Numbered from the stretch's first letter, positions 1-64,000 are shown. The stretch is DNA of 64,000 nucleotides from an uncultured Gemmatimonadales bacterium (GCA_963783305.1 CAWAMW010000015.1:256001-320000), one strand, 5' to 3'. The notes: generated by a model not told the origin, from the letters alone. Program-made: numbers and translations.

Positions 1-126
1 CTCCAGCGCCTTGGCCAGACCTTCCCGGCCATCGCTGGCGGTGATAGTCTCGTGGCCCTCGTCGTCGAGGATCATGGAGACCGTCTGCCGCAGGCTGGGC
101 TCGTCGTCGATGATCAGGACTTTCAT
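1..126 (-). CDS. Response regulator receiver domain, N-terminal part (runs off window)
   Basis: Manual translation MKVLIIDDEPSLRQTVSMILDDEGHE...; start overlaps the stop of the kinase gene upstream. Confidence 0.85.
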   Translation of the reverse strand, partial: MKVLIIDDEPSLRQTVSMILDDEGHETITASDGREGLAKALE

Positions 127-1370
127 GGTGCGACCGTCTCCGCAGGTTCGGTGGACGCGGGCAGCTGCAGGGTGAACCGTGCCCCCCCATCGATGTTCGT
201 CGCCCGGATGGTGCCTTCCATAGCGTCTACGAGTCGGGCGCAAACGGCAAGTCCGAGCCCGGTCCCCTTCCCCGGCTCCTTGGTGGTCATGAACGGCTCG
301 AAGATCTGGTCGAGGAGCTCGTCGGGGATGCCGGTGCCGGTGTCGGTCACCTGGATCTCGACGATCCGGTCACCGGCGGCAAAGGGGTTCACCCGGGGCA
401 CCCGCTCGGGCCGATTGAAGCGGCGGCGGTGGGAGTAGTCGATGCCGGGCAGGTCGTCCTTCCGACGAGCGGGCAGGTACGTGGGGGCCTGGTGGAGGTG
501 TGTCGAGGTGGTGATGGTGACGCAGTGGTCCTCGGAGCCCAGCATGGCGTCGGCGGAGTTCAGGAGCAGGTTGACCAGGACCTGCTCGAGCTGGAACGGA
601 TCGGCCGCCACGGCGGGGACCGCGGCGAGCTCCATCGTGACCTCGACTCCCCTGAACCGCGCCTGGGACGCGAGCAGATCGAGCGCGCTGCGGACGACCC
701 CGTTCACATCGATCGGACGCACCTTCGGCTCCCGGGCGCGGGAATAGTCGAGGAGCCCACGCACGATCCGATCGATGCGCCTGACCTGCTCCGAGGTGGC
801 TGTCACCAGATCCGCCTCCCGGCCCTCCGCGCGCCGCTTCAGCAGGTCCACGTTGCCCATGATCGCGGCCAGCGGATTGCCGATCTCGTGGGCGACGCCC
901 GCGGCCATCTGCCCGAGGGAGGCCATCTTTTCGGCGCGAATCAGCTCGTCCCGGGCCGTCGTCAGCTCGCGGTTCGTCTCCTCGAGCGACTGGACGTTCC
1001 GGGCCAGCTCCATCTGATGCGTGATCAGGCGCTCGGCCATGCGGCTCGTCGCGGAGGACAGGCGGGCGATCTCCTCCGTCTCCCCGGCCGGGATGCGCCT
1101 GGCGTAGTCACCGGCGGCGATCCCCTCGGCCTCTTCGACGATACGATCGAGGGGGAAGAGGACCCGCGTCTGGACGAGCCAGCGGCCGAAGATGAAGAAA
1201 ATGAGGAGGTCGGCGCCCAGGAGCGCCAGGAGGTACAGGATCGCCCGGACGGGCGTATCGAAGCTCGGGTAGAGCAGGAGGACGCCGGTCATGGCCGCGA
1301 CGAGCGCGCCGGTGAACACGACGGCGAAGGCGGTCAGCAGCTCCCGCCGGAGGGTATTGGCCTTCAGCAT
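123..1370 (-). CDS. HAMP-domain sensor histidine kinase
   Basis: Two TM segments, HAMP, H-box AHEIGNP, N-box NLLLNS, DTGTG and GKGTGLGL. Confidence 0.93.
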   Translation of the reverse strand: MLKANTLRRELLTAFAVVFTGALVAAMTGVLLLYPSFDTPVRAILYLLALLGADLLIFFIFGRWLVQTRVLFPLDRIVEEAEGIAAGDYARRIPAGETEEIARLSSATSRMAERLITHQMELARNVQSLEETNRELTTARDELIRAEKMASLGQMAAGVAHEIGNPLAAIMGNVDLLKRRAEGREADLVTATSEQVRRIDRIVRGLLDYSRAREPKVRPIDVNGVVRSALDLLASQARFRGVEVTMELAAVPAVAADPFQLEQVLVNLLLNSADAMLGSEDHCVTITTSTHLHQAPTYLPARRKDDLPGIDYSHRRRFNRPERVPRVNPFAAGDRIVEIQVTDTGTGIPDELLDQIFEPFMTTKEPGKGTGLGLAVCARLVDAMEGTIRATNIDGGARFTLQLPASTEPAETVAP

Positions 1371-1684
1371 CGGACCGGAGGCGCAGCGCCAACGCAGACG
1401 CCGGAGGTGCGATCGCCCATCGCGTCCTGCGCGCGGGTGCCGGCCCGGGCAATGGGCGCCAAGTAATTGATCTGGATCGTCCTAACGCAGCTGGAGGCGT
1501 ACGGTGTGATCTCGCTCGCTGCTTCAACATCGGTGGGCGACCGGTCGACGCGCAAGAAGGAGGCGCGGCGCGTCAACAGGCGGTGAGACAGGACCTTTGC
1601 CGGATTGCGAGTGACTCGCGAAGCTGCCGACCAGCGTTCCGGCTCAGCCTGCGACCGGACGCGGGTCCTGAACTGCCGAGGAGG

Positions 1685-2083
1685 TCAGTATGAGCAGACG
1701 AGGATCTCCGGCTCGGTTGCCGGCGCGGCGGCTGGAGCGGACCCGAAGAAGATCCCACAGCTGTAGCCGGTGAGGCCGTCTCCGGTGCCCACGGCCGACC
1801 AGCCGGTGACCGCCACGTGCGTAATGTCGATATGGACGCCCGGGCTGACGAGGAACTGGTGCATCTCGGCGAGGGTGCCGTACTGCTCGTTGGCCATCCT
1901 GTGGAGCTCCTGATGCTTGACCAGGGACTGCATGTCCGAACGGAGCCGCTCCCGCAACGCCCTCTCGCGGACGCCATCGTAGCTTGCAAGGCCGATGGTC
2001 GCGAGGATCCCGATGATCACCATCACCACCAGCAGCTCGATCAGCGTGAAGCCCTGGCAATGTTTGAAGTTGTGGGCACCCAT
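1685..2083 (-). CDS. Type IV pilin-like protein
   Basis: Prepilin motif G/FTLIELLVVMVIIGILA; C-terminal Cys pair. Confidence 0.88.
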   Translation of the reverse strand: MGAHNFKHCQGFTLIELLVVMVIIGILATIGLASYDGVRERALRERLRSDMQSLVKHQELHRMANEQYGTLAEMHQFLVSPGVHIDITHVAVTGWSAVGTGDGLTGYSCGIFFGSAPAAAPATEPEILVCSY

Positions 2084-2146
2084 TGCATGCCTGCGGATCG
2101 AGTTACGGGGGTCGCTTCTGATCGCGACGAGTAGGACACTCCCTGC

Positions 2147-2188
2147 AAAAGAAAAGCGGGTGCGGAGCCGCTCGGACCCCGCACCCGC
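2147..2188 (-). terminator. Intrinsic terminator downstream of the major pilin gene
   Basis: GCGGGTGCGG/CCGCACCCGC stem followed by TTTTCTTTT on the minus strand. Confidence 0.8.
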
Positions 2189-2210
2189 CTCACTCGAGCT
2201 TCAGCTAGCC

Positions 2211-2618
2211 TCAGGAAGAGGTGCAGACGATACCTTCATCCGCGCCCGTGCCGCCCACCGTCAGGACGCACGTGTCATCCGTGGCAGCGTGGCTCGCCGT
2301 CGCAATGTAGCCATCGGTCTCGGCAATGGAACCAGCACTCAACGTCGATTGTCACACCCGATGTCGTCGCGAAGCCGGACAGATCGGTGCTCGGCGTCGT
2401 GGTGAGATCCCGGCCTGCAGGTACTTGTAGTCGTGGTCTGCGTAGTACATCTCCTCGGAGGACTGCAGGTTGCGCAGATCCGACTGCATGGCGGAGACAT
2501 ACGCACGCTCGCGGGTCTGGCCGAACTTCGGCAGCGCGATCGCGGCCAGGATGCCGATGATCACGACAACGATCAGCAGCTCGATCAGGGTGAATCCGTC
2601 GCGGTTCCTGAGCATCAT
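2211..2618 (-). CDS. Type IV major pilin-like protein, two apparent frameshifts
   Basis: MMLRNRDG/FTLIELLIVVVIIGILAAIALPKF; pilin-like C-terminus GYIATASHAATDDTCVLTVGG...IVCTSS* lies in other frames ending at 2211. Confidence 0.8.
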
Positions 2619-2687
2619 TGCTCCCATTTGGGGTTGCTGGGTTGTGAAACTTCGGCCACTCGAACCATCAGTGCCGCCCTGTGGAAG

Positions 2688-2703
2688 TGCAACGGGTATG
2701 CCC
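2688..2703 (-). promoter_or_regulatory. Putative sigma54 -24/-12 promoter of the pilin
   Basis: GGGCATACCCGTTGCA (GG-N10-GC) about 70 bp upstream of the pilin; PilR-like activator nearby. Confidence 0.65.
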
Positions 2704-2957
2704 TTCGGCTGTGGGATCCACGAGACTGCGGATTATCATTGTGCTGCAACGACTTACGCTCTGGAACCGCCGTCTGTTCGATCGGCCGGGGCGGCGGAGC
2801 GGCCTCGCATCTTGCGAGCGGATTGCATAATGCAATGGTTGCCATACGTCCCACGACCGGACCGAAGCCAGTTCTTCCATGGGCTTCGCATCAAGACGAA
2901 CGACGGGAAGGCGTAAAGGGGTCGGTTCAAATGGGGCTCAGGGCGGCGCGGGGCAAC

Positions 2958-4290
2958 TCAGGGGATGATCCCGTGCTTGAAGAACCGCGGCCCCGGGAAG
3001 CCCACGGTATTGCCGCCCGGGAGCGTGAGCGTGGCGAGGAGGATCGCGAGCGCCAGGACTCCCACGACGGCCAGTGCAAGCGGTGACCATGGTCGTGCGG
3101 GCGCGGACGACACCTGCTGCACGTCGGCCGCGTCTGTGTCGCTCGCAGCTGGGAGGGCCATCGCGATCGCCAGGACGAGCATGGCCTGTGACGCGGGCAT
3201 GATGTTGGTGCCGCTCAACAGCGAGTGAGCGCCGCCACTGACGAGCGCCAGCGCCCAGGGACGCCGGTCGAAGGCGAGCCGCAGCAACGCCGCGCCCCCA
3301 CGGGCAACGAGCACCCCCGCGGCGGCCAGCCCCACAACCCCCGTCTCGGCGGCGATCAGCAGGGCGGAGTTATGTGGGTGCCCCGCCCACCCCGCCACGC
3401 CCGGGTTGCGCGCGAGCAGCCCTGGGCCCTCGCCCAGGATGGGGGCGGACAGGAATCGACGGAACGCCTCTAGCCACAGCCTGTCTCTTCCCGATGACGA
3501 AGCGCCCCGCTCGATCGCGGCGCCGAACGACGCGTCGGTGACAAAGAGCACGATAGATCGCCACGATGACACTCGCGATGGCGAGCGCCGTGAACGCCGG
3601 GGGAAGCATGCGCCTTCGGCCCCACCATGGGAGACACGCGCCCGCCGTGGCCACAGCGATGGCCAGCACGAGCGCGCGGCTGCCGTTCAGTACGCCGAGC
3701 GCCAGGGCGGGCGCGGCCATGAGGGCAAGCGCCCAGTTCCCTGCGAACAGGAGCGGGGGCACCAGCACCGCGAGCACCTGCCCCTGGAAACGCGGGTTGG
3801 CAAAGCCCGTGGCCTCCGGCGTCGCTCCGATCAGAATCGCGTAGAGCACAAGGGTCAGCCCCACGTGTCTCCAGCACGCGCGTCCGTCGCGTGCCGAGGA
3901 TGGCGCCGAGTGGGAGCGTGACGACCAGCAAGCAGCGTGACCAGCGACCACTCCCGCAGCGCGTACGCGGGCGCGGAGGAGACGAGTGCGGAGAGCAGCG
4001 TCCAGCCGACGAAGACGCTGGCGGCCACGCGGGTGGTCGAGGAGAGCCCGCTCCAGCGGGCGGCGACCGCCGAGCGGACGGACGGCCAGAGGAATGCGAG
4101 CAGGAGACCGGCGGCCCAGAGGATCTCCAGCAGCCGTCGTCCGGCGTAGAGCGGCAGTGTGCGGCGGGAACGGCAGGGGAAAGACGTACATGGGGAGGAT
4201 CACCATCACGGGCAGGATCCCACCGCCCAGATCGCCCAGATCGGCCCGATTGCCGAGGCGACGGGGACAGCCCCGGCACCAGCAAGGCAC
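2958..4290 (-). CDS. O-antigen ligase / pilin glycosylation-like membrane protein, frameshifted
   Basis: Wzy_C-like motifs across frames: FANPRF, SRA, SSGRDRLW, PILGEGPG, HPHN, ETGVVG; start uncertain. Confidence 0.7.
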
Positions 4291-4350
4291 ATCGCCTGCC
4301 GCCCCGGCATGGCGCCGGCGCTCCTCGCCCCCCCCGACCCTCCCGCTCGG

Positions 4351-5706
<1,356 letters not shown>

Positions 5707-5730
5707 GAAGTCACCTGCCGATTCATCGAG

Positions 5731-7379
5731 TTACTTGCCGGGTCGGGGCGGCAGGAGGACGGTGAAGAGGGTGCCCCCGCCGTCCTTGTCATCGACCAGG
5801 ATGACGCCCTGGTGGGCCTCGACCGCGCGGTGTACGAGGGCGAGGCCGAGCCCGCTGCCGCCGGGTCGGGTCGTGAAGAACGGGTCGAACAGGCGCGCGA
5901 CGTCGTCTTCGGCGATGCCCGGTCCGCGGTCCGCCACGCGGATGCGGCCGCCGCCCGAGAGCCTGGCGCCGGAGGAAGAGCTACGATCGGGAACCTGGTC
6001 CACCTCGACGGTGACGGCCTTGCCGGGCGGGGAATGCTGGGCGGCGTTCAGGATCAGGTTGAAGATGACGCGGTGGAGGAGGTCCGGGTCCCCCTCGACG
6101 TGGACGGAGCGGCCGCTCACCTCCACGGAGGCATGCTCGGCGTCCGGGTGCTGCCGTACGACGCCCGCAGCGTCGCCGGCCACCTCGAGCAGGTCGACAC
6201 TGGTGCGCTCCTGGATCTCGACGCGGCTGAACTCGATGAAGCTGGACAGGAGGCGGCTGAGGCGGTCTGACTCGCCGAGGACGAGCTCGCCGAGACGATC
6301 GCGGTCCTCCTCCGCCAGCTTGCGCTGCGAACGGGTCAGCTGCTCCACGGCGCTGCGGATCGACGCCAGCGGGTTCTTGATCTCGTGGGCGAGGGAGGCG
6401 GCGAGCTCGGCCACGGCCTCGAGGCGCTCGGCCCTCCGGTTCAGCGCTTCCACGCGCTTGCCATCGGTGATGTCCTGGAGGGCGAGGGTGACCCACGGGT
6501 GGTCATCACGCTCGAGCGTGGCGCTCCGGATCCCGAGGATCCGCATCTCCGGCGTGGCGCGGGAATGCGTCTCGTACCAGCGGACGGGCTGACCGCTCGA
6601 GAGGGTGCGTGTGACCACGAGTGCGACCCCCGGCGCCACCCGGTCCATCTCCTCCAGGGCGGGCTCCCCCAGCCACTCCGGACCGCGCATGCCCAGGAGC
6701 TTCTCCGCGGCCGCGTTCATGTACGCGATGGCCCCCGCCGAGTCCACGGTGACCACGCCGGTATCCAGCGTAGCCAGGATATCGCTGGTGTCCAGCCGCA
6801 GCTGCCGCAGCTCGGATTCCACCTCGCCCAGCTGCGAGCCCGTACGACGGAGCCGTTCCCCGAGCCAGGCCGTGGCCAGGGCGATCAGCGCGAAAAGCCC
6901 CATCCGCACCAGCACCACGGCGTCCAGCACCGGGTCCGCGGCCATCCCGCCGAGCGCCTGCGTCAGCTCCCCCCCCACACCGCGTCCACGAAGTAGAGCA
7001 GGATCGCGAGCGCACCCATGAGGAAGCCGCCCCGTACCGGGAGCAGCAGCGCGCCCTCGGTGATCACCAGGACGAAGAGAGGAGCAAGCTCGCTCTCCGT
7101 ACGACCCGTTACGTGCACCACCGCCGTGACCAGCAGCACGTCGAAGAGCGCCTGCGCGTACAGGAAGTTGCCGCTGGGCTTCTGCCCCACCACGTGCGTG
7201 TGCCAGAAGCTCCCGGCCGTGAAGCCGAGGGCCGTCACCAGCATCAGTGTGGCGATGAGCGTGGCCTCCGGCGCGACCTGCGGCTGCGTCCATACGAGCA
7301 GGGCAGCCGCGAAGATCCCGCCGGCCAGCGTGAGGCGCGCCAGATAGACCCAGCGCAGGAAGGCGTTCGTGGAGAACAT
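5731..7379 (-). CDS. PilS-like PAS sensor histidine kinase, frameshift near 6970
   Basis: Multi-TM N-terminus MFSTNAFLRWVYLARL... in one frame; PAS, AHEIKNP and HATPase in another. Confidence 0.85.
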
Positions 7380-7460
7380 GGGAGCAACGCTAGCGGGCGC
7401 AGTTGCAAGCTGCAACTGTCGGCTGTCGCAGAATTCAAGGGCGGCTCGTCCCCCGGAACA

Positions 7461-7476
7461 TGGTACATGCTTTGCG
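7461..7476 (+). promoter_or_regulatory. Putative sigma54 promoter
   Basis: TGGTAC-N5-TTGC about 95 bp upstream of the 7570 start. Confidence 0.55.
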
Positions 7477-7569
7477 CCGTGACGCGTTCTACTTTGGAAC
7501 CCGGACCGGCGCCCATCGGTTAAACGGGGTGGGGTGGCGTCGTGTCGTCGTAAGAATGCGAGGAGAGTC

Positions 7570-10500
7570 ATGGGAAGAGAGAGGGTGGGGACCCCGGTGG
7601 GCCGAATCACAGCGGCCGTCGGCCTGGTGGGGTTGGCTCTGGCCCTCGTCCCGGACGTGGCTGCGGCCCAGTACTTCGGTCGGAACAAGGTCCAGTACGA
7701 GGAATTCGACTGGCAGTCGATGCACACGGACCACTTCAACATCTTCTTCTATCCGGAGGAAGAGGCGGCGGTGCGGGACGCCGGTCGGATGGGGGAGCGG
7801 TGGTATGCGCGTCTGACGCGGGTGTTCAACCATGAGTTCGATGACGAGAAGCCGGTGATCCTGTACGCGAACCACCCGGACTTCCAGCAGACGAATACGA
7901 CGGCGAGCCAGCTGAGCGAAGGTACGGGCGGGTTCACGGAGTCGTTGAAGAACCGTGTGGTGATGCCGATGACGGGGGTCTACGAGGATACGGACCACGT
8001 GCTGGGGCATGAGCTGGTGCACGCGTTCCAGTACGACATCGCGGAGCGGATGGGGACGATGGGGCAGCGGGGGATGGGGAGCCTGCCGCTGTGGATCATC
8101 GAGGGGATGGCGGAATACCTGTCGGTGGGGCGAGAGGACCCGCACACGGCGATGTGGCTGCGGGACGCGGCGCTGCGCGGTGACCTGCCGACGTTCGAGC
8201 AGCTGACGACGGACCCGCGCTTCTTCCCGTACCGTTACGGCCAGGCGTTCTGGGCATACATCGGGGGCCGGTGGGGGGACCGAGCGGTGACGGACCTGTA
8301 CAAGTCGTCGCTGCGGTACGGCTGGGACATGAGTGTGCGCCGAGTGCTGCGGGTGTCGCCGGGGGAGCTGAGCGACGACTGGCTGCGTGCGACGCGGGCG
8401 GCGTACCTCCCGCTCATGCAGGGGAAGGAGCGGCCGGACGAGGTCGCGACGAAGGTGCTGGCCCGTGACATCGATGCGGGCGAGATGAACATCGGTCCGT
8501 CGCTGAGCCCCGACGGTCGGTACGTGGCGTTCTACACCGAGCGGGATCTGTTCGAGATCAGCCTGTACATGGCGGACGCGCGGACGGGGCAGATGGTGGA
8601 GAAGATCGCCGACAGCCAGACGGACATCCACTTCGACGCGCTGAGCTTCCTGAGCTCGGCGGGGGCGTGGTCGCCGGACGGAACGCGGATGGCGTTCACG
8701 GCGTTCGCGAAGGGCGACGAGGAGCTGGCGATCGTGCGGCTGGAGGACAAGGAGGTGGAGCGGCGGGTCCGGATCCAGGGTGTGGGGGCGGTAACGTCGC
8801 CCGCCTGGTCGCCGGACGGGCGCACCATCGCGGTGAGCGGGAACAGCGGCGGCGTGAGCGACCTGTACCTCGTGGACGCGACGTCGGGTGCGGTGGAGCA
8901 GCTGACGGACGACGCGTACGCGGAGCTCCAGCCCGCGTGGTCGCCCGACGGCCGGCGTCTGGCGTTCGTGACCGATCGGGCGGGGACGGACCTGGACGAG
9001 CTGATATACGGCCCCATGAGGCTGGCGGTCATGGACCTGGCCACGCGCGAGATCGAGATGCTGGAACTGTTCGCCGGCGGGAAGCATATGGACCCTCACT
9101 TCGGCCCGAACGGCCGCTGGCTCTACTTCATCAGTGATGCGGACGGGTTCAGCGATGTGTACCGGGTGGAAGTGGAGACGGGGTCGCTGGAGCGGATCAC
9201 GCGCATTGCGACGGGCGTGAGCGGCGTGACCAAGCTGTCCCCCGCCCTGACGGTGGCGGCGAACACCGGGGACATCATGTTCTCGGTCTTCAGCGAGGGG
9301 AACTACGCGGTCTACCGCATGGACGCGGACCAGGTGGAAGCGCGGGCGGTGCCGGTGACGGAGCGGTTCGCGGGGCTCCAGCCGGCGGGCATCCTGCCCC
9401 CGCTCGAGTCGGCGGACCGGGGCGTGGTGGCCAACTACCTGGCCGACCCGATCCGGGGGCTCCCGCCGACGGACGATTTTCCGGTGGACGGGTACAGCGG
9501 ACGTCTGACACTGGACTACATAGGCGTGCCCCAGGTGGGCGTGGCCATGGACCGGTTCGGCACGTCCATCGCCGGTGCGGTGACCACGTACTGGACGGAC
9601 ATGCTCGGGGACCGGCAGCTGGTGGCGGCGGTACAGGCGAACGGCACGGTCAAGGACATCGGCGGGCTGGCGCAGTACGTGAACCGGAGCGGCCAGCTCA
9701 ACTGGGGCGTGCTGGCGGGCCACATCCCGAATGCGGTGGGCGGCTTCGCGCTGCGGGACACGACGGTGAACGATGTCCCGCTGCTCATCCAGGAGCTGCA
9801 GATCCTGCGGATCTACCAGGACCAGGTGGCGGCGCTGGCCGAGTTCCCCACGTCCCGGACGCGGCGGTTCGAGTTCAACGCCGGGTACACCCGCTACGGC
9901 TTCGGGCTGGAAGCGCAGCAGGTGCTGATCGACAGGCGGACCGGTCAGCAGGTGGACGCGCGCACGGTCGATCTGGACCCCGCGGACCTCGGCGCGGGCT
10001 TCGGCCGGGCGTACCACATGGGGACCGCGTCGGTCGCCTACGTCGGGGACTGGTCGTTCAATGGCTTCACCTCGCCGGTGCGTGGTGGGCGGTTCCGGTT
10101 CGAGCTGAGCCCCATGTTCGGCGACCTGAACCTGGTGAGCGCGGTGGCGGACTACCGCCGCTACCTGCACCACTACCCGTTCACGCTGGCGGTCCGCGGC
10201 CTGCATTCGGGCCGGTACGGTCCGGACGCGGAGGGGACCATCTTCACCCGACAGAACTACCTCGGCTACGAGACGCTCGTACGCGGGTACGCCTACGAGT
10301 CGTGGACGAGGGACGAGTGCCAGGCCAACTCCTGCCCGGCCTTCGAAAGGCTCTGGGGCTCGCGGCTGGCGGTGGCCAATGCCGAGATCCGAGTGCCGCT
10401 GTTCGGTGTGCCGGAGTACGGGCTGATCAACTTCCCGTTCCTGCCCACGGAGCTGTCGGCGTTCGTCGACGCGGGGCTGGCGTGGAACAGCTCAGCGGTC

Positions 10501-10704
10501 TGCGAGGATGGTACCCAGGTTCTGCCCTGCTCGCCCACGTTCGCCTGGGACTCGCCCACGGAGCGGACGCCGGTGGTGAGCGCCGGCCTCTCCACGCGCG
10601 TCAACGTGCTGGGGTTCCTGGTGGTGGAGGCGTACTACGCGTACCCGTTCCAGCGCCCGAACAAGGGGTGGCACTTCGGGTTCAACCTCGCCCCCGGCTG
10701 GTAG
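7570..10704 (+). CDS. Secreted protein: zincin motif + TolB/PD40 propeller + BamA/TamA-like barrel
   Basis: QYFGRNKVQY, HELVH...EGMAEY, repeated WSPDG, C-terminal barrel ending in W. Confidence 0.85.
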   Translation: MGRERVGTPVGRITAAVGLVGLALALVPDVAAAQYFGRNKVQYEEFDWQSMHTDHFNIFFYPEEEAAVRDAGRMGERWYARLTRVFNHEFDDEKPVILYANHPDFQQTNTTASQLSEGTGGFTESLKNRVVMPMTGVYEDTDHVLGHELVHAFQYDIAERMGTMGQRGMGSLPLWIIEGMAEYLSVGREDPHTAMWLRDAALRGDLPTFEQLTTDPRFFPYRYGQAFWAYIGGRWGDRAVTDLYKSSLRYGWDMSVRRVLRVSPGELSDDWLRATRAAYLPLMQGKERPDEVATKVLARDIDAGEMNIGPSLSPDGRYVAFYTERDLFEISLYMADARTGQMVEKIADSQTDIHFDALSFLSSAGAWSPDGTRMAFTAFAKGDEELAIVRLEDKEVERRVRIQGVGAVTSPAWSPDGRTIAVSGNSGGVSDLYLVDATSGAVEQLTDDAYAELQPAWSPDGRRLAFVTDRAGTDLDELIYGPMRLAVMDLATREIEMLELFAGGKHMDPHFGPNGRWLYFISDADGFSDVYRVEVETGSLERITRIATGVSGVTKLSPALTVAANTGDIMFSVFSEGNYAVYRMDADQVEARAVPVTERFAGLQPAGILPPLESADRGVVANYLADPIRGLPPTDDFPVDGYSGRLTLDYIGVPQVGVAMDRFGTSIAGAVTTYWTDMLGDRQLVAAVQANGTVKDIGGLAQYVNRSGQLNWGVLAGHIPNAVGGFALRDTTVNDVPLLIQELQILRIYQDQVAALAEFPTSRTRRFEFNAGYTRYGFGLEAQQVLIDRRTGQQVDARTVDLDPADLGAGFGRAYHMGTASVAYVGDWSFNGFTSPVRGGRFRFELSPMFGDLNLVSAVADYRRYLHHYPFTLAVRGLHSGRYGPDAEGTIFTRQNYLGYETLVRGYAYESWTRDECQANSCPAFERLWGSRLAVANAEIRVPLFGVPEYGLINFPFLPTELSAFVDAGLAWNSSAVCEDGTQVLPCSPTFAWDSPTERTPVVSAGLSTRVNVLGFLVVEAYYAYPFQRPNKGWHFGFNLAPGW

Positions 10705-10726
10705 GCGCCGGAGTAGCGACTGGAGG

Positions 10727-10760
10727 AGGCCCGGACCTGCACGCAGGTCCGGGCCTTTTT
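10727..10760 (+). terminator. Intrinsic terminator
   Basis: AGGCCCGGACCTGC/GCAGGTCCGGGCCT followed by TTTT. Confidence 0.85.
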
Positions 10761-10861
10761 CGTGTGGAGGGGGATAGCCAAAACCGCCGTGAGAAGCGAC
10801 TGTGCGGGTGCATTCCGAATGGAACCGAGCGCGGGGCGACCCGCGGAGGGGATAGAGAGAG

Positions 10862-12985
10862 ATGGCGTACGAAGAAGAGAACCGGTCGCTGGAGCCGATC
10901 CTACGACCGAAGAGCATAGCGGTGATCGGCGCGAGCCGCCGGGCGGGCACGATCGGGTACCAGATCGTGGACAACCTGATCCGACACGGCTACGAAGGCG
11001 TGATCTACCCGGTGAACCCGAATGCGCGGGCCATCCACTCGATCCCGGCGTACGAGTCGGTGCAGTCGATCCCGGGTCCGGTGGACCTGGCGATGGTGGT
11101 GGTGCCGAAGCAGTTCGTGCTGGACGTCGTGGAGGAGTGCGGGGAGAAGGGGATCAAGGGTCTGGTGGTGATCAGCGCCGGGTTCCGCGAGGTGGGCGGC
11201 AGGGGTGCGCAGCTGGAAACCGAGCTGATGGAGAAGGTCCGGCGGTACGGTATGCGGCTGGTGGGGCCGAACTGCATGGGCGTGCTGAGCACGAGGCCGG
11301 AGCTGAGCATGAACGCGACATTCGCGCCCACCATGCCGCCGGCGGGCCCCGTGAGCCTCATGAGCCAGTCGGGCGCCATGGGTGTGACCATCCTGGACTA
11401 CGCCGCGGAGTACGGCATCGGGATCGCCGATTTCGTATCGGTAGGCAACAAGCCGGACGTGAGCGGGAACGACCTGGTCCAGTTCTGGGCGGAGGACGAC
11501 CGCACGAGCGTGATCCTCATGTACCTGGAGAACTTCGGCAATCCGCGGCGGTTCACGCAGCTGGCGCGGACCATCACGAAGACGAAGCCGATCATCGTGG
11601 TGAAGGCGGGGCGTACGGGAGTGGGGGCGCGCGCCGCTACGTCGCATACCGGAGCGCTGGCGGGCGCGGACGTGGCGGTGGACGCGCTGCTGGGCCAGTC
11701 GGGCGTGATCCGCGTGGACACGGTGGAGGACCTGTTCGACCTGGCCATGGCGTTCGACGAGCTGCCGGTTCCCGCCGGCAACCGCGTGGCGATCATCACG
11801 AACGCGGGCGGTCCCGGGATCATCATCGCCGACGCGTGCGAGGCCCGCGGGCTCGAGGTGGTGCCCTTGTCGGAGAAGACGCAGGCGTCGCTGCGGGAGG
11901 TGCTGGCGGAGGAAGCGAGCGTCCGGAACCCCGTGGACATGATCGCGTCGGCCACACCGGAATCGTATCGGCTGGTCCTGGACCGGGTGCTGGAGGACGA
12001 GGGGATCGACGCGGCCATTGCCGCGTTCGTCCCGCCGCTCGGCGTGCGGCAGGAGGACGTGGCGCAGGCGATCGTCGACGCGAAGGAGGGCCACGAGAAG
12101 CCGGTGCTGGCGGTGCTGATGGGGCGGCAGGGCCTGCCCCAGGGGAGGGCGCAGCTGCACGAGGCGGGAGTGCCCGGCTACATCTTCCCGGAATCGGCGG
12201 CCAAGGCGCTGGCGGCCATGTACCGCTACCGGCAGTGGCTCGAGCGGCCGGAGGGCACGTTCCGGGAGTTCGAGGTGGACCGGGCGGCGGTCGAGGAGAT
12301 CGTCCGGAACGCCCGGGAGTCCGGGGAGCCGCATCTGGCGGGGCCGGACGCACTGGCGGTGTTCCGGGCGTACGGCATCCCGGTCCTGGAGTCGCGGATC
12401 GTCTCATCGGCGGACGCGGCGGCGGCGGCCGCGGAGGAGCTGGGCTACCCGGTGGTGATGAAGATCGAGTCGCCCGATGTGGTCCATAAGACGGATGTGG
12501 GCGGCGTGGTGGTGGACCTGCGGGACGAGGAGGAGGTCCGGGTCGAGTACGACGCCATGGTCAACCGGGTCCGGACCGCGATCCCGGACGCCGACATCAA
12601 GGGCGTGCTGCTGCAGCCGTTCGTCCGGGGGGGTCGAGAGACCATCGTGGGCGGGACCACGGACCCGATGTTCGGGCCGCTGCTGATGTTCGGTCTGGGC
12701 GGCGTGTACGTGGAGGCGCTGAAGGACGTGGTCTTCCGGGTCCACCCGCTGACGGACCTGGACGCCGAGCAGATGGTGAAGTCGATCCGGGGCTACCGCG
12801 TGCTCGAGGGGATCCGGGGCGAGCCGCCGTCGGACGAGGAGGCGATCGCCGACGTGATCCAGCGGGTGTCGCAGCTGATGGGCGACAACCCGGCGATCGA
12901 GGAGCTGGACATCAACCCGTTCCTTGTGCAGGAGCACGGGGGCGTGGCGCTGGACGCCCGGATCCGGGTGAGCTCGGAGGACTGA
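10862..12985 (+). CDS. Acetate/acyl-CoA ligase (ADP-forming) family
   Basis: PKSIAVIGAS, GPNCMG, SQSG, SHTGALAG, ATP-grasp HKTDVGGV, ELDINP. Confidence 0.93.
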   Translation: MAYEEENRSLEPILRPKSIAVIGASRRAGTIGYQIVDNLIRHGYEGVIYPVNPNARAIHSIPAYESVQSIPGPVDLAMVVVPKQFVLDVVEECGEKGIKGLVVISAGFREVGGRGAQLETELMEKVRRYGMRLVGPNCMGVLSTRPELSMNATFAPTMPPAGPVSLMSQSGAMGVTILDYAAEYGIGIADFVSVGNKPDVSGNDLVQFWAEDDRTSVILMYLENFGNPRRFTQLARTITKTKPIIVVKAGRTGVGARAATSHTGALAGADVAVDALLGQSGVIRVDTVEDLFDLAMAFDELPVPAGNRVAIITNAGGPGIIIADACEARGLEVVPLSEKTQASLREVLAEEASVRNPVDMIASATPESYRLVLDRVLEDEGIDAAIAAFVPPLGVRQEDVAQAIVDAKEGHEKPVLAVLMGRQGLPQGRAQLHEAGVPGYIFPESAAKALAAMYRYRQWLERPEGTFREFEVDRAAVEEIVRNARESGEPHLAGPDALAVFRAYGIPVLESRIVSSADAAAAAAEELGYPVVMKIESPDVVHKTDVGGVVVDLRDEEEVRVEYDAMVNRVRTAIPDADIKGVLLQPFVRGGRETIVGGTTDPMFGPLLMFGLGGVYVEALKDVVFRVHPLTDLDAEQMVKSIRGYRVLEGIRGEPPSDEEAIADVIQRVSQLMGDNPAIEELDINPFLVQEHGGVALDARIRVSSED

Positions 12986-12997
12986 GCGGGGAGCGGA

Positions 12998-13113
12998 CGG
13001 TCGCTGCGCTCCCTGTCGAACGGTCGCTGCGCTCCCTGTCGAACGGTCGCTTCGCTCCCTTTGGAACGCGTCGCTTCGCTTGCTATCGAACGCGTCGCTT
13101 CGCTCGCTATCGA
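12998..13113. repeat. Five tandem 23-24 bp REP-like units
   Basis: CGGTCGCTGCGCTCCCTGTCGAA and drifting variants, between convergent genes. Confidence 0.85.
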
Positions 13114-13142
13114 GGGGGCGACCTGGAGGTTCGGCGACGGCG

Positions 13143-14449
13143 CTAGAGGACGCGAGAGAACATGTGCCAGAAGTGCTCTTTCGTCTTCTCGAGGAGGCCC
13201 CGTTCGCGGAACGTCTCCAGCTTCAGCTCCGCGGCGAGCCCGATGTCCTCCTCGAACTGTGACTGGAGCCGACCGGCGATCTCACGCCCGCGCATCATGA
13301 GGAGCACCTCGTCGTTGAGCGACATGGAGCGGTTGTCGAAGTTCGCGGAGCCCACCGCGGACCAGCTGCCGTCCACGGTCAGGGTCTTCGCGTGGACCAT
13401 GGACGGCTCGTACTCGTAGATCCGGACGCCGCCGTCCAGCAGCTCCTCGTAGTGGTTCCGGGCGGCGTACCACGTGGACTTCTTGTCCGTGTTCCCGCCG
13501 GGCGTGAGGACGCGCACGTCCACACCGGCCGCGGCCGCCTGCATCAGGAGCGCGCGGAAATCGTCGTCGGGGACGAAGTAGGCGTTGGTGATCCAGAGCC
13601 GCTCGCGAGCGCCGGCGATGGTGAGGGCGTAGAAGCGCTCGATGTCGGTGCTCCCCACGGAGGGTGAGCCGTAGACGAGGCCGGCGGTGTGGGGTCCGTC
13701 GTTCTCCAGCGGGCCGGGGGGAACAGCTTGTCGCCCACGAGCAGCTCGCCGGTGGCCTCCGCCCAGTCGCTGGCGAAGGCGGCCTGGAGCTGGTGGACCG
13801 CAGGTCCCTGGAGGCGCACACTGGTGTCGCGCCAGTGGTCCGGCGCCTTCCCGTCACCCTGCCAGAAGTCGTGGATCGCGAACCCGCCGGTGTAGCCGAC
13901 CTCGCCGTCGATGACCACAGTCCGCATGTGCGTGCGCATCTGCCACTTGTACATGTCGTACCAGTGATACGGCCGGAACTCGCAGACCTCCGCGCCCGCA
14001 CTCTTCAGCTTCTCCCAGTACTCCGATGGCACGCCGTGGGCGCCGAACGCGTCATGGATCAGCAGCACCTTGACGCCCGCCCGCAGCCGCTCGATCAGGA
14101 TGTCGCTGAGCGTGTCGGCCAGCTCGCTCGGCTTGAACCAGAAGACGTGCCACGTGATCAGGTGCCGGGCCGAGCGCAGATCCTCCCACAGGCGCGGGTA
14201 CACCTCGTCGCCGTTGAAGAGCACCTCCACCGTGTTCCCATCGGTCAGGTCGGTGTTCACGTGACGCTCGATCTGCTCGGCGAAGAGCGGGTCGGAGACG
14301 TTCGGGGCGGTGTCCTCCGTGCCGATCACGCGCACGCCCTCCACCGGGTTCCCGCGGACCAGGTAGAAGAAGCCGGCCAGGACGAAGAAGACCAGGACGG
14401 CCCCCATGAGGAGGACGAGCGCGAGCAGGACAATCGTCGTGATACTCAT
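13143..14449 (-). CDS. cls: Cardiolipin synthase (PLD family), frameshift near 13700
   Basis: HMRTVVIDGEVGYTGG and HAKTLTVDG...GSANFDNRS motifs in two frames. Confidence 0.8.
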
Positions 14450-14558
14450 GACCGCGCCGTGGAGCAAGGAGCGGACCGGCGGGCACACCGGAAGACATGC
14501 CCGCGGGGCATCGGGGGCTCGCGCGCGGCGGCCTGCGACTTGTATGGTGGTGGACACC

Positions 14559-16070
14559 ATGCACTATCATCTGATCGGTATCGCAGGGACCGCCATGGGC
14601 TCGGTCGCGGGACTGCTCCGGCAGGCGGGTCACACCGTCAGCGGGAGCGACCAGGGCGTGTACCCCCCGATGTCCACGCTCCTGGACGAGCTCGGCATCG
14701 ACTACGCCCGCACCTTCGACCCGGCGAACCTCGACCCCACCCCGGACGTGGTGGTGGTGGGGAACGCCATCAGCCGCGGGAACCCGGAGCTGGAGGCGGT
14801 GCTGGAGCGCCGGATCCGGTATACATCGGCGGCCGCGGTGGTCAAGGAGGAGTTCCTCCGGGACCGGCGGGTCGTGGCGGTGGCGGGTACGCACGGAAAG
14901 ACCACCACCACCTCGATCCTGGCGTGGATCCTGGAGGCCGCGGGGCTCAACCCCTCCTTCCTGATCGGCGGCGTGGCGGAGAACTTCGGCAGCTCGTTCC
15001 GGCTGGTGGACGCGGCGGAGTCCGACCTGTTCGTGATCGAGGCGGACGAGTACGACACCGCCTACTTCGACAAGGGCCCGAAGATGTGGCACTACCTGCC
15101 GTACGTGGCGGTGGTGAACAACATCGAGTTCGATCACGCCGACATCTACCGCGACGACGAGGCGTACCGCTTCGCCTTCTCGCGCTTCATCAACCTGCCG
15201 CCGGGGAACGGCACGCTCGTGGCCGGATGGGAGAGCGCGATCGTGCGGGAGCTGGCGCCGCGCTCGTTCGCGGACGTGGAGAGCTTCGGACTCGAGGAGG
15301 CGACGGTCCCGTCGCAGCACGCCCGGCGCTCACCGCAGACTACGGGCGAGGTGCGCGCCAAGGGGGTCGCGGAGCCGGAGGGCTTCGACGCCACCATCGC
15401 GCACCCCCGCTGGCGCGCGGAGGGGATCGAGTACGGCCCGAAAGGGGCCATCTTCAACGTATACCACGACGGCGAGTGCCTGGGCGACGTGGAGACGCCG
15501 CTCACCGGCGCGTTCAACGTCCGCAACTGCCTCGCCGCCATCGCCGCGGCCACGGCGGTGGGCGCGGAGTGGGCCGGGATCCTGGAAGGGCTCCGAACGC
15601 TGAAGACGGTCCGGCGCCGGATGGAGATCAAGGGCGAGGAGCGGGGTGTGACCGTGATCGACGACTTCGCCCACCACCCCACGGCCGTTCGCGAGACCAT
15701 CGCGGCCGTCCGGCAGCGCTTTGGCGCTCGCCGCGTGGTGGCGGTGTTCGAGCCGCGCAGCTACACGGCACAGCGGCGCGAGATGCAGGACCCGTATCGC
15801 CGCGCCCTCACCTCGGCGGACGAGGTCATCCTCGCCGGGCGCAACGATCCCGAGCGCTACGGCGGCGACTCCGGGCTGAACCGCGACGTGCTGGTAAAGG
15901 GGATCCAGGAAGGCGGCACGCCCGCGCGCTACATCCCGGAGCCGGACGAGATCGTGCGCACGCTGGCGCCTGAGCTCCGCGAGGGCGACGTGGTGCTGTT
16001 CATGTCGAATGGCGGGTTCGGCGGGGTGCACGGGAAGATGCTCGCTGCGCTCGCGGAGGGCTCGGCCTAG
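14559..16070 (+). CDS. mpl: Murein peptide ligase (MurC/Mpl family)
   Basis: HLIGIAGTAMG, GTHGKTTT, EADEYDTAYFDKGPK, DDFAHHPTA, MSNGGFGG. Confidence 0.9.
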   Translation: MHYHLIGIAGTAMGSVAGLLRQAGHTVSGSDQGVYPPMSTLLDELGIDYARTFDPANLDPTPDVVVVGNAISRGNPELEAVLERRIRYTSAAAVVKEEFLRDRRVVAVAGTHGKTTTTSILAWILEAAGLNPSFLIGGVAENFGSSFRLVDAAESDLFVIEADEYDTAYFDKGPKMWHYLPYVAVVNNIEFDHADIYRDDEAYRFAFSRFINLPPGNGTLVAGWESAIVRELAPRSFADVESFGLEEATVPSQHARRSPQTTGEVRAKGVAEPEGFDATIAHPRWRAEGIEYGPKGAIFNVYHDGECLGDVETPLTGAFNVRNCLAAIAAATAVGAEWAGILEGLRTLKTVRRRMEIKGEERGVTVIDDFAHHPTAVRETIAAVRQRFGARRVVAVFEPRSYTAQRREMQDPYRRALTSADEVILAGRNDPERYGGDSGLNRDVLVKGIQEGGTPARYIPEPDEIVRTLAPELREGDVVLFMSNGGFGGVHGKMLAALAEGSA

Positions 16071-16210
16071 CGGCCTCGCGGAGGGCTCGGCCTGGCGGCC
16101 TCGCGGAGGGCTCGGCCTGGCGGCCTCGCGGAGGGCTCGGCCTAACGGCCTCGCGGAGGGCTCGGCCTAGCGGCCTCGCGGAGGGCTCGGCCTGGCGGCC
16201 TCGCGGAGGG
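16050..16210. repeat. About 6.5 tandem copies of a 25-bp unit
   Basis: CGGCCTCGCGGAGGGCTCGGCCTRR; first copy is the 3' end of mpl. Confidence 0.9.
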
Positions 16211-16321
16211 CGGCTTCGCCGCGGGCCTCGCGGAGGCTCGATGATTGCGGGCGTGGGAGGCGAGTGCGGCGAAGCCCGCGGGGCCATGCGGCTCCGCTCG
16301 CGCACCCTTGCCGGGACCGGA

Positions 16322-16927
16322 ATGGTCGCATTTTCGAGCCGTCTCGTCATCTCCCTGCTTGGCTTGGGCCTGCTGTCGGCGGGCGCCGGGTGGACACAGG
16401 AGCCATTTCCCCACGACCGCCACGCGCGGCTTTTCCCTCTGTGTGAGGGGTGCCATCGGGTGGAGCCGGGGGAACCGGGAGCGCTGTACCCGGAGCCGAC
16501 GCAGTGCGGCGCCTGTCACGATGGAGAGCAGGTAGCGGAAGTCCAGTGGTCGCCGCCATCGCGGGAGGCGAGCTATCGGCACCCGTCCCACGAGGCGGCC
16601 ACGGGGGTGTCGCTGGATTGCCGGGACTGCCACGGCGGCGGCGGGAGTGTTGCCACGGTGGACGTATCGGCGTCGTGCTCCTCCTGCCACGAGGAGCATC
16701 ATTCGGCGGCGGCCCGCTGCACCATATGTCACACGGGAACGGTGAAGAGCGACCACGGCCTGGACGCCCACCGGGGCTGCGGCGGTGCCGAATGCCATAC
16801 GGCGTCGTGGGCGTCCCAGCTGACGTTCAACCGATCGCTCTGCCTGCTGTGCCACCAGGACATGAAGGACCACAAGGCGGGCCGGGACTGCGGCCGGTGT
16901 CACGCGGTGGGGCAGCCGGCCCGCTGA
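16322..16927 (+). CDS. Multiheme c-type cytochrome
   Basis: Signal peptide, 7 CxxCH plus one CxxxxCH; start uncertain. Confidence 0.85.
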   Translation: MVAFSSRLVISLLGLGLLSAGAGWTQEPFPHDRHARLFPLCEGCHRVEPGEPGALYPEPTQCGACHDGEQVAEVQWSPPSREASYRHPSHEAATGVSLDCRDCHGGGGSVATVDVSASCSSCHEEHHSAAARCTICHTGTVKSDHGLDAHRGCGGAECHTASWASQLTFNRSLCLLCHQDMKDHKAGRDCGRCHAVGQPAR

Positions 16928-16984
16928 GGAGATGACCGCAGCGGCGCCGACCGGCGGGAGGCCGGGCCGGAGCCCCCTCGGCGG

Positions 16985-17923
16985 CTATTCCGCCCGCGCC
17001 GTGCCGACTCCCGGGTCGGTCGTGTATCGGGTGGCCACGGTCATGTGGTAGACGGGCTGGGCTCGCTCGATGAGCGGCTGGACCTTGCCGCCTTCCTGCA
17101 TGTCGGCGAGCACCTCGCCCAGGATGCCCTTGAGCTCCGCGGCGCGCTCCCCCCCCAGCTCTGAGAGGCGCGTGGCGGCGTGCTCCCGGACGCGATGCAT
17201 CAGGCGCTCCCGATCGGCGTCACCGATCGCCAGGGTGTCGGGCGGAGCCACGGTGAACGACCCGAGCCGGGCGGGCGCGGAGAAGTCGTTGTAGGCGATG
17301 TCGATGGTGGTGCCGAACTCGTGCGAGCTGGTGGTGCGGGAAGCGTTCGAATTCCCGCTGCGCAGCCGCGCCTGCATGGCATCGGTGCGGAGCACGGACG
17401 AGATCTCGAACCGGAACGGCGGCAGCCCGAGTGAGTCGAGCCGAGCGTGGAAGGTGCGGCCGAGGTCCACGAGCATACCGCGGGTGTCGGGGGTGACGTA
17501 CGGGAGGGAGTGATCGAGCTCGCGCACGATCCAGTAGTCGGTGCTGTCCTCGAGGGCGACCAGATCCCCCTGCGCCACCAGCACCCTGACCTCCGCGGAG
17601 TCGTCGACGGGAGCGACGCCCAGCTCGCCGGCCGTCGCGACCTGCTCGTCGTTCAGGTGCGTGCGCAGCTCCGAGCGGGTGGATCCGATGAGGCCGGGCT
17701 GCTCGTCCAGGACCTTCGCCACGGCGTCGACTCGCGCGTCCACGACCTCCACCGCGGCCGCTTCAGCGGCGGCCAGGTCGGCCTCGCGCTCCTCGGCGCC
17801 AGGGCCGCACGAGGCCAGGACGGAGAGGATCGCGGCCGCGGCTGCGGCGCGCGATAAGGGTGTAGGGTGGGTTCGGTGAAGCTGCACGACAGGCCCTCGG
17901 ATGGAGTCATTTCCTGCCACCAA
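16985..17923 (-). CDS. DUF5715-like lipoprotein
   Basis: Lipobox LASC, SSVLRT, SSHEFGTTIDI, ERAQPVYHMTV. Confidence 0.7.
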   Translation of the reverse strand: MVAGNDSIRGPVVQLHRTHPTPLSRAAAAAAILSVLASCGPGAEEREADLAAAEAAAVEVVDARVDAVAKVLDEQPGLIGSTRSELRTHLNDEQVATAGELGVAPVDDSAEVRVLVAQGDLVALEDSTDYWIVRELDHSLPYVTPDTRGMLVDLGRTFHARLDSLGLPPFRFEISSVLRTDAMQARLRSGNSNASRTTSSHEFGTTIDIAYNDFSAPARLGSFTVAPPDTLAIGDADRERLMHRVREHAATRLSELGGERAAELKGILGEVLADMQEGGKVQPLIERAQPVYHMTVATRYTTDPGVGTARAE

Positions 17924-17947
17924 TCGTGCAAGAGGGCTGCCAGCGAG

Positions 17948-18001
17948 GAGGCAGGAGGCAGGAGGCAGGAGGCGGGAGGCGGGAGGCGGGAGGCGGGAGG
18001 C
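17948..18001. repeat. (GGAGGCR)n heptamer microsatellite
   Basis: About 8 copies in the divergent intergenic region upstream of ettA. Confidence 0.8.
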
Positions 18002-18097
18002 GCGGGGAGGCTCTCGGGGCTCACTGCTCTACGGGGGCGGGGTGGGTTAGATTGACGGCCGGACACGGGCAGAACGGGCACGGACACGGGAGAAGAG

Positions 18098-19783
18098 ATG
18101 GCGCTGGACACATCGAAGTTCATTTTCGTGATGAAGGACCTGAAGAAGATCGTGCCGCCGAAGCGCGAGATCCTGAAGGGGATCTGGCTCTCGTTCTACC
18201 CGGGCGCCAAGATCGGGGTGGTGGGTCCCAACGGCTCGGGCAAGAGCACGGTGCTGCGGATCATGGCCGGCCTGGACCAGGAGTTCCAGGGCGAGGCGTG
18301 GCCGATGAAGGGGATCAAGATCGGCTACCTGTCGCAGGAGCCGCAGCTGGACGAGAAGCTGAACGTGAAGGAGAACGTGGAGGAGGCGGTGAAGTCGCAG
18401 CGTGACGTGCTGCGTCGCTACGACGAGATCAACGCGAAGTTCGCGGAGCCCATGGACGCGGACGAGATGGAGGCGCTGATCCAGGAGCAGGGGGAGGTCC
18501 AGGAGCAGATCGACCACCTCAACCTCTGGGACCTGGACCGGAAGATCGAGATCGCCATGGACGCGCTCCGGCTCCCGCCCGCGGACGCGGACGTGTCGAA
18601 GCTGAGCGGTGGGGAGCGGCGACGGGTCGCGCTCTGCCGGGTGCTGCTGGAGGAGCCGGACCTGCTGCTGCTGGACGAGCCCACCAACCACCTGGACGCG
18701 GAGAGCGTGGCGTGGCTGGAGCACCACCTGGACCAGTTCGAGGGGACCATCGTGGCGGTGACGCACGACCGGTACTTCCTGGACAACGTGGCCAAGTGGA
18801 TCCTGGAGCTGGACCGCGGCCAGGGGTTCCCGTACGAGGGCAACTACACCAGCTGGCTGGAGCAGAAGAAGGAGCGGCTGCGGCTCGAGGAGAAGCAGGA
18901 GAGCAAGCGGCAGCAGACGCTGGAGCACGAGCTGGACTGGATCCGGATGGCGCCCAAGGCCCGGCACGCCAAGGGGAAGGCCCGCGTGAACGACTACGAG
19001 GCGCTGTTGAGCCAGGACGTCGGCGAGAAGATCCGGACGGCGGAGATCATCATCCCCAAGGGGCCGCGCCTCGGCTCCGATGTCATCACCGCGAACGGGC
19101 TGACCAAGGGGTACGACGATAAGCTCCTCATCGACGGCGCGGACTTCAGCATCCCGCCGGGCGCCATTGTCGGCGTTGTGGGCCCCAACGGCGCGGGCAA
19201 GACCACGCTCTTCCGGATGATCGTGGACCAGGAGGAGCCGGATGGCGGCTCACTGGAGGTGGGGCAGACCGTGGAGCTGGCGTACGTGGACCAGAGCCGC
19301 GACGCGCTGGACGCCGACAAGACGGTGTACGAGGAGATCAGCGACGGCCGGGACGAGGTGGAGCTGGGGAAGGCGGAGGTGAACAGTCGCGCCTACTGCT
19401 CGTGGTTCAACTTCAAGGGCGCCGAACAGCAGAAGAAGGTGGGCGTGCTCTCCGGCGGTGAGCGGAACCGGGTCCACCTGGCCAAGCTGCTGAAGAGCGG
19501 TGGCAACGTCATCCTGCTGGACGAGCCCACCAACGACCTGGACGTGGACACGCTACGGGCACTGGAGGACGCGCTCCTCGACTTCGCCGGGTGCGTGCTG
19601 GTGATCTCCCACGACCGGTGGTTCCTCGACCGCATCTCCACGCACACCCTGGCCTTCGAGGGCGACTCGAAGGTGCGGTTCTACGAGGGACCGTGGAGTG
19701 AGTATGAAGAAGACCGGAAGAAGCGGCTGGGCGGCGAGGCGGAGCAGCCGCACCGGATCAAGTACCGGAAGCTGGTCCGGTAG
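18098..19783 (+). CDS. ettA: Energy-dependent translational throttle protein (ABC-F)
   Basis: [10 protein letters not shown], two ABC domains, [15 protein letters not shown] tail. Confidence 0.95.
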
Positions 19784-19837
19784 GGCCCAGTCAGGACGTG
19801 GTCCTCCTCAACCGGCGTGTCCGGTCGGGAGGGGCCG

Positions 19838-20857
19838 CTACGCCCCGGATGGCAGCTTCAAGGTGAACGCGCTGCCTGATCCGGGCTCGCTTCGGACCTC
19901 GATGTCGCCACCGAGCATTTCCGCGTAGCGCTTGCTGATGGCGAGCCCGAGGCCGCTGCCGCCGGCCTCGCGGGTCAGGGAGCTGTCGGACTGCCAGAAC
20001 GGCTCGAAGATGTGGCCCATCTCCTCATCGGTCATCCCCGGACCGGTGTCGATGACGTGCATCGCCAGGGTGCCGTTCCCGCCATCCTCGATGCGGACTC
20101 GACGCGTCCATCCTCGGTGAACTTGGCGGCGTTGCCCAGGAGGTTGAGCAGGATCTGGCGGAGCTTGCGCGGGTCCGACCGGATCGTCTCCGGCGCTTCG
20201 TCGTCGCGGATCCGGAACTCCAGGCCCTTCCTCTCGGACAGTGGGGTTATGATCGCCTGGACCTCCTCCACGAGGTCCGCCGTCGAGAGGGGCCCGACCT
20301 CGAAGCCCTCCTGCCCCGCGTCCACGCGGGCAAACTGGAGGATCTCCTCGATGAGCTGGAGCAGGTGCCGGGCGCTTACCCTGATGCGCTCGACGTGGCG
20401 CTCCTGGGCGGAGGTCAGATCGTCCGGGACGCCGAGCTCCATGAGGTCGATATAGCCGGTGATGGCGTTCAGCGGTGTGCGGAGCGTATGAGACCAGCTG
20501 GTCGAAGCGGCTCCGCTGAGTGGTCGGCCGCGCACGTCTCGCGCCCCGTGCGGCCGTAGCGCTCCCGCACGGACGCGCGCACGAAGTAGGCGAGGGGGAA
20601 CGCGTCGACCGGGACGGTGAACAGGAAATCGCGTCCCTCGACCTGACCAATGCTCGGAATGACGTCGACCTCGCCGGTCTGAAGGGCGCTCCGGACCCAG
20701 GCGAACGAGGCGTAGACGCGGATGCGGGGCTCGAACCGGGCCCTTCGGGCGACCGACCTGAAGGTCTCGACCGCGAACCCGGCCGGCTCATCCGAGGAAG
20801 TAAGGACGGCCCTGCATGATTCGGGTGCTGGCCCGGTCTGCCTTGAAGGTAACCCAC
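19838..20857 (-). pseudogene. Disrupted sensor histidine kinase (solute-binding fragment + HisKA + HATPase)
   Basis: SHTLRTPLNAI, NLLGNAAKFT, DTGPG and GSGLGLAI split over frames; much of the N-terminus missing. Confidence 0.7.
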
Positions 20858-21039
20858 CGGTCACTGATCTCCTATTCGCCCGCCGTGGGTCCGTGGGGCC
20901 GACGCGCCGGACGACAGGGGCCGGGAACCGGCGATGACGCGGGAGTGTAGCCAACGGACGGCGCGGCATGGGCGGGGGGCGGGCTCCCGCTGGATCCGGG
21001 ACGACCGCCTGCGCCGGCTCTCGAGAGTGGGCATCAGAG

Positions 21040-21768
21040 ATGCGGAACGGGACGGTATGGGCCGCGGCTATCCTCGCCGTGGGGATGGCGGTGGCCGGGT
21101 GGTCGGTGGGCCACGGGTTCACGGAAGCGCGACGGGACCGGTTCGTGACGGTGAAGGGCGTGGCGGAGCGGGACGTGGACGCCGACCTGGCGCTGTGGCC
21201 GTTCCGGGTCGTGGGGGCGGCCGATGAGCTGGGCACGGCGCAGGCGGAGATCCAGCGGAGCATGCGCCTCGTGCTGGACTTCCTGGTCCGCAACGGGATC
21301 GACACCGCGGGGGCGGCTCTCGAGGGCATGGAAGTGAGCGACCGTCTGGCCGAGCAGTACGGAAACGCCAACCGGGCCGGGCCCCGCTACCTGGTGCAGC
21401 AGCTCATGGTGATCCGGTCCGAGGACGTGGCGGCGATCCACGTCGCCAGCCAGCGGGTGGGCGAACTGGTGGACGCCGGTGTCGTGCTCCGATCGGGCAC
21501 CGGCTACGGCCCCGTGAAGCCGAATTACCTCTTCAAGCGATTGAACGAGCTGAAGCCGGCCATGATCGCCGAGGCCACGGCCAGCGCCAGGGAGGCGGCG
21601 CAGCAGTTCGCCGAAGACTCGGGGAGCCGGCTCGAGGGCATCCGCCGGGCCAACCAGGGGGTGTTCCAGATCCTCCCCCGCGACGGCGCCCCCGGCATCA
21701 ACGAGTCCGATCAGGTGGACAAGACGGTTCGGGTCGTCTCCACCATCGAGTACCAGCTCGGGAACTGA
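21040..21768 (+). CDS. SIMPL (DUF541) domain protein
   Basis: FVTVKGVAERDV, LNELKPAMIAEAT, ANQGVFQI, KTVRVVSTIEY. Confidence 0.85.
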   Translation: MRNGTVWAAAILAVGMAVAGWSVGHGFTEARRDRFVTVKGVAERDVDADLALWPFRVVGAADELGTAQAEIQRSMRLVLDFLVRNGIDTAGAALEGMEVSDRLAEQYGNANRAGPRYLVQQLMVIRSEDVAAIHVASQRVGELVDAGVVLRSGTGYGPVKPNYLFKRLNELKPAMIAEATASAREAAQQFAEDSGSRLEGIRRANQGVFQILPRDGAPGINESDQVDKTVRVVSTIEYQLGN

Positions 21769-21854
21769 CCCGCGGGACGTGCGCGTGCTCTGGGCGCCCG
21801 GATCCCCGGTCCGGCGGCGATCAGCCGTCGGCGTCGTCGTGAATGCGGCGGCGA

Positions 21855-23258
21855 TCAGCCGTGGGGGGCGTCCTGCATGCGGCGCCGCTCGTTGGCGCGG
21901 GAGCGGAGCCCGAGGGCGGCGAGGGTGAGGAGTCCGAGCCCGATGGCGACCATGAAGAACGCCACCGAGTAGGCCTCGACGCCGGTGCCGGCGGAGGCGA
22001 TGACGGCGCCGAGGATGGCGCTGCCGACGAGCTGGCCGATGGAGGTGAAGACGGTGAGGATGCCCTGGGCGGCGCCGCGTTCGGAGGCGGGGGCCTCGGC
22101 GAGCATGATGTAGCGGAGCGAGGAGCCGAGGAGCCCGGCCATGCCGAGGCCGATGGTGGTTCCACCGGCGTAGAACATCCAGAGCACGTCGGGGAACGCG
22201 GCGACGGCGGCGGTCCCGAGGGTCATGAGGGCGGTGGCGATGAAGACGATGACGCGGGACCCCAGCCGGTCCAGGAGCCGACCGAAGACCGGTGCGCCGA
22301 AGCCCATGGCGATGACGATGGGCAGGAGCATGAACGAGGCTTTCGACGCGGTCACGCCGTAGGCGGCTACGAGGAGCGCGGGGACGAAGACGACGGCGGC
22401 CTCACTCACGCCGGCGCCGATGGAGAGCCCGCTGGCGATGACCACCTGCCGGGAGCGGAACAGGCCGGGCCGGATGACCGGGTCGGCGGCGCGTCGCTCG
22501 ATGAAGGGGAACGCGAGGCCGAGGAGCGCGGCGCCGGCCAGGGGGAGGGCCACCTGCGGCGACGCCACGCTGGCCACGAGGTCGCCGGCGTGGATCCGGT
22601 TCAGCGCCCAGGCGAAGGAGCCGAGCATAACGGCCAGGACGCTGACCCCGAGGTAGTCGAACGGACGAGGCTCCACCGCCCCGCCCGCCGGCAGCACCCG
22701 CCACGCGGCCACCACCACGATCACGGCGATGGGCAGGTTCACCAGGAAGAGCCAGTGCCAACTCAGGAGGAGCAGCAGGCCGCCCAGGATCGGACCCACC
22801 AGGAACGCCAACCCGAAGACCGCGCCGATCAGGCCCAGCGCCGCGCCGCGCCGCTCCGGCGGGAACACGTCCCCGATCACCGCGCTGGCCACGGGGAAGA
22901 TCCCGCCCGCGCCGAGCCCCTGCACCGCCCGCCCCGCCAGCACCACCCCGAACGTCGGCGCCAGCGCCACCATCAGCGAGCCCGCGCCGAAGATCGCCAC
23001 GTCCACCGCGTACACGCCGCGCCGGCCGTACCGGTCGCTCAGCTTCGCCATGATGGGCGTGCCGATCAGGTTGAACAGCACGTAGATCGTCAGCATCCAC
23101 GCCGCCGCACGCTCGTCGATCCCGAACGCCTCCCGCATGGCCGGAAGCGCCGGGCCGATGATGGCGATGTCGAGCGCGCCCATGAGCACGCCCGTGAACA
23201 GGACCGCCATCACCCTGTTGCGCTGCGATCTGCTTACTTCCACACCGCTCCCCGACAC
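21855..23258 (-). CDS. MFS transporter (DHA2-like)
   Basis: LDIAII, KLSDRYGRR, GRAVQGLGAG, GPILGG, WLFLVNLP. Confidence 0.92.
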   Translation of the reverse strand: MSGSGVEVSRSQRNRVMAVLFTGVLMGALDIAIIGPALPAMREAFGIDERAAAWMLTIYVLFNLIGTPIMAKLSDRYGRRGVYAVDVAIFGAGSLMVALAPTFGVVLAGRAVQGLGAGGIFPVASAVIGDVFPPERRGAALGLIGAVFGLAFLVGPILGGLLLLLSWHWLFLVNLPIAVIVVVAAWRVLPAGGAVEPRPFDYLGVSVLAVMLGSFAWALNRIHAGDLVASVASPQVALPLAGAALLGLAFPFIERRAADPVIRPGLFRSRQVVIASGLSIGAGVSEAAVVFVPALLVAAYGVTASKASFMLLPIVIAMGFGAPVFGRLLDRLGSRVIVFIATALMTLGTAAVAAFPDVLWMFYAGGTTIGLGMAGLLGSSLRYIMLAEAPASERGAAQGILTVFTSIGQLVGSAILGAVIASAGTGVEAYSVAFFMVAIGLGLLTLAALGLRSRANERRRMQDAPHG

Positions 23259-23507
23259 GTACGGGTCTCCACCGCCCAGGAGCGCGAAAGGTCACGGAGA
23301 TGCGGCCCGTGAGCAAGGGCACGACCCCACCGGCGGTGCACGACACCGACCCGGGGAGAGCAGCCGGTGAAACTTCTTTGCTATTGCATAAGGGGTGTTT
23401 ATTATTTCCGCACGGTCACGACCCTGGGAAAGCCCGGGCAGAGACGCGACCGGAGGGACGCTGCAGACCGTGGTGTCCCGGTACCTTCCCGGGCGAGGAG
23501 GGCTGCC

Positions 23508-26500
23508 ATGAACCGAGCATGTCTGATGCTCCTGGTGATGGCGGTCGTGCTGCTCTGGACCCCGCTGGACGCGCGGGGTCAGACCGGCACGATCATGGGC
23601 CAGGTGGTCCACGAGACCACGGGCGAGACGATGACCGGTGTGCAGGTACAGGTGCGGGGCACATCGATCGGCGGTCTCACGAACGAGAGTGGGAGATACC
23701 TGCTGAACGGGGTGCCCGCGGGTGAGCACACCGTGGAAGCAGTCTACATCGGGTACGGCACCGCTCGCGAGACGGTGACGGTGGCCGCCGGCGCGACCAG
23801 CACGGTAAATTTCCGGCTGGGGGAGACGGCGCTGGCGGTGGAAGGGATCGTGGTGACGGCGCTCGGGATGGAGCGCCAGGCGCGCACGCTGGGGGTCTCG
23901 ACACAGCAGATCGTGAGCGAGGACCTGACGCGCGCTGAAGTGAACGTGGTGAACTCCCTCTCCGGCAAGGTGGCGGGGGTGAGCATCACGAACTCGGGCC
24001 CGCAGGGGGGCTCGACGCGGATGGTGATCCGGGGTGAGAACTCGGTGACGGGTGACAACCAGCCGCTGTTCGTGGTGGACGGCGTTCCCATGGACAACAG
24101 CGTCGGCGGCCGTCAGGGCGTGCTGGCGGACCAGGGCGGCTTCGACTACGGGAACGCGATCCAGGACCTGAACCCGGACGCGATCCAGTCGATCACGGTG
24201 CTGAAGGGGCCGAACGCCGCGGCGCTGTACGGGTCGCGCGCGGGCAACGGCGTAGTGGTGATCGAGACGAAGAAGGGCCGGAGTATTCCGGGTGGCAAGC
24301 AGGCGGACATCGTCGTCAGCCAGATCGTGACGTTCGAGGACGAGCTGCGGCTGCCGGACTACCAGAACAAGTACGGGCAGGGGTATGCCGGCCAGTTCGC
24401 GTACTACGACGGCTTCGGCAACGGCACGTACGACGACTGGGACGAGAGCTGGGGCCCGCCGCTGGACGCGGGTCTGATGATCCCGCAGTGGAACGGCCCC
24501 ATCGACCCGGAGACGGGCGAGCGGGTGCCGACGCCGTGGGTGTCGCACCCGAGCAACATCGACGACTTCTTCGACGTGGGCACGACACTGACGACGAACG
24601 TGTCCGTGGCGACTGCGACGGACCGGCTGCACGCGCGTGCGGGCTTCAGCCGGACGAACCTGGACGGGATGGTGCCGGGGTTCAAGCTGGAGCGGACGTC
24701 GGTGACGTTCGCGGGCGGGATGGAGGCCACGGACAAGCTGGACATCCAGACGTCGCTGCAGTATGTGACGGCGGACGGCGAGAACCGTCCGGGCGTGGGG
24801 TACGGGGAGGACAACCCCATGAGCCAGTTCATCTGGTTCGGGCGGCAGGTGGACGTGAAGCAGCTGAAGCAGCTGTACGACGTCAACCGTCCGGCGGACG
24901 ACCCCATGGCGGGGCTCCCGTACAGCTGGAACTACTCGTTCCATCCGAACCCGTACTTCCTGCAGCTGGCCAACAGCAACAACGATGGTCGTGATCGCCT
25001 GATCGGGAGCCTCGCGGCGACGTACGCGCCGACGCCGTGGCTGAAGGCGATGGTCCGGGCGGGCACCGACTGGTACCAGGACTCGCGGCTGAAGTCGTAT
25101 GCCTACGCGCCGCAGATCGACTACAGCGGATTCTACACGACCAACCCGACGACGGGCGGTCGGGAGTTCGTGTCGGTCAACGGCGGGTTCGGGGAGTGGG
25201 GGATCGGCTACCAGGAGACGAACACCGAGTTCCTCCTGACGGCCACGCCACAGCTGTCGCTGCCGGTGACCACGACGCTGGTCTTCGGCGGCAACCGCCG
25301 GGACTGGGAGCGGACGAGCGACTACACGTGGGTGGGCGAACTGGCGACACCCGGGATCTTCGACATCTCGAACTCCGCGGGCGCGCCGGACCGCAATACG
25401 CTCTTCCAGCAGAAGCGGGTCAACAGTCTGTACGGCCAGGCGGAGCTCGGCTACCAGGATTATCTGTTCCTGAACCTGACGGGTCGGAACGACTGGTCGT
25501 CCACGCTGCCGGAAGCGAACCGGTCGTACTTCTACCCGTCGGTGAGCGGCAGCCTGGTGTTCTCGGAGCTGCTGCCATCGCTGGACACCCGGATGCTGTC
25601 GTTCGGGAAGCTGCGCGCGAGCTGGGCGCGGGTGGGCAACGACACCAATCCGTACGCGCTGCGGAACACGTTCCTGGCGGACGAGATCTGGGATGGGACG
25701 CCGAGCTTCAGCGTGCCGGGCGTTCTGGCGAACGCTTCGCTCAAGCCGGAGACCACGGAGTCCATCGAGGTGGGGACGGAGCTCGCGTTCCTGAACAACC
25801 GCCTCGGCCTGGACGTGACCTACTACACGCAGGAGACGCGGGACCAGATCATGCCCGTGCAGCTGTCCCGCTCCACCGGCTACACCGGCCGGATCATCAA
25901 CGCGGGAACGGTGGAGAACAAGGGCTGGGAGCTGCTGCTGCGTGGCACGCCGGTGGTGCAGAACGACTTCCGGTGGGAGACCACGTTCACGTGGGCGAAG
26001 AACGACAACAAGGTCGTCTCGCTGGCAGAGGGCGTCGAGGGGCTGGAGATCTCGAACGGCGATTTCTGGGGCGTATCGCTGTACGCGCGCACCGGTGAGC
26101 CGCTCGGCCAGCTGGTGGGCTCGGCGTACCAGCGGGACCCGAACGGGAACATCGTGGTGAGCAAGGGCGTGGGGGTGCCGCTTTGGACGAACGCGCCGCA
26201 GGTGATCGGCAACGTGAACCCCGACTGGCGGGCCGGCTGGTCCAACCAGTTCAGCTACAAGGGCGCTCGCCTCCAGTTCCTGTTCGACATGCGTCAGGGC
26301 GGAGACATCTTCTCCGTCACGAACCTGTTCGGCCGGTACGGGGGGATCCTCGAGGAGACGGTGGCGGGCCGGTGCACACCGGCCGACGCGCTGGAGCCGG
26401 GTGAGCAGCCGCCGGTGGGCTACCCGGTCTGCACCCCGGAGACGGGGATCGTGTTCGATGGCGTGAACCGCGTGATCGGCGAGGATGGGGACACGACGTA

Positions 26501-26819
26501 CGTCCAGAACGAGACGGTGGTGGATGCCACCACGTTCTGGGAGTACGCGTACAACGTCCGCGAAGCGCACCTGGAGGACGCGAGCTACATCAAGCTGCGG
26601 GAGGTGAGCTTCAGCTACGACGTCCCGGAGACGTGGGCGAAACGGGTGCGGATGAGCGGTCTGCAGCTCTCGGTGATCGGTCGCAACCTCTACCTGTGGG
26701 CGGACGCCAAGCACATCGACCCCGAGACATCGCTCGAAGGGTCCAACGTGCAGGGGTTCGAGTACGGGCAGATGCCGAGCACGCGCAGCATCGGCTTCAA
26801 CATCACCGTACGGCCGTAA
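23508..26819 (+). CDS. SusC/RagA TonB-dependent outer membrane transporter
   Basis: PLFVVDG, VLKGPNAAALYGSRAGNGVVVIETKKG, DASYIKLREV. Confidence 0.95.
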   Translation: MNRACLMLLVMAVVLLWTPLDARGQTGTIMGQVVHETTGETMTGVQVQVRGTSIGGLTNESGRYLLNGVPAGEHTVEAVYIGYGTARETVTVAAGATSTVNFRLGETALAVEGIVVTALGMERQARTLGVSTQQIVSEDLTRAEVNVVNSLSGKVAGVSITNSGPQGGSTRMVIRGENSVTGDNQPLFVVDGVPMDNSVGGRQGVLADQGGFDYGNAIQDLNPDAIQSITVLKGPNAAALYGSRAGNGVVVIETKKGRSIPGGKQADIVVSQIVTFEDELRLPDYQNKYGQGYAGQFAYYDGFGNGTYDDWDESWGPPLDAGLMIPQWNGPIDPETGERVPTPWVSHPSNIDDFFDVGTTLTTNVSVATATDRLHARAGFSRTNLDGMVPGFKLERTSVTFAGGMEATDKLDIQTSLQYVTADGENRPGVGYGEDNPMSQFIWFGRQVDVKQLKQLYDVNRPADDPMAGLPYSWNYSFHPNPYFLQLANSNNDGRDRLIGSLAATYAPTPWLKAMVRAGTDWYQDSRLKSYAYAPQIDYSGFYTTNPTTGGREFVSVNGGFGEWGIGYQETNTEFLLTATPQLSLPVTTTLVFGGNRRDWERTSDYTWVGELATPGIFDISNSAGAPDRNTLFQQKRVNSLYGQAELGYQDYLFLNLTGRNDWSSTLPEANRSYFYPSVSGSLVFSELLPSLDTRMLSFGKLRASWARVGNDTNPYALRNTFLADEIWDGTPSFSVPGVLANASLKPETTESIEVGTELAFLNNRLGLDVTYYTQETRDQIMPVQLSRSTGYTGRIINAGTVENKGWELLLRGTPVVQNDFRWETTFTWAKNDNKVVSLAEGVEGLEISNGDFWGVSLYARTGEPLGQLVGSAYQRDPNGNIVVSKGVGVPLWTNAPQVIGNVNPDWRAGWSNQFSYKGARLQFLFDMRQGGDIFSVTNLFGRYGGILEETVAGRCTPADALEPGEQPPVGYPVCTPETGIVFDGVNRVIGEDGDTTYVQNETVVDATTFWEYAYNVREAHLEDASYIKLREVSFSYDVPETWAKRVRMSGLQLSVIGRNLYLWADAKHIDPETSLEGSNVQGFEYGQMPSTRSIGFNITVRP

Positions 26820-26840
26820 CGGCGAAAGGACGATACACAC

Positions 26841-28295
26841 ATGAGATCGATGAGGAGTGTCCTGGCCGTTTCCGTACTGGGCCTGATGGTGGGGCTCGGC
26901 GCGTGTGAGGACGGCCTGACGGAGATCAATCAGAACCCGAACGCACCGGAAGACGTGCCCGTGGCGAACGTGCTGATGGGCGGCATCTGGGACGTGACGG
27001 CGAACGCGGGCAACCGCGGCGCCTTCGGGCAGTGGACTCAGCTGTACCACGGCGAGAACTGGGCGCAGCACGTCGCCCAGCCGGTGTACAACGACGAGGA
27101 CCGCTACACGCCCCGCAGCGGCGTGGTCCCGGTGATCTGGGACGAGATGTACACCGCGCTCACGGACCTCAAGCACGTGAAGACCGTGGCAGCCGCGGAT
27201 GCGGATGACGACATGTGGGCGGTGGCCGAGATCATGACCGTGTACGGCTTCATGATCCTCACCGACTACTACGGCGACATCCCGTACACGGAGGCGCTGC
27301 GGCTGGACGAGGACATCGCGTTCCCGGCGTACACCCCGCAGTCGGAGATCTATCCGGACATGATCAGCCGGCTGGAGGCGGCGGGCGCAAAGCTCGACCC
27401 GGGCGCCAGCGTCGGGTGGGGGTGGGCCGACCCCATCTACCACGGTGAGCTGCAGGGCTGGCGGGAGTTCGCCAACTCGCTGCGACTCCGGCTGGCCATG
27501 CGGATGTCCAACACGTCGCTGAGCGCACAGGCCGCCCAGGAGTTCCAGGCGGCATGGGGCGCCGACATCTTCGACGACGTGGCGGACGCGGCCGACGTGG
27601 AGTGGTCCTCCGCGCAGCCGGCGCAGAACCCGCTGTACGAGGGGATCGTGCTGGCCGGACGGACGGGCGACTTCAGGCTCAGCAGCTCGCTGGTGACGGT
27701 GCTGCAGGACCTGAACGACCCGCGGCTTGCCGTGTACGCGGAGCCCACCGTCTCCGACGGCGTGTACCGCGGCCTCAGGAACGGGTCGGTCCCGGCCGAT
27801 TATACGTTCGGCGAACGCCCGGGGGGAGCGAGCGACTTCTCGACGATCGGCAGCGCATTCCTGCAGCCGACGTCGCCGTCCACGCTCATGTCGTACTCCG
27901 AGGTGCTGCTGCTGGGCGCCGAGGCCGCCGAGCGCGGCTGGATCGGTGGCGGCGCCGCCGACCTGTACGCCAGCGGGATCGAGGCGTCCATGGAGGAGCT
28001 GGGGATCGAGCCGTCGGCGATCGATGCGTACCTGGCGCAGCCCGAGGTCGCCTACACCGGCCTGGACGACATCTGGCTGCAGAAGTGGCTCACGCTGTAC
28101 ATGGCGGGACCCGAGGCCTTCTCCGAGCTGCGACGAGTCGGCTGGCTGGACCTGGTCCCCGCCGTCGGCTCGACGCTGCCCGCCGGCATGTTCCCGGCGC
28201 GGCTGTACTACCCGCCGGAGGAGGCGCTGTACAACCAGGCCAACTACCCGGGGGATATGCCGATCGAGTTGCCGATTTGGTGGATGGGAAGCTGA
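26841..28295 (+). CDS. SusD/RagB lipoprotein
   Basis: Lipobox LGAC, INQNPN, DYYGDIPY, FANSLRLRLAMR, DPRL, QKW. Confidence 0.92.
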   Translation: MRSMRSVLAVSVLGLMVGLGACEDGLTEINQNPNAPEDVPVANVLMGGIWDVTANAGNRGAFGQWTQLYHGENWAQHVAQPVYNDEDRYTPRSGVVPVIWDEMYTALTDLKHVKTVAAADADDDMWAVAEIMTVYGFMILTDYYGDIPYTEALRLDEDIAFPAYTPQSEIYPDMISRLEAAGAKLDPGASVGWGWADPIYHGELQGWREFANSLRLRLAMRMSNTSLSAQAAQEFQAAWGADIFDDVADAADVEWSSAQPAQNPLYEGIVLAGRTGDFRLSSSLVTVLQDLNDPRLAVYAEPTVSDGVYRGLRNGSVPADYTFGERPGGASDFSTIGSAFLQPTSPSTLMSYSEVLLLGAEAAERGWIGGGAADLYASGIEASMEELGIEPSAIDAYLAQPEVAYTGLDDIWLQKWLTLYMAGPEAFSELRRVGWLDLVPAVGSTLPAGMFPARLYYPPEEALYNQANYPGDMPIELPIWWMGS

Positions 28296-28302
28296 GGGAG
28301 TG

Positions 28303-28380
28303 AGGAGGCAGGAGTAGGAGTAGGAGGCAGGAGTAGGAGTAGGAGTAGGAGTAGGAGTAGGAGTAGGAGGCAGGAGGCGG
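28303..28380. repeat. (GGAGTA)n / GGAGGCA microsatellite
   Basis: Purine-rich hexamer run just after the susD stop. Confidence 0.85.
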
Positions 28381-28527
28381 GGGGCCGGTGCGTCTCCTGC
28401 CTCCTGGCTGTTTGGGGAGGACGCGTCCGTCGGGCGGGTTGCGGGGGCGGGCGCGGCGGGCGCAACTTGAGAGACGGCCTGCAGTACCGGAGCCCAGACC
28501 CCCTCTGGCAGTTGCCCCGGAGCGCCC

Positions 28528-29274
28528 ATGCCACTCGTACGTCTTCTCGGACCGGTTCTGTTAGCGCTGGCTCCCTTCTGCACGACCCGCGCGGTGCCCC
28601 TCGTCGGCCAGGAGCCCGGCCGGGTTCTGGGCACGGTCGTCGACGCGGCGAGTGGCCAGGGAGTCCCGGACGTGCAGGTGCGGCTTCTGGAGCCGGTGAA
28701 CGCGACGGTGATAACCAACGGCGAGGGCCGCTTCCTGTTTACGAGGGTGCCGGCCGGAATCCACGAGCTGGAGGTGACCCACATCGCGTACGGTAGCCGA
28801 ACGGAGCTGGTGAACATCCCCGCCAACCGCACCGTGGAGGTCAGGGTGGAGATGGTGCAGGAAGCCATTGACGTGGGCGCGGTCCGGGTCCAGGTCTCCA
28901 TCCGCGAGCCCGGCCTCGAGCGCAGGGGGTACTACGAACGGATCGATTTCGGGTTCGGCCGGTTCTTCGACGAGAAAGACCTCTCCAGACGGTCCCTGCA
29001 GAGCGCGCTCCGGGAAGTGCCCCGGCTCCGGCTGGCGGGCTCGGGCTTCACGTACACCCCGGTGTTCATGCGCGGCTCCCGGTGGTGCAGGCCTGTCATC
29101 TGGGTCGACCACCGCATGATCCGCCTCCAGGGAGCGGGCTTCGAGGAGATGGTCGATCCGTACAACATCGCCGCCATGGAAGTCTATCGCCCCGGCGAGA
29201 CGCCCGGCGAGTTCATGGAGCTGACCCAGGACTGCGGCGCCATCGTCATCTGGACCTACACGAACACTCGTTAA
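28528..29274 (+). CDS. CarboxypepD_reg-like + plug-like domain protein
   Basis: GTVVDAASG, TNGEGRF, AMEVY, CGAIVIWT. Confidence 0.7.
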   Translation: MPLVRLLGPVLLALAPFCTTRAVPLVGQEPGRVLGTVVDAASGQGVPDVQVRLLEPVNATVITNGEGRFLFTRVPAGIHELEVTHIAYGSRTELVNIPANRTVEVRVEMVQEAIDVGAVRVQVSIREPGLERRGYYERIDFGFGRFFDEKDLSRRSLQSALREVPRLRLAGSGFTYTPVFMRGSRWCRPVIWVDHRMIRLQGAGFEEMVDPYNIAAMEVYRPGETPGEFMELTQDCGAIVIWTYTNTR

Positions 29275-32129
29275 CTCCCCGGCGCCGCCTTCCCCTCCTC
29301 CTGCTCCAGGTATGGAACGCCCGTGCTCATCCAGGCGGCCGCGGGCTCGCCCTTGAGGTAGTGGCCGAACCACTCGTTGATGCGGCGGTGGTAGTCGACC
29401 TGGTTCGGCTTCTTCGACAGCCCGTGGTTCTCGCCCTCGTAGACCAGCAGGACCATCTCCTTCCCCGCCCTGCGCGCGGCGTTGTAGAAGACGATGCCCT
29501 GGTCCCAGTCCACGGCGCCATCCTGGTCGCCGAACGCCACGAGCATGGGGGTGTTCAGGGTCTCGATGTGGTGGACGGGGGAGTTGGCCTGGTAGCTCGC
29601 CAGGTCCTCCCACGGCGGGACCTCCATGCGGCCCTGGCTGATCTCGAAGATGCGCGCGTCGGTGCCACCGACGTTCCAGTAGATGGACAGGTACATGCTG
29701 GTGAGCTCCGTGAGCGGCGCGCCCGCCACGGCCGCGGCGAAGATATCGGTCTGCGTGGGCACGAACGCGGTCTGGTACCCGCCCCACGAGTGCCCGATGA
29801 GCCCCACGCGCTCGGGATCCACCATGCCGGTGGCCACCGCGGCCTCCACCGCCGGCACCAGCGCCTCCACCGCCGACAGCCCCGGGTTCCGCGGCCGGTA
29901 CACGATGTCCGGCTGGAAGACGAAGTAGCCCTGGCTCGTCCACACGGCCGGGTTGTACTCCGACTCCTCGTCGGGGACGTAGTAGGTGTGGACGGTGGGG
30001 GAGCGGGTCTCGTAGATGTACGTGATCATGGGGTAGCGACGACCGGGCTCGTAGTCGGCCGGGTAGAAGAGCGCGCCCTGCAGCCGCTTCCCCCACTCGT
30101 TCTCGAACTCGATCAGCTCCGATCGGCCCCAGGTGTAGTCGCCCTGGAACGCGTTGCTGGCGGTCACCTGCCGACCCGAGCCCACCCGGCCGGTGGAGAC
30201 GAAGTAGTCGGGCGAGTCGTCGAAGTCCTGGACCATCCACGCGAAGACGTCCGCGTCCTCGGCCTTCGACAGCCGCGTCACCGACGCGTCCAGCCAGATC
30301 CGGCGCTCCGGCGCGCGGTCCAGCCGGCTCGCCACCCCGTAGCCGTTCCGCTTGCTCCACTCCCCCGTGAGGTTCCAGTACACGGGCGCGTCACGGTCGA
30401 TGGCCTCCTGGCCGTCCGTCCAGCCGACGCGATTGTAGCGGTGGATCACGCGGTCGGCCCGCCCATCCGTGAGCCGCCGTCCGCCGGAGCCGTCGGGGCG
30501 CACCTCCCAGGCGTCGTAGCGGTCGTGGAGCACCACGCTCCGGTCGCCCTCCGTCCAGCCGGCGTAGCGGAAGGGCGGCTTCTGCTCCACCGTGTGGTCG
30601 TCCGCGGTGTCCACGAAGACGGTGGGGAGCCCGCTGGTGAGGTCGATGGTGCGGTCGTCGCGGATGCTGTAGACCCGGTACTGGTCGTCCTCCAGGTAGA
30701 GCAGGTAGCGGCCGGCGGGTGACGCGCCGAAGAAGTGCTCGATCCGCTCCAGCACCTTCCGCCGCTCGCCCGTGCGCGTGTCGATCAGGTACGCGTCCTG
30801 GTACTCCGGCCCGAACATCCGCTCCTGGTCGTACGGCGCGCCGTCGAGCCCGAGCACGTACCGGTCGCCGTGGATCCGCTGCGCGCCGCGCTCGTAGTCG
30901 CCGCCCAGCCGGACGAACCGGTCGCCGTCCATGTGCCAGACGGCCAGCTCGTTCCGATCCCGGTCCATGCTCGCGGTCATCTTCTGCCGCGGGATGATGT
31001 CCACGTCCCGCGAGTGCCACACCTCGACGCCGGCCTCCGCCTCCTCGTCCGATGCCGAGTCCGCGGCCGGCTCGTCCCCCGCGGAGTCCGGCGCCTCCGT
31101 CGGCTCCCACGCCTGGATCCCGAAGAACACCGACCGCCCGTCGTCCGAGAACTCCGGCGCCCGGTGCGCCACGATCCGCGTGTCCGCCGGGAACCCGTCG
31201 TGCTCCCCCGGCTCGAACGCCCGCCTCTCGGCGCGCCCCGACACGTCCCGCCACGTCAGCACCGCGTGGCTCTTCTCCTCCCGGTCCTCGTCCTCGATCA
31301 CGCGCATCACCAGCAGGTCGTCGGCGTCCTCGCGCCAGCGCAGCTCCGTGTAATCGGCCGCCCGCGACTCCAGCACCCGGATCGCCCCCGACCGCGGGTC
31401 CCACACCCGCACGCCGTTGCCCGCGTTCCCGGCGGCATCCACGGTCATCGCCAGGAGCCGCCCATCGTCCTGCCACGCGAACTCGCCCACGTTGCCGAAG
31501 TTGACGTCGGTGCCCGTGGCCAGATCCCGCACCACCAGGTCCGCGCCGAACTCGTCCTCACCCTTCGCGTCGCCCACCGGGTAGCGCCGCATGGCCAGCC
31601 AGCGGCTGTCATCGCTGAACGCGAACGACGAGACGCCCGGAACCAGCGCCGTGTCGCCCCGGACCAGGTCCAACATTCCAAGTTTGCTCCGCGGCGAGTC
31701 CTTCGACTGCCGCAGCCGCTCCACCTCGTCGTCCGGGTACCAGATGGAGTAGGCGACCCACCGGCCGTCGCCGGAGAACGTGGCCCGCGAACCGTACGGG
31801 ATCACCACCACCGAGTCCGACGCCACGCGGTGGATCCGCAGCTCGTCCTCGTCGTTGACACGGGCGACTTCCACGGTCAGCCACTCGCCGTCGGGCGACA
31901 GCCGGTCGTTCTCCAGCCGCTCCCACTGCCCGTAGGCGTCCGGGGTGAGCGGGCGCGGCAGCGTGTCGGGGACGGGTACGGCCGAGTCGGCGACGGCCTC
32001 GCCGATGGGGTCACCGGCCGGCTGCTCCACGGGGTCCTCCTGCGCCACCACGGGCACCGCCGCGCCGAGCACAGCGAGCACGATGAGCACACACGCCCCG
32101 GCCACCTTCTCGAACTTTGCTGACTTCAT
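29271..32129 (-). CDS. S9 family secreted peptidase
   Basis: GHSWGG nucleophile, GDQDGAV, ENHGL; signal peptide. Confidence 0.92.
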   Translation of the reverse strand: MKSAKFEKVAGACVLIVLAVLGAAVPVVAQEDPVEQPAGDPIGEAVADSAVPVPDTLPRPLTPDAYGQWERLENDRLSPDGEWLTVEVARVNDEDELRIHRVASDSVVVIPYGSRATFSGDGRWVAYSIWYPDDEVERLRQSKDSPRSKLGMLDLVRGDTALVPGVSSFAFSDDSRWLAMRRYPVGDAKGEDEFGADLVVRDLATGTDVNFGNVGEFAWQDDGRLLAMTVDAAGNAGNGVRVWDPRSGAIRVLESRAADYTELRWREDADDLLVMRVIEDEDREEKSHAVLTWRDVSGRAERRAFEPGEHDGFPADTRIVAHRAPEFSDDGRSVFFGIQAWEPTEAPDSAGDEPAADSASDEEAEAGVEVWHSRDVDIIPRQKMTASMDRDRNELAVWHMDGDRFVRLGGDYERGAQRIHGDRYVLGLDGAPYDQERMFGPEYQDAYLIDTRTGERRKVLERIEHFFGASPAGRYLLYLEDDQYRVYSIRDDRTIDLTSGLPTVFVDTADDHTVEQKPPFRYAGWTEGDRSVVLHDRYDAWEVRPDGSGGRRLTDGRADRVIHRYNRVGWTDGQEAIDRDAPVYWNLTGEWSKRNGYGVASRLDRAPERRIWLDASVTRLSKAEDADVFAWMVQDFDDSPDYFVSTGRVGSGRQVTASNAFQGDYTWGRSELIEFENEWGKRLQGALFYPADYEPGRRYPMITYIYETRSPTVHTYYVPDEESEYNPAVWTSQGYFVFQPDIVYRPRNPGLSAVEALVPAVEAAVATGMVDPERVGLIGHSWGGYQTAFVPTQTDIFAAAVAGAPLTELTSMYLSIYWNVGGTDARIFEISQGRMEVPPWEDLASYQANSPVHHIETLNTPMLVAFGDQDGAVDWDQGIVFYNAARRAGKEMVLLVYEGENHGLSKKPNQVDYHRRINEWFGHYLKGEPAAAWMSTGVPYLEQEEGKAAPGS

Positions 32130-33094
32130 CCCGCCTCCTCGTTCGTGTCGCGCTCGTGGGCGCCGTACTCCACCGACCGGCGCGGCGTCTCGTCCACCGT
32201 GAGCCGGAAGACGTCCGGCCTGGCGTAGTGTCCCGTCACGTCGAAATCGAACTTCCCGCGGACGATCTCGCCCATGTCCAGATCGGCCACCAGGATCCCC
32301 GACTCCTCCCAGAGCGGACCGGCCAGGCAGTCGCCGAGGGGGCCGTAGATGGCGCTCCCGCCGCGGCAGAGCAGCTCCGGCCACTTCTCCAGCTCGTGGG
32401 CGAGCTCCAGGTCGTCCGGGTAGTCGCTCCGACGCACGTACTGGTTGGAGCCCAGGACGAAGCAGCGGCCCTCGAGGGCGATGTGCCGGAGCGTCGCCTG
32501 CCAGCCGTCGCGGGCGTCGGCCGTGGGCGCCAGGTACAGCTCCACGCCCTTTCCGTAGAGCGCCGCGCGGGCCAGCGGCATGTAGTTCTCCCAGCAGATC
32601 AGCCCGCCCATGCGACCCAGCTCCGTCCCGATCACCGGCAGCGTGCTCCCGTCCCCCTCGCCCCAGATCAATCGCTCCGACGCCGTGGGCTTCAGCTTCC
32701 GGTGCTTCCCCAGCAGCTCACCGTCCGGGCTGAAATACAGCAGCGTGCAGTAGAGCGTTCCCCGCGACGAGTCGGTGTCGCGCTCGATGACGCCGCCGGC
32801 CAGGTAGACGCCGGCGCTGCGGGCGATGGCGCCCAGACGGTCGGTGTACGGGCCAGGCACGTCAATGGCGCCTCGCCAGTAGCGCTCCCAGCCGCGACGG
32901 CCTTCCGGCAGCCGGCCGCCCACGGCCGCGCCAAAGGCGAGGCCCCAGGGGTAGCCGCCGATGAAGGCCTCCGGGAAGAGGACGAGCTGCGCCCCCTGGG
33001 CCGCGGCGTCGGCGGTCATGGTGGCGACGGTGTCGATGGCGGCGTCGGGGTCGAAGAACGCGGGCTCGGGCTGGAGCACTGCTACGCGTGTCAT
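32126..33094 (-). CDS. Nitrilase (carbon-nitrogen hydrolase)
   Basis: E-K-C triad: FPEAF, HRKLKPT, ICWEN; GHYARPD. Confidence 0.93.
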   Translation of the reverse strand: MTRVAVLQPEPAFFDPDAAIDTVATMTADAAAQGAQLVLFPEAFIGGYPWGLAFGAAVGGRLPEGRRGWERYWRGAIDVPGPYTDRLGAIARSAGVYLAGGVIERDTDSSRGTLYCTLLYFSPDGELLGKHRKLKPTASERLIWGEGDGSTLPVIGTELGRMGGLICWENYMPLARAALYGKGVELYLAPTADARDGWQATLRHIALEGRCFVLGSNQYVRRSDYPDDLELAHELEKWPELLCRGGSAIYGPLGDCLAGPLWEESGILVADLDMGEIVRGKFDFDVTGHYARPDVFRLTVDETPRRSVEYGAHERDTNEEAG

Positions 33095-33133
33095 TCGGAG
33101 GCTCCGGGGGTGATCCGACCTTCTGAACAGCTT

Positions 33134-33229
33134 TGACACGAAGGGAACGAAGACAACGAAGAACTCGAAGTATTCAGGTCGAAATCTCTGTTCTTCGTGT
33201 ACTTCGACCTCTTCGTGAGCTTCGTGTCA
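33134..33229. repeat. Intergenic imperfect palindrome with 9-bp periodicity
   Basis: 4x CGAAG then 4x CTTCG, ends TGACACGAAG/CTTCGTGTCA. Confidence 0.8.
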
Positions 33230-33280
33230 CGAATTTGTTTTTTGTTTGCGCGTCCTCCGGCCGCTCGCGTCATCTCCGGA

Positions 33281-35299
33281 TCACCCGCCGATCCGTACTT
33301 CCCGCTCTACGCGTCCGCCGCGGGTGCTGAGGACCTCCACCGTCAGGTCGAACGGGTCGGTTTCCGCCGGCACCCGGACTCGGAACGTGGCCGTGGCCGT
33401 CTCCGCGGGGTCGAGCCAGCCGAGGTCGACGGTCTTGTCGCGGAGCGCGGGCGTGGTGATCTCGGCGGCGGGGTCGTCGCCCTCGGTGAGCTCCTCCGGC
33501 AGCTCCAGCCGGACGCGGTCGGGGCGAACGATCTTGACCAGCTGCGCCTGCCGGAGCGCCGTGGGCAGCCGGCCGGCGTTCCGGATGGTCACGTTGATCT
33601 CCCAGGTGACGCTGTCGGCCGACCCGCCGGCCATACGCACCACGCCTACGTCGGCGATCTCGACCCGCGGCAGGTGCTTGGCCATCTCGAGGTTGAAGAG
33701 CGCCTGCTTCTCGACCCAGCCGCCCATCTGGTCGGCGGGGCCGTTCTGGCTGAAGAACTTGGGGTGGAACCCGCCCATCTCCACCGCGCCCAGCGTGGGG
33801 TGCTGGAACGGCTCCCACTCCCGGAACCCGCGGCCGCCGTTGGACTCATCGTCCCAGACCAGGGCGTCGAAGGAGTCCAGGATCCCGTCGCCGTTGTAGT
33901 CCTCCATGGCGCCGCCGTTCCAGAGCTCGTCGCCGTACCAGATGGCGCCGTAGTAGAAGTAGCCGAAGTCGGGGCCGTGGCCGAAGAGGGGCGCGGGCTC
34001 GGTGGGCTCGCCGGACCAGGGGCTCACGGGGTAGCGGGTCATGTACGTCTCGTACACGTCGCCGGCCCAGGGGTAGTGCGTGATGGAGAGCCCCACGCTG
34101 TCGAAGTACTCGTAGAGCGCCAGGTCCTCCGGGTACATGCGCTCCTCCGAGCCCGACGTGGACGGCGGGCGCAGGTGCATGGGCACGCGCGTGTCCATGG
34201 AGTTGGCGACGGAGACGTGCGGCCGCTGGAGCAGCCACATGACCGTGGCCATGGTCTCCGGCTCGCTCAGCGGGTACGCCCCCGCCCCGGACTGCGTGTA
34301 GCCGCGACCCGTGCGGTCCAGCCCTGTGTCGGGACGCCAGTTCTCCGGGTAGTTCCGGTGCAGGTCCAGCCCGCCGATGCCGTCCTCGTTGTAGTCCCCA
34401 TCGCCGTCATTGTCCACGCCCTCGCCCAGCACCACCCAGTCCCCGTCCTCGTCCGGCCGCGCGCGGCGCATGAGACGCCCGGACCCGTCGCGCTCGTCGA
34501 TCAGGTACTCGGCTTCCATCTCCGCGCCCGGTGAGCCCTCCGGCATGTCGGCCGGCCGGAACCGGATGTCGTAGAGGACACCGTCGCCGTCCAGGTCCTC
34601 CGGTGGGTCCTCGTCCAGGAGGCCGTCGCGGTCGCTGTCGTACGGCCGGACGGTGCTCCGGTTCGCCTGCGCCGTGTGCAGGTAGAGGTTGCTGCCGTCC
34701 GGGTTGTTCTCCGGACGGAGGTAGATCGCGTTGTGGTCGAGCAGCGCGGTGATCTCCGGGTCGTGGTCGTAGCCCTCCAGCAGGTGTCGGATCAGCCAGA
34801 GCACGCTCTCCGACGCCGTCACCTCGCCGCTGTGACGACCGCCCTCGAAGAACGCCGCCGGCTTGTCCAGGTCCGACCCCGTGGCCTCGTTCGTCAGCGT
34901 GACCTGCAGGATCGGACGACCCTCGAAGCTGCGACCCACCTCGTACAGCTCCACCAGCCCCGGGTACCGCTCGTTCCAGCGACGCAGCCACTCGTACATG
35001 ACGTCCGCCGTGTGGTAGCGGTCGAACGTCAGCGACTCCCCCGCCTCGTACTCCACGCCCTCGTGACGCACGCGCGGGAAATAGCTGATGCCGTGGCGGG
35101 TGCCGGACACCGTATACCAGGCGCTGTCGCGCTCCGACTCGGCGACGTACGTCGGGGCCACCGCCGCCATGGATGCCGGCCGGAGCGCGGAGGAGGCCGG
35201 CGCAGGGTCGCCCATGCCGGATTGGGCCGCGCAGGCCGCCGAAATCACGGGAACGGCGAGGATGCTGGCGAGGATCGGGAGACGACGGTGTCTGGACAT
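33281..35299 (-). CDS. M14 zinc carboxypeptidase
   Basis: GRSFEGR, HSGE, NPDG, DLHRNYP, SEPET; Asp-rich DxDxDG motifs. Confidence 0.9.
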   Translation of the reverse strand: MSRHRRLPILASILAVPVISAACAAQSGMGDPAPASSALRPASMAAVAPTYVAESERDSAWYTVSGTRHGISYFPRVRHEGVEYEAGESLTFDRYHTADVMYEWLRRWNERYPGLVELYEVGRSFEGRPILQVTLTNEATGSDLDKPAAFFEGGRHSGEVTASESVLWLIRHLLEGYDHDPEITALLDHNAIYLRPENNPDGSNLYLHTAQANRSTVRPYDSDRDGLLDEDPPEDLDGDGVLYDIRFRPADMPEGSPGAEMEAEYLIDERDGSGRLMRRARPDEDGDWVVLGEGVDNDGDGDYNEDGIGGLDLHRNYPENWRPDTGLDRTGRGYTQSGAGAYPLSEPETMATVMWLLQRPHVSVANSMDTRVPMHLRPPSTSGSEERMYPEDLALYEYFDSVGLSITHYPWAGDVYETYMTRYPVSPWSGEPTEPAPLFGHGPDFGYFYYGAIWYGDELWNGGAMEDYNGDGILDSFDALVWDDESNGGRGFREWEPFQHPTLGAVEMGGFHPKFFSQNGPADQMGGWVEKQALFNLEMAKHLPRVEIADVGVVRMAGGSADSVTWEINVTIRNAGRLPTALRQAQLVKIVRPDRVRLELPEELTEGDDPAAEITTPALRDKTVDLGWLDPAETATATFRVRVPAETDPFDLTVEVLSTRGGRVEREVRIGG

Positions 35300-35437
35300 G
35301 GTGTCGGTGGCTCGGGTCGCGTGGCGGGCAGGCTGTCCGGGGAGGTTGGGGCGGGCGGCGCGCCGGGGCAAGGTGCGGGCGACCGCCACCCGCTGTCCCC
35401 GTCCGCCATTCCCCTGCCCCGGCTGCCGACGTATGGA

Positions 35438-36535
35438 ATGGCCATGGCGACCATTATCCGGATACGGGAGGTCGGCGCGGAGATCGAAGTCGTTCCGGCC
35501 GTATACGACCCGGCCGTCGTCGAGCATCTCAGAACGATCCCCGGCCGGCGCTGGAGCGCACCCGGGCGCGCGTGGCTCATCCCCCGCACCGCGCAGGGGC
35601 TCGACACGATCCTCTCCCTCCCCGGCGTGAAAATCGATCTGGACCCGGCGCTCGTCCACCTCGTCCGGCGGCCGTACGATCCCGTGGCGCCTCGGGAGGA
35701 CGCCACGCTCCAGCTCCTGCGAAGGGTATCCGAGGAGCTGCGGCTGCTCCGCTACAGCCCCCGCACGCGCAAGCTCTACCTGGGCCATCTGCGGCGATTC
35801 CTCGAACGCCACCCCGCGGCCGCCCACGACCTGACAGCGGGCACGGTGCGCCGACACCTCCTGGAGCTCGAGGCCGAGAACCGCTCCACCTCCTACCTGA
35901 ACCAGGCCCTGAGCGCCATCCGGTTCGCCGCTAAGCTCCTGGGCGCCACCGTCCAGATCGAGAGCGTCGGCCGACCCAAACGCCCGCGCCACCTGCCCTC
36001 CGTCCTCTCGCCCCAGGACGTTCGCCGCATCCTCAAGGCACCCCGCCATCCCCGCCACCGCCTCGCCCTCACACTCGCGTATTCCGCCGGGCTCCGCGTG
36101 GGTGAACTCGTGCGCCTGCGCGTCGGGGACGTCGATTCCGATCGGCGGCTCATCCACGTCCACGAAGGCAAAGGCCGCAAGGATCGGTACACTCTTCTGG
36201 CCGAAACAACCGCCAGGGCACTCTACCCTTTCCTGGATGGCGCCGATGCGAACGACTATATATTCCCCGGCGCCCGCACCGGACGCCACCTCACCGTTCG
36301 CAGCATCCAGAAAGTCTTCGAGCGAGCACTGCGCGACTCCGGCGTCCAGAAGCACGCCACGATCCACACGCTGAGGCACAGCTTCGCCACGCACCTGCTT
36401 GAAAATGGCGTGAGCGTGCGGCATATTCAGGAGCTTCTCGGCCACAGCAGCCCCAAGACGACCGAGATCTACACCCACATCGCCCAGAGCGACCTGCGCC
36501 GAATCACCAACCCCCTGGACGCACCGCTCGACTGA
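35438..36535 (+). CDS. Tyrosine recombinase of the cassette array (HARP-like N-terminus, no IntI-specific insertion)
   Basis: YSPRT..Y, AGLRVGE, GKGRKDR, HTLRHSFATHLLE, LLGH, TEIYTH; adjacent to att array. Confidence 0.93.
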   Translation: MAMATIIRIREVGAEIEVVPAVYDPAVVEHLRTIPGRRWSAPGRAWLIPRTAQGLDTILSLPGVKIDLDPALVHLVRRPYDPVAPREDATLQLLRRVSEELRLLRYSPRTRKLYLGHLRRFLERHPAAAHDLTAGTVRRHLLELEAENRSTSYLNQALSAIRFAAKLLGATVQIESVGRPKRPRHLPSVLSPQDVRRILKAPRHPRHRLALTLAYSAGLRVGELVRLRVGDVDSDRRLIHVHEGKGRKDRYTLLAETTARALYPFLDGADANDYIFPGARTGRHLTVRSIQKVFERALRDSGVQKHATIHTLRHSFATHLLENGVSVRHIQELLGHSSPKTTEIYTHIAQSDLRRITNPLDAPLD

Positions 36536-36561
36536 AGGGTGGATTTATTTCGCCTCCATCA

Positions 36562-36644
36562 AACATCTTAGCGAACACCCATTCGCCAGTCTCACCCAAA
36601 GTCACTACATCATGAACTGGGTTTCGCTAATCCTTTAGTTAAGC
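36562..36644 (+). other. attI-like first site (crossover G^TT at 36638)
   Basis: GTTAAGCGCC at 36638 complements the cassette 1 end GGCGCTTAAC (37323-37332); preceded by TTAGCGAA/TTCGCTAA inverted repeat. Confidence 0.75.
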
Positions 36645-37050
36645 GCCATGCGCGCAGATGAAGTCAACTGGAGCTTGGTCAGCGCGAGCCACGGGCATGG
36701 TCGGCTGTCGGAGGTCGCTTGCAGCTGCGTCAGGCGTGCGTTGACAGGACAGAAGCGCGTGGCGGGCCTAGATGGCTTGCCAGACATGCCGGATTCGCGG
36801 CTGACGCGGCATTCGATGCCGGCGAGGTCGGCGCGGAACACGCTGGCACCTGTTCGGACTGCGGTCGCTCGAGTACCGTCGGCCGACGATGCGGACCGGG
36901 CTCGGTGAGCGTTGCGAAGTTTCGAGGACGTTGCGCCTGGAGGTCGCGGAGCGTCGGATCGCGGTCTGGACGCTCCGATGCGTGTGGCGACGCAAGTCAG
37001 CCTGAGCTCCGAACGCCGTGTAGCTGAGCTCGACACGTCGGGGGACGGAA

Positions 37051-37325
37051 GTGAATGTCTTCAGTCCGTGCGGTTCTGACGTTGAATACTGGGTCGATGC
37101 TGAGCCGCCGGTCCTCCGTGCGCTCCGCGAACGGTACACTGAGTTTGGCCTTCCGCCGTACCAGGTCGTCTTCGTAGCGGTGCGCGGGGAGATTGGGCCG
37201 GTGTTGGACTGCGGCTTCTGTACTGAGTACGACGGCAGTTTCAAGGTGGAGGAACTGGTCGAAATGGACTCGCCGGGCACCGGGGAGTGCGAGACCGAGA
37301 TCGGTGGCCACTCAGGGAGAACGGC
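37051..37325 (+). CDS. Cassette 1: hypothetical protein fragment, probably frameshifted
   Basis: FSPCGSDVEYWV...PYQVVFVAVRG; no stop before att1, start unclear. Confidence 0.4.
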
Positions 37326-37478
37326 GCTTAACAAACGGTTGGCGCCTGCGCGGCCTGCGGCCGCTCCGGAGAACCCGCCGCGGCCGTACTGGGCGCTGGT
37401 GAGGGGCGTGAAGTTTCGAAGGCGGTCGCGCGCTGGAGGTTGTCGGAGCGGCGGTTCGCCAACCTGGAAACGTTATAC
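37326..37478 (+). repeat. attC-like site 1
   Basis: GCTTAAC-AAAC-GGTTGGCG...CGCCAACC-TGGAAAC-GTTATAC. Confidence 0.9.
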
Positions 37479-37506
37479 GCCAGGTGAACGAGTATTGGGG
37501 GGTGCG

Positions 37507-37947
37507 GTGACTGAGTACGTTCTCAATGGTTGGCGCGTGGAGCACGACGCCGGTGCCACGACAGAAGCGTTGAAGCGAGCTCAGTATCGGGGCCCTGAGA
37601 GCTGTGGGTGCCTGCCCTGCCAGAACTTCGTCGCAATGCGTTCCGAAGCGTTCCCGCGCGAGTTCATGGAACTGCTCGGTGAGCTGGGAATCCCGCCGGT
37701 TTCGGAAGTCGAGGTCTATCACAACGCACGGCTTGAAAACGGGAGGCACTCCTACGGAGGGTGGTTCCACTTCGTAGGAAGGGTTGTCGAGGGGCCGGAC
37801 GGGGTCGTAGATCTGGGCAACGGTTTCCAGTTCTACTTCCGGAACGACGCCCATCTTATCTCGAAGGAGATAACCGAGCGCCCCGTGGCACAGTTGGAAT
37901 TCTACTGTGAGCTGCGCTGGGGAATCGCAGCCCAGGAGGCGCTGTAG
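37507..37947 (+). CDS. Cassette 2: hypothetical protein with CxCxxC
   Basis: SCGCLPCQNF, YGGWFHFVG; fills the cassette. Confidence 0.75.
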   Translation: MTEYVLNGWRVEHDAGATTEALKRAQYRGPESCGCLPCQNFVAMRSEAFPREFMELLGELGIPPVSEVEVYHNARLENGRHSYGGWFHFVGRVVEGPDGVVDLGNGFQFYFRNDAHLISKEITERPVAQLEFYCELRWGIAAQEAL

Positions 37948-37995
37948 ATCGGCCCTTCGGGGGAGGCGGGAGGGTCGGGAAGGGGTTCACCCGGC

Positions 37996-38145
37996 GTATA
38001 ACAAACGGTTGGCGCCTCCGCTCGCTACGCGCGCTCCGGAGAACCCGCCGCGGCCGTCTGGAAGCTGGTGAGGTGAGTGAAGGTTCGAAGGTGCTCGCGC
38101 GCTGGAGGTGTGGCGCGGCGGGTCGCCAACCTGGAAACGTTAAGC
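37996..38145 (+). repeat. attC-like site 2
   Basis: GTATAAC...GTTAAGC, same architecture. Confidence 0.9.
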
Positions 38146-38157
38146 GGCATTGGCAAC

Positions 38158-38463
38158 ATGCTCAAAGCCAACTTGAAGTTTAGTCGGGACGAACCAGAAC
38201 AGGTGGCTTTTGGAGATCACCTGCGCTGGGTCGAGTTGTCGCCCGTTGACGTTCGACCAACTAGCGCCTTGGCTAAGCCCTTTGAGGTGTTTGCTGAGTT
38301 AGTGAAGGATTCCGTCATACCGGGATTCATTCATGGCGAAGGACGGTTGGAAGAACACGCCGGCACCGATTCATGGACCGTATCGGCTCGATGCCTTGTC
38401 GGCCGACGATTTCACTTCAGTCCCTCGGACAAGGTTCGACGAAGCCCTCGAGGACTGGCTTGA
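38158..38463 (+). CDS. Cassette 3: hypothetical protein (may continue to 38666 via frameshift)
   Basis: ATG 19 nt after the crossover; overlapping ORF to 38666. Confidence 0.5.
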   Translation: MLKANLKFSRDEPEQVAFGDHLRWVELSPVDVRPTSALAKPFEVFAELVKDSVIPGFIHGEGRLEEHAGTDSWTVSARCLVGRRFHFSPSDKVRRSPRGLA

Positions 38464-38706
38464 AGGGGGAGACTGCGCTTCGACTCCGGAGCTCCGATGG
38501 AGGTGAGGGAGAAGGTCAGGTCGATGTTGAGCGCGATCCCCAAAGAAGCGCCGTGTTACGAGCTACAGAAATCGCTTGGACGGAAGCGATCACGAGTTTG
38601 CGTTTGTCCTTTGGGAGTTCAAGGAGTTCTGTTTTCCAGATGAGGCGAATGGTGTGCTCTGGCTAGTGGTTTGGGCTGCGGATTAAGGGTGTCGCGCACC
38701 AACGCC

Positions 38707-38859
38707 GCTTAACAAACGGTTGGCGCCTGCGCGGCCTGCGGCCGCTCCGGAGAACCCGCCGCGGCCGTGCTGGGAGCTGGTGAAGGTTCGTGAAGTTTCG
38801 AAGGCGGTCGCGCGCTGGAGGTATCGGCGCGGCGGGTCGCCAACCTGGAAACGTTAGCC
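38707..38859 (+). repeat. attC-like site 3
   Basis: GCTTAAC...GTTAGCC. Confidence 0.9.
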
Positions 38860-38881
38860 GTCATTCCGCGATAGGAACTGC

Positions 38882-39109
38882 ATGAGTGTTCTGCAGAGGC
38901 TTGAGCACAGGCGATGGGTGGTGTGGGTCGCCTGGCCGATTTCGGCTTTAGTTCTCCCGATCGCGATTGTTCGAACAGTTGCCGCAGTCCGAGGTTGGGG
39001 TCTCTACTACGCGTTGGACTTGGGCAAGGCACTGCAGATGGGGATCATCATGTTTGGGCCTCCGGTGTTGTTTGAAGTACTGGTCAGGAAAGGGCGAAAC
39101 AACGGCTAA
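38882..39109 (+). CDS. Cassette 4: small membrane protein
   Basis: RBS AGGA, two hydrophobic segments, TAA stop inside the TAAC core. Confidence 0.7.
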   Translation: MSVLQRLEHRRWVVWVAWPISALVLPIAIVRTVAAVRGWGLYYALDLGKALQMGIIMFGPPVLFEVLVRKGRNNG

Positions 39110-39253
39110 CAAACGGCCGGCGCCTGCGCTCCCTTCGGTCGCTCCGGAGTACCCGGCCGTCAGGCGAGCGGATGGTTGGAAAGAAGTCGAGTCGGCGGTG
39201 CCCAAGAGTTCTGGAGGGGTGGAGGCCGGGTCGCCAGCCTGGAAACGTTATGT
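39104..39253 (+). repeat. attC-like site 4 (divergent variant)
   Basis: GGCTAAC...GTTATGT; inner stem ACCCGGCC/GGCCGGGT. Confidence 0.85.
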
Positions 39254-39274
39254 GCCACACGCGGTGAGGTACGG

Positions 39275-39727
39275 ATGGGCAGCCGAACAGGGATCGGTGC
39301 GGTGACCAAGAGCAGCGTCGTAGCAAATGCCCAGAGGCTTGAAGAGGCATTCGGTTCGTGGCCCTCGTTCCACGATGCCGAGGTCCTCACCATGCGTTTG
39401 GATCGGTCCGGTGCCGTTGGGCCGACCCTGGACGCTCAGGTCTATGTGTTCGAAATGACCTCCGAGGTCGATGCGGCGGGCTTCTTCGTGTTGAAGAACC
39501 AAGTCGTCGTGAGTTTGAGGTTCTCCAATGTCGCTCTGGAGAGACTCCGCTGGTTCAACGAGCAGAACGCTCTCTCAGAACTATTCATTGATGAGATCCC
39601 TGACGAGTCCAACGAGGGCCGAACTCTAGCCGTTCGTTTTGAGTCCAGTTATGGCGTAGAGGCGAGTTTCCGCTGTGGCGCAATTGAGGTTTTGGAGGTC
39701 GAGCCGTATCGACCGGAAAAGCAGTAA
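39275..39727 (+). CDS. Cassette 5: Imm50-like immunity protein
   Basis: FGSWPSFHDAEV, FNEQNAL, SSYGVEASFRC. Confidence 0.8.
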   Translation: MGSRTGIGAVTKSSVVANAQRLEEAFGSWPSFHDAEVLTMRLDRSGAVGPTLDAQVYVFEMTSEVDAAGFFVLKNQVVVSLRFSNVALERLRWFNEQNALSELFIDEIPDESNEGRTLAVRFESSYGVEASFRCGAIEVLEVEPYRPEKQ

Positions 39728-39752
39728 GGCTGGGGCTTCTGCAGCGTGCGGC

Positions 39753-39903
39753 ACATAACAATCGGTTGGCGCCTGCGCGGCCTACGGCCGCTCCGGAGAA
39801 CCCGCCGCGGCCGGGTAGGTGCTGGTGAGGGAGTGGCAGTTTCGAAGGCGGTCGCGCGCTGGAGGTTTCGGCGCGGCGGCTCGCCAACCTGGAAACGTTA
39901 TCT
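39753..39903 (+). repeat. attC-like site 5
   Basis: ACATAAC...GTTATCT. Confidence 0.9.
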
Positions 39904-39930
39904 GCCAGTCAGCACAGTAAGAGAGATCAG

Positions 39931-40116
39931 ATGCTTTGGGACTTGCTTCAGCAGGTGCAGATCGGGCGAACGGAGCGGCACGCCGTAAATGTTGATGAGC
40001 GGCTTGCGGCTCTGGAGCGGCAGTTGGACAGAAACAGCAAGGTCTTGGTCGAGGTGATCAAATACCTTGAGAAGCGGGATGGCCGTGATCTCGACGGCGA
40101 CGGGAAGATCGGCTGA
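39931..40116 (+). CDS. Cassette 6: 61-aa coiled-coil protein with DLDGDG tail
   Basis: MLWDLLQQVQI...DGRDLDGDGKIG*; fills the cassette. Confidence 0.75.
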   Translation: MLWDLLQQVQIGRTERHAVNVDERLAALERQLDRNSKVLVEVIKYLEKRDGRDLDGDGKIG

Positions 40117-40142
40117 ACTGCCGTGGTACGGGGCTGACCAGC

Positions 40143-40295
40143 AGATAACAAAGGGTTAGCGCCTCCGCTCGGCTGCGCCGAGCTGCGGAGAACCCGCCGC
40201 GGCCGTCTGGAAGCTGGTAAGCGTTGTGAAGATTCGAAGGCGGTTGCGCGCTGGAGGTTACGGCGCGGCGGGTCGCCAACCTGGAAACGTTATAC
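40143..40295 (+). repeat. attC-like site 6
   Basis: AGATAAC...GTTATAC. Confidence 0.9.
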
Positions 40296-40349
40296 GCCAT
40301 TTGGCCACTTGATACCGTCGAGAGGTTCATGGGCTCCTCAGGCGGGAGG

Positions 40350-40862
40350 ATGCGAGGTGAGCTGGTGGCTTTGGGGGTGGCTGTCTTTTGCGCAGCCGGA
40401 TGTGAAGGTCAAGCCGCACCTGTGCCAGAGGTTTCGCGCGAACACCCGGTCATCCCGGTCGATAGCGGCATCGTCAGGATCGAGTCCGGCGGAAGCGTCT
40501 TCCGGATCAACGTTGAAATTGCCGAAACGCGGGAGCAACAGAGCACCGGGCTCATGGAGCGGCGGGCCCTCGCAGCGGACGAAGGCATGTTGTTCCTGTA
40601 CGCCGAGGAGCAAGCCGATTCGGATTCCTTCTACATGTTTCGAACGAGAATTCCACTAGCGATCGCCTTCGCCGATTCAACGGGTCAAATTGTGGCGACG
40701 CGGGAGATGGAGCCCTGCCCTCACCCGGTTGCCGATTGGTGCGAGCAGTACGCCCCTGGGAGTTCGTACCGCTCAGCCCTCGAAGTAAATGGTGGTTACT
40801 TTGACAGCAAAGGCATCGGTGTCGGGGACCGAATCGTTCTTGAAAAGAGGTTCGGGCAGTGA
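40350..40862 (+). CDS. Cassette 7: DUF192 lipoprotein
   Basis: Lipobox AAGC, VEIAET, GLMER, GMLF, ALEVNGG, GIGVGD. Confidence 0.88.
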   Translation: MRGELVALGVAVFCAAGCEGQAAPVPEVSREHPVIPVDSGIVRIESGGSVFRINVEIAETREQQSTGLMERRALAADEGMLFLYAEEQADSDSFYMFRTRIPLAIAFADSTGQIVATREMEPCPHPVADWCEQYAPGSSYRSALEVNGGYFDSKGIGVGDRIVLEKRFGQ

Positions 40863-40878
40863 AAGAGGGCCAAACGGC

Positions 40879-41029
40879 ATATAACAAACGGTTGGCGCCT
40901 CCGCTCGCTGCGCGAGCTCCGGAGAACCCGCCGCGGCCGTCTGGGAGCTGGTGAGGGGCGTGCGGTTTCGAAGGTGATCGCGCGCTGGAGGTTGTGGCGC
41001 GGCGGGTCGCCAACCTGGAAACGTTAAGC
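40879..41029 (+). repeat. attC-like site 7
   Basis: ATATAAC...GTTAAGC. Confidence 0.9.
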
Positions 41030-41041
41030 GCAATTCCGGAC

Positions 41042-41365
41042 ATGAAAACTGCTTGGGTTCTGATCGTGGGTGGCCTGCTCCTCATCGTAGGGGCTTACGC
41101 TGCCTGGAAGAACCAGATGGACTGGGGCCTTCGTGAGTGCTGTAATACAGGATCGATCGGGCCTGATCTACTCATGTTCGGAATGCCATTCCTAATCGGA
41201 GCGCTCTTGTTCTGGTCGGGTTGGGGTTGGCGGCAGTGCGTGCGTGGCGGCGAGATTCGAGGATACTGTAAGGCAGACGCCGGAACTGCGCTTAACAAAC
41301 GGTTGGCGCCTGCGCGGCCTGCGGCCGCTCCGGAGAACCCGCCGCGGCCGTCTGGGAGCTGGTGA
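41042..41365 (+). CDS. Cassette 8: small membrane protein (reads into att8)
   Basis: MKTAWVLIVGGLLLIVG..., two TM segments. Confidence 0.6.
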   Translation: MKTAWVLIVGGLLLIVGAYAAWKNQMDWGLRECCNTGSIGPDLLMFGMPFLIGALLFWSGWGWRQCVRGGEIRGYCKADAGTALNKRLAPARPAAAPENPPRPSGSW

Positions 41366-41441
41366 AGGTTCGTGAGGTTTCGAAGGCGGTCGCGCGCTGG
41401 AGGTATCGGCGCGGCGGGTCGCCAACCTGGAAACGTTAAGC
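41290..41441 (+). repeat. attC-like site 8
   Basis: GCTTAAC...GTTAAGC. Confidence 0.9.
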
Positions 41442-41491
41442 GCCATGCTCGACTGTCTGCCCGGGGTGCGATGGTCTCGGAGTGGAGGGCG

Positions 41492-41806
41492 ATGAGGAAG
41501 GTTTATTGGACTGCGTACGCCCGGGGCGATCACTACCTAGCTACTCAACAGGTGCTCGATCGGATCAGCGCGTGGGGTATTCTAGCCCAGGTGAATCGGT
41601 ATTCAGACCTGATGGTCAGTGCGGTGGTCGAGGTCGCGGAGGAACGTCTCGGACCCCTGCTTGCCGCGCTTGAAGAAATTGTTGCAGTCGAGCAGGTGGA
41701 AGATCAGGTAGTGGGCCCAGACCACCCCTGCATGGTCTACTTGAACGTGCGCATGCAGGACGGCAAAGGCGATCTGAGTATCGAGACACCGGCTGTGCCC
41801 GGCTAG
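41492..41806 (+). CDS. Cassette 9: hypothetical protein
   Basis: RBS GGAGG; MRKVYWTAY...GKGDLSIETPAVPG*. Confidence 0.75.
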   Translation: MRKVYWTAYARGDHYLATQQVLDRISAWGILAQVNRYSDLMVSAVVEVAEERLGPLLAALEEIVAVEQVEDQVVGPDHPCMVYLNVRMQDGKGDLSIETPAVPG

Positions 41807-41835
41807 GGAGCGTGAGCCCGAGGTGGTCGCACGGC

Positions 41836-41986
41836 GCTTAACAAACGGTTGGCGCCTGCGCGGCCTGCGGCCGCTCCGGAGAACCCGCCGCGGCCGTCTG
41901 GAAGCTGGTGAGGGTCGTGAAGTTTCGAAGGCGGTCGCGCGCTGGAGGTTTCGGCGCGGCGGGTCGCCAACCTGGAAACGTTAACC
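41836..41986 (+). repeat. attC-like site 9
   Basis: GCTTAAC...GTTAACC. Confidence 0.9.
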
Positions 41987-42050
41987 GCCATGTTCCGCTC
42001 GAGGCTTCTGTAGCAGATTAGGGTAGAGAATTCTACGTAGGGGGTCGCCC

Positions 42051-42275
42051 ATGTCTAATGTGCCAATCGAAGAGCTTCTGAAGCTGTCTGTTGCGGAGCG
42101 GATTCAGTTGGTGGAGGACCTGTGGGACAGCATCGCTGCGGACGCCGACGATTTCCCGCTGACTGACGCGCAAAAGGCGGAGTTGGACCGCCGGCTGGAA
42201 GAGCACGAGGCGGACCCAGGCTCCGCAATACCCTGGGCAGAGGTTCGGGAGCGGCTTTACAAGAAGTACGGGTGA
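42051..42275 (+). CDS. Cassette 10: addiction module antitoxin (TIGR02574-like)
   Basis: LSVAERIQLVEDLWDSI, ELDRR, PWAEV. Confidence 0.9.
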   Translation: MSNVPIEELLKLSVAERIQLVEDLWDSIAADADDFPLTDAQKAELDRRLEEHEADPGSAIPWAEVRERLYKKYG

Positions 42276-42568
42276 ATCGCCGGTTTGAAGTCCGACCGCA
42301 GGCGGACGCGGAGCTCGATGAGGCGGCCGCCTGGTACGCAGCTCGATCGCGGGGACTCGGAGCAGAATTCGTTCGGGTGATTGATGCAGCGTTCGCGTCG
42401 ATCGAGAGGAATCCGCGGCAGTTTCCGGTCGTGTACAAGGACTTCCGGAGGGCCGTCGTCCGGCGCTTTCCATATGCAATCCTATTTACCGTATCGGAAC
42501 CCGAGATCGTCATTTGGTCGGTCTTCCACTCCCGGCGTGATCCGAAGCGGTGGCAGAGCCGCGGTTGA
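42272..42568 (+). CDS. Cassette 10: RelE/ParE family toxin
   Basis: ADAELDEAAAWY, GLGAEF, RRFPY, VFHSRRDP; GTGA overlap with the antitoxin. Confidence 0.9.
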   Translation: MNRRFEVRPQADAELDEAAAWYAARSRGLGAEFVRVIDAAFASIERNPRQFPVVYKDFRRAVVRRFPYAILFTVSEPEIVIWSVFHSRRDPKRWQSRG

Positions 42569-42596
42569 TAGCCTCTGGAGGCTGGCAGAACACGGC

Positions 42597-42747
42597 GGTT
42601 AACAATCGGTTGGCGCCTGCGCGGCCTGCGGCCGCTCCGGAGAACCCGCCGCGGCCGTGTTGAAGCTGGTAAGGGGAGAGGTGTTTCGAAGGCGGTCGCC
42701 CGCTGGAGGTTTCGGCGCGGCGGGTCGCCAACCTGGAAACGTTATGC
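42597..42747 (+). repeat. attC-like site 10
   Basis: GGTTAAC...GTTATGC. Confidence 0.9.
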
Positions 42748-42812
42748 GCCATTGCACCGCTGGGCGTACGGCTGGTGAGGATCGTCAGGAGAGACCAAGC
42801 TCAAGGGACGTG

Positions 42813-43970
42813 ATGCCGCGAGAAAAGCAGTGCAACGTGGTTTTGGACGCGAACATCCTCGTGGCCGATGTTTGGATGGCGGGCCGGAGCTTCTCCTATC
42901 TGAGGCGTCATCGATTTCTTGAGCATCGACCGGTAGTGCCTCACGTCGCGTACTTGGAGACGCGAAACCAGCTGAAGTTGAGAGCAGAAGCGCTGATCGC
43001 TCACCGAACGGCCGAGGAAGGTGGTTCCCACGGCAACACCGTTCGGCTACGGCGGCTCTTCAATTGTGAGGATTGTCCGACTCCGGAGCATTGGGATGTC
43101 GATCGAGCTGCGTACAGAAATGGGACGATTTTGCTTCTGGGGGTCGCTGGACGAGTTCGGCGGGATGGTCCTCGACGCGCCCGACGTCGAGATCAGCGAA
43201 ATTACTAACCGTTCTATCGCCCGGAAGCGCCGCATTTTCGCGCGGTGATAAAGGTGTTTCAGGGATACCTCTCATCTGGCTCGGGACGCTCGAATTGGCT
43301 ACACCCGGATTGGTCGTGTCTCATTCGTCACTGCCAGATACCAATGACTTCTGTTGACAAGGGCGGGGTGGAACCGCATCCAGAAATAGTCAGCCGAAGT
43401 GGCGGAGCGGACTGGCGGCGAATTGGAAAATGTTGTTTCACAAGTCCTTGGACGACTTCATTGCCCACTTCGAGTTCTGATCGGTGCCGCGAGTTCGGAG
43501 GCCCTCCAGAGAGCGCTGATCTCGAAAGCACGTTCTCTGGCTTCGACGTTTGGGATTGGCTCGAATCCGAGTTCCCTCGCATTTTCGGCGGCGGAGATGA
43601 ACTTGACATGGTCCAATGGGCCGGCTTTCCGACCCCCGCCTGAAGCGCCGGTTCTCCACAGCGTAGAGCAACTCATTAGCCTGGACATCGCGCCGGGTCA
43701 AGTATCTTCATGAAGACGTGTACCGGTGTGTACTGTGATTTTTCCTTCGTTGGCAATTTCGAGGCTTCGATCGGCTGACTATGACGCGGACTCTGTAGTT
43801 CATCCGAATCAACGCACATGGAAGCGACGAAAGCGATCCTTTCTGGACTGAGGTCGGCCTTCAGGGAGTCGGCACCTGTCGCTAATAGCAATAGATCTCG
43901 ATGTGCGAACGCAAGCTGTTGAGGCCTTACTTCTACCGCAGCCGCTGGAGCACTGGAAGACCTATGAGGG
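42813..43970 (+). pseudogene. Cassette 11: PIN-domain protein, multiply frameshifted
   Basis: VVLDANIL at N-terminus; DKG..RD..IWL and NDF motifs spread over frames; end approximate. Confidence 0.6.
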
Positions 43971-44061
43971 AGCGATTCAACGCCTGGAGCAGGTGAGGAA
44001 CGAAGTGGAGGACGCGAGGACAGCATTTTCAGAGGGTTTGAATCAGGATGGGAGCAACGGC

Positions 44062-44214
44062 GCCTAACAAACGGTTGGCGCCTGCGCGGCCTGCGGCCGC
44101 TCCGGAGAACCCGCCGCGGCCGTCTGGAAGCTGGTGAGGGTTCGTGAGGTTTCGAAGGCGGTCGCGCGCTGGAGGTTATCGGCGCGGCGGGTCGCCAACC
44201 TGGAAACGTTATCT
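44062..44214 (+). repeat. attC-like site 11
   Basis: GCCTAAC...GTTATCT. Confidence 0.9.
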
Positions 44215-44234
44215 GAAACCCCTTAGGAAAGCGG

Positions 44235-44657
44235 ATGGCTGAGACTGACGGTGGGGAAATCTGGTTCCTGAATCGTGGCCTCGTCGTGCTGCGGCCGAAG
44301 CAGCCGTTCGTCGACTGGGTGCGGGAAGCGGATCCGGGACCGGGACCGCCAGTGAGTGAGGAGGTCGCGGGGAAGGCGGTGGAGGCGTTCCTGATCCCGC
44401 AGTTCGATATGACCCCGGATTCGGAAGCGTGGATCCGGGACAATTTCGATCTGATGTTCGAGATCGCTCTGGACAGCTGGTATACGGAGCCGGCGTTATG
44501 GCCGAAGAACCGGGACTGGAAGGAGTTCAACCGCTGGTTCAATGTGGAACTCATTGACGTGGCCTGGGATCTCGTGAATCAGCCACTTTCGAGCGAGCCG
44601 CCGCAGGGTCCAGCAGATCGGGCGGGTGGGAACGGGGCTTCAGATAACAACCGGTGA
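44235..44657 (+). CDS. Cassette 12: conserved-looking hypothetical protein
   Basis: NRGLVVLRPKQPFVDWV, FEIALDSW, WPKNR, FNRWF; RBS AGGA. Confidence 0.8.
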   Translation: MAETDGGEIWFLNRGLVVLRPKQPFVDWVREADPGPGPPVSEEVAGKAVEAFLIPQFDMTPDSEAWIRDNFDLMFEIALDSWYTEPALWPKNRDWKEFNRWFNVELIDVAWDLVNQPLSSEPPQGPADRAGGNGASDNNR

Positions 44658-44794
44658 GCGCCTGCGCTCCCTTCGGTCGCTTCGGAGTACCCCGCTCAAG
44701 AACATGGTGCCGATCGGGGCTGCGGGTAGTTTCGGAAGGGAGCGGCGCCTGGTGAGGTGGCGGAAGCGGGGTCGCCAACCTGGAAACGTTAAGC
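44642..44794 (+). repeat. attC-like site 12 (divergent variant)
   Basis: AGATAAC...GTTAAGC; inner stem ACCCCGCT/AGCGGGGT. Confidence 0.85.
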
Positions 44795-44849
44795 GCAATC
44801 ACTTCCGGATAGCGGGTGCCGAGAGCCGGAGTAAACTGGGGAGTCAGAT

Positions 44850-45203
44850 ATGGACTGGCGTTTGATGATGATGGCCGGAATGGCGCTGCTGATCATGATC
44901 TGGTTCGGCATGGATGCATATCTACGAATCAGGGCCCTTTCGCGTGGGGTAGCGCTGGAGGATCAGGGGGCGGCGAGTGTCTCCCATGTGTATGTGGTCG
45001 CGGCGTGTCGGATCACTGTAGTACTCGGAGTTCCGGCCTTCGTGATCGCGTACGGCGCCGGGGCGGACATCATGTGGGCTGTGGCGGGTCCTCCGGTCGT
45101 CCTCCTCACTTGCGGCTTCGTTGAGTGGGGGACAACGCGTTGGGTCTTCGATCATGATCGACAACAAGCTGGCAGTGTGGACCATAAGCGTCTTGGTGGG
45201 TGA
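44850..45203 (+). CDS. Cassette 13: membrane protein
   Basis: RBS GGGAG, three hydrophobic segments, stop just before att13. Confidence 0.75.
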   Translation: MDWRLMMMAGMALLIMIWFGMDAYLRIRALSRGVALEDQGAASVSHVYVVAACRITVVLGVPAFVIAYGAGADIMWAVAGPPVVLLTCGFVEWGTTRWVFDHDRQQAGSVDHKRLGG

Positions 45204-45207
45204 CTGC

Positions 45208-45359
45208 GCTTAACAACTGGCTGGCGCCTACGCGGCCTACGGCCGCTCCGGAGTAACCGCCGGCATCCGGCGAGGTGGTGGTGAGGGGCGGGAAGTTTCG
45301 AAAGTTCGCGAGTTGGTGAGGTCGTGGAGCGGCGGTTCGCCAGCCTTTGAACGTTATGA
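45208..45359 (+). repeat. attC-like site 13 (divergent variant)
   Basis: GCTTAAC...GTTATGA; GGCTGGCG/CGCCAGCC outer stem. Confidence 0.85.
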
Positions 45360-45390
45360 GCCATGCCCGACGGCAGGGGAGTGAGAGCAA

Positions 45391-45645
45391 ATGATGAGGC
45401 TTCGCCCTGACTTGCTGGTGGTCTTTGCCGTGGTAGCGGCAACAATCACGATGTTCGCGCTATTGCGGTTTTCGGACTGGGAGCGGACCACGGTGGTCGG
45501 GGTTTCGTCGTTAGTCATTGTGATCCCCCTGCTCATCAACAGCCAGCTTGTGCTAGGACGGAAACGCGCCCGTTCTGAGGAGCTCATGAGGGAGATCGTC
45601 AGCGAGGGACGCGAGGTCGAGCTAGAACGAAAGGATGGGCCGTGA
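45391..45645 (+). CDS. Cassette 14: small membrane protein
   Basis: Two TM segments; cassette ends GTTATGAGCCATGCCCG / CGGGCACAGCTCATAAC. Confidence 0.72.
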   Translation: MMRLRPDLLVVFAVVAATITMFALLRFSDWERTTVVGVSSLVIVIPLLINSQLVLGRKRARSEELMREIVSEGREVELERKDGP

Positions 45646-45666
45646 AAGGCGGGCACAGCTCATAAC

Positions 45667-45931
45667 GCAGCATGCGAGACAGGGGGCGGTGCCACCCAGC
45701 GAAGCGGCTCTGTTGATCGACCGCGTTCTCATGCACGACAACCTGCCCCAGCGGTATGGGACACAGTTCAAAATGGCGTAGGGACGCTGGGTGCTTCATC
45801 CGGTAGAGGATGAGGACGGACTGGAGGAACGGCGGAGATCAATGGGCCTTCCATCCATGGACGAGTACATGCGCATGATGGAGGAAGCGTACGGTGCGCC
45901 CGTTGTAAGGCAGCATAGCGACGGGAAATAG
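45667..45931 (+). pseudogene. DUF6624-like C-terminal fragment
   Basis: Manual translation ALLIDRVLMHDNLPQRYGTQF..*..PVEDEDGLEERRRSMGLPSMDEY; no start, internal TAG at 45779. Confidence 0.7.
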
Positions 45932-46030
45932 AGAGGGAAACGGTTGAGCCCCTGACCGTGGGCGGCATATTTTGGCGGACGACACGTGATGCAGCAGGTC
46001 CACGGGCCTCGGACCGCAAGGAGATATCGA

Positions 46031-46540
46031 ATGGGCATCGAACGTTACCGCCTCGGGTCCTTCATACGCGCGGGCGCCGTCGGCTTGCTTGTCGTGGGAC
46101 TGGTTGGATGCGGGAAAGGCCAGGGAGACCCGACACAGCCGGAGGTCCATGCGCCCGCTGAGGAGCTCGAGGGGACATGGAGCTGGGTACGGTCCGTCGA
46201 TGTGAACACCCTGGATCTCCACACTCCAGGCGCCGACGATTTCCAGGCAGAGCTTGTCTTCGTCGCCGACTCCGAGCGGGAGGGGAGTTACGTGTACCGG
46301 CGTACGGGAGCCCCGGAGGTAAACGGTCGCTTCGGTATCGGCTCGGAGGATTCCCCCGGGAATGACTTCATCGCCATCGACCACCCCATCGATTTCCTGG
46401 AGAGCCACGCGTGGGTTGTGGCAGGAACGGACAGTCTGTGGCTGGGTGGCGTGTTCGAGAATGGCTACAACTCCCTGTACGCGCGGGTTTCTGCTTCGCC
46501 ATCCCCAGATTCCTCGTTGCCGGCTCAGAAGGGATTGTAA
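46031..46540 (+). CDS. Hypothetical lipoprotein
   Basis: Lipobox LVGC, LEGTWSW, RBS GGAG. Confidence 0.75.
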   Translation: MGIERYRLGSFIRAGAVGLLVVGLVGCGKGQGDPTQPEVHAPAEELEGTWSWVRSVDVNTLDLHTPGADDFQAELVFVADSEREGSYVYRRTGAPEVNGRFGIGSEDSPGNDFIAIDHPIDFLESHAWVVAGTDSLWLGGVFENGYNSLYARVSASPSPDSSLPAQKGL

Positions 46541-46602
46541 GAGCGAGAAGTATTGGCGCAACGCTGGAACGTCAAGCGCAATTAACGTGAGGAGGCGCGG
46601 TC

Positions 46603-47190
46603 ATGGATAGGAGTCGCTGGATTGGAATCGCTGCGCTGGTGGCCGCCGTCAGTTGTGGCCCGACCTCCGAGGAAGAGCCGATCCGGGCAGAACTACCTGA
46701 GAGCGAGTCCACCGCTGAAGCTCGTGTTGCACCTGTTCAGACGGCGACCGACGCCGGCTGGGAGGTCGACTTCAGCAGCTATGGGCCCGTCCCGCTGGGC
46801 ATCGCATTCATGGAGGCGAATCAGGCGGCCGGAGGCGTGCTCGAGTCTCCAGGGTCAATGGAGGGTTGCGAGACCGTCCATGTGTCGGAGGGGCGGGAGA
46901 GGGTTGGGCTGATGGTCGTTGACGGGCGGATCACCCGTGTCGATGTCTACAACCCTGAGATCACCACGGCACAGGGCGCCAGGATCGGAGACAGCGAGGA
47001 GCAGATCAGAGCCCTATACCCCGAGAGCCTCGAGGTCCGACCTCACAAGTACACGGATGGAAGCTATCTGATCGTCACGCCTCCGGGCGCAGATCGGTTT
47101 CGGCTGGTCTTTGAAACGGCACGAGGGACGGTCCAGACGTTCAGAGCGGGTGTGCTGCCCGAAGTGGAATGGGTAGAAGGGTGCGCCTAG
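46603..47190 (+). CDS. Hypothetical lipoprotein
   Basis: Lipobox AVSC, GARIGDS, PHKY, VEGCA*. Confidence 0.8.
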   Translation: MDRSRWIGIAALVAAVSCGPTSEEEPIRAELPESESTAEARVAPVQTATDAGWEVDFSSYGPVPLGIAFMEANQAAGGVLESPGSMEGCETVHVSEGRERVGLMVVDGRITRVDVYNPEITTAQGARIGDSEEQIRALYPESLEVRPHKYTDGSYLIVTPPGADRFRLVFETARGTVQTFRAGVLPEVEWVEGCA

Positions 47191-47297
47191 ACGGCTGTTC
47201 CGGTGGTGAGGTCGCTGTAGGTCCGAAGGTGCTGGAGCCCCGAACCAGCGTTCGGCGGCGCACGGACCTCACTGGTAGTTACGGAAAGGCTTCGCTG

Positions 47298-47530
47298 ATG
47301 GAGACGCGAGACCCGGTGGTTGAGTATCTGGACACGTCGGTTCTATGGTATGGCGAAGGCGATGGACGTGACTCGGATCATCGTGGATGGAGCCCGAGCG
47401 TGTGCCCAGACGCGCTATGAGCTCGAGCCGCCCGGTGGCCGCAGTTTCGAAAGCCACGTCGCCGAAGTGTTGGAGGTGAGCGGCGGCAGGATCACTGCGC
47501 CTGGCATCTACTTCGACAGCGCACCCCTTC
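47298..47530 (+). pseudogene. SnoaL/NTF2-like remnant
   Basis: IIVDGARAC...VAEVLEVSGGRI...IYFDSAP; start in another frame. Confidence 0.5.
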
Positions 47531-47692
47531 GCTCCCTTCGGTTGTTGTGGAGTACCCGGCCGGCAGGCGGATCGGTGGCTGGGAGTGTGCGCATGCCCGG
47601 AAATCGGACCGTTCGAAAGGTGGCCGCTCGAGATGATCGATCCTACATTCTCACCATCGATAGGCCGATTTGAACCAGCGAGCGGAAGGCAC

Positions 47693-48247
47693 ATGAGCGC
47701 TTCACCCGCGGACCGGCTGAACACGATCCCATTCGCCATAATGGCGGGTGGGTGGCTCGGGCCCCTCCTCATGTTCTGGCTCTACGTCTGGGGGCCGCTT
47801 CGGCCATATTCGTATCCTCCCGGCCGCCTTCTTCCGGGCCCTTCTTTTGCGCTTCTCGTGGTCGGTTGCGCTGCCGTGGGGTGGGCGCTGCCGCGCCGGT
47901 ACTTCCGGATTCACCGGTTCGAACGCACCGGCCGGCTGTACGAAAGGCTCGGCGTCCGCGCGTTCCGCCACGTGGTCCCCGATGGCGACCTCATCAACCG
48001 ATGGGTGCGGCGTTCCATTCCCGGCTACCGGGTGGTCCGGGGCAGGCGTGCGGTCGCGGCTTTCGTGGCCAGGACCGAGCGAAGCGAGCGCGGCCATGCG
48101 GTTCTGCTGATGCTGGGTGTGGTGTCGGCGGCGTACGCGTGGACCCTGGACTGGCGTGTATGGGCGCTGTACCTCACCGCCGGCAACCTCCTGGTCAATC
48201 TCTACCCGATCCTGCTGCAGCGGTACACGCGGAGCCGCCTGCATTGA
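47693..48247 (+). CDS. CrtO-like (glycosyl-4,4'-diaponeurosporenoate acyltransferase family) membrane protein
   Basis: FERTGRLYERLGVR, TERSERGH, NLYPILLQRYTRSRL. Confidence 0.75.
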   Translation: MSASPADRLNTIPFAIMAGGWLGPLLMFWLYVWGPLRPYSYPPGRLLPGPSFALLVVGCAAVGWALPRRYFRIHRFERTGRLYERLGVRAFRHVVPDGDLINRWVRRSIPGYRVVRGRRAVAAFVARTERSERGHAVLLMLGVVSAAYAWTLDWRVWALYLTAGNLLVNLYPILLQRYTRSRLH

Positions 48248-48287
48248 GACATGGCCGTGACAAACCTCGGACGAAACGAGAAACCGG

Positions 48288-48803
48288 ATGATTAGAACAG
48301 GACTGCTTGGTATTCTGCTGGTCCTGTCGGTCGGAGCATGTGCGCACGGCTCCAGCGAGGGGGCGGAGCCAGCGGGCCTGCCGATGTGCGCAGAAGACGT
48401 GGTGGGCGTCCGACCTGAGATGCTTCAAGATCGCAGCGCCTCCGAGATCAAGGAAACGATAGCGTCCCTGGGCTGGATCGCGATCGAGAGCGGCTCCGAG
48501 GTGGTTGCTGTTGATCGCCCCCCCCGATTGGCCAACACGGGGAAAGTGCAACGTGCGCTCGTCAGCCACTTTCCGACTGATCTTCGGGATCGACGGATTG
48601 GCGGGAGCGTCACGTTCTTCGTCTGGCTCGACCCTGAGGGAAACCTGGTCCGCAAGGCGATCGCCAAGGGGTCCCGGTATCCGGCGTTCGACCGGGCGGC
48701 TGCGAATGTCGTCTCCGTCATGGAGTTCAGCCCGGCCGCCACCGAGACGTGTCGCGTGGCCTTCTGGAATGAGCTGGTCGTGAATTTCGAAGCGCACCGG
48801 TGA
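48288..48803 (+). CDS. TonB C-terminal domain lipoprotein
   Basis: Lipobox VGAC, GSVTFFVWLDPEG, GSRYPAFDRAA, FSPA. Confidence 0.75.
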   Translation: MIRTGLLGILLVLSVGACAHGSSEGAEPAGLPMCAEDVVGVRPEMLQDRSASEIKETIASLGWIAIESGSEVVAVDRPPRLANTGKVQRALVSHFPTDLRDRRIGGSVTFFVWLDPEGNLVRKAIAKGSRYPAFDRAAANVVSVMEFSPAATETCRVAFWNELVVNFEAHR

Positions 48804-48855
48804 TGCTGGGGAGGTTCCGTAGGGGGAGTGAGGCCATGGGCTGGAGGTTGAGGCC

Positions 48856-49658
48856 GTGCGTTGTCGCGGCCGGTGCGATCGTGTTGGGCGTGAGTGCGCC
48901 CGCGGCTGCGCAACCGAATCGCCGGCGAGCGTCATGGAGTTGAATCGTGGTGGGGACTGGGCCCAGGCCGCTTCCCTCGCGGAAGCATTGCTGGCCGAGG
49001 ATCACCCTGCTGGCGCCCAGGCCCGCTGTGAGTTGATGTATCACCTCGCCTACGCACGGGCGCGGCTGGGAGAGGTTGCGGCTGCCCGCTCGGCCATCGG
49101 GGCTTTTGACCAGGAATGCGGCGGAAACGGAGCCAATCACTGGGTCAACCGGGAAGTCGGGCCCCTGCGGGAGGAACTGGGTGAGAGCCCTGCGGTGAGC
49201 ACGTCCGACGGCTTCTGGACGACGGCAGATCCGAGCTCGCTGGGCCTGGATGCGACCATCGTCAGAAAGCATGCAGCACTTTGTGAGCGCACCGGCGCCG
49301 ATGCATGCCTTCTGGTCTATCGTGGCAGGATCGTGCAGGAGTGGTATTCGCGCCGTTACCGCGAGCCGATCTACGCGATGTCCACGACCTCTGGGGTGGC
49401 GAGCGGGTCCTGAGCAGGGAGTGGATCGAACGGTCGACCCGACCCTCGCAGCGGTACAACCGCGACTATGGGCTGCTCTGGTGGCTTCATGATGCGCCGA
49501 AGGGCTACGCAGGGCATGGCCATCTCGACACCAGCCTCCACATCTTCCCCGATCTCCAGCTGATCGCGGTCCGGATGCAGGCTCGACCCCTGGAGAATGA
49601 CCCTGAGGGAACGTATGAAGCTGAAGCCCTCGAGCTCTTCCGCGGGCTCGTGCCCTGA
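48856..49658 (+). pseudogene. Serine hydrolase (beta-lactamase family) with internal deletion
   Basis: LLVYRGRIVQEWY...AMSTT jumps to WGGERVLSREWI...YGLLWW...GHG...IFPDL in another frame. Confidence 0.7.
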
Positions 49659-49730
49659 GCGGCCGCTGGACCGCATCGTGCGGGCGATCGCGGCCCCACG
49701 ACGTGGATTCACCCCTGCGAGAGGCCCCCG

Positions 49731-50207
49731 ATGCCCGATGTCGTCTACACCGCCAGGCTGCGGATCGAGCAGGACCAGCCACCGCTGCGCCACGCCCACC
49801 TGCCCCACCGCGACGAGCCGGTCCGGTTCGGCGTGCACGGCGCGGTGGCGGAGCATTACGGCGCGAGCCCGGAGCGGCAGGACCCCACCACACTGGACTT
49901 CGTGATCGCGGCGGCGGCCGGCTGACTGACCGGCACCTTTGCCGGCGCGCTGTCAGCGCGCGAGGTCACGGTCGCGCCCCACCGTCTCACGTCGGAGGTG
50001 ACGGGCGAGGTGGAGAAGGAGGACGGGGTCCTGGTCATCAAGCGGATCCACGTGCTGTACCGGCTGCGGGCGCCGGAGTCCGCGCGGGGGACCGCGGAGC
50101 GGGTCCGGGCCATGCACCACGAGCACTGCCCCGTCTACCGCAGCATCGCGGGGTGCATCGACATCACGACCGAGCTGGAGCTCGTGGACGAGGCGGAGGC
50201 GTCATGA
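49731..50207 (+). CDS. OsmC-like protein, probable selenoprotein (TGA at 49923)
   Basis: TTLDFVIAAAAG-U-LTGTF continues in frame to HCPVYRSI; hairpin after the TGA. Confidence 0.8.
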
Positions 50208-50271
50208 CGGCAGCGATCATTCCAGGAAGCCGGGGGAATTGTTGGGTTCCGCCGTACGCTGGGCACGACAC

Positions 50272-50934
50272 ATGACCAGGGTGCGAGTCGACAGCTTCGC
50301 GATCTCGATCGACGGATATGGTGCGGGCCCCAACCAGTCCCTGGAGAATCCCCTTGGCGAAGGTGGAGAGGACCTCCACCGGTGGTTTCATCCCACCCGT
50401 ACGTTCCAGAGGATGGTGCTCGGGAAGGATCGCGGCACCACGGGAATCGACGATGAGTTCGCCGCGAGAGGCTTCGAGAACATGGGCGCCTGGATCCTGG
50501 GAAGGAACATGTTCGGACCGGTCCGCGGCCCGTGGCCGGACGACGAGTGGAAAGGGTGGTGGGGAGCCAGTCCACCGTATCATGTCCCGGTCTTTGTCCT
50601 GACCCATCACGCGCGCCCGCCACTGGAGATGGAGGGCGGCACGACCTTTCATTTCGTCACGGGCGGCATACACGAGGCGCTGGAGCGGGCGCGGGCGTCC
50701 GCGGATGGAAAGGACGTGCGGATCGGGGGAGGGCCGGACACGATCCGGCAGTACCTGCGGGCGGGCCTCATCGATGAACTTCACCTCGCGATTGCACCCA
50801 TTCTTCTCGGTGGCGGCGAGCGCCTCTTCGAAGGTGTGGAGATGCGGGCCGCGGGCTACGAGGTGATCGAGTCTGTGGGGACCGAGAAGGCCACGCACGT
50901 CATCATTCGACGCAAGGCGGGGCACGGCGCCTGA
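50272..50934 (+). CDS. Dihydrofolate reductase-like (RibD C-terminal) protein
   Basis: SIDGYGAGP, GRNMF, VFVLTH, GGG, GLIDEL. Confidence 0.9.
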   Translation: MTRVRVDSFAISIDGYGAGPNQSLENPLGEGGEDLHRWFHPTRTFQRMVLGKDRGTTGIDDEFAARGFENMGAWILGRNMFGPVRGPWPDDEWKGWWGASPPYHVPVFVLTHHARPPLEMEGGTTFHFVTGGIHEALERARASADGKDVRIGGGPDTIRQYLRAGLIDELHLAIAPILLGGGERLFEGVEMRAAGYEVIESVGTEKATHVIIRRKAGHGA

Positions 50935-51062
50935 GCCGGCGCGCGCCGGGGACGTGATCGAGCAGGGTGCCCCCCGGCGATGGAGCAGAGGATGACTCTG
51001 TCGTCTACATGGGGGGCGGAACTCGCAGTCACAGCCGCCCCCTCCATCCGGGAGCACGGAAA

Positions 51063-51551
51063 ATGGATCCAAATGACGCAGCAGGGAGCGGAACGGCGGT
51101 TCCGTCAGGGGCCGACCTTTTCGGGCAGAGGCGGAGCGTGTTCGGACGCCTTCCGATGGACCTGAAGGTAGTGGGCGGCCAGACCAAGGGCGGCCTGCTG
51201 GTTCTCGAGCAGATCGATGACCGGAGGGGCGGCCCACCTCGCCACGTGCACTCGGCCCAGGACGAGTGGTTCTACGTGATCCAGGGCCACTACCTCATCG
51301 AGGTTGGCGAGAGCCGCTTCGAGCTCGGTGCCGGGGACTCGGTGCTGGCTCCCCGAGGCGTCCCCCACGCGTGGGCGCATGTTGGCGAAGGCACTGGGCG
51401 AATGCTGGTAGAGTTCCACCCCGCGGGACAAATGGAGGCGTTCTTCGCTGAGGCCACTCAGCTGAGCGGGGTGTCCGCGGGCCCGGAGCTGGCGCGACTG
51501 TTCTCCGAGCACGGCATGCAGCTGGTCGGCCCACCGCTCGAAGTGGAGTGA
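51063..51551 (+). CDS. Cupin domain protein
   Basis: GPPRHVH..QDEWFYV, GDSVLAPRGVPHAW. Confidence 0.9.
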   Translation: MDPNDAAGSGTAVPSGADLFGQRRSVFGRLPMDLKVVGGQTKGGLLVLEQIDDRRGGPPRHVHSAQDEWFYVIQGHYLIEVGESRFELGAGDSVLAPRGVPHAWAHVGEGTGRMLVEFHPAGQMEAFFAEATQLSGVSAGPELARLFSEHGMQLVGPPLEVE

Positions 51552-51554
51552 AGC

Positions 51555-52085
51555 ATGGCGAGGATCGTATTCGGGATGAACCAGTCGCTGGACGGCTATG
51601 TCGACCACACGGCCTTCGCGCCGGGCCCCGCGCTGTTCCGGCATTTCATCGAGGAGGCGCAGGGTCTGGCGGGGAGCGTGTACGGCCGCGGAATGTATGA
51701 GGTCATGCGGTACTGGGACGACGAGCATCCTGAATGGGATGCGGAGGAACGAGCGTTCGCGGCGGCGTGGCGGAAGCAGCCGAAGTGGGTCGTCTCGCAC
51801 TCGTTGGAGTCGGTCGGCCCGAACGCCACGGTGGTCGAGGACGATCTCGAGGGCGCGATCCGCGAGCTGAAGGCCGGGCGCGAAGGGGATATCGGGATCG
51901 CTGGCCCGGCGCTGGCGCAGAGTCTCACGGAGCTCGGCCTGATCGATGAGTATCGGATCTACCTGCACCCCGTGGTGCTCGGTCACGGCACGCCGTATTT
52001 CGCCGGACCCCGGCCGCGGCTCCGGCTGCTGTCGAGTGACCGGATGGCCGAGGATGTGATCCGGCTGGCATACGTTCCCGCATGA
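51555..52085 (+). CDS. Dihydrofolate reductase-like (RibD C-terminal) protein
   Basis: NQSLDGYV, GRGMYE, GLIDEY, PVVLGHG. Confidence 0.9.
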   Translation: MARIVFGMNQSLDGYVDHTAFAPGPALFRHFIEEAQGLAGSVYGRGMYEVMRYWDDEHPEWDAEERAFAAAWRKQPKWVVSHSLESVGPNATVVEDDLEGAIRELKAGREGDIGIAGPALAQSLTELGLIDEYRIYLHPVVLGHGTPYFAGPRPRLRLLSSDRMAEDVIRLAYVPA

Positions 52086-52195
52086 TCTCGCGATAACCCG
52101 GGACCGGGAAACGGGGTGCTTCGATTGCGGGAACACCCCCCCGTTTGCAGGTTCGAAGAAGTCCCGTTGGCTCGGACCAGAAGACGGAGACCCCA

Positions 52196-52777
52196 CTGAG
52201 AACGCTCAGAATCATCCAACACATCTCGCTGGACGGCGTCATCCAGCATTCGGACGATGACAGCGACTTCCCCTACGCCAACTGGACGGTGCCCTATCGG
52301 ACGCCCGCCGGCCGGGAGGCGATGGTCGCGGCGTACGGCGGGGGCTTCGACCTGCTGCTCGGCCGTCGCACCTACGATATCTGGGCGGGCTACTGGCCAA
52401 AGGCGCCGAGCGGTCCGCTTGCGGACGGCCTCAATGCGGCCACGAAATTCGTTGCGACCCACCGTCCGGAAACGCTGGAATGGGGCCCGTTCGAGGGGCT
52501 CGGACCGGACATCGTCGAGGGCGTTCGGCGCATCAGGTCGCAGGACGGCCCGGAGCTGGTCCTCTCGGGCAGCTCAACGCTTACATCGCTTCTGCTCGAG
52601 CACGGGCTCGCGGATGAAGTGGTGCTGGTGGTCTACCCGGTCCTGCTGGGCACGGGAAAGCGCCTCTTCGCGGAGGGAACGCCGCCACGCTCATTCGAGC
52701 TCGTCCACACGAAGCCAATGCCGTCCGGCATCATCCTCAGTACGTACGAGGCAGCCGGTCCCCTGAAGACCGGATAG
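52196..52777 (+). CDS. Dihydrofolate reductase-like (RibD C-terminal) protein
   Basis: ISLDGVIQ, LLGRRTY, GLADE, PVLLGTGKRLF; start codon uncertain (CTG after GGAGA). Confidence 0.85.
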   Translation: MRTLRIIQHISLDGVIQHSDDDSDFPYANWTVPYRTPAGREAMVAAYGGGFDLLLGRRTYDIWAGYWPKAPSGPLADGLNAATKFVATHRPETLEWGPFEGLGPDIVEGVRRIRSQDGPELVLSGSSTLTSLLLEHGLADEVVLVVYPVLLGTGKRLFAEGTPPRSFELVHTKPMPSGIILSTYEAAGPLKTG

Positions 52778-52879
52778 ACGAACCCGACGACGGTGGGGTG
52801 CAGACGGGGAGAGGGGATCGGTCGGGGGGCGCAACGCCCACCGGCAGGCATCAGGATCCATCGCTTCAAGGGAGGTCCC

Positions 52880-53302
52880 ATGAAGGTTCTGCTGACAGGA
52901 GTGCTGGTCGCGGTTCTCGCCACCGGGTGCGCTTCGAATGTCGAGGTGGCCTACCCCGTTCCGGAGAGCGGTGCTCGGACCGGAGAAGTGCTGGTGCGGT
53001 TCACCGAGCCCATGAAGTCGGTGAGCATCGTGTTGGACGGAGACCTCGTGGCGGAGGACGAGTATACCGAACGGGTCCACGTCCTGGGCGTCCCCGTGGG
53101 CTCCCATGAGGTCAGGGTCGTGGCTGCCGCCGGCAGCCGGTCGCGGGCGGTGGAGCAGACCGAACGTGTACTGGTCGCGCCGAACAAGCAGGCCGTCGTG
53201 CTGGTGGCCGCGCCCCCGCAGGGGCTCGGATACTGGATCAACTCGGCGGCGATGTTCCTGGTATACGGCGCGGTGATTCTCTCCACGGAGCACGACTGGT
53301 AA
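52880..53302 (+). CDS. Hypothetical lipoprotein
   Basis: RBS GGAGG, lipobox ATGC, C-terminal TM. Confidence 0.75.
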   Translation: MKVLLTGVLVAVLATGCASNVEVAYPVPESGARTGEVLVRFTEPMKSVSIVLDGDLVAEDEYTERVHVLGVPVGSHEVRVVAAAGSRSRAVEQTERVLVAPNKQAVVLVAAPPQGLGYWINSAAMFLVYGAVILSTEHDW

Positions 53303-53337
53303 GGTCCCGAAGGCGTCTGCGCGTCCAGTCGGAGAAC

Positions 53338-53967
53338 GTGGGGGTCGCCGAGCTACCGGACGGAACGCGACTCGTTCGCGTGGGCGACGCGCTGGCCGGA
53401 GAGTGCGCGGCCTGGAGGTACGGTGGCGAGCTGAGACGGCGCCGGCGCGGCTTTCTCCCACAGACGGGGGTCGGGATCGCGCTGTCACTGGTTACGGGCT
53501 TCCCCGCCCCGCTCCCGGGACAGGTGGAGCGGAAGGACGTTCTTTACCGGCTCACCGGTGAGAGCTCGCCCACGGGCCGGGAGCTGCTGCTGCGACGAAG
53601 GGGGCTGGACCCGGTCACGTTCCGGTTCGACCCCGACCACGGGCAGTGGCGCATGCGGCTCGGTCGCTCCTGGAAATGGTTCCGGAGCGTGCCCGTGCTC
53701 GAGCTGGAAGGCGCTCCGGCTCGCACCCTGCTGGACCGCATGCTCCTCAGCGTGAACCGTCGGGTGCGTCGAAGAACCGGCCGCGGGGAGCGCTCCGTCT
53801 GCTGGACGAACGGGGCTCGGCCGCCGGATACGTTCGGAGCCTTGGCGAGGGGGTGGCGCGGGACGGGTCGTCTCCCGTGCCGGGATCGCGGACTCCCTTT
53901 GAAAGGCCCGCGATCGCGAGGGCCGCCCGAGAAGGGACTGGACAGGACGCGGCTGGCGGGCCATTGA
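53338..53967 (+). CDS. Hypothetical protein (possibly a fragment)
   Basis: RBS GGAG; fills the gap in a co-oriented run. Confidence 0.45.
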   Translation: MGVAELPDGTRLVRVGDALAGECAAWRYGGELRRRRRGFLPQTGVGIALSLVTGFPAPLPGQVERKDVLYRLTGESSPTGRELLLRRRGLDPVTFRFDPDHGQWRMRLGRSWKWFRSVPVLELEGAPARTLLDRMLLSVNRRVRRRTGRGERSVCWTNGARPPDTFGALARGWRGTGRLPCRDRGLPLKGPRSRGPPEKGLDRTRLAGH

Positions 53968-54013
53968 AATAGGGTACGGCTGATCCATTTCCCACGCAGA
54001 TCCGGAGGCATCC

Positions 54014-54439
54014 TTGACGGGCAGAACGATCGAATGGGTCGCGCGGGAGTTCATCCAGGTGTGGAGCGCCGGGAACATCGAGCTCCTCGACCGGCTGGCG
54101 AGCGAGGACCTGAGGGTGGCGTACTCGCATTTTCCGGAGCCGATCGTCGGGCGGGAGGCGTTCCGGGGCATCCTCGAGGAGACGTTCAGGCATTTCCCCG
54201 ACCTGAAGACGACGGCGCGGACGATCATCGCGGACGGCGAGCGGGCGGCGGTCGAGTGGGAGTACGAAGGGACGCACCAGCACGGTGAGCTCTTCGGCGC
54301 CCAGCCGGATGGCCGCCGGGTGCGGGTGGCGGGGATGACGTTCTACCGGGTCGTGGACGGCCGGGTGGTGGAGGAGCGCGGCGTGGCGGACGTCCTCGGC
54401 CTCATGGAGCAGTTGAAGGACCCCAACCCAGGCGAGTGA
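54014..54439 (+). CDS. SnoaL-like ester cyclase
   Basis: FPDL, IADGERAAVEW, GTHQ, PDGRRV. Confidence 0.88.
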   Translation: MTGRTIEWVAREFIQVWSAGNIELLDRLASEDLRVAYSHFPEPIVGREAFRGILEETFRHFPDLKTTARTIIADGERAAVEWEYEGTHQHGELFGAQPDGRRVRVAGMTFYRVVDGRVVEERGVADVLGLMEQLKDPNPGE

Positions 54440-54442
54440 ACC

Positions 54443-54670
54443 ATGGAGCTGCTGAAAGACACAGAGACGGACCTGCCGGTCTGGATGCGCGTGACGCTGC
54501 TGGTGTTCGGCGGGGTGTTCGCGGCCCTGGCGTGGTGGCTGGGAGTCGCGCCGGGCGCGGACTGGGAGAGGCTGCTCGGCGCCGGGCTCTCGGCGGCTCT
54601 GGCCCTGCTGCTCCTGGTCTCCGCCGCGCGAGGCCGGATCTGGCGCTGGATGTGGCTGTTCCCCGGATAG
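54443..54670 (+). CDS. Small membrane protein
   Basis: Two TM segments, tight spacing. Confidence 0.6.
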   Translation: MELLKDTETDLPVWMRVTLLVFGGVFAALAWWLGVAPGADWERLLGAGLSAALALLLLVSAARGRIWRWMWLFPG

Positions 54671-54759
54671 TCGTGGCCGACGCAGGTGTTGATTTTCGGG
54701 CGTCGGGGAGCGATCGAAGGAGCACGCTGGAACTCCACCCGAACGAGAGAGGGGGCGCA

Positions 54760-54951
54760 ATGGAGGCAAAGGGTACAGTGCGGGAAACGGAAGGCCGTCG
54801 GAGGCTCCGGATCGTCCTGGTAATGGCGGCCGCGGCCTCGGCGATCGCCGCCGGGCTGCGGTTCCTGGATGGCGAGTCGGGGATGGCGCTGCTCAGCGCC
54901 GGCGTCGGGGCGGTGTTCGTACTCGCCATCTTGCTGACGTATCGCGAATGA
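54760..54951 (+). CDS. Small membrane protein
   Basis: Two TM segments; ATGA overlap with the next gene. Confidence 0.55.
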   Translation: MEAKGTVRETEGRRRLRIVLVMAAAASAIAAGLRFLDGESGMALLSAGVGAVFVLAILLTYRE

Positions 54952-55313
54952 GCGTGAATCGTCGGGAGGCCATCCGCGAGTACAAGGAGGCGGTGCGTCC
55001 GGCGGGGGTGTACCGGGTCCGCAATCGGCTGAGCGGCAGGTCGCTGGTGGGCGCGAGCAGCGACCTGCCGTCGATGCTGAACCGTCAGCGTGCGCAGCTG
55101 CGGTTCCACGGCCACGGGTGCAGGGAGCTGCAGCGGGACTGGGACGAGGCGGGCGAGGAGTCGTTCGAGTTCGAGGTGCTGGACGAGATCGAGTCGCGTG
55201 ACGACGGCAGCGCCGATCTGCGGGACGAGCTGAAGCAGCTGGAGGACCTCTGGCGCGACAAGCTCGCCGCGGAGGGTGAGGAGCTCTACGAGTTCCGCGG
55301 CTCGATCCGCTAG
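54948..55313 (+). CDS. GIY-YIG nuclease family protein
   Basis: PAGVYRVRN..SGRSLVG, LNRQR, LQRDW, FEFEVL. Confidence 0.8.
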   Translation: MSVNRREAIREYKEAVRPAGVYRVRNRLSGRSLVGASSDLPSMLNRQRAQLRFHGHGCRELQRDWDEAGEESFEFEVLDEIESRDDGSADLRDELKQLEDLWRDKLAAEGEELYEFRGSIR

Positions 55314-55320
55314 CGGACCC

Positions 55321-55767
55321 GTGACTCGTTCCGAGGCGACGCCGGGCTATTCCGGGACCCCCCTGGTCCGAAAGCTCGGGCTGAAGCAGGGGATGCGGAT
55401 CCACCTGATCCACGCGCCCGAGCACTACTGGGCGCTGCTGGGGGGGAGCCCGGCCGCCATCGGTGTGGAGCCGATCTCGGAGACCGACGATCCGGAAGCC
55501 GACTTCATCCACCTCTTCGCGACGGATGCGGACACGCTGGCCGAGTCGTTCGCGCGGGCCCGGCCCTGGATGAGCCAGGACGGCATGGTGTGGGCCTCGT
55601 GGCCGAAGAAGTCGTCCGGCATGGCGAGCGCGATCGGCCGGAGCGAAGTGATGGCGGCGGGCAAGGAGGTGGGCCTGGTGGACATCAAGGTCTGCGCGGT
55701 GGACGAGGTCTGGTCCGGACTCAAGTTCGTGATCCCGACGAAGGAGCGAGTGCGTGGCAGCGGATGA
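55321..55767 (+). CDS. DUF3052-like protein
   Basis: GYSGTPLVRKLG, WASWPKK, GLVDIKVCAVDEVWSGLK. Confidence 0.82.
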   Translation: MTRSEATPGYSGTPLVRKLGLKQGMRIHLIHAPEHYWALLGGSPAAIGVEPISETDDPEADFIHLFATDADTLAESFARARPWMSQDGMVWASWPKKSSGMASAIGRSEVMAAGKEVGLVDIKVCAVDEVWSGLKFVIPTKERVRGSG

Positions 55768-56302
55768 GCTGAGCGAGGAGCTCCTGGCGACGCTCCAGGA
55801 GCGCTTCGAGGAGAACATGCACCGCCACGAGGGCATGGACTGGGCGGAGGTGCGGTCGCGGCTGGAAGGGTCGGCCGACAAGCTGCGGTCACTGGGCGAG
55901 ATGGAGCGTACGGGCGGAGAGCCGGACGTGGTGGGTCGGGACGAGGAAACGGGCGAGTACATCTTCTGGGACTGCGCGCCGGAGAGCCCGAAGGGGCGGC
56001 GGAGCGTGTGCTACGATCGCGAGGCGCTGGAGTCACGGAAGAAGCACAAGCCGGAGACCAGCGCGATGGACATGGCGGCCGAGATGGGCGCCGTGCTGCT
56101 GACCGAGGAGCAGTACCGCAGACTGCAGGAGCTCGGCCCGGTGGACGCGAAGACGTCGAGCTGGCTGCGGACGCCGGAGCGGGTACGGGAGCTCGGGGGC
56201 GCCATCTTCGGCGATTACCGGTTCGGCCGGGTGTTCGTCTACCACAACGGGGCCGAGTCGTACTACGGGGCCCGCGGGTTCCGGTGCGAGCTCAGGGTCT
56301 GA
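55754..56302 (+). CDS. DUF4256 protein
   Basis: RFEENMHRH, MERTGGEPDVV, ESPKGRRSVCYD, YHNGAESYY..RGFR. Confidence 0.85.
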   Translation: MAADELSEELLATLQERFEENMHRHEGMDWAEVRSRLEGSADKLRSLGEMERTGGEPDVVGRDEETGEYIFWDCAPESPKGRRSVCYDREALESRKKHKPETSAMDMAAEMGAVLLTEEQYRRLQELGPVDAKTSSWLRTPERVRELGGAIFGDYRFGRVFVYHNGAESYYGARGFRCELRV

Positions 56303-56316
56303 AGGGGGTCTGAGCC

Positions 56317-56475
56317 ATGACGAGCTGGATCTTCGCGGGAGTGGGGGCGCTCTTCATGGCGCTGGCGGTGCCGATGATCACGCGGCGACTGCGTCGGAAC
56401 TGGTGGTACGGGCTCCGGACGGTGCACACCATGAGCGACGAGCGGGTGTGGGCGGGGAGTGGGTCGAGGTCATGA
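56317..56475 (+). pseudogene. Truncated SdpI-family protein
   Basis: Manual translation ...RRNWWYGLRTVHTMSDERVW then early stop. Confidence 0.65.
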
Positions 56476-56560
56476 GGATGGATTTACGGCTGCGTGGGTG
56501 TGGCCGCGGGCGCGTGGGCCTGACCGATGGGAAAGGCCGGACCCGGACCCGGACGGGGGG

Positions 56561-57961
56561 CTACCTGGGCAGCGACTGCGGCAGATCGGCGATCACGTAG
56601 GCCATGACGGCGAGGGCGGCCACGCACCGGGCGAACTCCTCGGGGTCGAGCTTGTCGAGGGTGTCGGCCTCGCTGTGGTGGTACCAGAAGTACTTCTCGC
56701 CGTCGACGTTCAGGCCCATGCCGGGGACGCCGCGCTCCATGATGGGGCCGATGTCGGCGCCGCCGCCGCCGCGGATGATGGCGCCGGCCTCGATGCGCTC
56801 GAGGAGGCTGCCGACGGCGGAGACTAGGTCGAAGGCGGCGTCGGAGCCGGTGAAGCCGAAGCCGATGGGGTCGAACACGCCGGAATCGGTCTCAATGGCG
56901 AGGACGTGATCGTCGAGGTCGTCGGAATGGGCGTCGCGATAGGCGCGGCCGCCGCGTAGCCCGTTCTCCTCGTTGGTCCAGAGGACGACGCGAACGGTGC
57001 GGCGGGGCTGGAGGCCCAGGGCCTTCATGAGTCGGACGGCCTCCCACGCGGCGACGCTCCCGCCGCCGTCATCCATGGCGCCCTGCCCCACGTCCCAGGA
57101 GTCGATGTGGCCGCCGAGCACGACCACCTCGTCCGGGCGCTCGGAGCCGCGCAGCTCCGCCACCACGTTCCGCGACAGCACCTCGCCCTCGTCGCGGGCG
57201 TCCATCTCCACCCGGATCACGATGCGCTCGCCGCGCTCCTGCATGCGGTGGAGCATGAGGGCGTCCTCGACGGTGATGGCGGCGTGGGGGATGCGGCGGA
57301 CATCGTCGTCGTAGCGCATCATGCCGGTGTGGGGCGAGTTCATGGAGAACGACGCGACGGAGCGGACCAGGCTCGCCACCGCGCCCGCACGGGCGGCCGC
57401 CACGGCGCCACTGGTGCGGTAGCGCACGGTCTCGCCGTAGCTGGTGAACGGCACGTCCCATACGACGATCTTGCCCGCTGCCCCGCCAGCGCGCGCCGCG
57501 AGCTCCTCGAAGCTGGAGACGACGAGCGCCTCCGCGGTGATCCCGCCGTCGGGCGTGCCGATGCTGCCGCCGAGCCCGAGCATGGCCAGCTCCGCCTCGC
57601 GCGGCTCGATCAGCGTGACCGACTCCTCCCCGCGGACCCAGCGCGGGACCATGGCGGGCTCGCCGCGAACGTTCGCCAGGTCGTCGGCGGACATGCCCCG
57701 CAGGATCCAGTCGATGGCCTGCTCCAGGCTCTCGGAGCCGCTCAGCCGGGGGCCGAAGCGATCCACGAGCTCGGCCAGGCGGCTCCAGCCGGTGGAATCG
57801 GCGAGAGCGGCGTCGATCAGGCGATCGGCCTCGGCGCGGTAGGCGGCCGGAACGGCCGCGGGCGCGAGGGCCCCCGCGGGCGCGGGCGTCTGCGCCAGCA
57901 GGGCCGGGGGAGCCATTAGGCCGACGAGCGCGGCCGTGAGCAGCGGGAGCAAGCGGGTCAT
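56561..57961 (-). CDS. M28 peptidase (carboxypeptidase Q-like)
   Basis: GPRLSGS, GGHIDSWD, GAMDD, NEENG, YHHSEAD. Confidence 0.92.
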   Translation of the reverse strand: MTRLLPLLTAALVGLMAPPALLAQTPAPAGALAPAAVPAAYRAEADRLIDAALADSTGWSRLAELVDRFGPRLSGSESLEQAIDWILRGMSADDLANVRGEPAMVPRWVRGEESVTLIEPREAELAMLGLGGSIGTPDGGITAEALVVSSFEELAARAGGAAGKIVVWDVPFTSYGETVRYRTSGAVAAARAGAVASLVRSVASFSMNSPHTGMMRYDDDVRRIPHAAITVEDALMLHRMQERGERIVIRVEMDARDEGEVLSRNVVAELRGSERPDEVVVLGGHIDSWDVGQGAMDDGGGSVAAWEAVRLMKALGLQPRRTVRVVLWTNEENGLRGGRAYRDAHSDDLDDHVLAIETDSGVFDPIGFGFTGSDAAFDLVSAVGSLLERIEAGAIIRGGGGADIGPIMERGVPGMGLNVDGEKYFWYHHSEADTLDKLDPEEFARCVAALAVMAYVIADLPQSLPR

Positions 57962-58026
57962 CGTGATCGAACGAAGCATCGGGAGCATCCTGGGCATGGG
58001 TAGCAGAGCGGAGCGGCGGACGGTCC

Positions 58027-58875
58027 TCACCGCGTGGCCGCCACGCGATCGCGGCCGTCGCCCTTGGCGCGGTAGAGAGCCGAGTCGGCGGCGGCTACCA
58101 GGTCGCGGGAAGTGTCCATCTCGTCGTTGTACTGGGCAACGCCCGCGCTGACCGTGAACGGCGGGAGATCGGCGATCTCGCTGATCGCCAGCCGGATCGA
58201 CTCGGCGAAGCGGAGCCCGGGTTCCACGGTGGCGCCCGACAGGATGGTGATGAACTCCTCGCCGCCGTAGCGAGCGGACAGGTCCATGCGGCGAGTGCGG
58301 CCCGTGAGGACACCGACAAAGGCGCGGAGCGCGTCGTCGCCGATCATGTGGCCGTGCTCGTCGTTGTAGTCCTTGAAGCGATCGATGTCGAAGAGGACGA
58401 CGGCAAGTTCCCGCCCGCGCTGGGCGGCCGCGAACTCCTTCTCGAGGAACAGTTCGGCCAGACGACGGTTCGGCACGTCCGTCAGCTCGTCCTGCAGCGC
58501 CAGCCGCTCGGCTCGCGCGCGCTCCTGGTGGAGCAGCTCGCTTACCAGCCCGACGGTCAGGCCGATGGAGATGTAGGCGGCCACGACGGCCAGGAGCATG
58601 ATCCAGTTGGTGGTGATGTCCAGCGCGATGACCAGCACCTGCACCAAGGACAGGACCACCATCCCCACGAGCATGGCGATGGCCACGCCGTTCCACCCGC
58701 GGTAGTACGCCAGGAGGAAAGCGGGGACGAGGGCGAGGAGCCAGAGCAGGAGCTCGTACTCGACCGACGGCTCGGGGAACCAGAAAGTGGCCACGGCCGG
58801 TACCAGCAGAGCGCTGAATGACAGGATCAGCCCACGCAGCGGGATCTCAGGCTTGCCGAAGTACCATACTGCCAT
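58027..58875 (-). CDS. Membrane diguanylate cyclase
   Basis: N-terminal TMs, DIDRFKDYND, RYGGEEF. Confidence 0.92.
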   Translation of the reverse strand: MAVWYFGKPEIPLRGLILSFSALLVPAVATFWFPEPSVEYELLLWLLALVPAFLLAYYRGWNGVAIAMLVGMVVLSLVQVLVIALDITTNWIMLLAVVAAYISIGLTVGLVSELLHQERARAERLALQDELTDVPNRRLAELFLEKEFAAAQRGRELAVVLFDIDRFKDYNDEHGHMIGDDALRAFVGVLTGRTRRMDLSARYGGEEFITILSGATVEPGLRFAESIRLAISEIADLPPFTVSAGVAQYNDEMDTSRDLVAAADSALYRAKGDGRDRVAATR

Positions 58876-58884
58876 GGAAGCCCC

Positions 58885-60255
58885 TCAGGTGTGCGCCGCG
58901 GGAGATGCCATTTCTGAACTCGCCGACCGCTCGCGCTCGGGGCGCGGCCGCGCCACCCCGGCACCCGAACGCCACGGGCGGCGGGCGACCAGCAGAGCCA
59001 GCGCCCAGGCCCAGAGGATCCACGAGACGCGCTCCGCGGCGCTCATGCCGCCGAACATGGTCCAGGTGATGGCCGGGACCGTAGTGGCCAGGTCGACTGG
59101 GTCGTCGCCGGCCCACGGGACCCGCCGCTCCACCACCCATGAGGCGCCGCGGCGCTCCCGATGCAGCTTCTCCTCGATGGCGGCCCCGAGCTGCCGCGGC
59201 GTGTACCGCTGCCACCCTGGAAGCCGCATGAGCGTCCACGCGGCGGCCGTCCGGCCCCAGCCGTGGTTGTTGGTGGCCGCCACCAGCGCCAGATCGAGGG
59301 AGTCGGCCATCCGCAGAAGCTGCGCACGGTCCCGTCGGCTCTGCCGGAGACCGCGCGGCGATGCATCGCTCAGCTCCAGCGCCACGAACCCGATCGTGCT
59401 CGCCGTCGACGAGACCACGCCATCGAGCTCCTCGGGCAGCGTGAACACCAGCGTCGGGCGGACGCCGGCCTCCCTGGACAGCCGCGCGAGCTCCGCCGGA
59501 TCCAGGTCGTTGCCCTCCGCGGCGCTCCGGTAGCGCCAGTCCTCGCCCAGCGCGCTCGCGTACTTCCCCAGGTACTTGATCTCGAGCGCCGGCAGCAGGA
59601 CCATCCCCTCCCCCGCCCTCTCCGGGTTCCCGGGCGCCGCGTCCTCATAGCCCTGCCAGGTGCGGTGATCGGCGATGTAGGCGGCGTCGAACCCGGCGGC
59701 GGCGTGCCACTCGCGGCGGTCCTCGGCGCTGAACCCATCGCGGCTGTCATGGGAGTGCTCGGTGTGGCTGTGCACATCGAGCACGAGGACGTCCTCGTCC
59801 GCCGGGACCAGCGCCGCCATGGGGCGCGGCCCGACTATGCCGTAGCCGTAGAAGGCGGCCAGGCCGAGGAGCGACAGGAGCGCAACGCCGAGCTCTACGC
59901 CAGCGCGGCGGAGGGGGCCCCGTCGAACCCGTGACCGGAGTACCCGCCACGCCACGAACAGGAGGATGAGGGTGGCGAGGACGGCGTAGTGCTGGCCGAG
60001 CGTGAGGACGGAAAGGGTGTCCAGGACGTTGAGGACGGGGGCGATGAGGAGATATCCCGAGTCGACGTCGAGGCGAACGCCGGTGGCGGCCGCGCCGCTT
60101 GCGCCGCGGGTCAGGGCGGACGGGCCGATGATGGCGCCGGCGAGGACGAGGAGGGTAATGGAGATGGGGATCCAGTACGTGCGGAGCATGGTGCCCAGCG
60201 CGGAACCCTCGGCATCCGGTCCGGCCCGTTCCGACGGCCGAGTCTGTGTGATCAC
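58885..60255 (-). CDS. PHP-domain membrane protein
   Basis: DVHSHTEHSHD, ADH, NNHGWG; TM segments. Confidence 0.75.
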   Translation of the reverse strand: MITQTRPSERAGPDAEGSALGTMLRTYWIPISITLLVLAGAIIGPSALTRGASGAAATGVRLDVDSGYLLIAPVLNVLDTLSVLTLGQHYAVLATLILLFVAWRVLRSRVRRGPLRRAGVELGVALLSLLGLAAFYGYGIVGPRPMAALVPADEDVLVLDVHSHTEHSHDSRDGFSAEDRREWHAAAGFDAAYIADHRTWQGYEDAAPGNPERAGEGMVLLPALEIKYLGKYASALGEDWRYRSAAEGNDLDPAELARLSREAGVRPTLVFTLPEELDGVVSSTASTIGFVALELSDASPRGLRQSRRDRAQLLRMADSLDLALVAATNNHGWGRTAAAWTLMRLPGWQRYTPRQLGAAIEEKLHRERRGASWVVERRVPWAGDDPVDLATTVPAITWTMFGGMSAAERVSWILWAWALALLVARRPWRSGAGVARPRPERERSASSEMASPAAHT

Positions 60256-60438
60256 CGTGATCGCGCCTTTTGGGATTGGACGAGGATCGGGAGTGGCGGT
60301 GAACTCTAGCGAGGGTGGGGCGGTCGATCAAGATGGGGCGCGTCGGCGGGGCTTGCGGCGGGGCGCCGGAGTGCCGAGGATCGGCATTGGGGATACTCCG
60401 GACCGACCGGGGCCTTCCATCGGCGGGAGTCATGGGGC

Positions 60439-61827
60439 GTGAAGACGATTATAGAGCCGTTCAAGATCAAGGCGGTGGAGCCGATCCGGATGACCACGCG
60501 TGCGGAGCGGATCGCGCGGCTGGAGGAGGCGGGGTACAACGTCTTCCTGCTGAAGGCGGAGGACGTGCTGATCGACCTGCTGACGGACAGCGGCACGTCG
60601 GCGATGAGCGCGGAGCAGTGGGCGGCGATCATGCGCGGGGACGAGGCGTACGCCGGGTCGCGTTCATTCTACCGACTGGAAGCGCGGGTACGGGAGCTGT
60701 TCGGCTTCAAGCACCTGATCCCGACCCACCAGGGTCGTGCGGCGGAGCGGATCCTGTTCAGCACGGTGTGCGCGGAGGGCGATGTCGTGCCGAACAACAC
60801 GCATTTCGATACGACGCGAGCGAACATCGAGGCGCGAGGCGCGCGCGCGGTGGACCTGCCGACGCCACGGGCCCGGGACCGGCAGACGCCGGCGCCGTTC
60901 AAGGGCGACATGGACGTGGACGGACTGCGTCGTCTGATCGACGAAGTGGGCGCGGAGCGGATCCCCATCTGCATGCTCACGGTGACGAACAACAGCGGCG
61001 GCGGGCAGCCGGTCTCCATGGCGAACATCCGGGAGGTGAGCGAGGTCTGCGGCGAGCACGGGATCCCGTTCTACATCGACGCGTGCCGGTTCGCCGAGAA
61101 CGCGTACCTGATCAAGCTGAACGAGGAGGGTCAGGGGGAGCGGTCGGTGGAAGAGATCGCCCGTGAGATGTTCTCGTACGCGGACGGCTGCACGTTCAGC
61201 GCGAAGAAGGACGGGCTGGCGAACATTGGCGGGTTCGTGGCCACGAACGACGACCGGCTGGCGGAGCAGGAGAAGGACCTGCTCATCCTGACGGAGGGGT
61301 TCCCGACGTACGGCGGGCTGGCCGGTCGGGACCTGGAGGCGATCGCCGTGGGTCTCCACGAGGTGGTGGACGAGGACTACCTGGAGTACCGTCTGGCGAG
61401 CGTGCGCTACCTGGGCGAGCACATCAGCGAGGCGGGCGTGCCGATCATCCAGCCGCCGGGCGGTCACGCCGTCTACATCGACGCCGGGGCGTTCCTCCCG
61501 CACCTGGACGCGCTGGACCTCCCTGGTCAGGCGCTGACCGCGGAGCTCTACGTGGAGGGCGGGATCCGGGGGGTGGAGATCGGCACGGTGATGTTCGGTC
61601 GGCGCGACCCGGAGACGGGCGAGGAGGTGCCGGGTCCGATGGAGCTGGTGCGGCTGACGATCCCGCGCCGGGTCTACACCCAGAGCCACATGGACTACGT
61701 GATCGAGGTGATCCTGCAGGTGTTCGAGCGGCGGGAGGCGATCGGCGGGTTCCGGTTCACGCACCAGGCGAACGTGCTGCGACACTTCACCGCTCGTTTC
61801 GAGCCCGCGTACGCGTTCGGGAGCTGA
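60439..61827 (+). CDS. tnaA: Tryptophanase (beta-eliminating lyase)
   Basis: DLLTDSGT, THQGRAAE, SAKKD PLP lysine, LRHFTA (His as in tryptophanase, not Phe as in TPL). Confidence 0.85.
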   Translation: MKTIIEPFKIKAVEPIRMTTRAERIARLEEAGYNVFLLKAEDVLIDLLTDSGTSAMSAEQWAAIMRGDEAYAGSRSFYRLEARVRELFGFKHLIPTHQGRAAERILFSTVCAEGDVVPNNTHFDTTRANIEARGARAVDLPTPRARDRQTPAPFKGDMDVDGLRRLIDEVGAERIPICMLTVTNNSGGGQPVSMANIREVSEVCGEHGIPFYIDACRFAENAYLIKLNEEGQGERSVEEIAREMFSYADGCTFSAKKDGLANIGGFVATNDDRLAEQEKDLLILTEGFPTYGGLAGRDLEAIAVGLHEVVDEDYLEYRLASVRYLGEHISEAGVPIIQPPGGHAVYIDAGAFLPHLDALDLPGQALTAELYVEGGIRGVEIGTVMFGRRDPETGEEVPGPMELVRLTIPRRVYTQSHMDYVIEVILQVFERREAIGGFRFTHQANVLRHFTARFEPAYAFGS

Positions 61828-61834
61828 GGCCATC

Positions 61835-62455
61835 GTGCCCGGGCTGCCGTTCGAGTTCGACTACATCAGCCGGCGCCGGTCGTTCCGGGCGCTGGGCGAG
61901 CTCGCGCGGCGGGCGTACGGGGAATCGCCCCGGAGCACTACGCTGGATGAGACGATCTGGCGCGCGTTCCCGCGGGGCTACGTGGGCGGCTGGATCGGCG
62001 GCACACTCCGCGGCTGCATCCAGCTCTGGCCGCTGGACGCGCACCGCGCCGGCGACTTCCTCATCGGGGCGCGCAGCGAGCGCGAGCTGACGGAGGACGA
62101 CCTGGCGACGGTCTGCAACAGCGTCCGCACCGTGTGGTACTTCTCTGCGCTGCTGCTGGACCCGGAATGGCGCGGCCGCGGCCTCGGCGCCCACCTCTTC
62201 GCGGAGGCCATGGTGCGCTGGGAGCGGGACCTCACGTGGCGGGCCCCCGTCCGGTTCGCGGCGCTGACCACCACCCCGGAGGGCGCGAGCTTCGCGCGCG
62301 GGTTCGGGATGGAGCAGGTGCGACCGGGGACCGAGACCGCCGATGGGTTCCCCATGTTCGCGCGTACGTTCGGGGTCGAGGCGGACCTGGCGGTGGTGGT
62401 GCGGTCCGCCCGCGACGCCGCGGACCGGAAGGGCCGGCTGGTCCTGGCGCCGTGA
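61835..62455 (+). CDS. GNAT-like protein
   Basis: LDPEWRGRGLG acetyl-CoA-binding motif. Confidence 0.6.
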   Translation: MPGLPFEFDYISRRRSFRALGELARRAYGESPRSTTLDETIWRAFPRGYVGGWIGGTLRGCIQLWPLDAHRAGDFLIGARSERELTEDDLATVCNSVRTVWYFSALLLDPEWRGRGLGAHLFAEAMVRWERDLTWRAPVRFAALTTTPEGASFARGFGMEQVRPGTETADGFPMFARTFGVEADLAVVVRSARDAADRKGRLVLAP

Positions 62456-63225
62456 CCGCGGACCGGGCCGGTCCGGCCGGGCTGGTGGAACGCTACCGCG
62501 CCGCGCGCCGCGATCGCACGCTGGCCGTGCTGGAGGGGCTCCACGCGCTCAAACACGCCCTCCGCTTCGGGGCGGAGATCCTGGACGCACGGAGCCGGGA
62601 CCCGGCGCTGCTCCGGGAGCTGGCCGGGGATCTGGCGCCCGACGCGGTGGACCGGATCGCGGAGCTGGCGGCGCCACTGGATCTCGCGACGTTCAATCGC
62701 CTGGCCCGCGCACCCCACCCCACCGGTGTGATCGCCCTGGCGCGGCGGCCGGTCTTCGACCTGTCCGCGGTGCTCGATGCACCGGATCCGTCGCCCGTGG
62801 TGCTGCTGGAGCGACCGACGCATCACGGCAACATCGGCGCGGTGGTGCGGGTGGCGGCGGCGGCGGGTGCGGCGAGCCTCCTGACGACGGGTGCGCACGA
62901 TCCGTGGCACCCGTCATCGATCCGCGGTGGGGCCGGGCTGCAGTTCGCTCTGCCGGTGGACCGGCTGGAGCCGGACGGGGTGGAGGCGGTGCTGGAATGC
63001 GGCCGGCCGATCATCGCGCTGGATCCCGGGGGCGAGCCGGCGGCGTTTCCGCTCGTGCTGCCGGACCGGGCTGTCGTGGCGTTCGGCTCCGAGCGGACCG
63101 GCGTGAGCCGCGCCCTGCTCGACCGTGCGGACCGGCGGATCTCCCTCCCCATGCGACCGGGCGTCTCCAGCCTGAACCTCGCCACCTCGGTGGCCGTCAC
63201 GCTGTACTTGCGGCGGGCGGGGTGA
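62452..63225 (+). CDS. TrmH/SpoU RNA methyltransferase
   Basis: GNIGAVVR, FGSERTG, SSLNLATS. Confidence 0.9.
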   Translation: MTADRAGPAGLVERYRAARRDRTLAVLEGLHALKHALRFGAEILDARSRDPALLRELAGDLAPDAVDRIAELAAPLDLATFNRLARAPHPTGVIALARRPVFDLSAVLDAPDPSPVVLLERPTHHGNIGAVVRVAAAAGAASLLTTGAHDPWHPSSIRGGAGLQFALPVDRLEPDGVEAVLECGRPIIALDPGGEPAAFPLVLPDRAVVAFGSERTGVSRALLDRADRRISLPMRPGVSSLNLATSVAVTLYLRRAG

Positions 63226-63329
63226 GGGTGCCACCCGGACTGCCACCCGGACGGTGCACCCATCGCCGGTTATGGCGCATGCGAACATGCCGTGCCCCCA
63301 GTGCACGGTGGGCAGGCGCTGCACCACTC

Positions 63330-63830
63330 CTAGATCGACCTGCGCACTACTTCTGAGACGGCGGACTCGGAGAGATCCAGGAAACGGGCGATCTCAACAT
63401 TCCGGTAGCCAACTGCGTGCAGGCGGCGGATTATCGCGTGGCGAGCGCGGCTCCGGGCCCGGCCGCCGCAACGCCCGCGGACCGATTCGAGCGAGACACC
63501 CGGCAACTCACGAGAGAGCGTGCTCAGCGCCACCGTCGCCAGATCCGGAAGCGCTACCTCTGGCGCTCTTCCCGACCCCGCACTGGGCCCCCGCGGTCTC
63601 CACCGAACGAATGCCCGGTAGTCGTCGCGGAGCTGTCTGGTCGAACGGGTCGTCCCGCTGGCGAACAGGGGGAGCGCGAGTGCAGCGTCGAGTACGGGGG
63701 CAAGTCGCGCCGCGTCCCGCGAAAGAGCTCCACTGGACGAGGATCCGTACAGTTCGTGTGACGTCCACGGGTACCGTGACGGATCGGCGCAGAGCCCGGC
63801 GCGCACGGGGTTGAGGTGCGTGTAGATAAG
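63330..63830 (-). pseudogene. REP-associated tyrosine transposase (RAYT/Y1) remnant
   Basis: Manual extension IYTHLNPVRAGLCADPSRYPWTSH, C-terminal HTH; no HUH motif found. Confidence 0.75.
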
Positions 63831-64000
63831 GTCGTCTTTGTCGTCCCGTGCGACTGACGATGCCGCGGGATTCGGGGCGGGACCATGCCTCGATGCGCCA
63901 GAACCGGCGACCGGTGCACCGTCCGGGGGTTAACGTCCGGGGGTTAGCGCGAGACGCTGCCCCAGATCCGCGCCAGCCCCGCCGCCGCGACAACAGCCAC

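Follow-up and report, generated by a model that had tools for sequence, protein, structure and literature searches.

The locus and its recombinase

The window, a stretch of 64,000 nucleotides from an uncultured Gemmatimonadales bacterium (GCA_963783305.1 CAWAMW010000015.1:256001-320000), carries a tyrosine recombinase gene, an attI-like site and an array of gene cassettes. The features at the head of the array are as follows.

35438..36535, plus strand: tyrosine recombinase gene, on the cassettes' strand, without the IntI-specific insertion (Pfam Phage_integrase and Phage_int_SAM_4)
35438..35650, plus strand: HARP-like N-terminal domain of the recombinase (a lead, under the curated cut-off)
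36545..36648, plus strand: attI-like insertion site, first GTT at 36638; a second copy heads an integrase-less array on contig C16

The recombinase gene adjoins the array and has an open frame (Pfam PF00589, E 2.2e-42), with catalytic residues that align with those of canonical IntI. A sequence-only reading had taken the array for an ordinary integron; the recombinase, however, fails the IntI test, scoring 201.5 bits against a cut-off of 265 with TIGR02249. The ~41-residue insertion (I2 region), named as defining for IntI in the available parts of two sources (PMC4792948; 10.1101/2022.02.06.479319), is absent: 15 residues cover model positions 179-234, with an alignment gap of 31 + 10 columns. 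The best family match is NCBIfam NF040815 (XerA-like, 'site-specific tyrosine recombinase/integron integrase'; 213.8 bits, cut-off 220); the top fold match is 2a3v (VchIntIA; E 1.8e-14, TM 0.70), XerA structures rank next, and a Fulvitalea relative that heads an array is annotated xerA. The assembly has two further Xer-like genes at other loci; of its own type, the window recombinase is the sole member there. This, together with adjacency of recombinase and array in seven genomes or records, suggests that the enzyme acts on the array sites.

The N-terminal domain may be related to HARP. Pfam HARP (PF07443) matches four of six aligned N-termini at E up to 10 (best 1.3e-4), the window's own not among them, and the two displayed scores fall under the curated cut-off. 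The best PDB match of an N-terminal profile is 4o66 (E 0.005), and that of the domain model is the UvsW N-terminus (Z 6.2, rmsd 2.3, 57 aligned), other fold matches being lower. Searching proteins with the first 75 residues yielded the query alone, Foldseek gave nothing for the domain at E 0.001 or better, and the Atlas gave unnamed clusters under 0.9. The HARP-like domain occurs in many insertion-less members of the recombinase family and is absent from a Cytophagales member that obeys the position-11 rule described below.

The cassette array

The array comprises cassettes and attC-like inner repeats, listed here in order with the positions over which the two ends of each cassette pair and the mismatches within that pairing.

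36638..36839, plus strand: probable true first cassette, decayed, without a gene; A/C at 11 by eye; decayed repeat next
36840..36962, plus strand: decayed repeat copy within the first span of the sequence-only reading (nhmmer E 5.8e-6)
37051..37332, plus strand: 3' part of a cassette with an intact copy on contig C16; gene and 3' end match L058 7809-8229
37333..37471, plus strand: inner repeat 1 (attC-like)
37472..38002, plus strand: cassette; ends pair over 1-18, A/C at 11
38003..38138, plus strand: inner repeat 2 (attC-like)
38139..38713, plus strand: cassette; 1-15, A/C at 11, 16, 17
38714..38852, plus strand: inner repeat 3 (attC-like)
38853..39110, plus strand: cassette; 1-17, A/C-type at 10, 11, 14
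39111..39246, plus strand: inner repeat 4 (attC-like, variant)
39247..39759, plus strand: cassette, Imm50 gene; 1-16, A/C at 11
39760..39896, plus strand: inner repeat 5 (attC-like)
39897..40149, plus strand: cassette; 1-17, A/C-type at 10, 11
40150..40288, plus strand: inner repeat 6 (attC-like)
40289..40885, plus strand: cassette, DUF192 gene; 1-18, A/C at 7, 11
40886..41022, plus strand: inner repeat 7 (attC-like)
41023..41296, plus strand: cassette; 1-17, A/C at 11
41297..41434, plus strand: inner repeat 8 (attC-like)
41435..41842, plus strand: cassette; 1-14, A/C at 11
41843..41979, plus strand: inner repeat 9 (attC-like)
41980..42603, plus strand: cassette, addiction-module antitoxin and ParE-family gene; 1-19; also in G032
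42604..42740, plus strand: inner repeat 10 (attC-like)
42741..44068, plus strand: long cassette, overlapping short ORFs; 1-15, mismatch at 5, A/C at 11
44069..44207, plus strand: inner repeat 11 (attC-like)
44208..44648, plus strand: cassette, 140-residue ORF; 1-15; also in G032, downstream repeat variant identical
44649..44787, plus strand: inner repeat 12 (attC-like, variant)
44788..45214, plus strand: cassette; 1-15, A/C at 11
45215..45352, plus strand: inner repeat 13 (attC-like, variant)
45353..45666, plus strand: last cassette; 1-17, A/C-type at 10, 11; no family repeat behind
46559..47589, plus strand: decayed array continuation; cassette start ~46571, repeat remnants ~47204 and 47510-47589

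The coordinates of the sequence-only reading and the three examples that it quoted are all present in the sequence. Its 14 cassettes are 14 spans that do show the end-pairing pattern, but span 36638-37332, the one whose ends pair over 12 bp, is a chimera: its 3' half belongs to a cassette whose 5' end on contig C16 is a different one, and the span itself contains a decayed repeat. The array thus holds 13 true cassettes. Behind the last cassette, which ends at 45666, there is no family repeat and the stretch does not fold (z +1.3), which rules out a classical attC there.

The 13 inner repeats are 136-139 nt long, each with a 5-nt spacer, an inner stem of 7-9 bp, a branched apex and an 8-nt spacer. 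Paired R and L boxes and an unpaired spacer, as in attC sites, are present, and both spacer lengths resemble those of canonical sites of the same phylum; the 8-nt right spacer was therefore dropped as a special feature. The inner stem is a plain duplex running into a branched junction and has no bulged base at its fourth position, where the same-phylum canonical sites do have one. The extrahelical bases of the canonical L arm (the first in the L'' box) are likewise absent from the window inner stems. Bulges further out were found in other repeat types. Rfam gave nothing at E up to 1 across 35000-50000.

An attI with a GTT crossover at the array head, a feature of canonical integrons, is present as a conserved site: the window copy and the copy on contig C16 align over ~95 bases. 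A pair count on a possible attI palindrome was uninformative.

The proposal that cassettes are mobile as units is borne out by two window cassettes that recur at other ranks in a relative (G032), with the downstream repeat type kept and different neighbours. One further cassette is common to G032 and another genome (G017), again with matching downstream repeat type and different neighbours. The repeat moves with the upstream gene in three of four comparisons; in the discordant case one gene has two copies in this genome with differing downstream repeats. The crossover proposed near G^TT can be placed within or just before the invariant GTTA. A cassette consists of a gene and its following repeat, is joined at GTTA or immediately before it, and has ends complementary over ~15-18 bp with a fixed non-Watson-Crick position 11. 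Public contigs aligned to the array matched scattered parts of it and offered no joint usable as evidence of a circle or deletion.

Cassette-specific stems with a fixed mismatch

Both central claims of the sequence-only reading held in the window: each 5' end is complementary to its own 3' end, and position 11 is A at the 5' end opposite C at the 3' end in all 14 spans. When the 3' ends of the 14 spans were permuted 100,000 times, pairing proved cassette-specific to position 16-18, well above shuffled pairings: 40/42 against 19.1 at positions 5-7, 39/42 against 29.8 at positions 8-10, 61/70 against 26.5 at positions 12-16 (highest permutation 50) and 14/28 against 8.6 at positions 17-18 (p 0.006), falling to chance level at positions 19-25 (23/98 against 24.4). 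The stem reaches well past the 7 bp of the R box, as had been claimed; that the extension is special is not supported, since canonical integron cassettes pair beyond the R box too.

Positions 1-4 and 8 are invariant pairs in the window spans, and position 10 is unpaired in three of the 14 and in five of eight spans of another genome (G014). Since both bases at position 11 are invariant, non-cognate pairings all show the mismatch as well, and it is a fixed feature of the ends, not cassette-specific covariation. The further statement that nearly all other mismatches are C/A fails over positions 1-16 (6 A/C-type, 1 G/T-type and 7 other among 14), but stands inside the stems, where five of six are of this type (positions 1-14, 13 true cassettes); these five read G:T on the bottom strand, and none of the six does so on the top strand. 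A start codon at A11 was ruled out, ATG occupying positions 11-13 in only 4/14 spans.

Position 11 in related and canonical arrays

The position-11 rule holds in homologous arrays. Of 60 further spans of the insertion-less type, from relatives and Bacteroidota, 52 have A/C at position 11, another 3 have it once a one-base slip is allowed for, 4 have A/A, 1 has the mismatch moved to 12 (with T at 11 of its 3' end), and none has a Watson-Crick pair at 11; the 5' base is A in 58. These are counts by eye, and they are not independent because several cassettes are common to more than one genome. The A/A cases, which are T/T on the bottom strand, speak against the G:T wobble as the recognition mark, and a wobble as such is unlikely to be required. 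All counts beyond the window were made by eye or by pattern search. In a pattern count of 3' ends before family repeats in 157 loci, 27 matches had C and none had another base; the metagenome loci gave 9/9. An 18-base metagenome scan yielded 53 loci, from which 39 apparently chance matches lacking GTTA were excluded. The related-locus search gave 11 loci with one useful array, among which L001 alone was examined.

A pair of paralogous cassettes in G014 differs at three stem positions, each time with a compensating change in the partner base; positions 10-11 remain unpaired. Two similar recombinases of that genome do not head arrays as far as examined: L048 has a transposase-like gene as its neighbour, and L053 was viewed through its ORF alone.

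The ends of canonical IntI cassettes also pair, over ~7-14 bp, while outer stems of the insertion-less type are mostly 15-22 bp. A/C at position 11 occurs in none of 41 canonical control spans, and where these have a 5' A at 11 (n=10) the partner is T in nine. Long complementary ends are thus general, and the fixed mismatch marks the insertion-less type. The tendency to mismatch is not wholly exclusive to it, since A/C at position 12, ending the stem, is found in 7/41 canonical spans (6/9 Gemmatirosa cassettes and one in G127). No array was seen in six of 12 canonical loci (L090, upstream only; L092, L093 and L095-L097 by repeat search). In this sample a 5' A at 11 whose partner is never T split the two kinds of array, 0/41 canonical against 52/60 in register.

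A model for strand choice

In canonical integrons the folded bottom strand alone recombines, and replication resolves the junction. That the bottom strand is the folded substrate here too, as had been proposed, is plausible from the sequence. Mismatch polarity supports it, as does a natural tandem duplicate, a circle-type junction, which folds 4.4 kcal/mol better on the bottom (-61.2) than on the top strand (-56.8 kcal/mol). Whole-site energies of the 13 circularised window sites lend less to the proposal, favouring the bottom strand in only seven, the top in five and neither in one.

The array may represent integron-like gene capture by a recombinase without the IntI insertion, with strand choice made through the position-11 mismatch, a reading that we consider on balance probable. 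Upon excision the two ends of a cassette would meet across the repeat in a circle, whose bottom strand would fold to a hairpin with the complementary-end stem as its outer arm. The recombinase would bind an arm as long as those of Xer sites (positions 2-12; 11 nt per Xer arm according to the available part of PMC8371274) and read the positions common to cassettes (1-4, 8 and 11). At position 11 the bottom hairpin would show thymine, as in the double-stranded attI arm, opposite G or sometimes T; the top hairpin would show C (or A) in an unpaired A/C. A Watson-Crick pair there would look alike in both hairpins, so it is the mismatch that would render the strands unequal. The fixed mismatch, then, probably tells the recombinase which DNA strand to cut: a thymine held from Watson-Crick pairing would select the strand in place of extrahelical bases. 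A mismatch that picks the strand would also set the orientation of insertion, the task of extrahelical bases and I2 in canonical integrons. The pairs private to each cassette would exist in the circle alone and would tip the balance from excision towards insertion. According to the accessible portions of the sources, the extrahelical bases are accommodated by I2, and XerCD can act on a folded single strand that has none (PMC4792948); deleting these bases raises top-strand recombination 50.7-fold (PMC2727003).

Folding might also occur with no strand choice attached to the mismatch, positions 10-11 then giving the outer stem a flex point, or a safety break, that lets it bend or prevents a perfect 17-bp inverted repeat. 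The frequent lack of pairing at position 10 (3/14 window, 5/8 G014), the tolerance of A/A at 11 (4/60) and the one cassette that breaks at 12 agree with this, yet any mismatch of either polarity would then do, and the 5' base is A in 58/60 outside and 14/14 window spans with a partner that is mostly C; we regard it as unlikely. It is less likely still that the complementary ends are a scar of cassette making, one end having been copied to make the other and the pairing no longer having a function, and that A and C at 11 are read separately in double-stranded DNA. Copying should not yield one fixed mismatch, stem changes between paralogous cassettes are compensated in 3/3 cases, and insertion-less arrays have longer stems (mostly 15-22 bp), although each base at 11 is invariant by itself and canonical cassettes pair over ~7-14 bp even though R-box exchange left selectivity unchanged (PMC5027507, available part).

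The top strand could instead be the folded substrate, with the A/C mismatch itself recognised. The inner repeat alone folds better on that strand in 9/13, where it is rich in G, the reverse of the skew that the available part of PMC5027507 reports for sites of mobile integrons, and five of the 13 circular sites favour it; the left-end position of the attI-like sites and the repeat that travels with its upstream gene in 3/4 comparisons have, however, the polarity of canonical bottom-strand recombination, and with five of six internal mismatches reading G:T on the bottom and none on the top, top-strand folding seems improbable. Comparably improbable, and if anything a shade more so, is pairing of the ends in place in the array, the gene looped out and the inner arm built from neighbouring repeat halves, so that the long stem serves excision and not the circle. 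Such a fold would use the cognate stem and present the same cut position, and the window repeats are similar enough to cross-pair, but in variant repeats (39111, 45215; G032) the left inner box fits its own right box better than that of the upstream repeat, and G017 mixes unrelated repeat types whose halves are unable to cross-pair.

Relation to known systems

The array stands close to several known systems. With canonical integrons, above all sedentary chromosomal ones with a same-strand integrase, it shares single-gene cassettes joined at GTT, a hairpin-forming site behind the gene and an attI beside a tyrosine recombinase, and with same-phylum canonical sites the 5/8-nt spacers, the same-strand integrase and ends paired beyond 7 bp; it differs in lacking the IntI insertion and the fourth-position bulge, in an outer stem of 15-22 bp whose fixed mismatch lies at position 11, and in the HARP-like N-terminal domain of many members. 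XerCD acting on phage CTX, one of the integrative elements that exploit Xer, is likewise a recombinase without I2 that uses a folded single strand without extrahelical bases, mimicking double-stranded DNA (PMC4792948, available part), but CTX uses the host XerCD and inserts at dif, whereas the window has a dedicated recombinase beside its own attI-like site and cassette array. Archaeal XerA and NF040815 provide the best family match and the next-ranked structures; XerA, however, resolves chromosome dimers at dif, and the portions of the literature found describe no cassette arrays for it. Nor does the locus match chromosome-dimer Xer/dif, with its single dif of two 11-nt arms and no array, as 13 repeats follow the recombinase. 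The HARP domain of SMARCAL1, the UvsW N-terminal domain and the XPB damage-recognition region may resemble the recombinase's first 70 residues in sequence and fold; these are known from helicases, whereas here the HARP-like domain is fused to a recombinase. A literature search, which covered few subscription journals, turned up no account of either the system or the mismatch.

In integron theory, the I2 insertion and the extrahelical bases let the integrase choose one folded strand and so orient insertion. A system that has neither and still maintains ordered same-strand arrays must solve strand choice otherwise, and the position-11 mismatch is a one-base candidate. Tentatively, and with the chances put somewhat below even, this may be a second widespread kind of integron, in which strand choice would lie in a single fixed mismatch of the outer arm read by an I2-less recombinase. 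Such a system would be a missing intermediate between Xer and IntI, a folded-single-strand cassette system without extrahelical bases or I2, in some lineages with a fork-binding HARP-like domain, and invisible to insertion-based tools. It would bear on the origin of integrases from Xer enzymes.

Cassette ends in the window array

The array (36638-45666) is a row of short plus-strand genes, between which lie 13 copies, each of 136-139 nt, of an attC-like inner repeat. Each span was measured from its GTT to its AAC, and position 11 is the 11th base of the 5' end, opposite its 3'-end partner. As the sequence-only reading had it, A stands opposite C at this position in all 14 spans. The pairs at positions 1-4 and 8 never vary; the remaining stem positions differ among cassettes, yet pair inside each cassette. 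Compared with 3' ends permuted 100,000 times, this cassette-specific pairing was found in 40 of 42 cases at positions 5-7 (19.1 expected), 39 of 42 at positions 8-10 (29.8 expected), 61 of 70 at positions 12-16 (26.5 expected; top permutation 50) and 14 of 28 at positions 17-18 (8.6 expected; p 0.006), falling to 23 of 98 at positions 19-25 (24.4 expected). The outer stem, in which a cassette's two ends pair, is genuine, ends near position 17 and, as proposed, extends past the 7-bp R box. Neither the A nor the C at position 11 ever varies, so the mismatch belongs to all ends alike and is no case of covariation.

Features at the ends of the array
36638-37332, plus strand: first span, a chimera
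36840-36962: decayed inner repeat within the first span
37051-37332: 3' part of a cassette, with an intact copy on contig C16 of the same assembly that has a different 5' end
on to about 47589: decayed array remnants

Own-end pairing over 12-19 bp had been claimed for 14 cassettes; the short 12-bp match belongs to the first span and is due to its being a chimera, which leaves 13 true cassettes. The further claim that nearly all other mismatches are C/A holds at positions 1-14 of these 13 (five of six A/C-type, none G/T-type) and is too strong at positions 1-16 of all 14 spans, where 14 mismatches divide into six A/C-type, one G/T-type and seven of neither type. Behind the last cassette there is no family repeat, and the sequence at that point does not fold.

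Elsewhere in the assembly the inner repeat has two matches on contig C12, two on C14 and nine on C16, and no second recombinase of the insertion-less type was found in the assembly. The C16 matches accompany a second, integrase-less array (locus L058, 2290-9500), which is headed by an attI copy and contains at least seven cassettes as well as insertion sequences. The unit that comes first behind each attI copy (window 36638-36660; L058 3443-3465) is short and gene-less, the two sharing nearly the same first 17 bases, and may represent attI's right arm rather than a true cassette.

The mismatch in homologous and canonical arrays

Spans in homologous arrays were read by eye where both ends were legible, exact duplicates being counted once.

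Outside spans read
Own assembly: C16, 7; C12, 2; C14, 1
Genome G032: 7 (12 kb read)
Genome G014: 8 (12 of 20 kb read)
Genome G017: 9 (12 of 20 kb read; two chimeric)
Genome G019: 4
Cytophagales genome: 8
Fulvitalea NZ_AP025317.1: 8
Persicobacter CP012852.1: 3
Metagenome locus L119: 3

Among these 60 spans, which are not independent because several cassettes are common to different arrays, 52 have A/C in register at position 11, three have it there once a one-base slip is allowed for, and four have A/A; a single span has C/T at 11 with A/C at 12. No Watson-Crick pair occurs, so the position-11 rule carries over to homologous arrays, while the A/A cases speak against a G:T wobble as a required mark. 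Pattern searches, independent of the reading by eye, agree: the 3'-end base before family repeats is C in all 27 matches (157 loci, some overlapping) and in 9/9 metagenome loci, and the 5'-end base after them is A in nine metagenome loci and another base in two, both holding one identical cassette. The inner repeats themselves diverge widely among homologous arrays. In the G017 array (L049, 1700-9230) at least five unrelated inner-repeat types occur with the same end design in all cassettes. In the Cytophagales array (L001, 13370-20470) the inner arm seems to be A/C near 10-11 in about 4-5 of seven repeat types, and a single bulged base near 6-7 often accompanies it; this hints at symmetric marks on the two arms. 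Inner-arm A/C was not seen in the repeats of the window or G014.

Canonical integrases pass the model cut-off in 80/201 genomes of the phylum (78/199 without the unpublished G038 and G225), and the best plasmid match of one of them is in Gemmatirosa, which makes Gemmatimonadota the probable host phylum. Arrays were found at 6/12 canonical loci, all on the integrase's strand. Control spans came from G106 (6), G233 (5), G211 (3), G127 (4), G073 (4), G105 (5), Gemmatirosa NZ_CP007129.1 (9; 5 kb read) and class 1 cassettes (5). The mismatch goes with the insertion-less recombinase: A/C at position 11 occurs in 0/41 canonical spans, and among the 10 spans with a 5' A there, nine have T as its partner. 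Canonical ends also pair over about 7-14 bp, so that stems longer than the R box are the general case and no peculiarity of the window. A/C at position 12 closes the stem in 6/9 Gemmatirosa spans, whose stems stop at 11 bp (L104, 9220-13590), and in one G127 span, which counts against full exclusivity. Canonical same-phylum sites share the 5/8-nt spacers of the window repeat but have a bulged base in the inner stem, which the window repeat lacks. Each of the seven canonical arrays seen in the phylum (L088, L089, L091, L094, L098, L099, L104) follows the integrase on the integrase's strand and has a long right-hand spacer, of 7-8 nt in those counted; gene-less or reversed cassettes occur in several.

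The recombinase

35438-36535, plus strand (that of the cassettes): tyrosine recombinase gene, Phage_int_SAM_4 and Phage_integrase domains

Against the integron-integrase model the protein reaches 201.5 bits, short of the cut-off of 265, and covers model positions 179-234 with only 15 residues. Aligned with three same-phylum canonical integrases, the window, G032 and Cytophagales proteins show gaps of 31 + 10 columns, the place of the missing IntI-specific insertion. The closest fold to the catalytic part is VchIntIA, with XerA next. As a lead from profile and model comparisons, the first 70 residues may form a HARP-like domain: their profile best matches SMARCAL1 HARP in the PDB (E 0.005), the confident model (pLDDT 88.5) best matches the UvsW N-terminus (Z 6.2, rmsd 2.3, 57 aligned), and four of six aligned N-termini match PF07443 (HARP; best E 1.3e-4), the window's own giving no match. 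Annealing activity is attributed to HARP domains (PMC9243424). The Cytophagales recombinase has no HARP-like domain, and its array still obeys the position-11 rule.

A Peptidase_M14 gene (33281-35300, minus strand) diverges from the recombinase gene; its longest ORF call runs antisense across the whole of the latter and is probably over-extended. Between the recombinase stop and attI lies a short inverted repeat with one mismatch (36572-36585), perfect in G032 (L042, near 17960-17945, minus strand) and similar on C16, which resembles a LexA box of Gram-positive type.

Cassette movement and the proposed folded strand

In front of the first GTT stands an attI-like site; a second copy, matching over about 95 bases, heads the C16 array. 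Window cassettes 41980 and 44208 are found again in G032, differently ranked and with other upstream neighbours, but with the same downstream repeat variant, and a third cassette, common to G032 and G017, retains its downstream repeat family. The gene at 37051 is discordant, its two copies in the genome having different repeats behind them. Because the base preceding GTT differs (A at attI, C at repeats) and cassette-specific sequence begins as early as position 5, the crossover lies within or just before GTTA; the proposed G^TT fits and is not pinned. In G014 (L046, 6200-18199) one cassette is present four times, plus a diverged paralogue, within 12 kb, two copies standing in tandem directly after attI. 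In Persicobacter (L101, 10696-13120 and 14746-17200), reversed elements of recombinase and transposase-like genes lie exactly at cassette 3' ends, as if targeting the folded site.

The sequences show the architecture, the polarity, the cassette-private stems and the fixed mismatch with its link to the insertion-less recombinase; circles, folding of a single strand, cutting of the bottom one and a role for the mismatch are inferred. Circle-type junctions, which join a cassette's own two ends across its repeat, fold more stably than array junctions at 13/13 sites on either strand, the mean gain, summed by hand, being 9.4 kcal/mol for the bottom strand and 7.1 for the top strand. In an unlikely reading the ends pair in place around the gene. 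In another, the complementary ends are a scar of cassette genesis; in two paralogous G014 cassettes, however, each of three differences (positions 6, 7 and 16) is compensated at the opposite end. Top-strand folding is a further unlikely rival. Taken alone, the inner repeat folds better on the top strand in 9/13 and is G-rich there, opposite to the skew of mobile-integron sites in a paper that also reports 1.24 G:T pairs per bottom strand vs 0.39 per top (PMC5027507). The natural tandem duplicate in G014, equal to a circle junction, gives -61.2 kcal/mol on the bottom vs -56.8 on the top, and whole circular sites of the window favour the bottom in seven, the top in five and neither in one. Folding energy does not settle the strand.

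We lean towards the reading that the bottom strand of the circle folds and that the position-11 mismatch marks it. Strand choice in canonical integrons is directed by the first extrahelical base, and top-strand recombination rose 50.7-fold when the extrahelical bases were deleted (PMC2727003); the window system lacks both such a base and the insertion that accommodates it, but all its cassettes have the same orientation. If the Xer arm of 11 nt (PMC8371274) began at the first T, it would cover positions 2-12. If position 11 held a Watson-Crick pair, the two hairpins would be alike there; given A/C, the thymine of the double-stranded attI arm would be presented by the bottom hairpin only. Given the A/A cases, an unpaired or wobbled thymine fits better than a required G:T. 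A less likely rival makes positions 10-11 a flex point. XerCD on phage CTX offers the precedent of an enzyme without the IntI-specific insertion (I2) acting on a folded strand (PMC4792948).

Relation to integrons

Although integron-like in its working, the system is not classed as a canonical integron, because it lacks two defining features, the IntI-specific insertion and the extrahelical bases in the L arm. A literature search, with older subscription papers on cassette ends outside its reach, returned no description of an insertion-less system or of the mismatch in the accessible text (further sources: PMC8138268, PMC3053210, PMC7439510, PMC8618304, 10.1101/2022.02.06.479319). The present analysis adds the contrast with canonical arrays of the same phylum, together with the A/A exceptions.

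Follow-up and report, generated by a model that had tools for sequence, protein, structure and literature searches.

The closest described systems are the attC recombination sites of integrons, such as VCR/VchIntIA and attC-aadA7/IntI1. In classical attC sites the extrahelical bases lie on the R''-L'' arm (PMC2727003), and it is the I2 helix that docks them (PMC7790495). A bottom-strand GNA or GAA triloop and branched distal parts have also been reported for such sites (PMC5027507, PMC2727003). GCGNAGC and GCGNNAGC mini-hairpins, together with C-G-closed d(GNA) loops, are described as extraordinarily stable in DNA (PMC13037366, PMC3201870). Here we analyse an array within a 64,000-nucleotide stretch (the window) from an uncultured Gemmatimonadales bacterium. 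No description of a branched site type with a side arm was found in the literature.

Results

Thirteen branched sites form one cassette array

The window carries 13 repeats of 152-155 nt each on the + strand, the first R'' box opening the span and the last R' box closing it (37326-45359). These are the recombination sites of an integron-like gene-cassette array, each with a bottom strand predicted to form a three-armed junction; the array lies next to a recombinase gene:

35438..36535, + strand: tyrosine recombinase gene, Xer-like, co-oriented with the cassettes; putative ATG start at 35438
36638..36651, + strand: attI-like crossover point G|TTAAGCGCCATG, about 100 nt past the recombinase stop codon
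36842..36990, + strand: degenerate site remnant within the first cassette; repeat families D9 and D11 match its side-arm and variable-region blocks, and R boxes were not found in it
37325..37479, + strand: site 1, side arm 37345-37372, bottom-strand GCGGCC-GCA-GGCCGC; 165.1 bits with the covariance model
37995..38146, + strand: site 2, side arm 38015-38042, GCGCGC-GTA-GCGAGC, one G.A
38706..38860, + strand: site 3, side arm 38726-38753, GCGGCC-GCA-GGCCGC
39103..39254, + strand: site 4, divergent, side arm 39123-39150, GCGACC-GAA-GGGAGC, tandem G.A/A.G; 129.6 bits
39752..39904, + strand: site 5, side arm 39772-39799, GCGGCC-GTA-GGCCGC
40142..40296, + strand: site 6, side arm 40162-40191, 7-bp stem GCTCGGC-GCA-GCCGAGC with a compensated insertion
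40878..41030, + strand: site 7, side arm 40898-40925, GCTCGC-GCA-GCGAGC
41289..41442, + strand: site 8, side arm 41309-41336
41835..41987, + strand: site 9, side arm 41855-41882; 182.9 bits, the best score
42596..42748, + strand: site 10, side arm 42616-42643
44061..44215, + strand: site 11, side arm 44081-44108
44641..44795, + strand: site 12, divergent, side arm 44661-44688, GCGACC-GAA-GGGAGC, tandem G.A/A.G; 119.5 bits
45207..45360, + strand: site 13, divergent, side arm 45227-45254, GCGGCC-GTA-GGCCGC

The original prediction had described these sites as an outer stem, a side hairpin and an inner stem, and this layout is borne out in 13/13 window sites. The sequences it quoted are present, namely GGTTGGCG/CGCCAACC in the outer stem, ACCCGCCGCG(G)CCG/CGGCGCGGCGGGT in the inner stem, and the side stems GCGGCC/GGCCGC, GCTCGC/GCGAGC and GCTCGGC/GCCGAGC. 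The top-strand loops of the window are likewise TGC (8/13), TAC (3/13) or TTC (2/13), every one closed by C-G. Three imperfect arms had gone unmentioned: the arm of the site at 37995 holds a single G.A, and those of the sites at 39103 and 44641 share bottom-strand GCGACC/GGGAGC, whose centre is a tandem G.A/A.G. When the bottom strand was folded as DNA by minimum free energy, the branched form with its side arm resulted in 11/13 window sites; with these nearest-neighbour parameters, the junction with the side arm was not obtained for the two tandem-G.A sites.

The core boxes were compared with inverted R'' (RYYYAAC) and R' (GTTRRRY). TAAC...GTTA occurs in 13/13 window sites, and the wider R-box consensus is loosely kept (GTTATAC, GTTAGCC and GTTATCT also occur). 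In the tail that follows R' GTTA, 5-6 nt are complementary to the R'' flank of the following site in 10/12 adjacent pairs, but to the flank of its own site in just 1/13. The cassette borders thus show the footprint, in sequence and not in an assay, of a G|TT crossover in the right-hand R box. At the attI-like point, 6 nt of the tail beyond GTTA are complementary to the R'' flank of site 1 (37325), and we infer that this point is the docking site. The array resembles VCR/VchIntIA and attC-aadA7/IntI1 in its inverted R''/R' boxes with AAC/GTT, its L box and unpaired central spacer, its G|TT crossover in R' with cassettes carrying their own complementary ends, and a structure conserved above sequence.

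A side arm lies next to a bulge-free L box

We searched 73 genomes of the host's family with the covariance model and found the same site type in 22 of them, collecting 130 sites (129 distinct). In the 130 sites 93.4% of cells are paired, and compensating changes preserve a constant layout of R box, unpaired spacer (about 7 nt versus 4 nt) and 8-bp L box, followed by a junction with a long inner stem and the arm. Changes on both sides were seen in 7/8 pairs of the L box, 8/8 pairs of the proximal inner-stem helix and 4/4 pairs of the distal one, where just 79.5% of cells pair. L' and L'' are both 8 nt long with no inserted or unpaired base in 119/129 distinct sites. The two or three extrahelical bases that define attC, on the R''-L'' arm and in or near the L box, are thus missing here, and the sole single bulge (C or T) sits about 10 bp into the inner stem.

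The arm, a 25-28-nt element of the form CC-G.A-G:N-A.G-(5-8 bp)-GNA loop, is found on the R''-L'' strand right after the fully paired L box, at the point where classical sites bear their extrahelical bases. Compared with classical attC, then, the L box and its surroundings are free of extrahelical bases (119/129), and a fixed, covarying side arm directly follows the L box. The branch is therefore a constant element of the core, not part of a variable tip.

The linkers at the junction bear on which branch continues the L box. The gap between L' and the inner stem is 0 nt in 125/129 distinct sites, the linker between arm and L'' is also 0 nt, and 3 nt (TCT or ACT) separate the arm from the inner stem. 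With no linker, the arm could stack on the L box and would then not be an extrahelical element; this alternative stacking, in which the arm and not the inner stem continues the L box, is equally allowed. A rather unlikely alternative is that the L stem actually continues into the arm, with the long inner stem and the variable region as an accessory branch leaving the R'-L' strand. The recombining hairpin would then be short, like attC-aadA7, and would run from the R box and spacer through the L box into a 10-bp stem that contains G.A pairs and ends in a GNA tip. In its favour, the arm abuts L'' as directly as the inner stem abuts L', the 3-nt linker lying between arm and inner stem, and short sites form perfect four-way junctions able to stack either way. 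The G.A-N-A.G block also begins 10 bp past the spacer, the distance at which the classical sites of this family (model R2, below) carry their second extrahelical base, and a bottom-strand 5'-GAA-3' tip is described for most mobile-integron attC sites (PMC5027507). Against it, conservation and covariation are as strong in the inner stem as in the arm, and every length class has an inner stem.

The arm covaries and is retained across genera

The side hairpin parses in 115/130 sites; the 15 sites in which a parsable arm is absent are mostly weak or truncated matches. Among the 115 arms, the bottom-strand loop is GNA in 102, GNNA in 6 and another sequence in 7, and the loop-closing pair is C-G in 108. 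These tips (C-GNA-G or C-GNNA-G) are those of the d(GCGNAGC) and d(GCGNNAGC) mini-hairpins, and many arms hold an exact GCGNAGC, for example GCGCAGC or GCGAAGC. The mini-hairpins, however, were studied as isolated oligonucleotides, whereas the arms are known here from natural recombination-site sequence.

To examine arm covariation, 80 standard arms (58 distinct) were aligned with MAFFT, and the alignment was gapless. In this alignment 85.2% of arm cells are paired, versus 72.9% after shuffling, and 6/9 pairs changed on both sides. The covariation score of 0.255 stands against 0.094 +/- 0.011 for shuffled alignments and was matched by 0/500 shuffles; it falls to 0.013-0.044 when partners are slid by 1-3 columns. 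Relatedness among the sequences inflates the outcome of shuffling, so more weight falls on the slid control and on the count of 27 stem variants. On these grounds the compensation in the side stem that had been proposed from the window alone holds beyond it. The sequence immediately around the arm, CCGGAG and GNAGG, is itself conserved.

That the arm is functionless baggage inherited within one repeat family is scarcely credible. The sites are indeed related by descent, and one stem variant is common to 40/115 arms, but pairing is kept through all 27 variants and through compensated insertions that take the stem from 5 to 8 bp, and the arm is retained across 15 genera.

Mismatches and loops point to the bottom strand

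Among the 58 distinct arms, G.A occupies arm positions 11.31 in 56 and A.G positions 13.29 in 53, and 22 have a tandem GA/AG centre; no tandem C.T/T.C centre was found among them. In the covariance-model alignment the arm holds G.A 31 times and C.T once. Sheared tandem G.A pairs follow a flanking-base rule (CGAG contexts), and the GCGAGC/GCGAGC arms similarly oppose 5'-GA-3' to 5'-GA-3'. Read on the top strand, the G.A features of the arm would become pyrimidine mismatches. The G.A mismatches and the GNA/GNNA loops are structurally sensible solely on the bottom strand.

Folding energies give a mixed picture. The arm is only slightly more stable on the bottom strand (-5.6 versus -5.1 kcal/mol, mean gap 0.55), in a model that may omit special-loop terms, but nearest-neighbour energies of the whole site favour the top strand (mean -33.6 versus -32.1), the bottom strand being lower in 40/129. 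The excess of G.T over A.C is weak (L box 23 versus 16, inner stem 54 versus 35). The earlier proposal that selection acts on single-stranded DNA structure is supported: the one-sided G.A and GNA features together with the covarying stems speak for selection on a folded single strand, while the small energy advantage of the arm and the whole-site energies weaken the case. The crossover position and the bottom-strand-only G.A and GNA features are indirect signs that recombination may involve a single-stranded bottom strand.

We consider it very improbable that the hairpin serves in RNA to stabilise or terminate the 3' ends of cassette transcripts, or forms a palindromic protein-binding site in duplex DNA. 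A fully Watson-Crick centre, which would fold in top-strand RNA as well, is found in 31/58 distinct arms, and CCGGAG and GNAGG are conserved in sequence. However, top-strand RNA would have tandem C.U in 22/58 arms and UNC loops, and no U run follows the arm; variants like GCGAGC...GCGAGC repeat directly and form no palindrome, and half-sites vary freely in sequence with pairing kept.

The partner recombinase lacks the I2 insertion

The integron integrase model TIGR02249 matches the recombinase in two pieces (model positions 1-178 and 235-314; 108.6 + 93.7 bits, 202 against a cut-off of 265). Nothing in the protein matches model positions 179-234, which places it outside the integrases with an I2 insertion. 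IntI4 (2a3v) also aligns in two pieces, so that about 46 residues are lacking in the recombinase. The best solved relative, aligned over its full length, is XerA (4a8e, 145.6 bits), and the best NCBIfam match is recomb_XerA_Arch (213.8 bits, cut-off 220). These alignments show a predicted recombinase without the I2 insertion of IntI, unlike the partner enzymes of classical attC, in which this insertion docks the extrahelical bases. In 5/5 other genomes checked, an array of the branched site type directly follows an ortholog of this recombinase in the same orientation.

The N-terminal ~85 aa are conserved across 6 orthologs and are predicted, with middling fold scores, to be a HARP-fold domain. 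Pfam HARP (PF07443) has no match in the window's own copy but matches 3/6 orthologs (best E 0.0033), and the domain profile reaches the SMARCAL1 HARP domain 4o66 at E 0.078. The AlphaFold model of the domain (pLDDT 84) has five strands (5-12, 15-20, 38-40, 45-49, 64-68), two main helices (25-32, 52-59) and a short third. The best Foldseek matches are XPB (E 0.13) and 4o66 (E 0.4); in VIA-align, UvsW reaches Z 6.8 (rmsd 2.1 across 60 residues) and XPB Z 5.4, on a scale where Z<8 is common by chance. For UvsW, an N-terminal HARP domain built from five strands and two helices has been described (PMC4666394). The domain is predicted to have the five strands and two main helices of such a fold, and its best structural neighbours are the HARP or substrate-recognition domains of SMARCAL1, T4 UvsW and archaeal XPB; it differs in being fused to a tyrosine recombinase rather than to a helicase motor, and the similarity is weak, with a Pfam match in relatives only.

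Site type and enzyme type go together in the host family

A classical IntI (TIGR02249 above cut-off) is present in 20/73 family genomes. Among these, the classical site type occurs in 17/20 and the branched type in 2/20, although each of the two covariance models is specific to its site type, so the lack of cross-hits is partly built in and recombinase adjacency is the independent part. The classical sites beside IntI (model R2) carry both extrahelical bases in 34/34 and a side arm in 0/34. They share with the branched sites the host family, sometimes the genome (G008, G009), the spacer asymmetry of about 7 nt versus 4 nt and, at the one R2 locus viewed (G030), a recombinase co-oriented with the array. 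They differ in having an extrahelical C after 4 bp of the L box and an N six nucleotides on, in being unbranched there and about 125 nt long, and in a recombinase with the insertion.

Purely as a correlation, these data support the proposed replacement of extrahelical bases by the arm. The position of the arm on the R''-L'' strand, about as far from the R box as the extrahelical bases, the bulge-free L box (119/129), the recombinase without I2 insertion, and the pairing of the family's classical IntI with armless sites bearing extrahelical bases would all fit it.

An improbable alternative is that the arm is a folding aid and nothing more, a fast and very stable mini-hairpin that sets the register or protects a GC-rich 150-nt strand and is unread by the recombinase. 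The arm does match the extraordinarily stable motifs GCGNAGC, GCGNNAGC and C-G-closed d(GNA) (PMC13037366, PMC3201870), and for the unpaired features of classical sites an indirect action, through a more stable bottom strand, has been proposed (PMC5027507). Such a role would leave unexplained both the fixed position on the R''-L'' strand, immediately beside the L box, and the restriction of the arm to an insertion-less recombinase.

Discussion

The reading that we prefer, and hold about evenly balanced between right and wrong, is an integron-like cassette platform in which the side hairpin would be a bottom-strand-only landmark by the L box and would assume the role of the extrahelical bases. 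When the bottom strand becomes single-stranded, the very stable mini-hairpin would fold first and set the register, after which one recombinase monomer would sit on the R box and another on the L box. The arm and the junction would then signal to the enzyme which strand is held. The most likely means would be that its HARP-like domain docks; this fold also occurs in enzymes known to recognise branched DNA.

More tentatively, and with rather less than an even chance in our judgement, the locus may represent a second integron lineage, in which a lock between HARP domain and DNA junction replaces the lock between I2 helix and extrahelical bases. A hyperstable, bottom-strand-only side hairpin beside the L box would be read by a branched-DNA domain fused to an insertion-less, Xer-like recombinase. 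If this is true, single-strand cassette recombination would be able to dispense with the I2 insertion.

A co-oriented cassette platform

The array consists of 13 direct repeats of 152-155 nt each with single small ORFs between them, and each repeat begins with ..TAAC and finishes with GTTA... The platform comprises the following features:

ends at 36535, same direction as the cassettes: tyrosine recombinase gene, upstream of the attI-like site
36638 (segment to 36651): attI-like site G|TTAAGCGCC (TTAAGCGCCATG), ~100 nt past the recombinase stop codon
37326-45359, + strand: the 13 repeats, which are the recombination sites of the array

In 10 of the 12 adjacent pairs of repeats, the tail after the right-hand GTTA shares 5-6 complementary nt with the flank before the next repeat's TAAC (the remaining two pairs share 2 nt and 0 nt), and it is complementary to the flank before its own repeat's TAAC in only 1/13. 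Judged from these sequences, we read the pattern as the footprint of integron-like cassette exchange, with G|TT in the right-hand box as the crossover point. Such a crossover fixes the orientation of the sites, with the + strand as top, the - strand as bottom, the outer box R'' on the left and its partner R' on the right. The attI-like site behaves alike: its tail is complementary to the R'' flank of site 1, where the first cassette ends, and recombinase, putative docking site and cassettes would thus form one co-oriented platform. The stretch from the recombinase stop codon to the attI-like site (36536-36651) has a G+C content visibly below its surroundings.

Among the products of the cassette ORFs are Imm50, DUF192 and a ParE/antitoxin pair, and toxin/antitoxin and Imm50 cargo is typical of chromosomal cassette arrays. 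The antitoxin and ParE-type toxin lie at 42051-42568 and the Imm50 immunity-protein gene at 39176-39727. The sole long "cassette" (42745-44060, 1.3 kb) carries only fragmented ORFs and its start shows 0 nt of complementarity to the next R'' flank; it possibly represents two fused or decayed cassettes. Degenerate site remnants flank the intact sites, one before the first (36842-36990) and three after the last (46540-46585, 47204-47238 and 47526-47582), and the array seems to decay toward 47.6 kb.

Branched sites with a constant arm beside the L box

Every outer, side and inner stem quoted in the original prediction was found in the repeats. Read 5' to 3', the bottom strand of a site carries the R' box, a ~7-nt spacer, the L' box (GGTTGGCG), the 5' arm of the inner stem without a linker and a ~57-nt region, followed by the 3' arm of the inner stem, TCT, the side arm, the L'' box (CGCCAACC) again without a linker, a ~4-nt spacer and R''. 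When the bottom strand was folded as DNA at minimum free energy, 11 of the 13 sites formed a three-way junction. The exceptions, at 39103 and 44641, carry the arm GCGACC-GAA-GGGAGC, whose pairing requires a tandem G.A/A.G to be accepted. In the shorter sites of the family (95-123 nt), a CCC-GNA-GGG mini-hairpin takes the place of the TCT linker; these sites fold into four-way junctions in which several arms end in GNA-type tips. The constant element of the branched sites is the arm beside L''.

Two further features of the sites can be described. The region between the inner-stem arms (e.g. 41897-41953) is exactly 57 nt long in 45 of 130 aligned sites, so that this so-called "variable" part is not variable here; on the bottom strand it is 42% C, is predicted to be unstructured and contains the conserved blocks CCTCCAGCGCGCGA, CCTTCGAAAC and CTCACCAGCTTCCAG. 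In most sites, a single bulged base (bottom-strand C or T) also recurs on the R''-L'' arm ~10 bp into the inner stem (e.g. 41885-41897, top-strand coordinates). It is the only bulge that resembles an extrahelical base, yet it lies far from the L box.

Distribution of the branched sites in the family

A covariance model built from the 13 bottom strands (R1) found 25 sites on four contigs of the window's own genome. Twelve of these, of the same branched type as the window's, lie on three other contigs (C16:793779-801031, C12:265-1253 and C14:7771-8329), and a whole-genome recombinase search found no recombinase on these three. R1 sites occur in 22 of the 73 genomes of the family, representing 15 of its 37 genera.

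We aligned the 130 R1 matches (alignment A2) from 28 sources, namely the window, 20 fetched stretches and seven further loci. An arm hairpin directly before the G-N-A-G(G) flank and L'' could be parsed in 115 of the 130 sites, the other 15 being mostly weak, truncated or degenerate matches. The parsed arms have 27 stem variants of 5 to 8 bp, a C-G closing pair in 108/115, and GNA loops in 102 (GCA 51, GAA 42, GTA 8, GGA 1), next to six GNNA and seven other loops. L' and L'' are 8 nt each with no insertion in 119 of 129 distinct R1-type sites, and the arm begins at the ninth position.

Contigs from four soil or sediment DNA runs gave a summed depth far higher in site bins than in cassette bodies (e.g. 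X2, 696 versus 0-3), and many of them end or diverge at site borders. This depth pattern fits a site family common to many cassettes; contigs from mixed organisms cannot show recombination, and the pattern is not counted as evidence here.

The side arm covaries and its features belong to the bottom strand

The arms for the covariation analysis were chosen stepwise, avoiding a structure-fitted alignment: 14 of the 130 matches were dropped for an odd arm or L'' length, and of the remaining 116 arms we kept the 80 with the standard 41-nt segment, excluding 36 whose stem or loop differs in length or that contain an additional hairpin. Alignment of these 80 arms with MAFFT was gapless and contained 58 distinct sequences (A3). 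The compensatory variation that had been proposed for the side stem is borne out: covariation reached 0.255 versus 0.094 +/- 0.011 in shuffled alignments, with 0/500 shuffles as high, and fell to 0.013-0.044 when the pairing was slid by 1-3 columns. The nine Watson-Crick pairs of the arm were paired in 85.2% of cells (72.9% shuffled), and six of the nine showed changes at both partners. Relatedness inflates the shuffle figures, and the slid controls and the number of stem variants are therefore the safer evidence. Across whole sites, 93.4% of cells were paired in A2, whose fit to the model biases it in the model's favour; two-sided changes affected 7/8 L-box pairs, 8/8 pairs of the proximal inner-stem helix and 4/4 pairs of the distal inner-stem helix, but only 79.5% of cells were paired in the latter.

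The triloops described in the original prediction were also confirmed in the window, where the top-strand loops are TGC (8/13), TAC (3/13) and TTC (2/13). Of the 58 distinct standard arms, 56 have a GNA loop on the bottom strand, 56 have G.A at positions 11.31 and 53 have A.G at positions 13.29. At the two positions of the stem centre, 31/58 arms have Watson-Crick pairs and 22/58 a tandem 5'-GA-3'/5'-GA-3', and none of the 58 has a tandem C.T. Pairs flanking the tandem G.A still covary (GCGACC/GGGAGC, GCGAGC/GCGAGC, GTGAGC/GCGAAC, GCGAAC/GTGAGC, GGGAGC/GCGACC). The arm tips match DNA motifs for which extraordinary stability is reported, namely d(GNA) loops closed by C-G (PMC3201870) and GCGNAGC or GCGNNAGC mini-hairpins (PMC13037366), and a CGAG-rich region is the subject of a paper that mentions sheared pairs repeatedly (PMC10085684). 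Read on the top strand, the same features become pyrimidine-pyrimidine mismatches and TNC loops. An arm that acts at the RNA or duplex level fits these one-strand features poorly.

Nearest-neighbour energies favour the bottom-strand arm in 49/58 cases, with a mean gain of only 0.55 kcal/mol. A simply greater stability of the bottom strand was rejected for whole sites (mean -33.6 for the top strand versus -32.1 for the bottom, with the bottom lower in only 40/129). An excess of G.T over A.C pairs was likewise too weak to serve as a strand marker (23 versus 16 in the L box, 54 versus 35 in the inner stem).

A XerA-like recombinase with a predicted HARP-fold domain

The recombinase of the array matches the integron-integrase model in two pieces only (1-178 and 235-314), under the cut-off, and its alignment with IntI4 (2a3v) is broken by a gap of ~46 residues where the I2 insertion lies. 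It aligns with archaeal XerA over its entire length, and its top NCBIfam match is recomb_XerA_Arch, slightly under threshold. In all five other genomes checked, orthologs (50-65% identity) immediately precede R1-type arrays and point the same way. At 21 loci with distant relatives of the recombinase in other phyla, no R1 site was found (one chance-level row, E 0.12), an absence of little meaning given the high specificity of the R1 model; no repeat arrays were found at four of these loci.

The protein has a conserved N-terminal extension of ~85 residues with the motif IPGRRW..W.P (35438-35692), and conservation in six orthologs points to 35438 as the probable start codon. Pfam gave no match on the N-terminal 92 aa of the window's recombinase; its HARP family matches the extension in three of six orthologs (best E 0.0033), and a profile of the region reached the SMARCAL1 HARP structure 4o66 at E 0.078. 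The AlphaFold model of the domain (pLDDT 84) has five strands, two main helices and a short third helix (70-75). The top of the Foldseek ranking was taken by the N-terminal domains of XPB (E 0.13-0.4) and by 4o66 (E 0.4), the best VIA-align hit was T4 UvsW (Z 6.8, rmsd 2.1 over 60 residues), followed by XPB (Z 5.4), and the ESM Atlas returned unnamed clusters only (0.81-0.83). XPB is a member of the same fold group as HARP and UvsW. Singly weak, these scores converge on a predicted HARP/UvsW/XPB-like fold. The HARP fold has five strands on two helices and is found at the N-terminus of UvsW (PMC4666394).

Classical integrons of the same family keep classical sites

A classical IntI (whole model, above cut-off) is present in 20 of the 73 family genomes, and none above the family cut-off was found in the window's genome. 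In one genome (G030) the classical IntI is adjoined by a ~125-nt repeat of another type, from which we built a second model, R2. R2-type sites occur in 31/73 family genomes, in 11 of which their coordinates place them a few kb or less from classical IntI genes. Among the 20 genomes that encode a classical IntI, 17 have R2-type sites and only two have R1-type sites. Two genomes (G008 and G009) contain both recombinases, each adjoining its own site type.

After exclusion of 6 of the 40 distinct R2 matches (four opposite-strand re-matches and two truncated), there remained 34 distinct, complete, bottom-strand-oriented sites. All 34 carry two unpaired bases on the R''-L'' arm, a C that follows the fourth base pair of the L box and, six nucleotides on, an N, a result that is favoured by the bulge-containing model with which the sites were found. 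The side arm is absent in all 34 R2 sites examined. Asymmetric spacers (~7 versus 4 nt) are common to the R1 and R2 types and are thus not special to the branched system. Three weak R2-type matches (E 1.9e-7 to 1.9e-4) lie ~55 kb downstream of the array, at C15:355792-357770 of the same genome.

Discussion

In classical integrons, strand choice is directed by extrahelical bases of the R''-L'' arm (PMC2727003), and the I2 helix docks the extrahelical attC bases, which blocks the second strand exchange (PMC7790495). The branched system differs in that both partners of this lock are missing, the extrahelical bases as well as an I2-bearing enzyme. Instead, the R''-L'' arm of its sites bears a rigid side arm, about as far out as the extrahelical bases are in classical sites, and its recombinase has a predicted domain of a branched-DNA type (HARP fold). 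We therefore consider it most likely, from this correlation, that the side arm would mark the bottom strand and would dock the recombinase bound to the L box. The chief rival reading concerns geometry. Since neither the inner stem nor the arm is separated from the L box by a linker, the arm may be the element that stacks on that box; in this case the core may approximate a short attC-aadA7-like hairpin with a GNA tip, with the long inner stem as a protruding branch. It is also possible that the arm is a folding aid alone.

Branched distal structures in long attC sites (PMC2727003) and a bottom-strand GAA tip in the attC sites of mobile integrons (PMC5027507) have already been published. In the literature searched, we found no prior account of a junction arm that is constant, covaries and sits right at the L box, of a mutual exclusion between arm and extrahelical bases, or of such an arm paired with an insertion-less, HARP-fused integron recombinase.

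The current view is that integrases went from double-stranded to folded single-stranded substrates via gain of the I2 helix (PMC7790495). Here, a large shuffled cassette system has folded attC-like sites with neither extrahelical bases nor an I2 enzyme, and the classical IntI of the same family keep classical sites. Tools that require the IntI insertion would probably log such arrays as integrase-less cassette clusters. The two systems provide a natural paired comparison of how a tyrosine recombinase selects one DNA strand and one structure.
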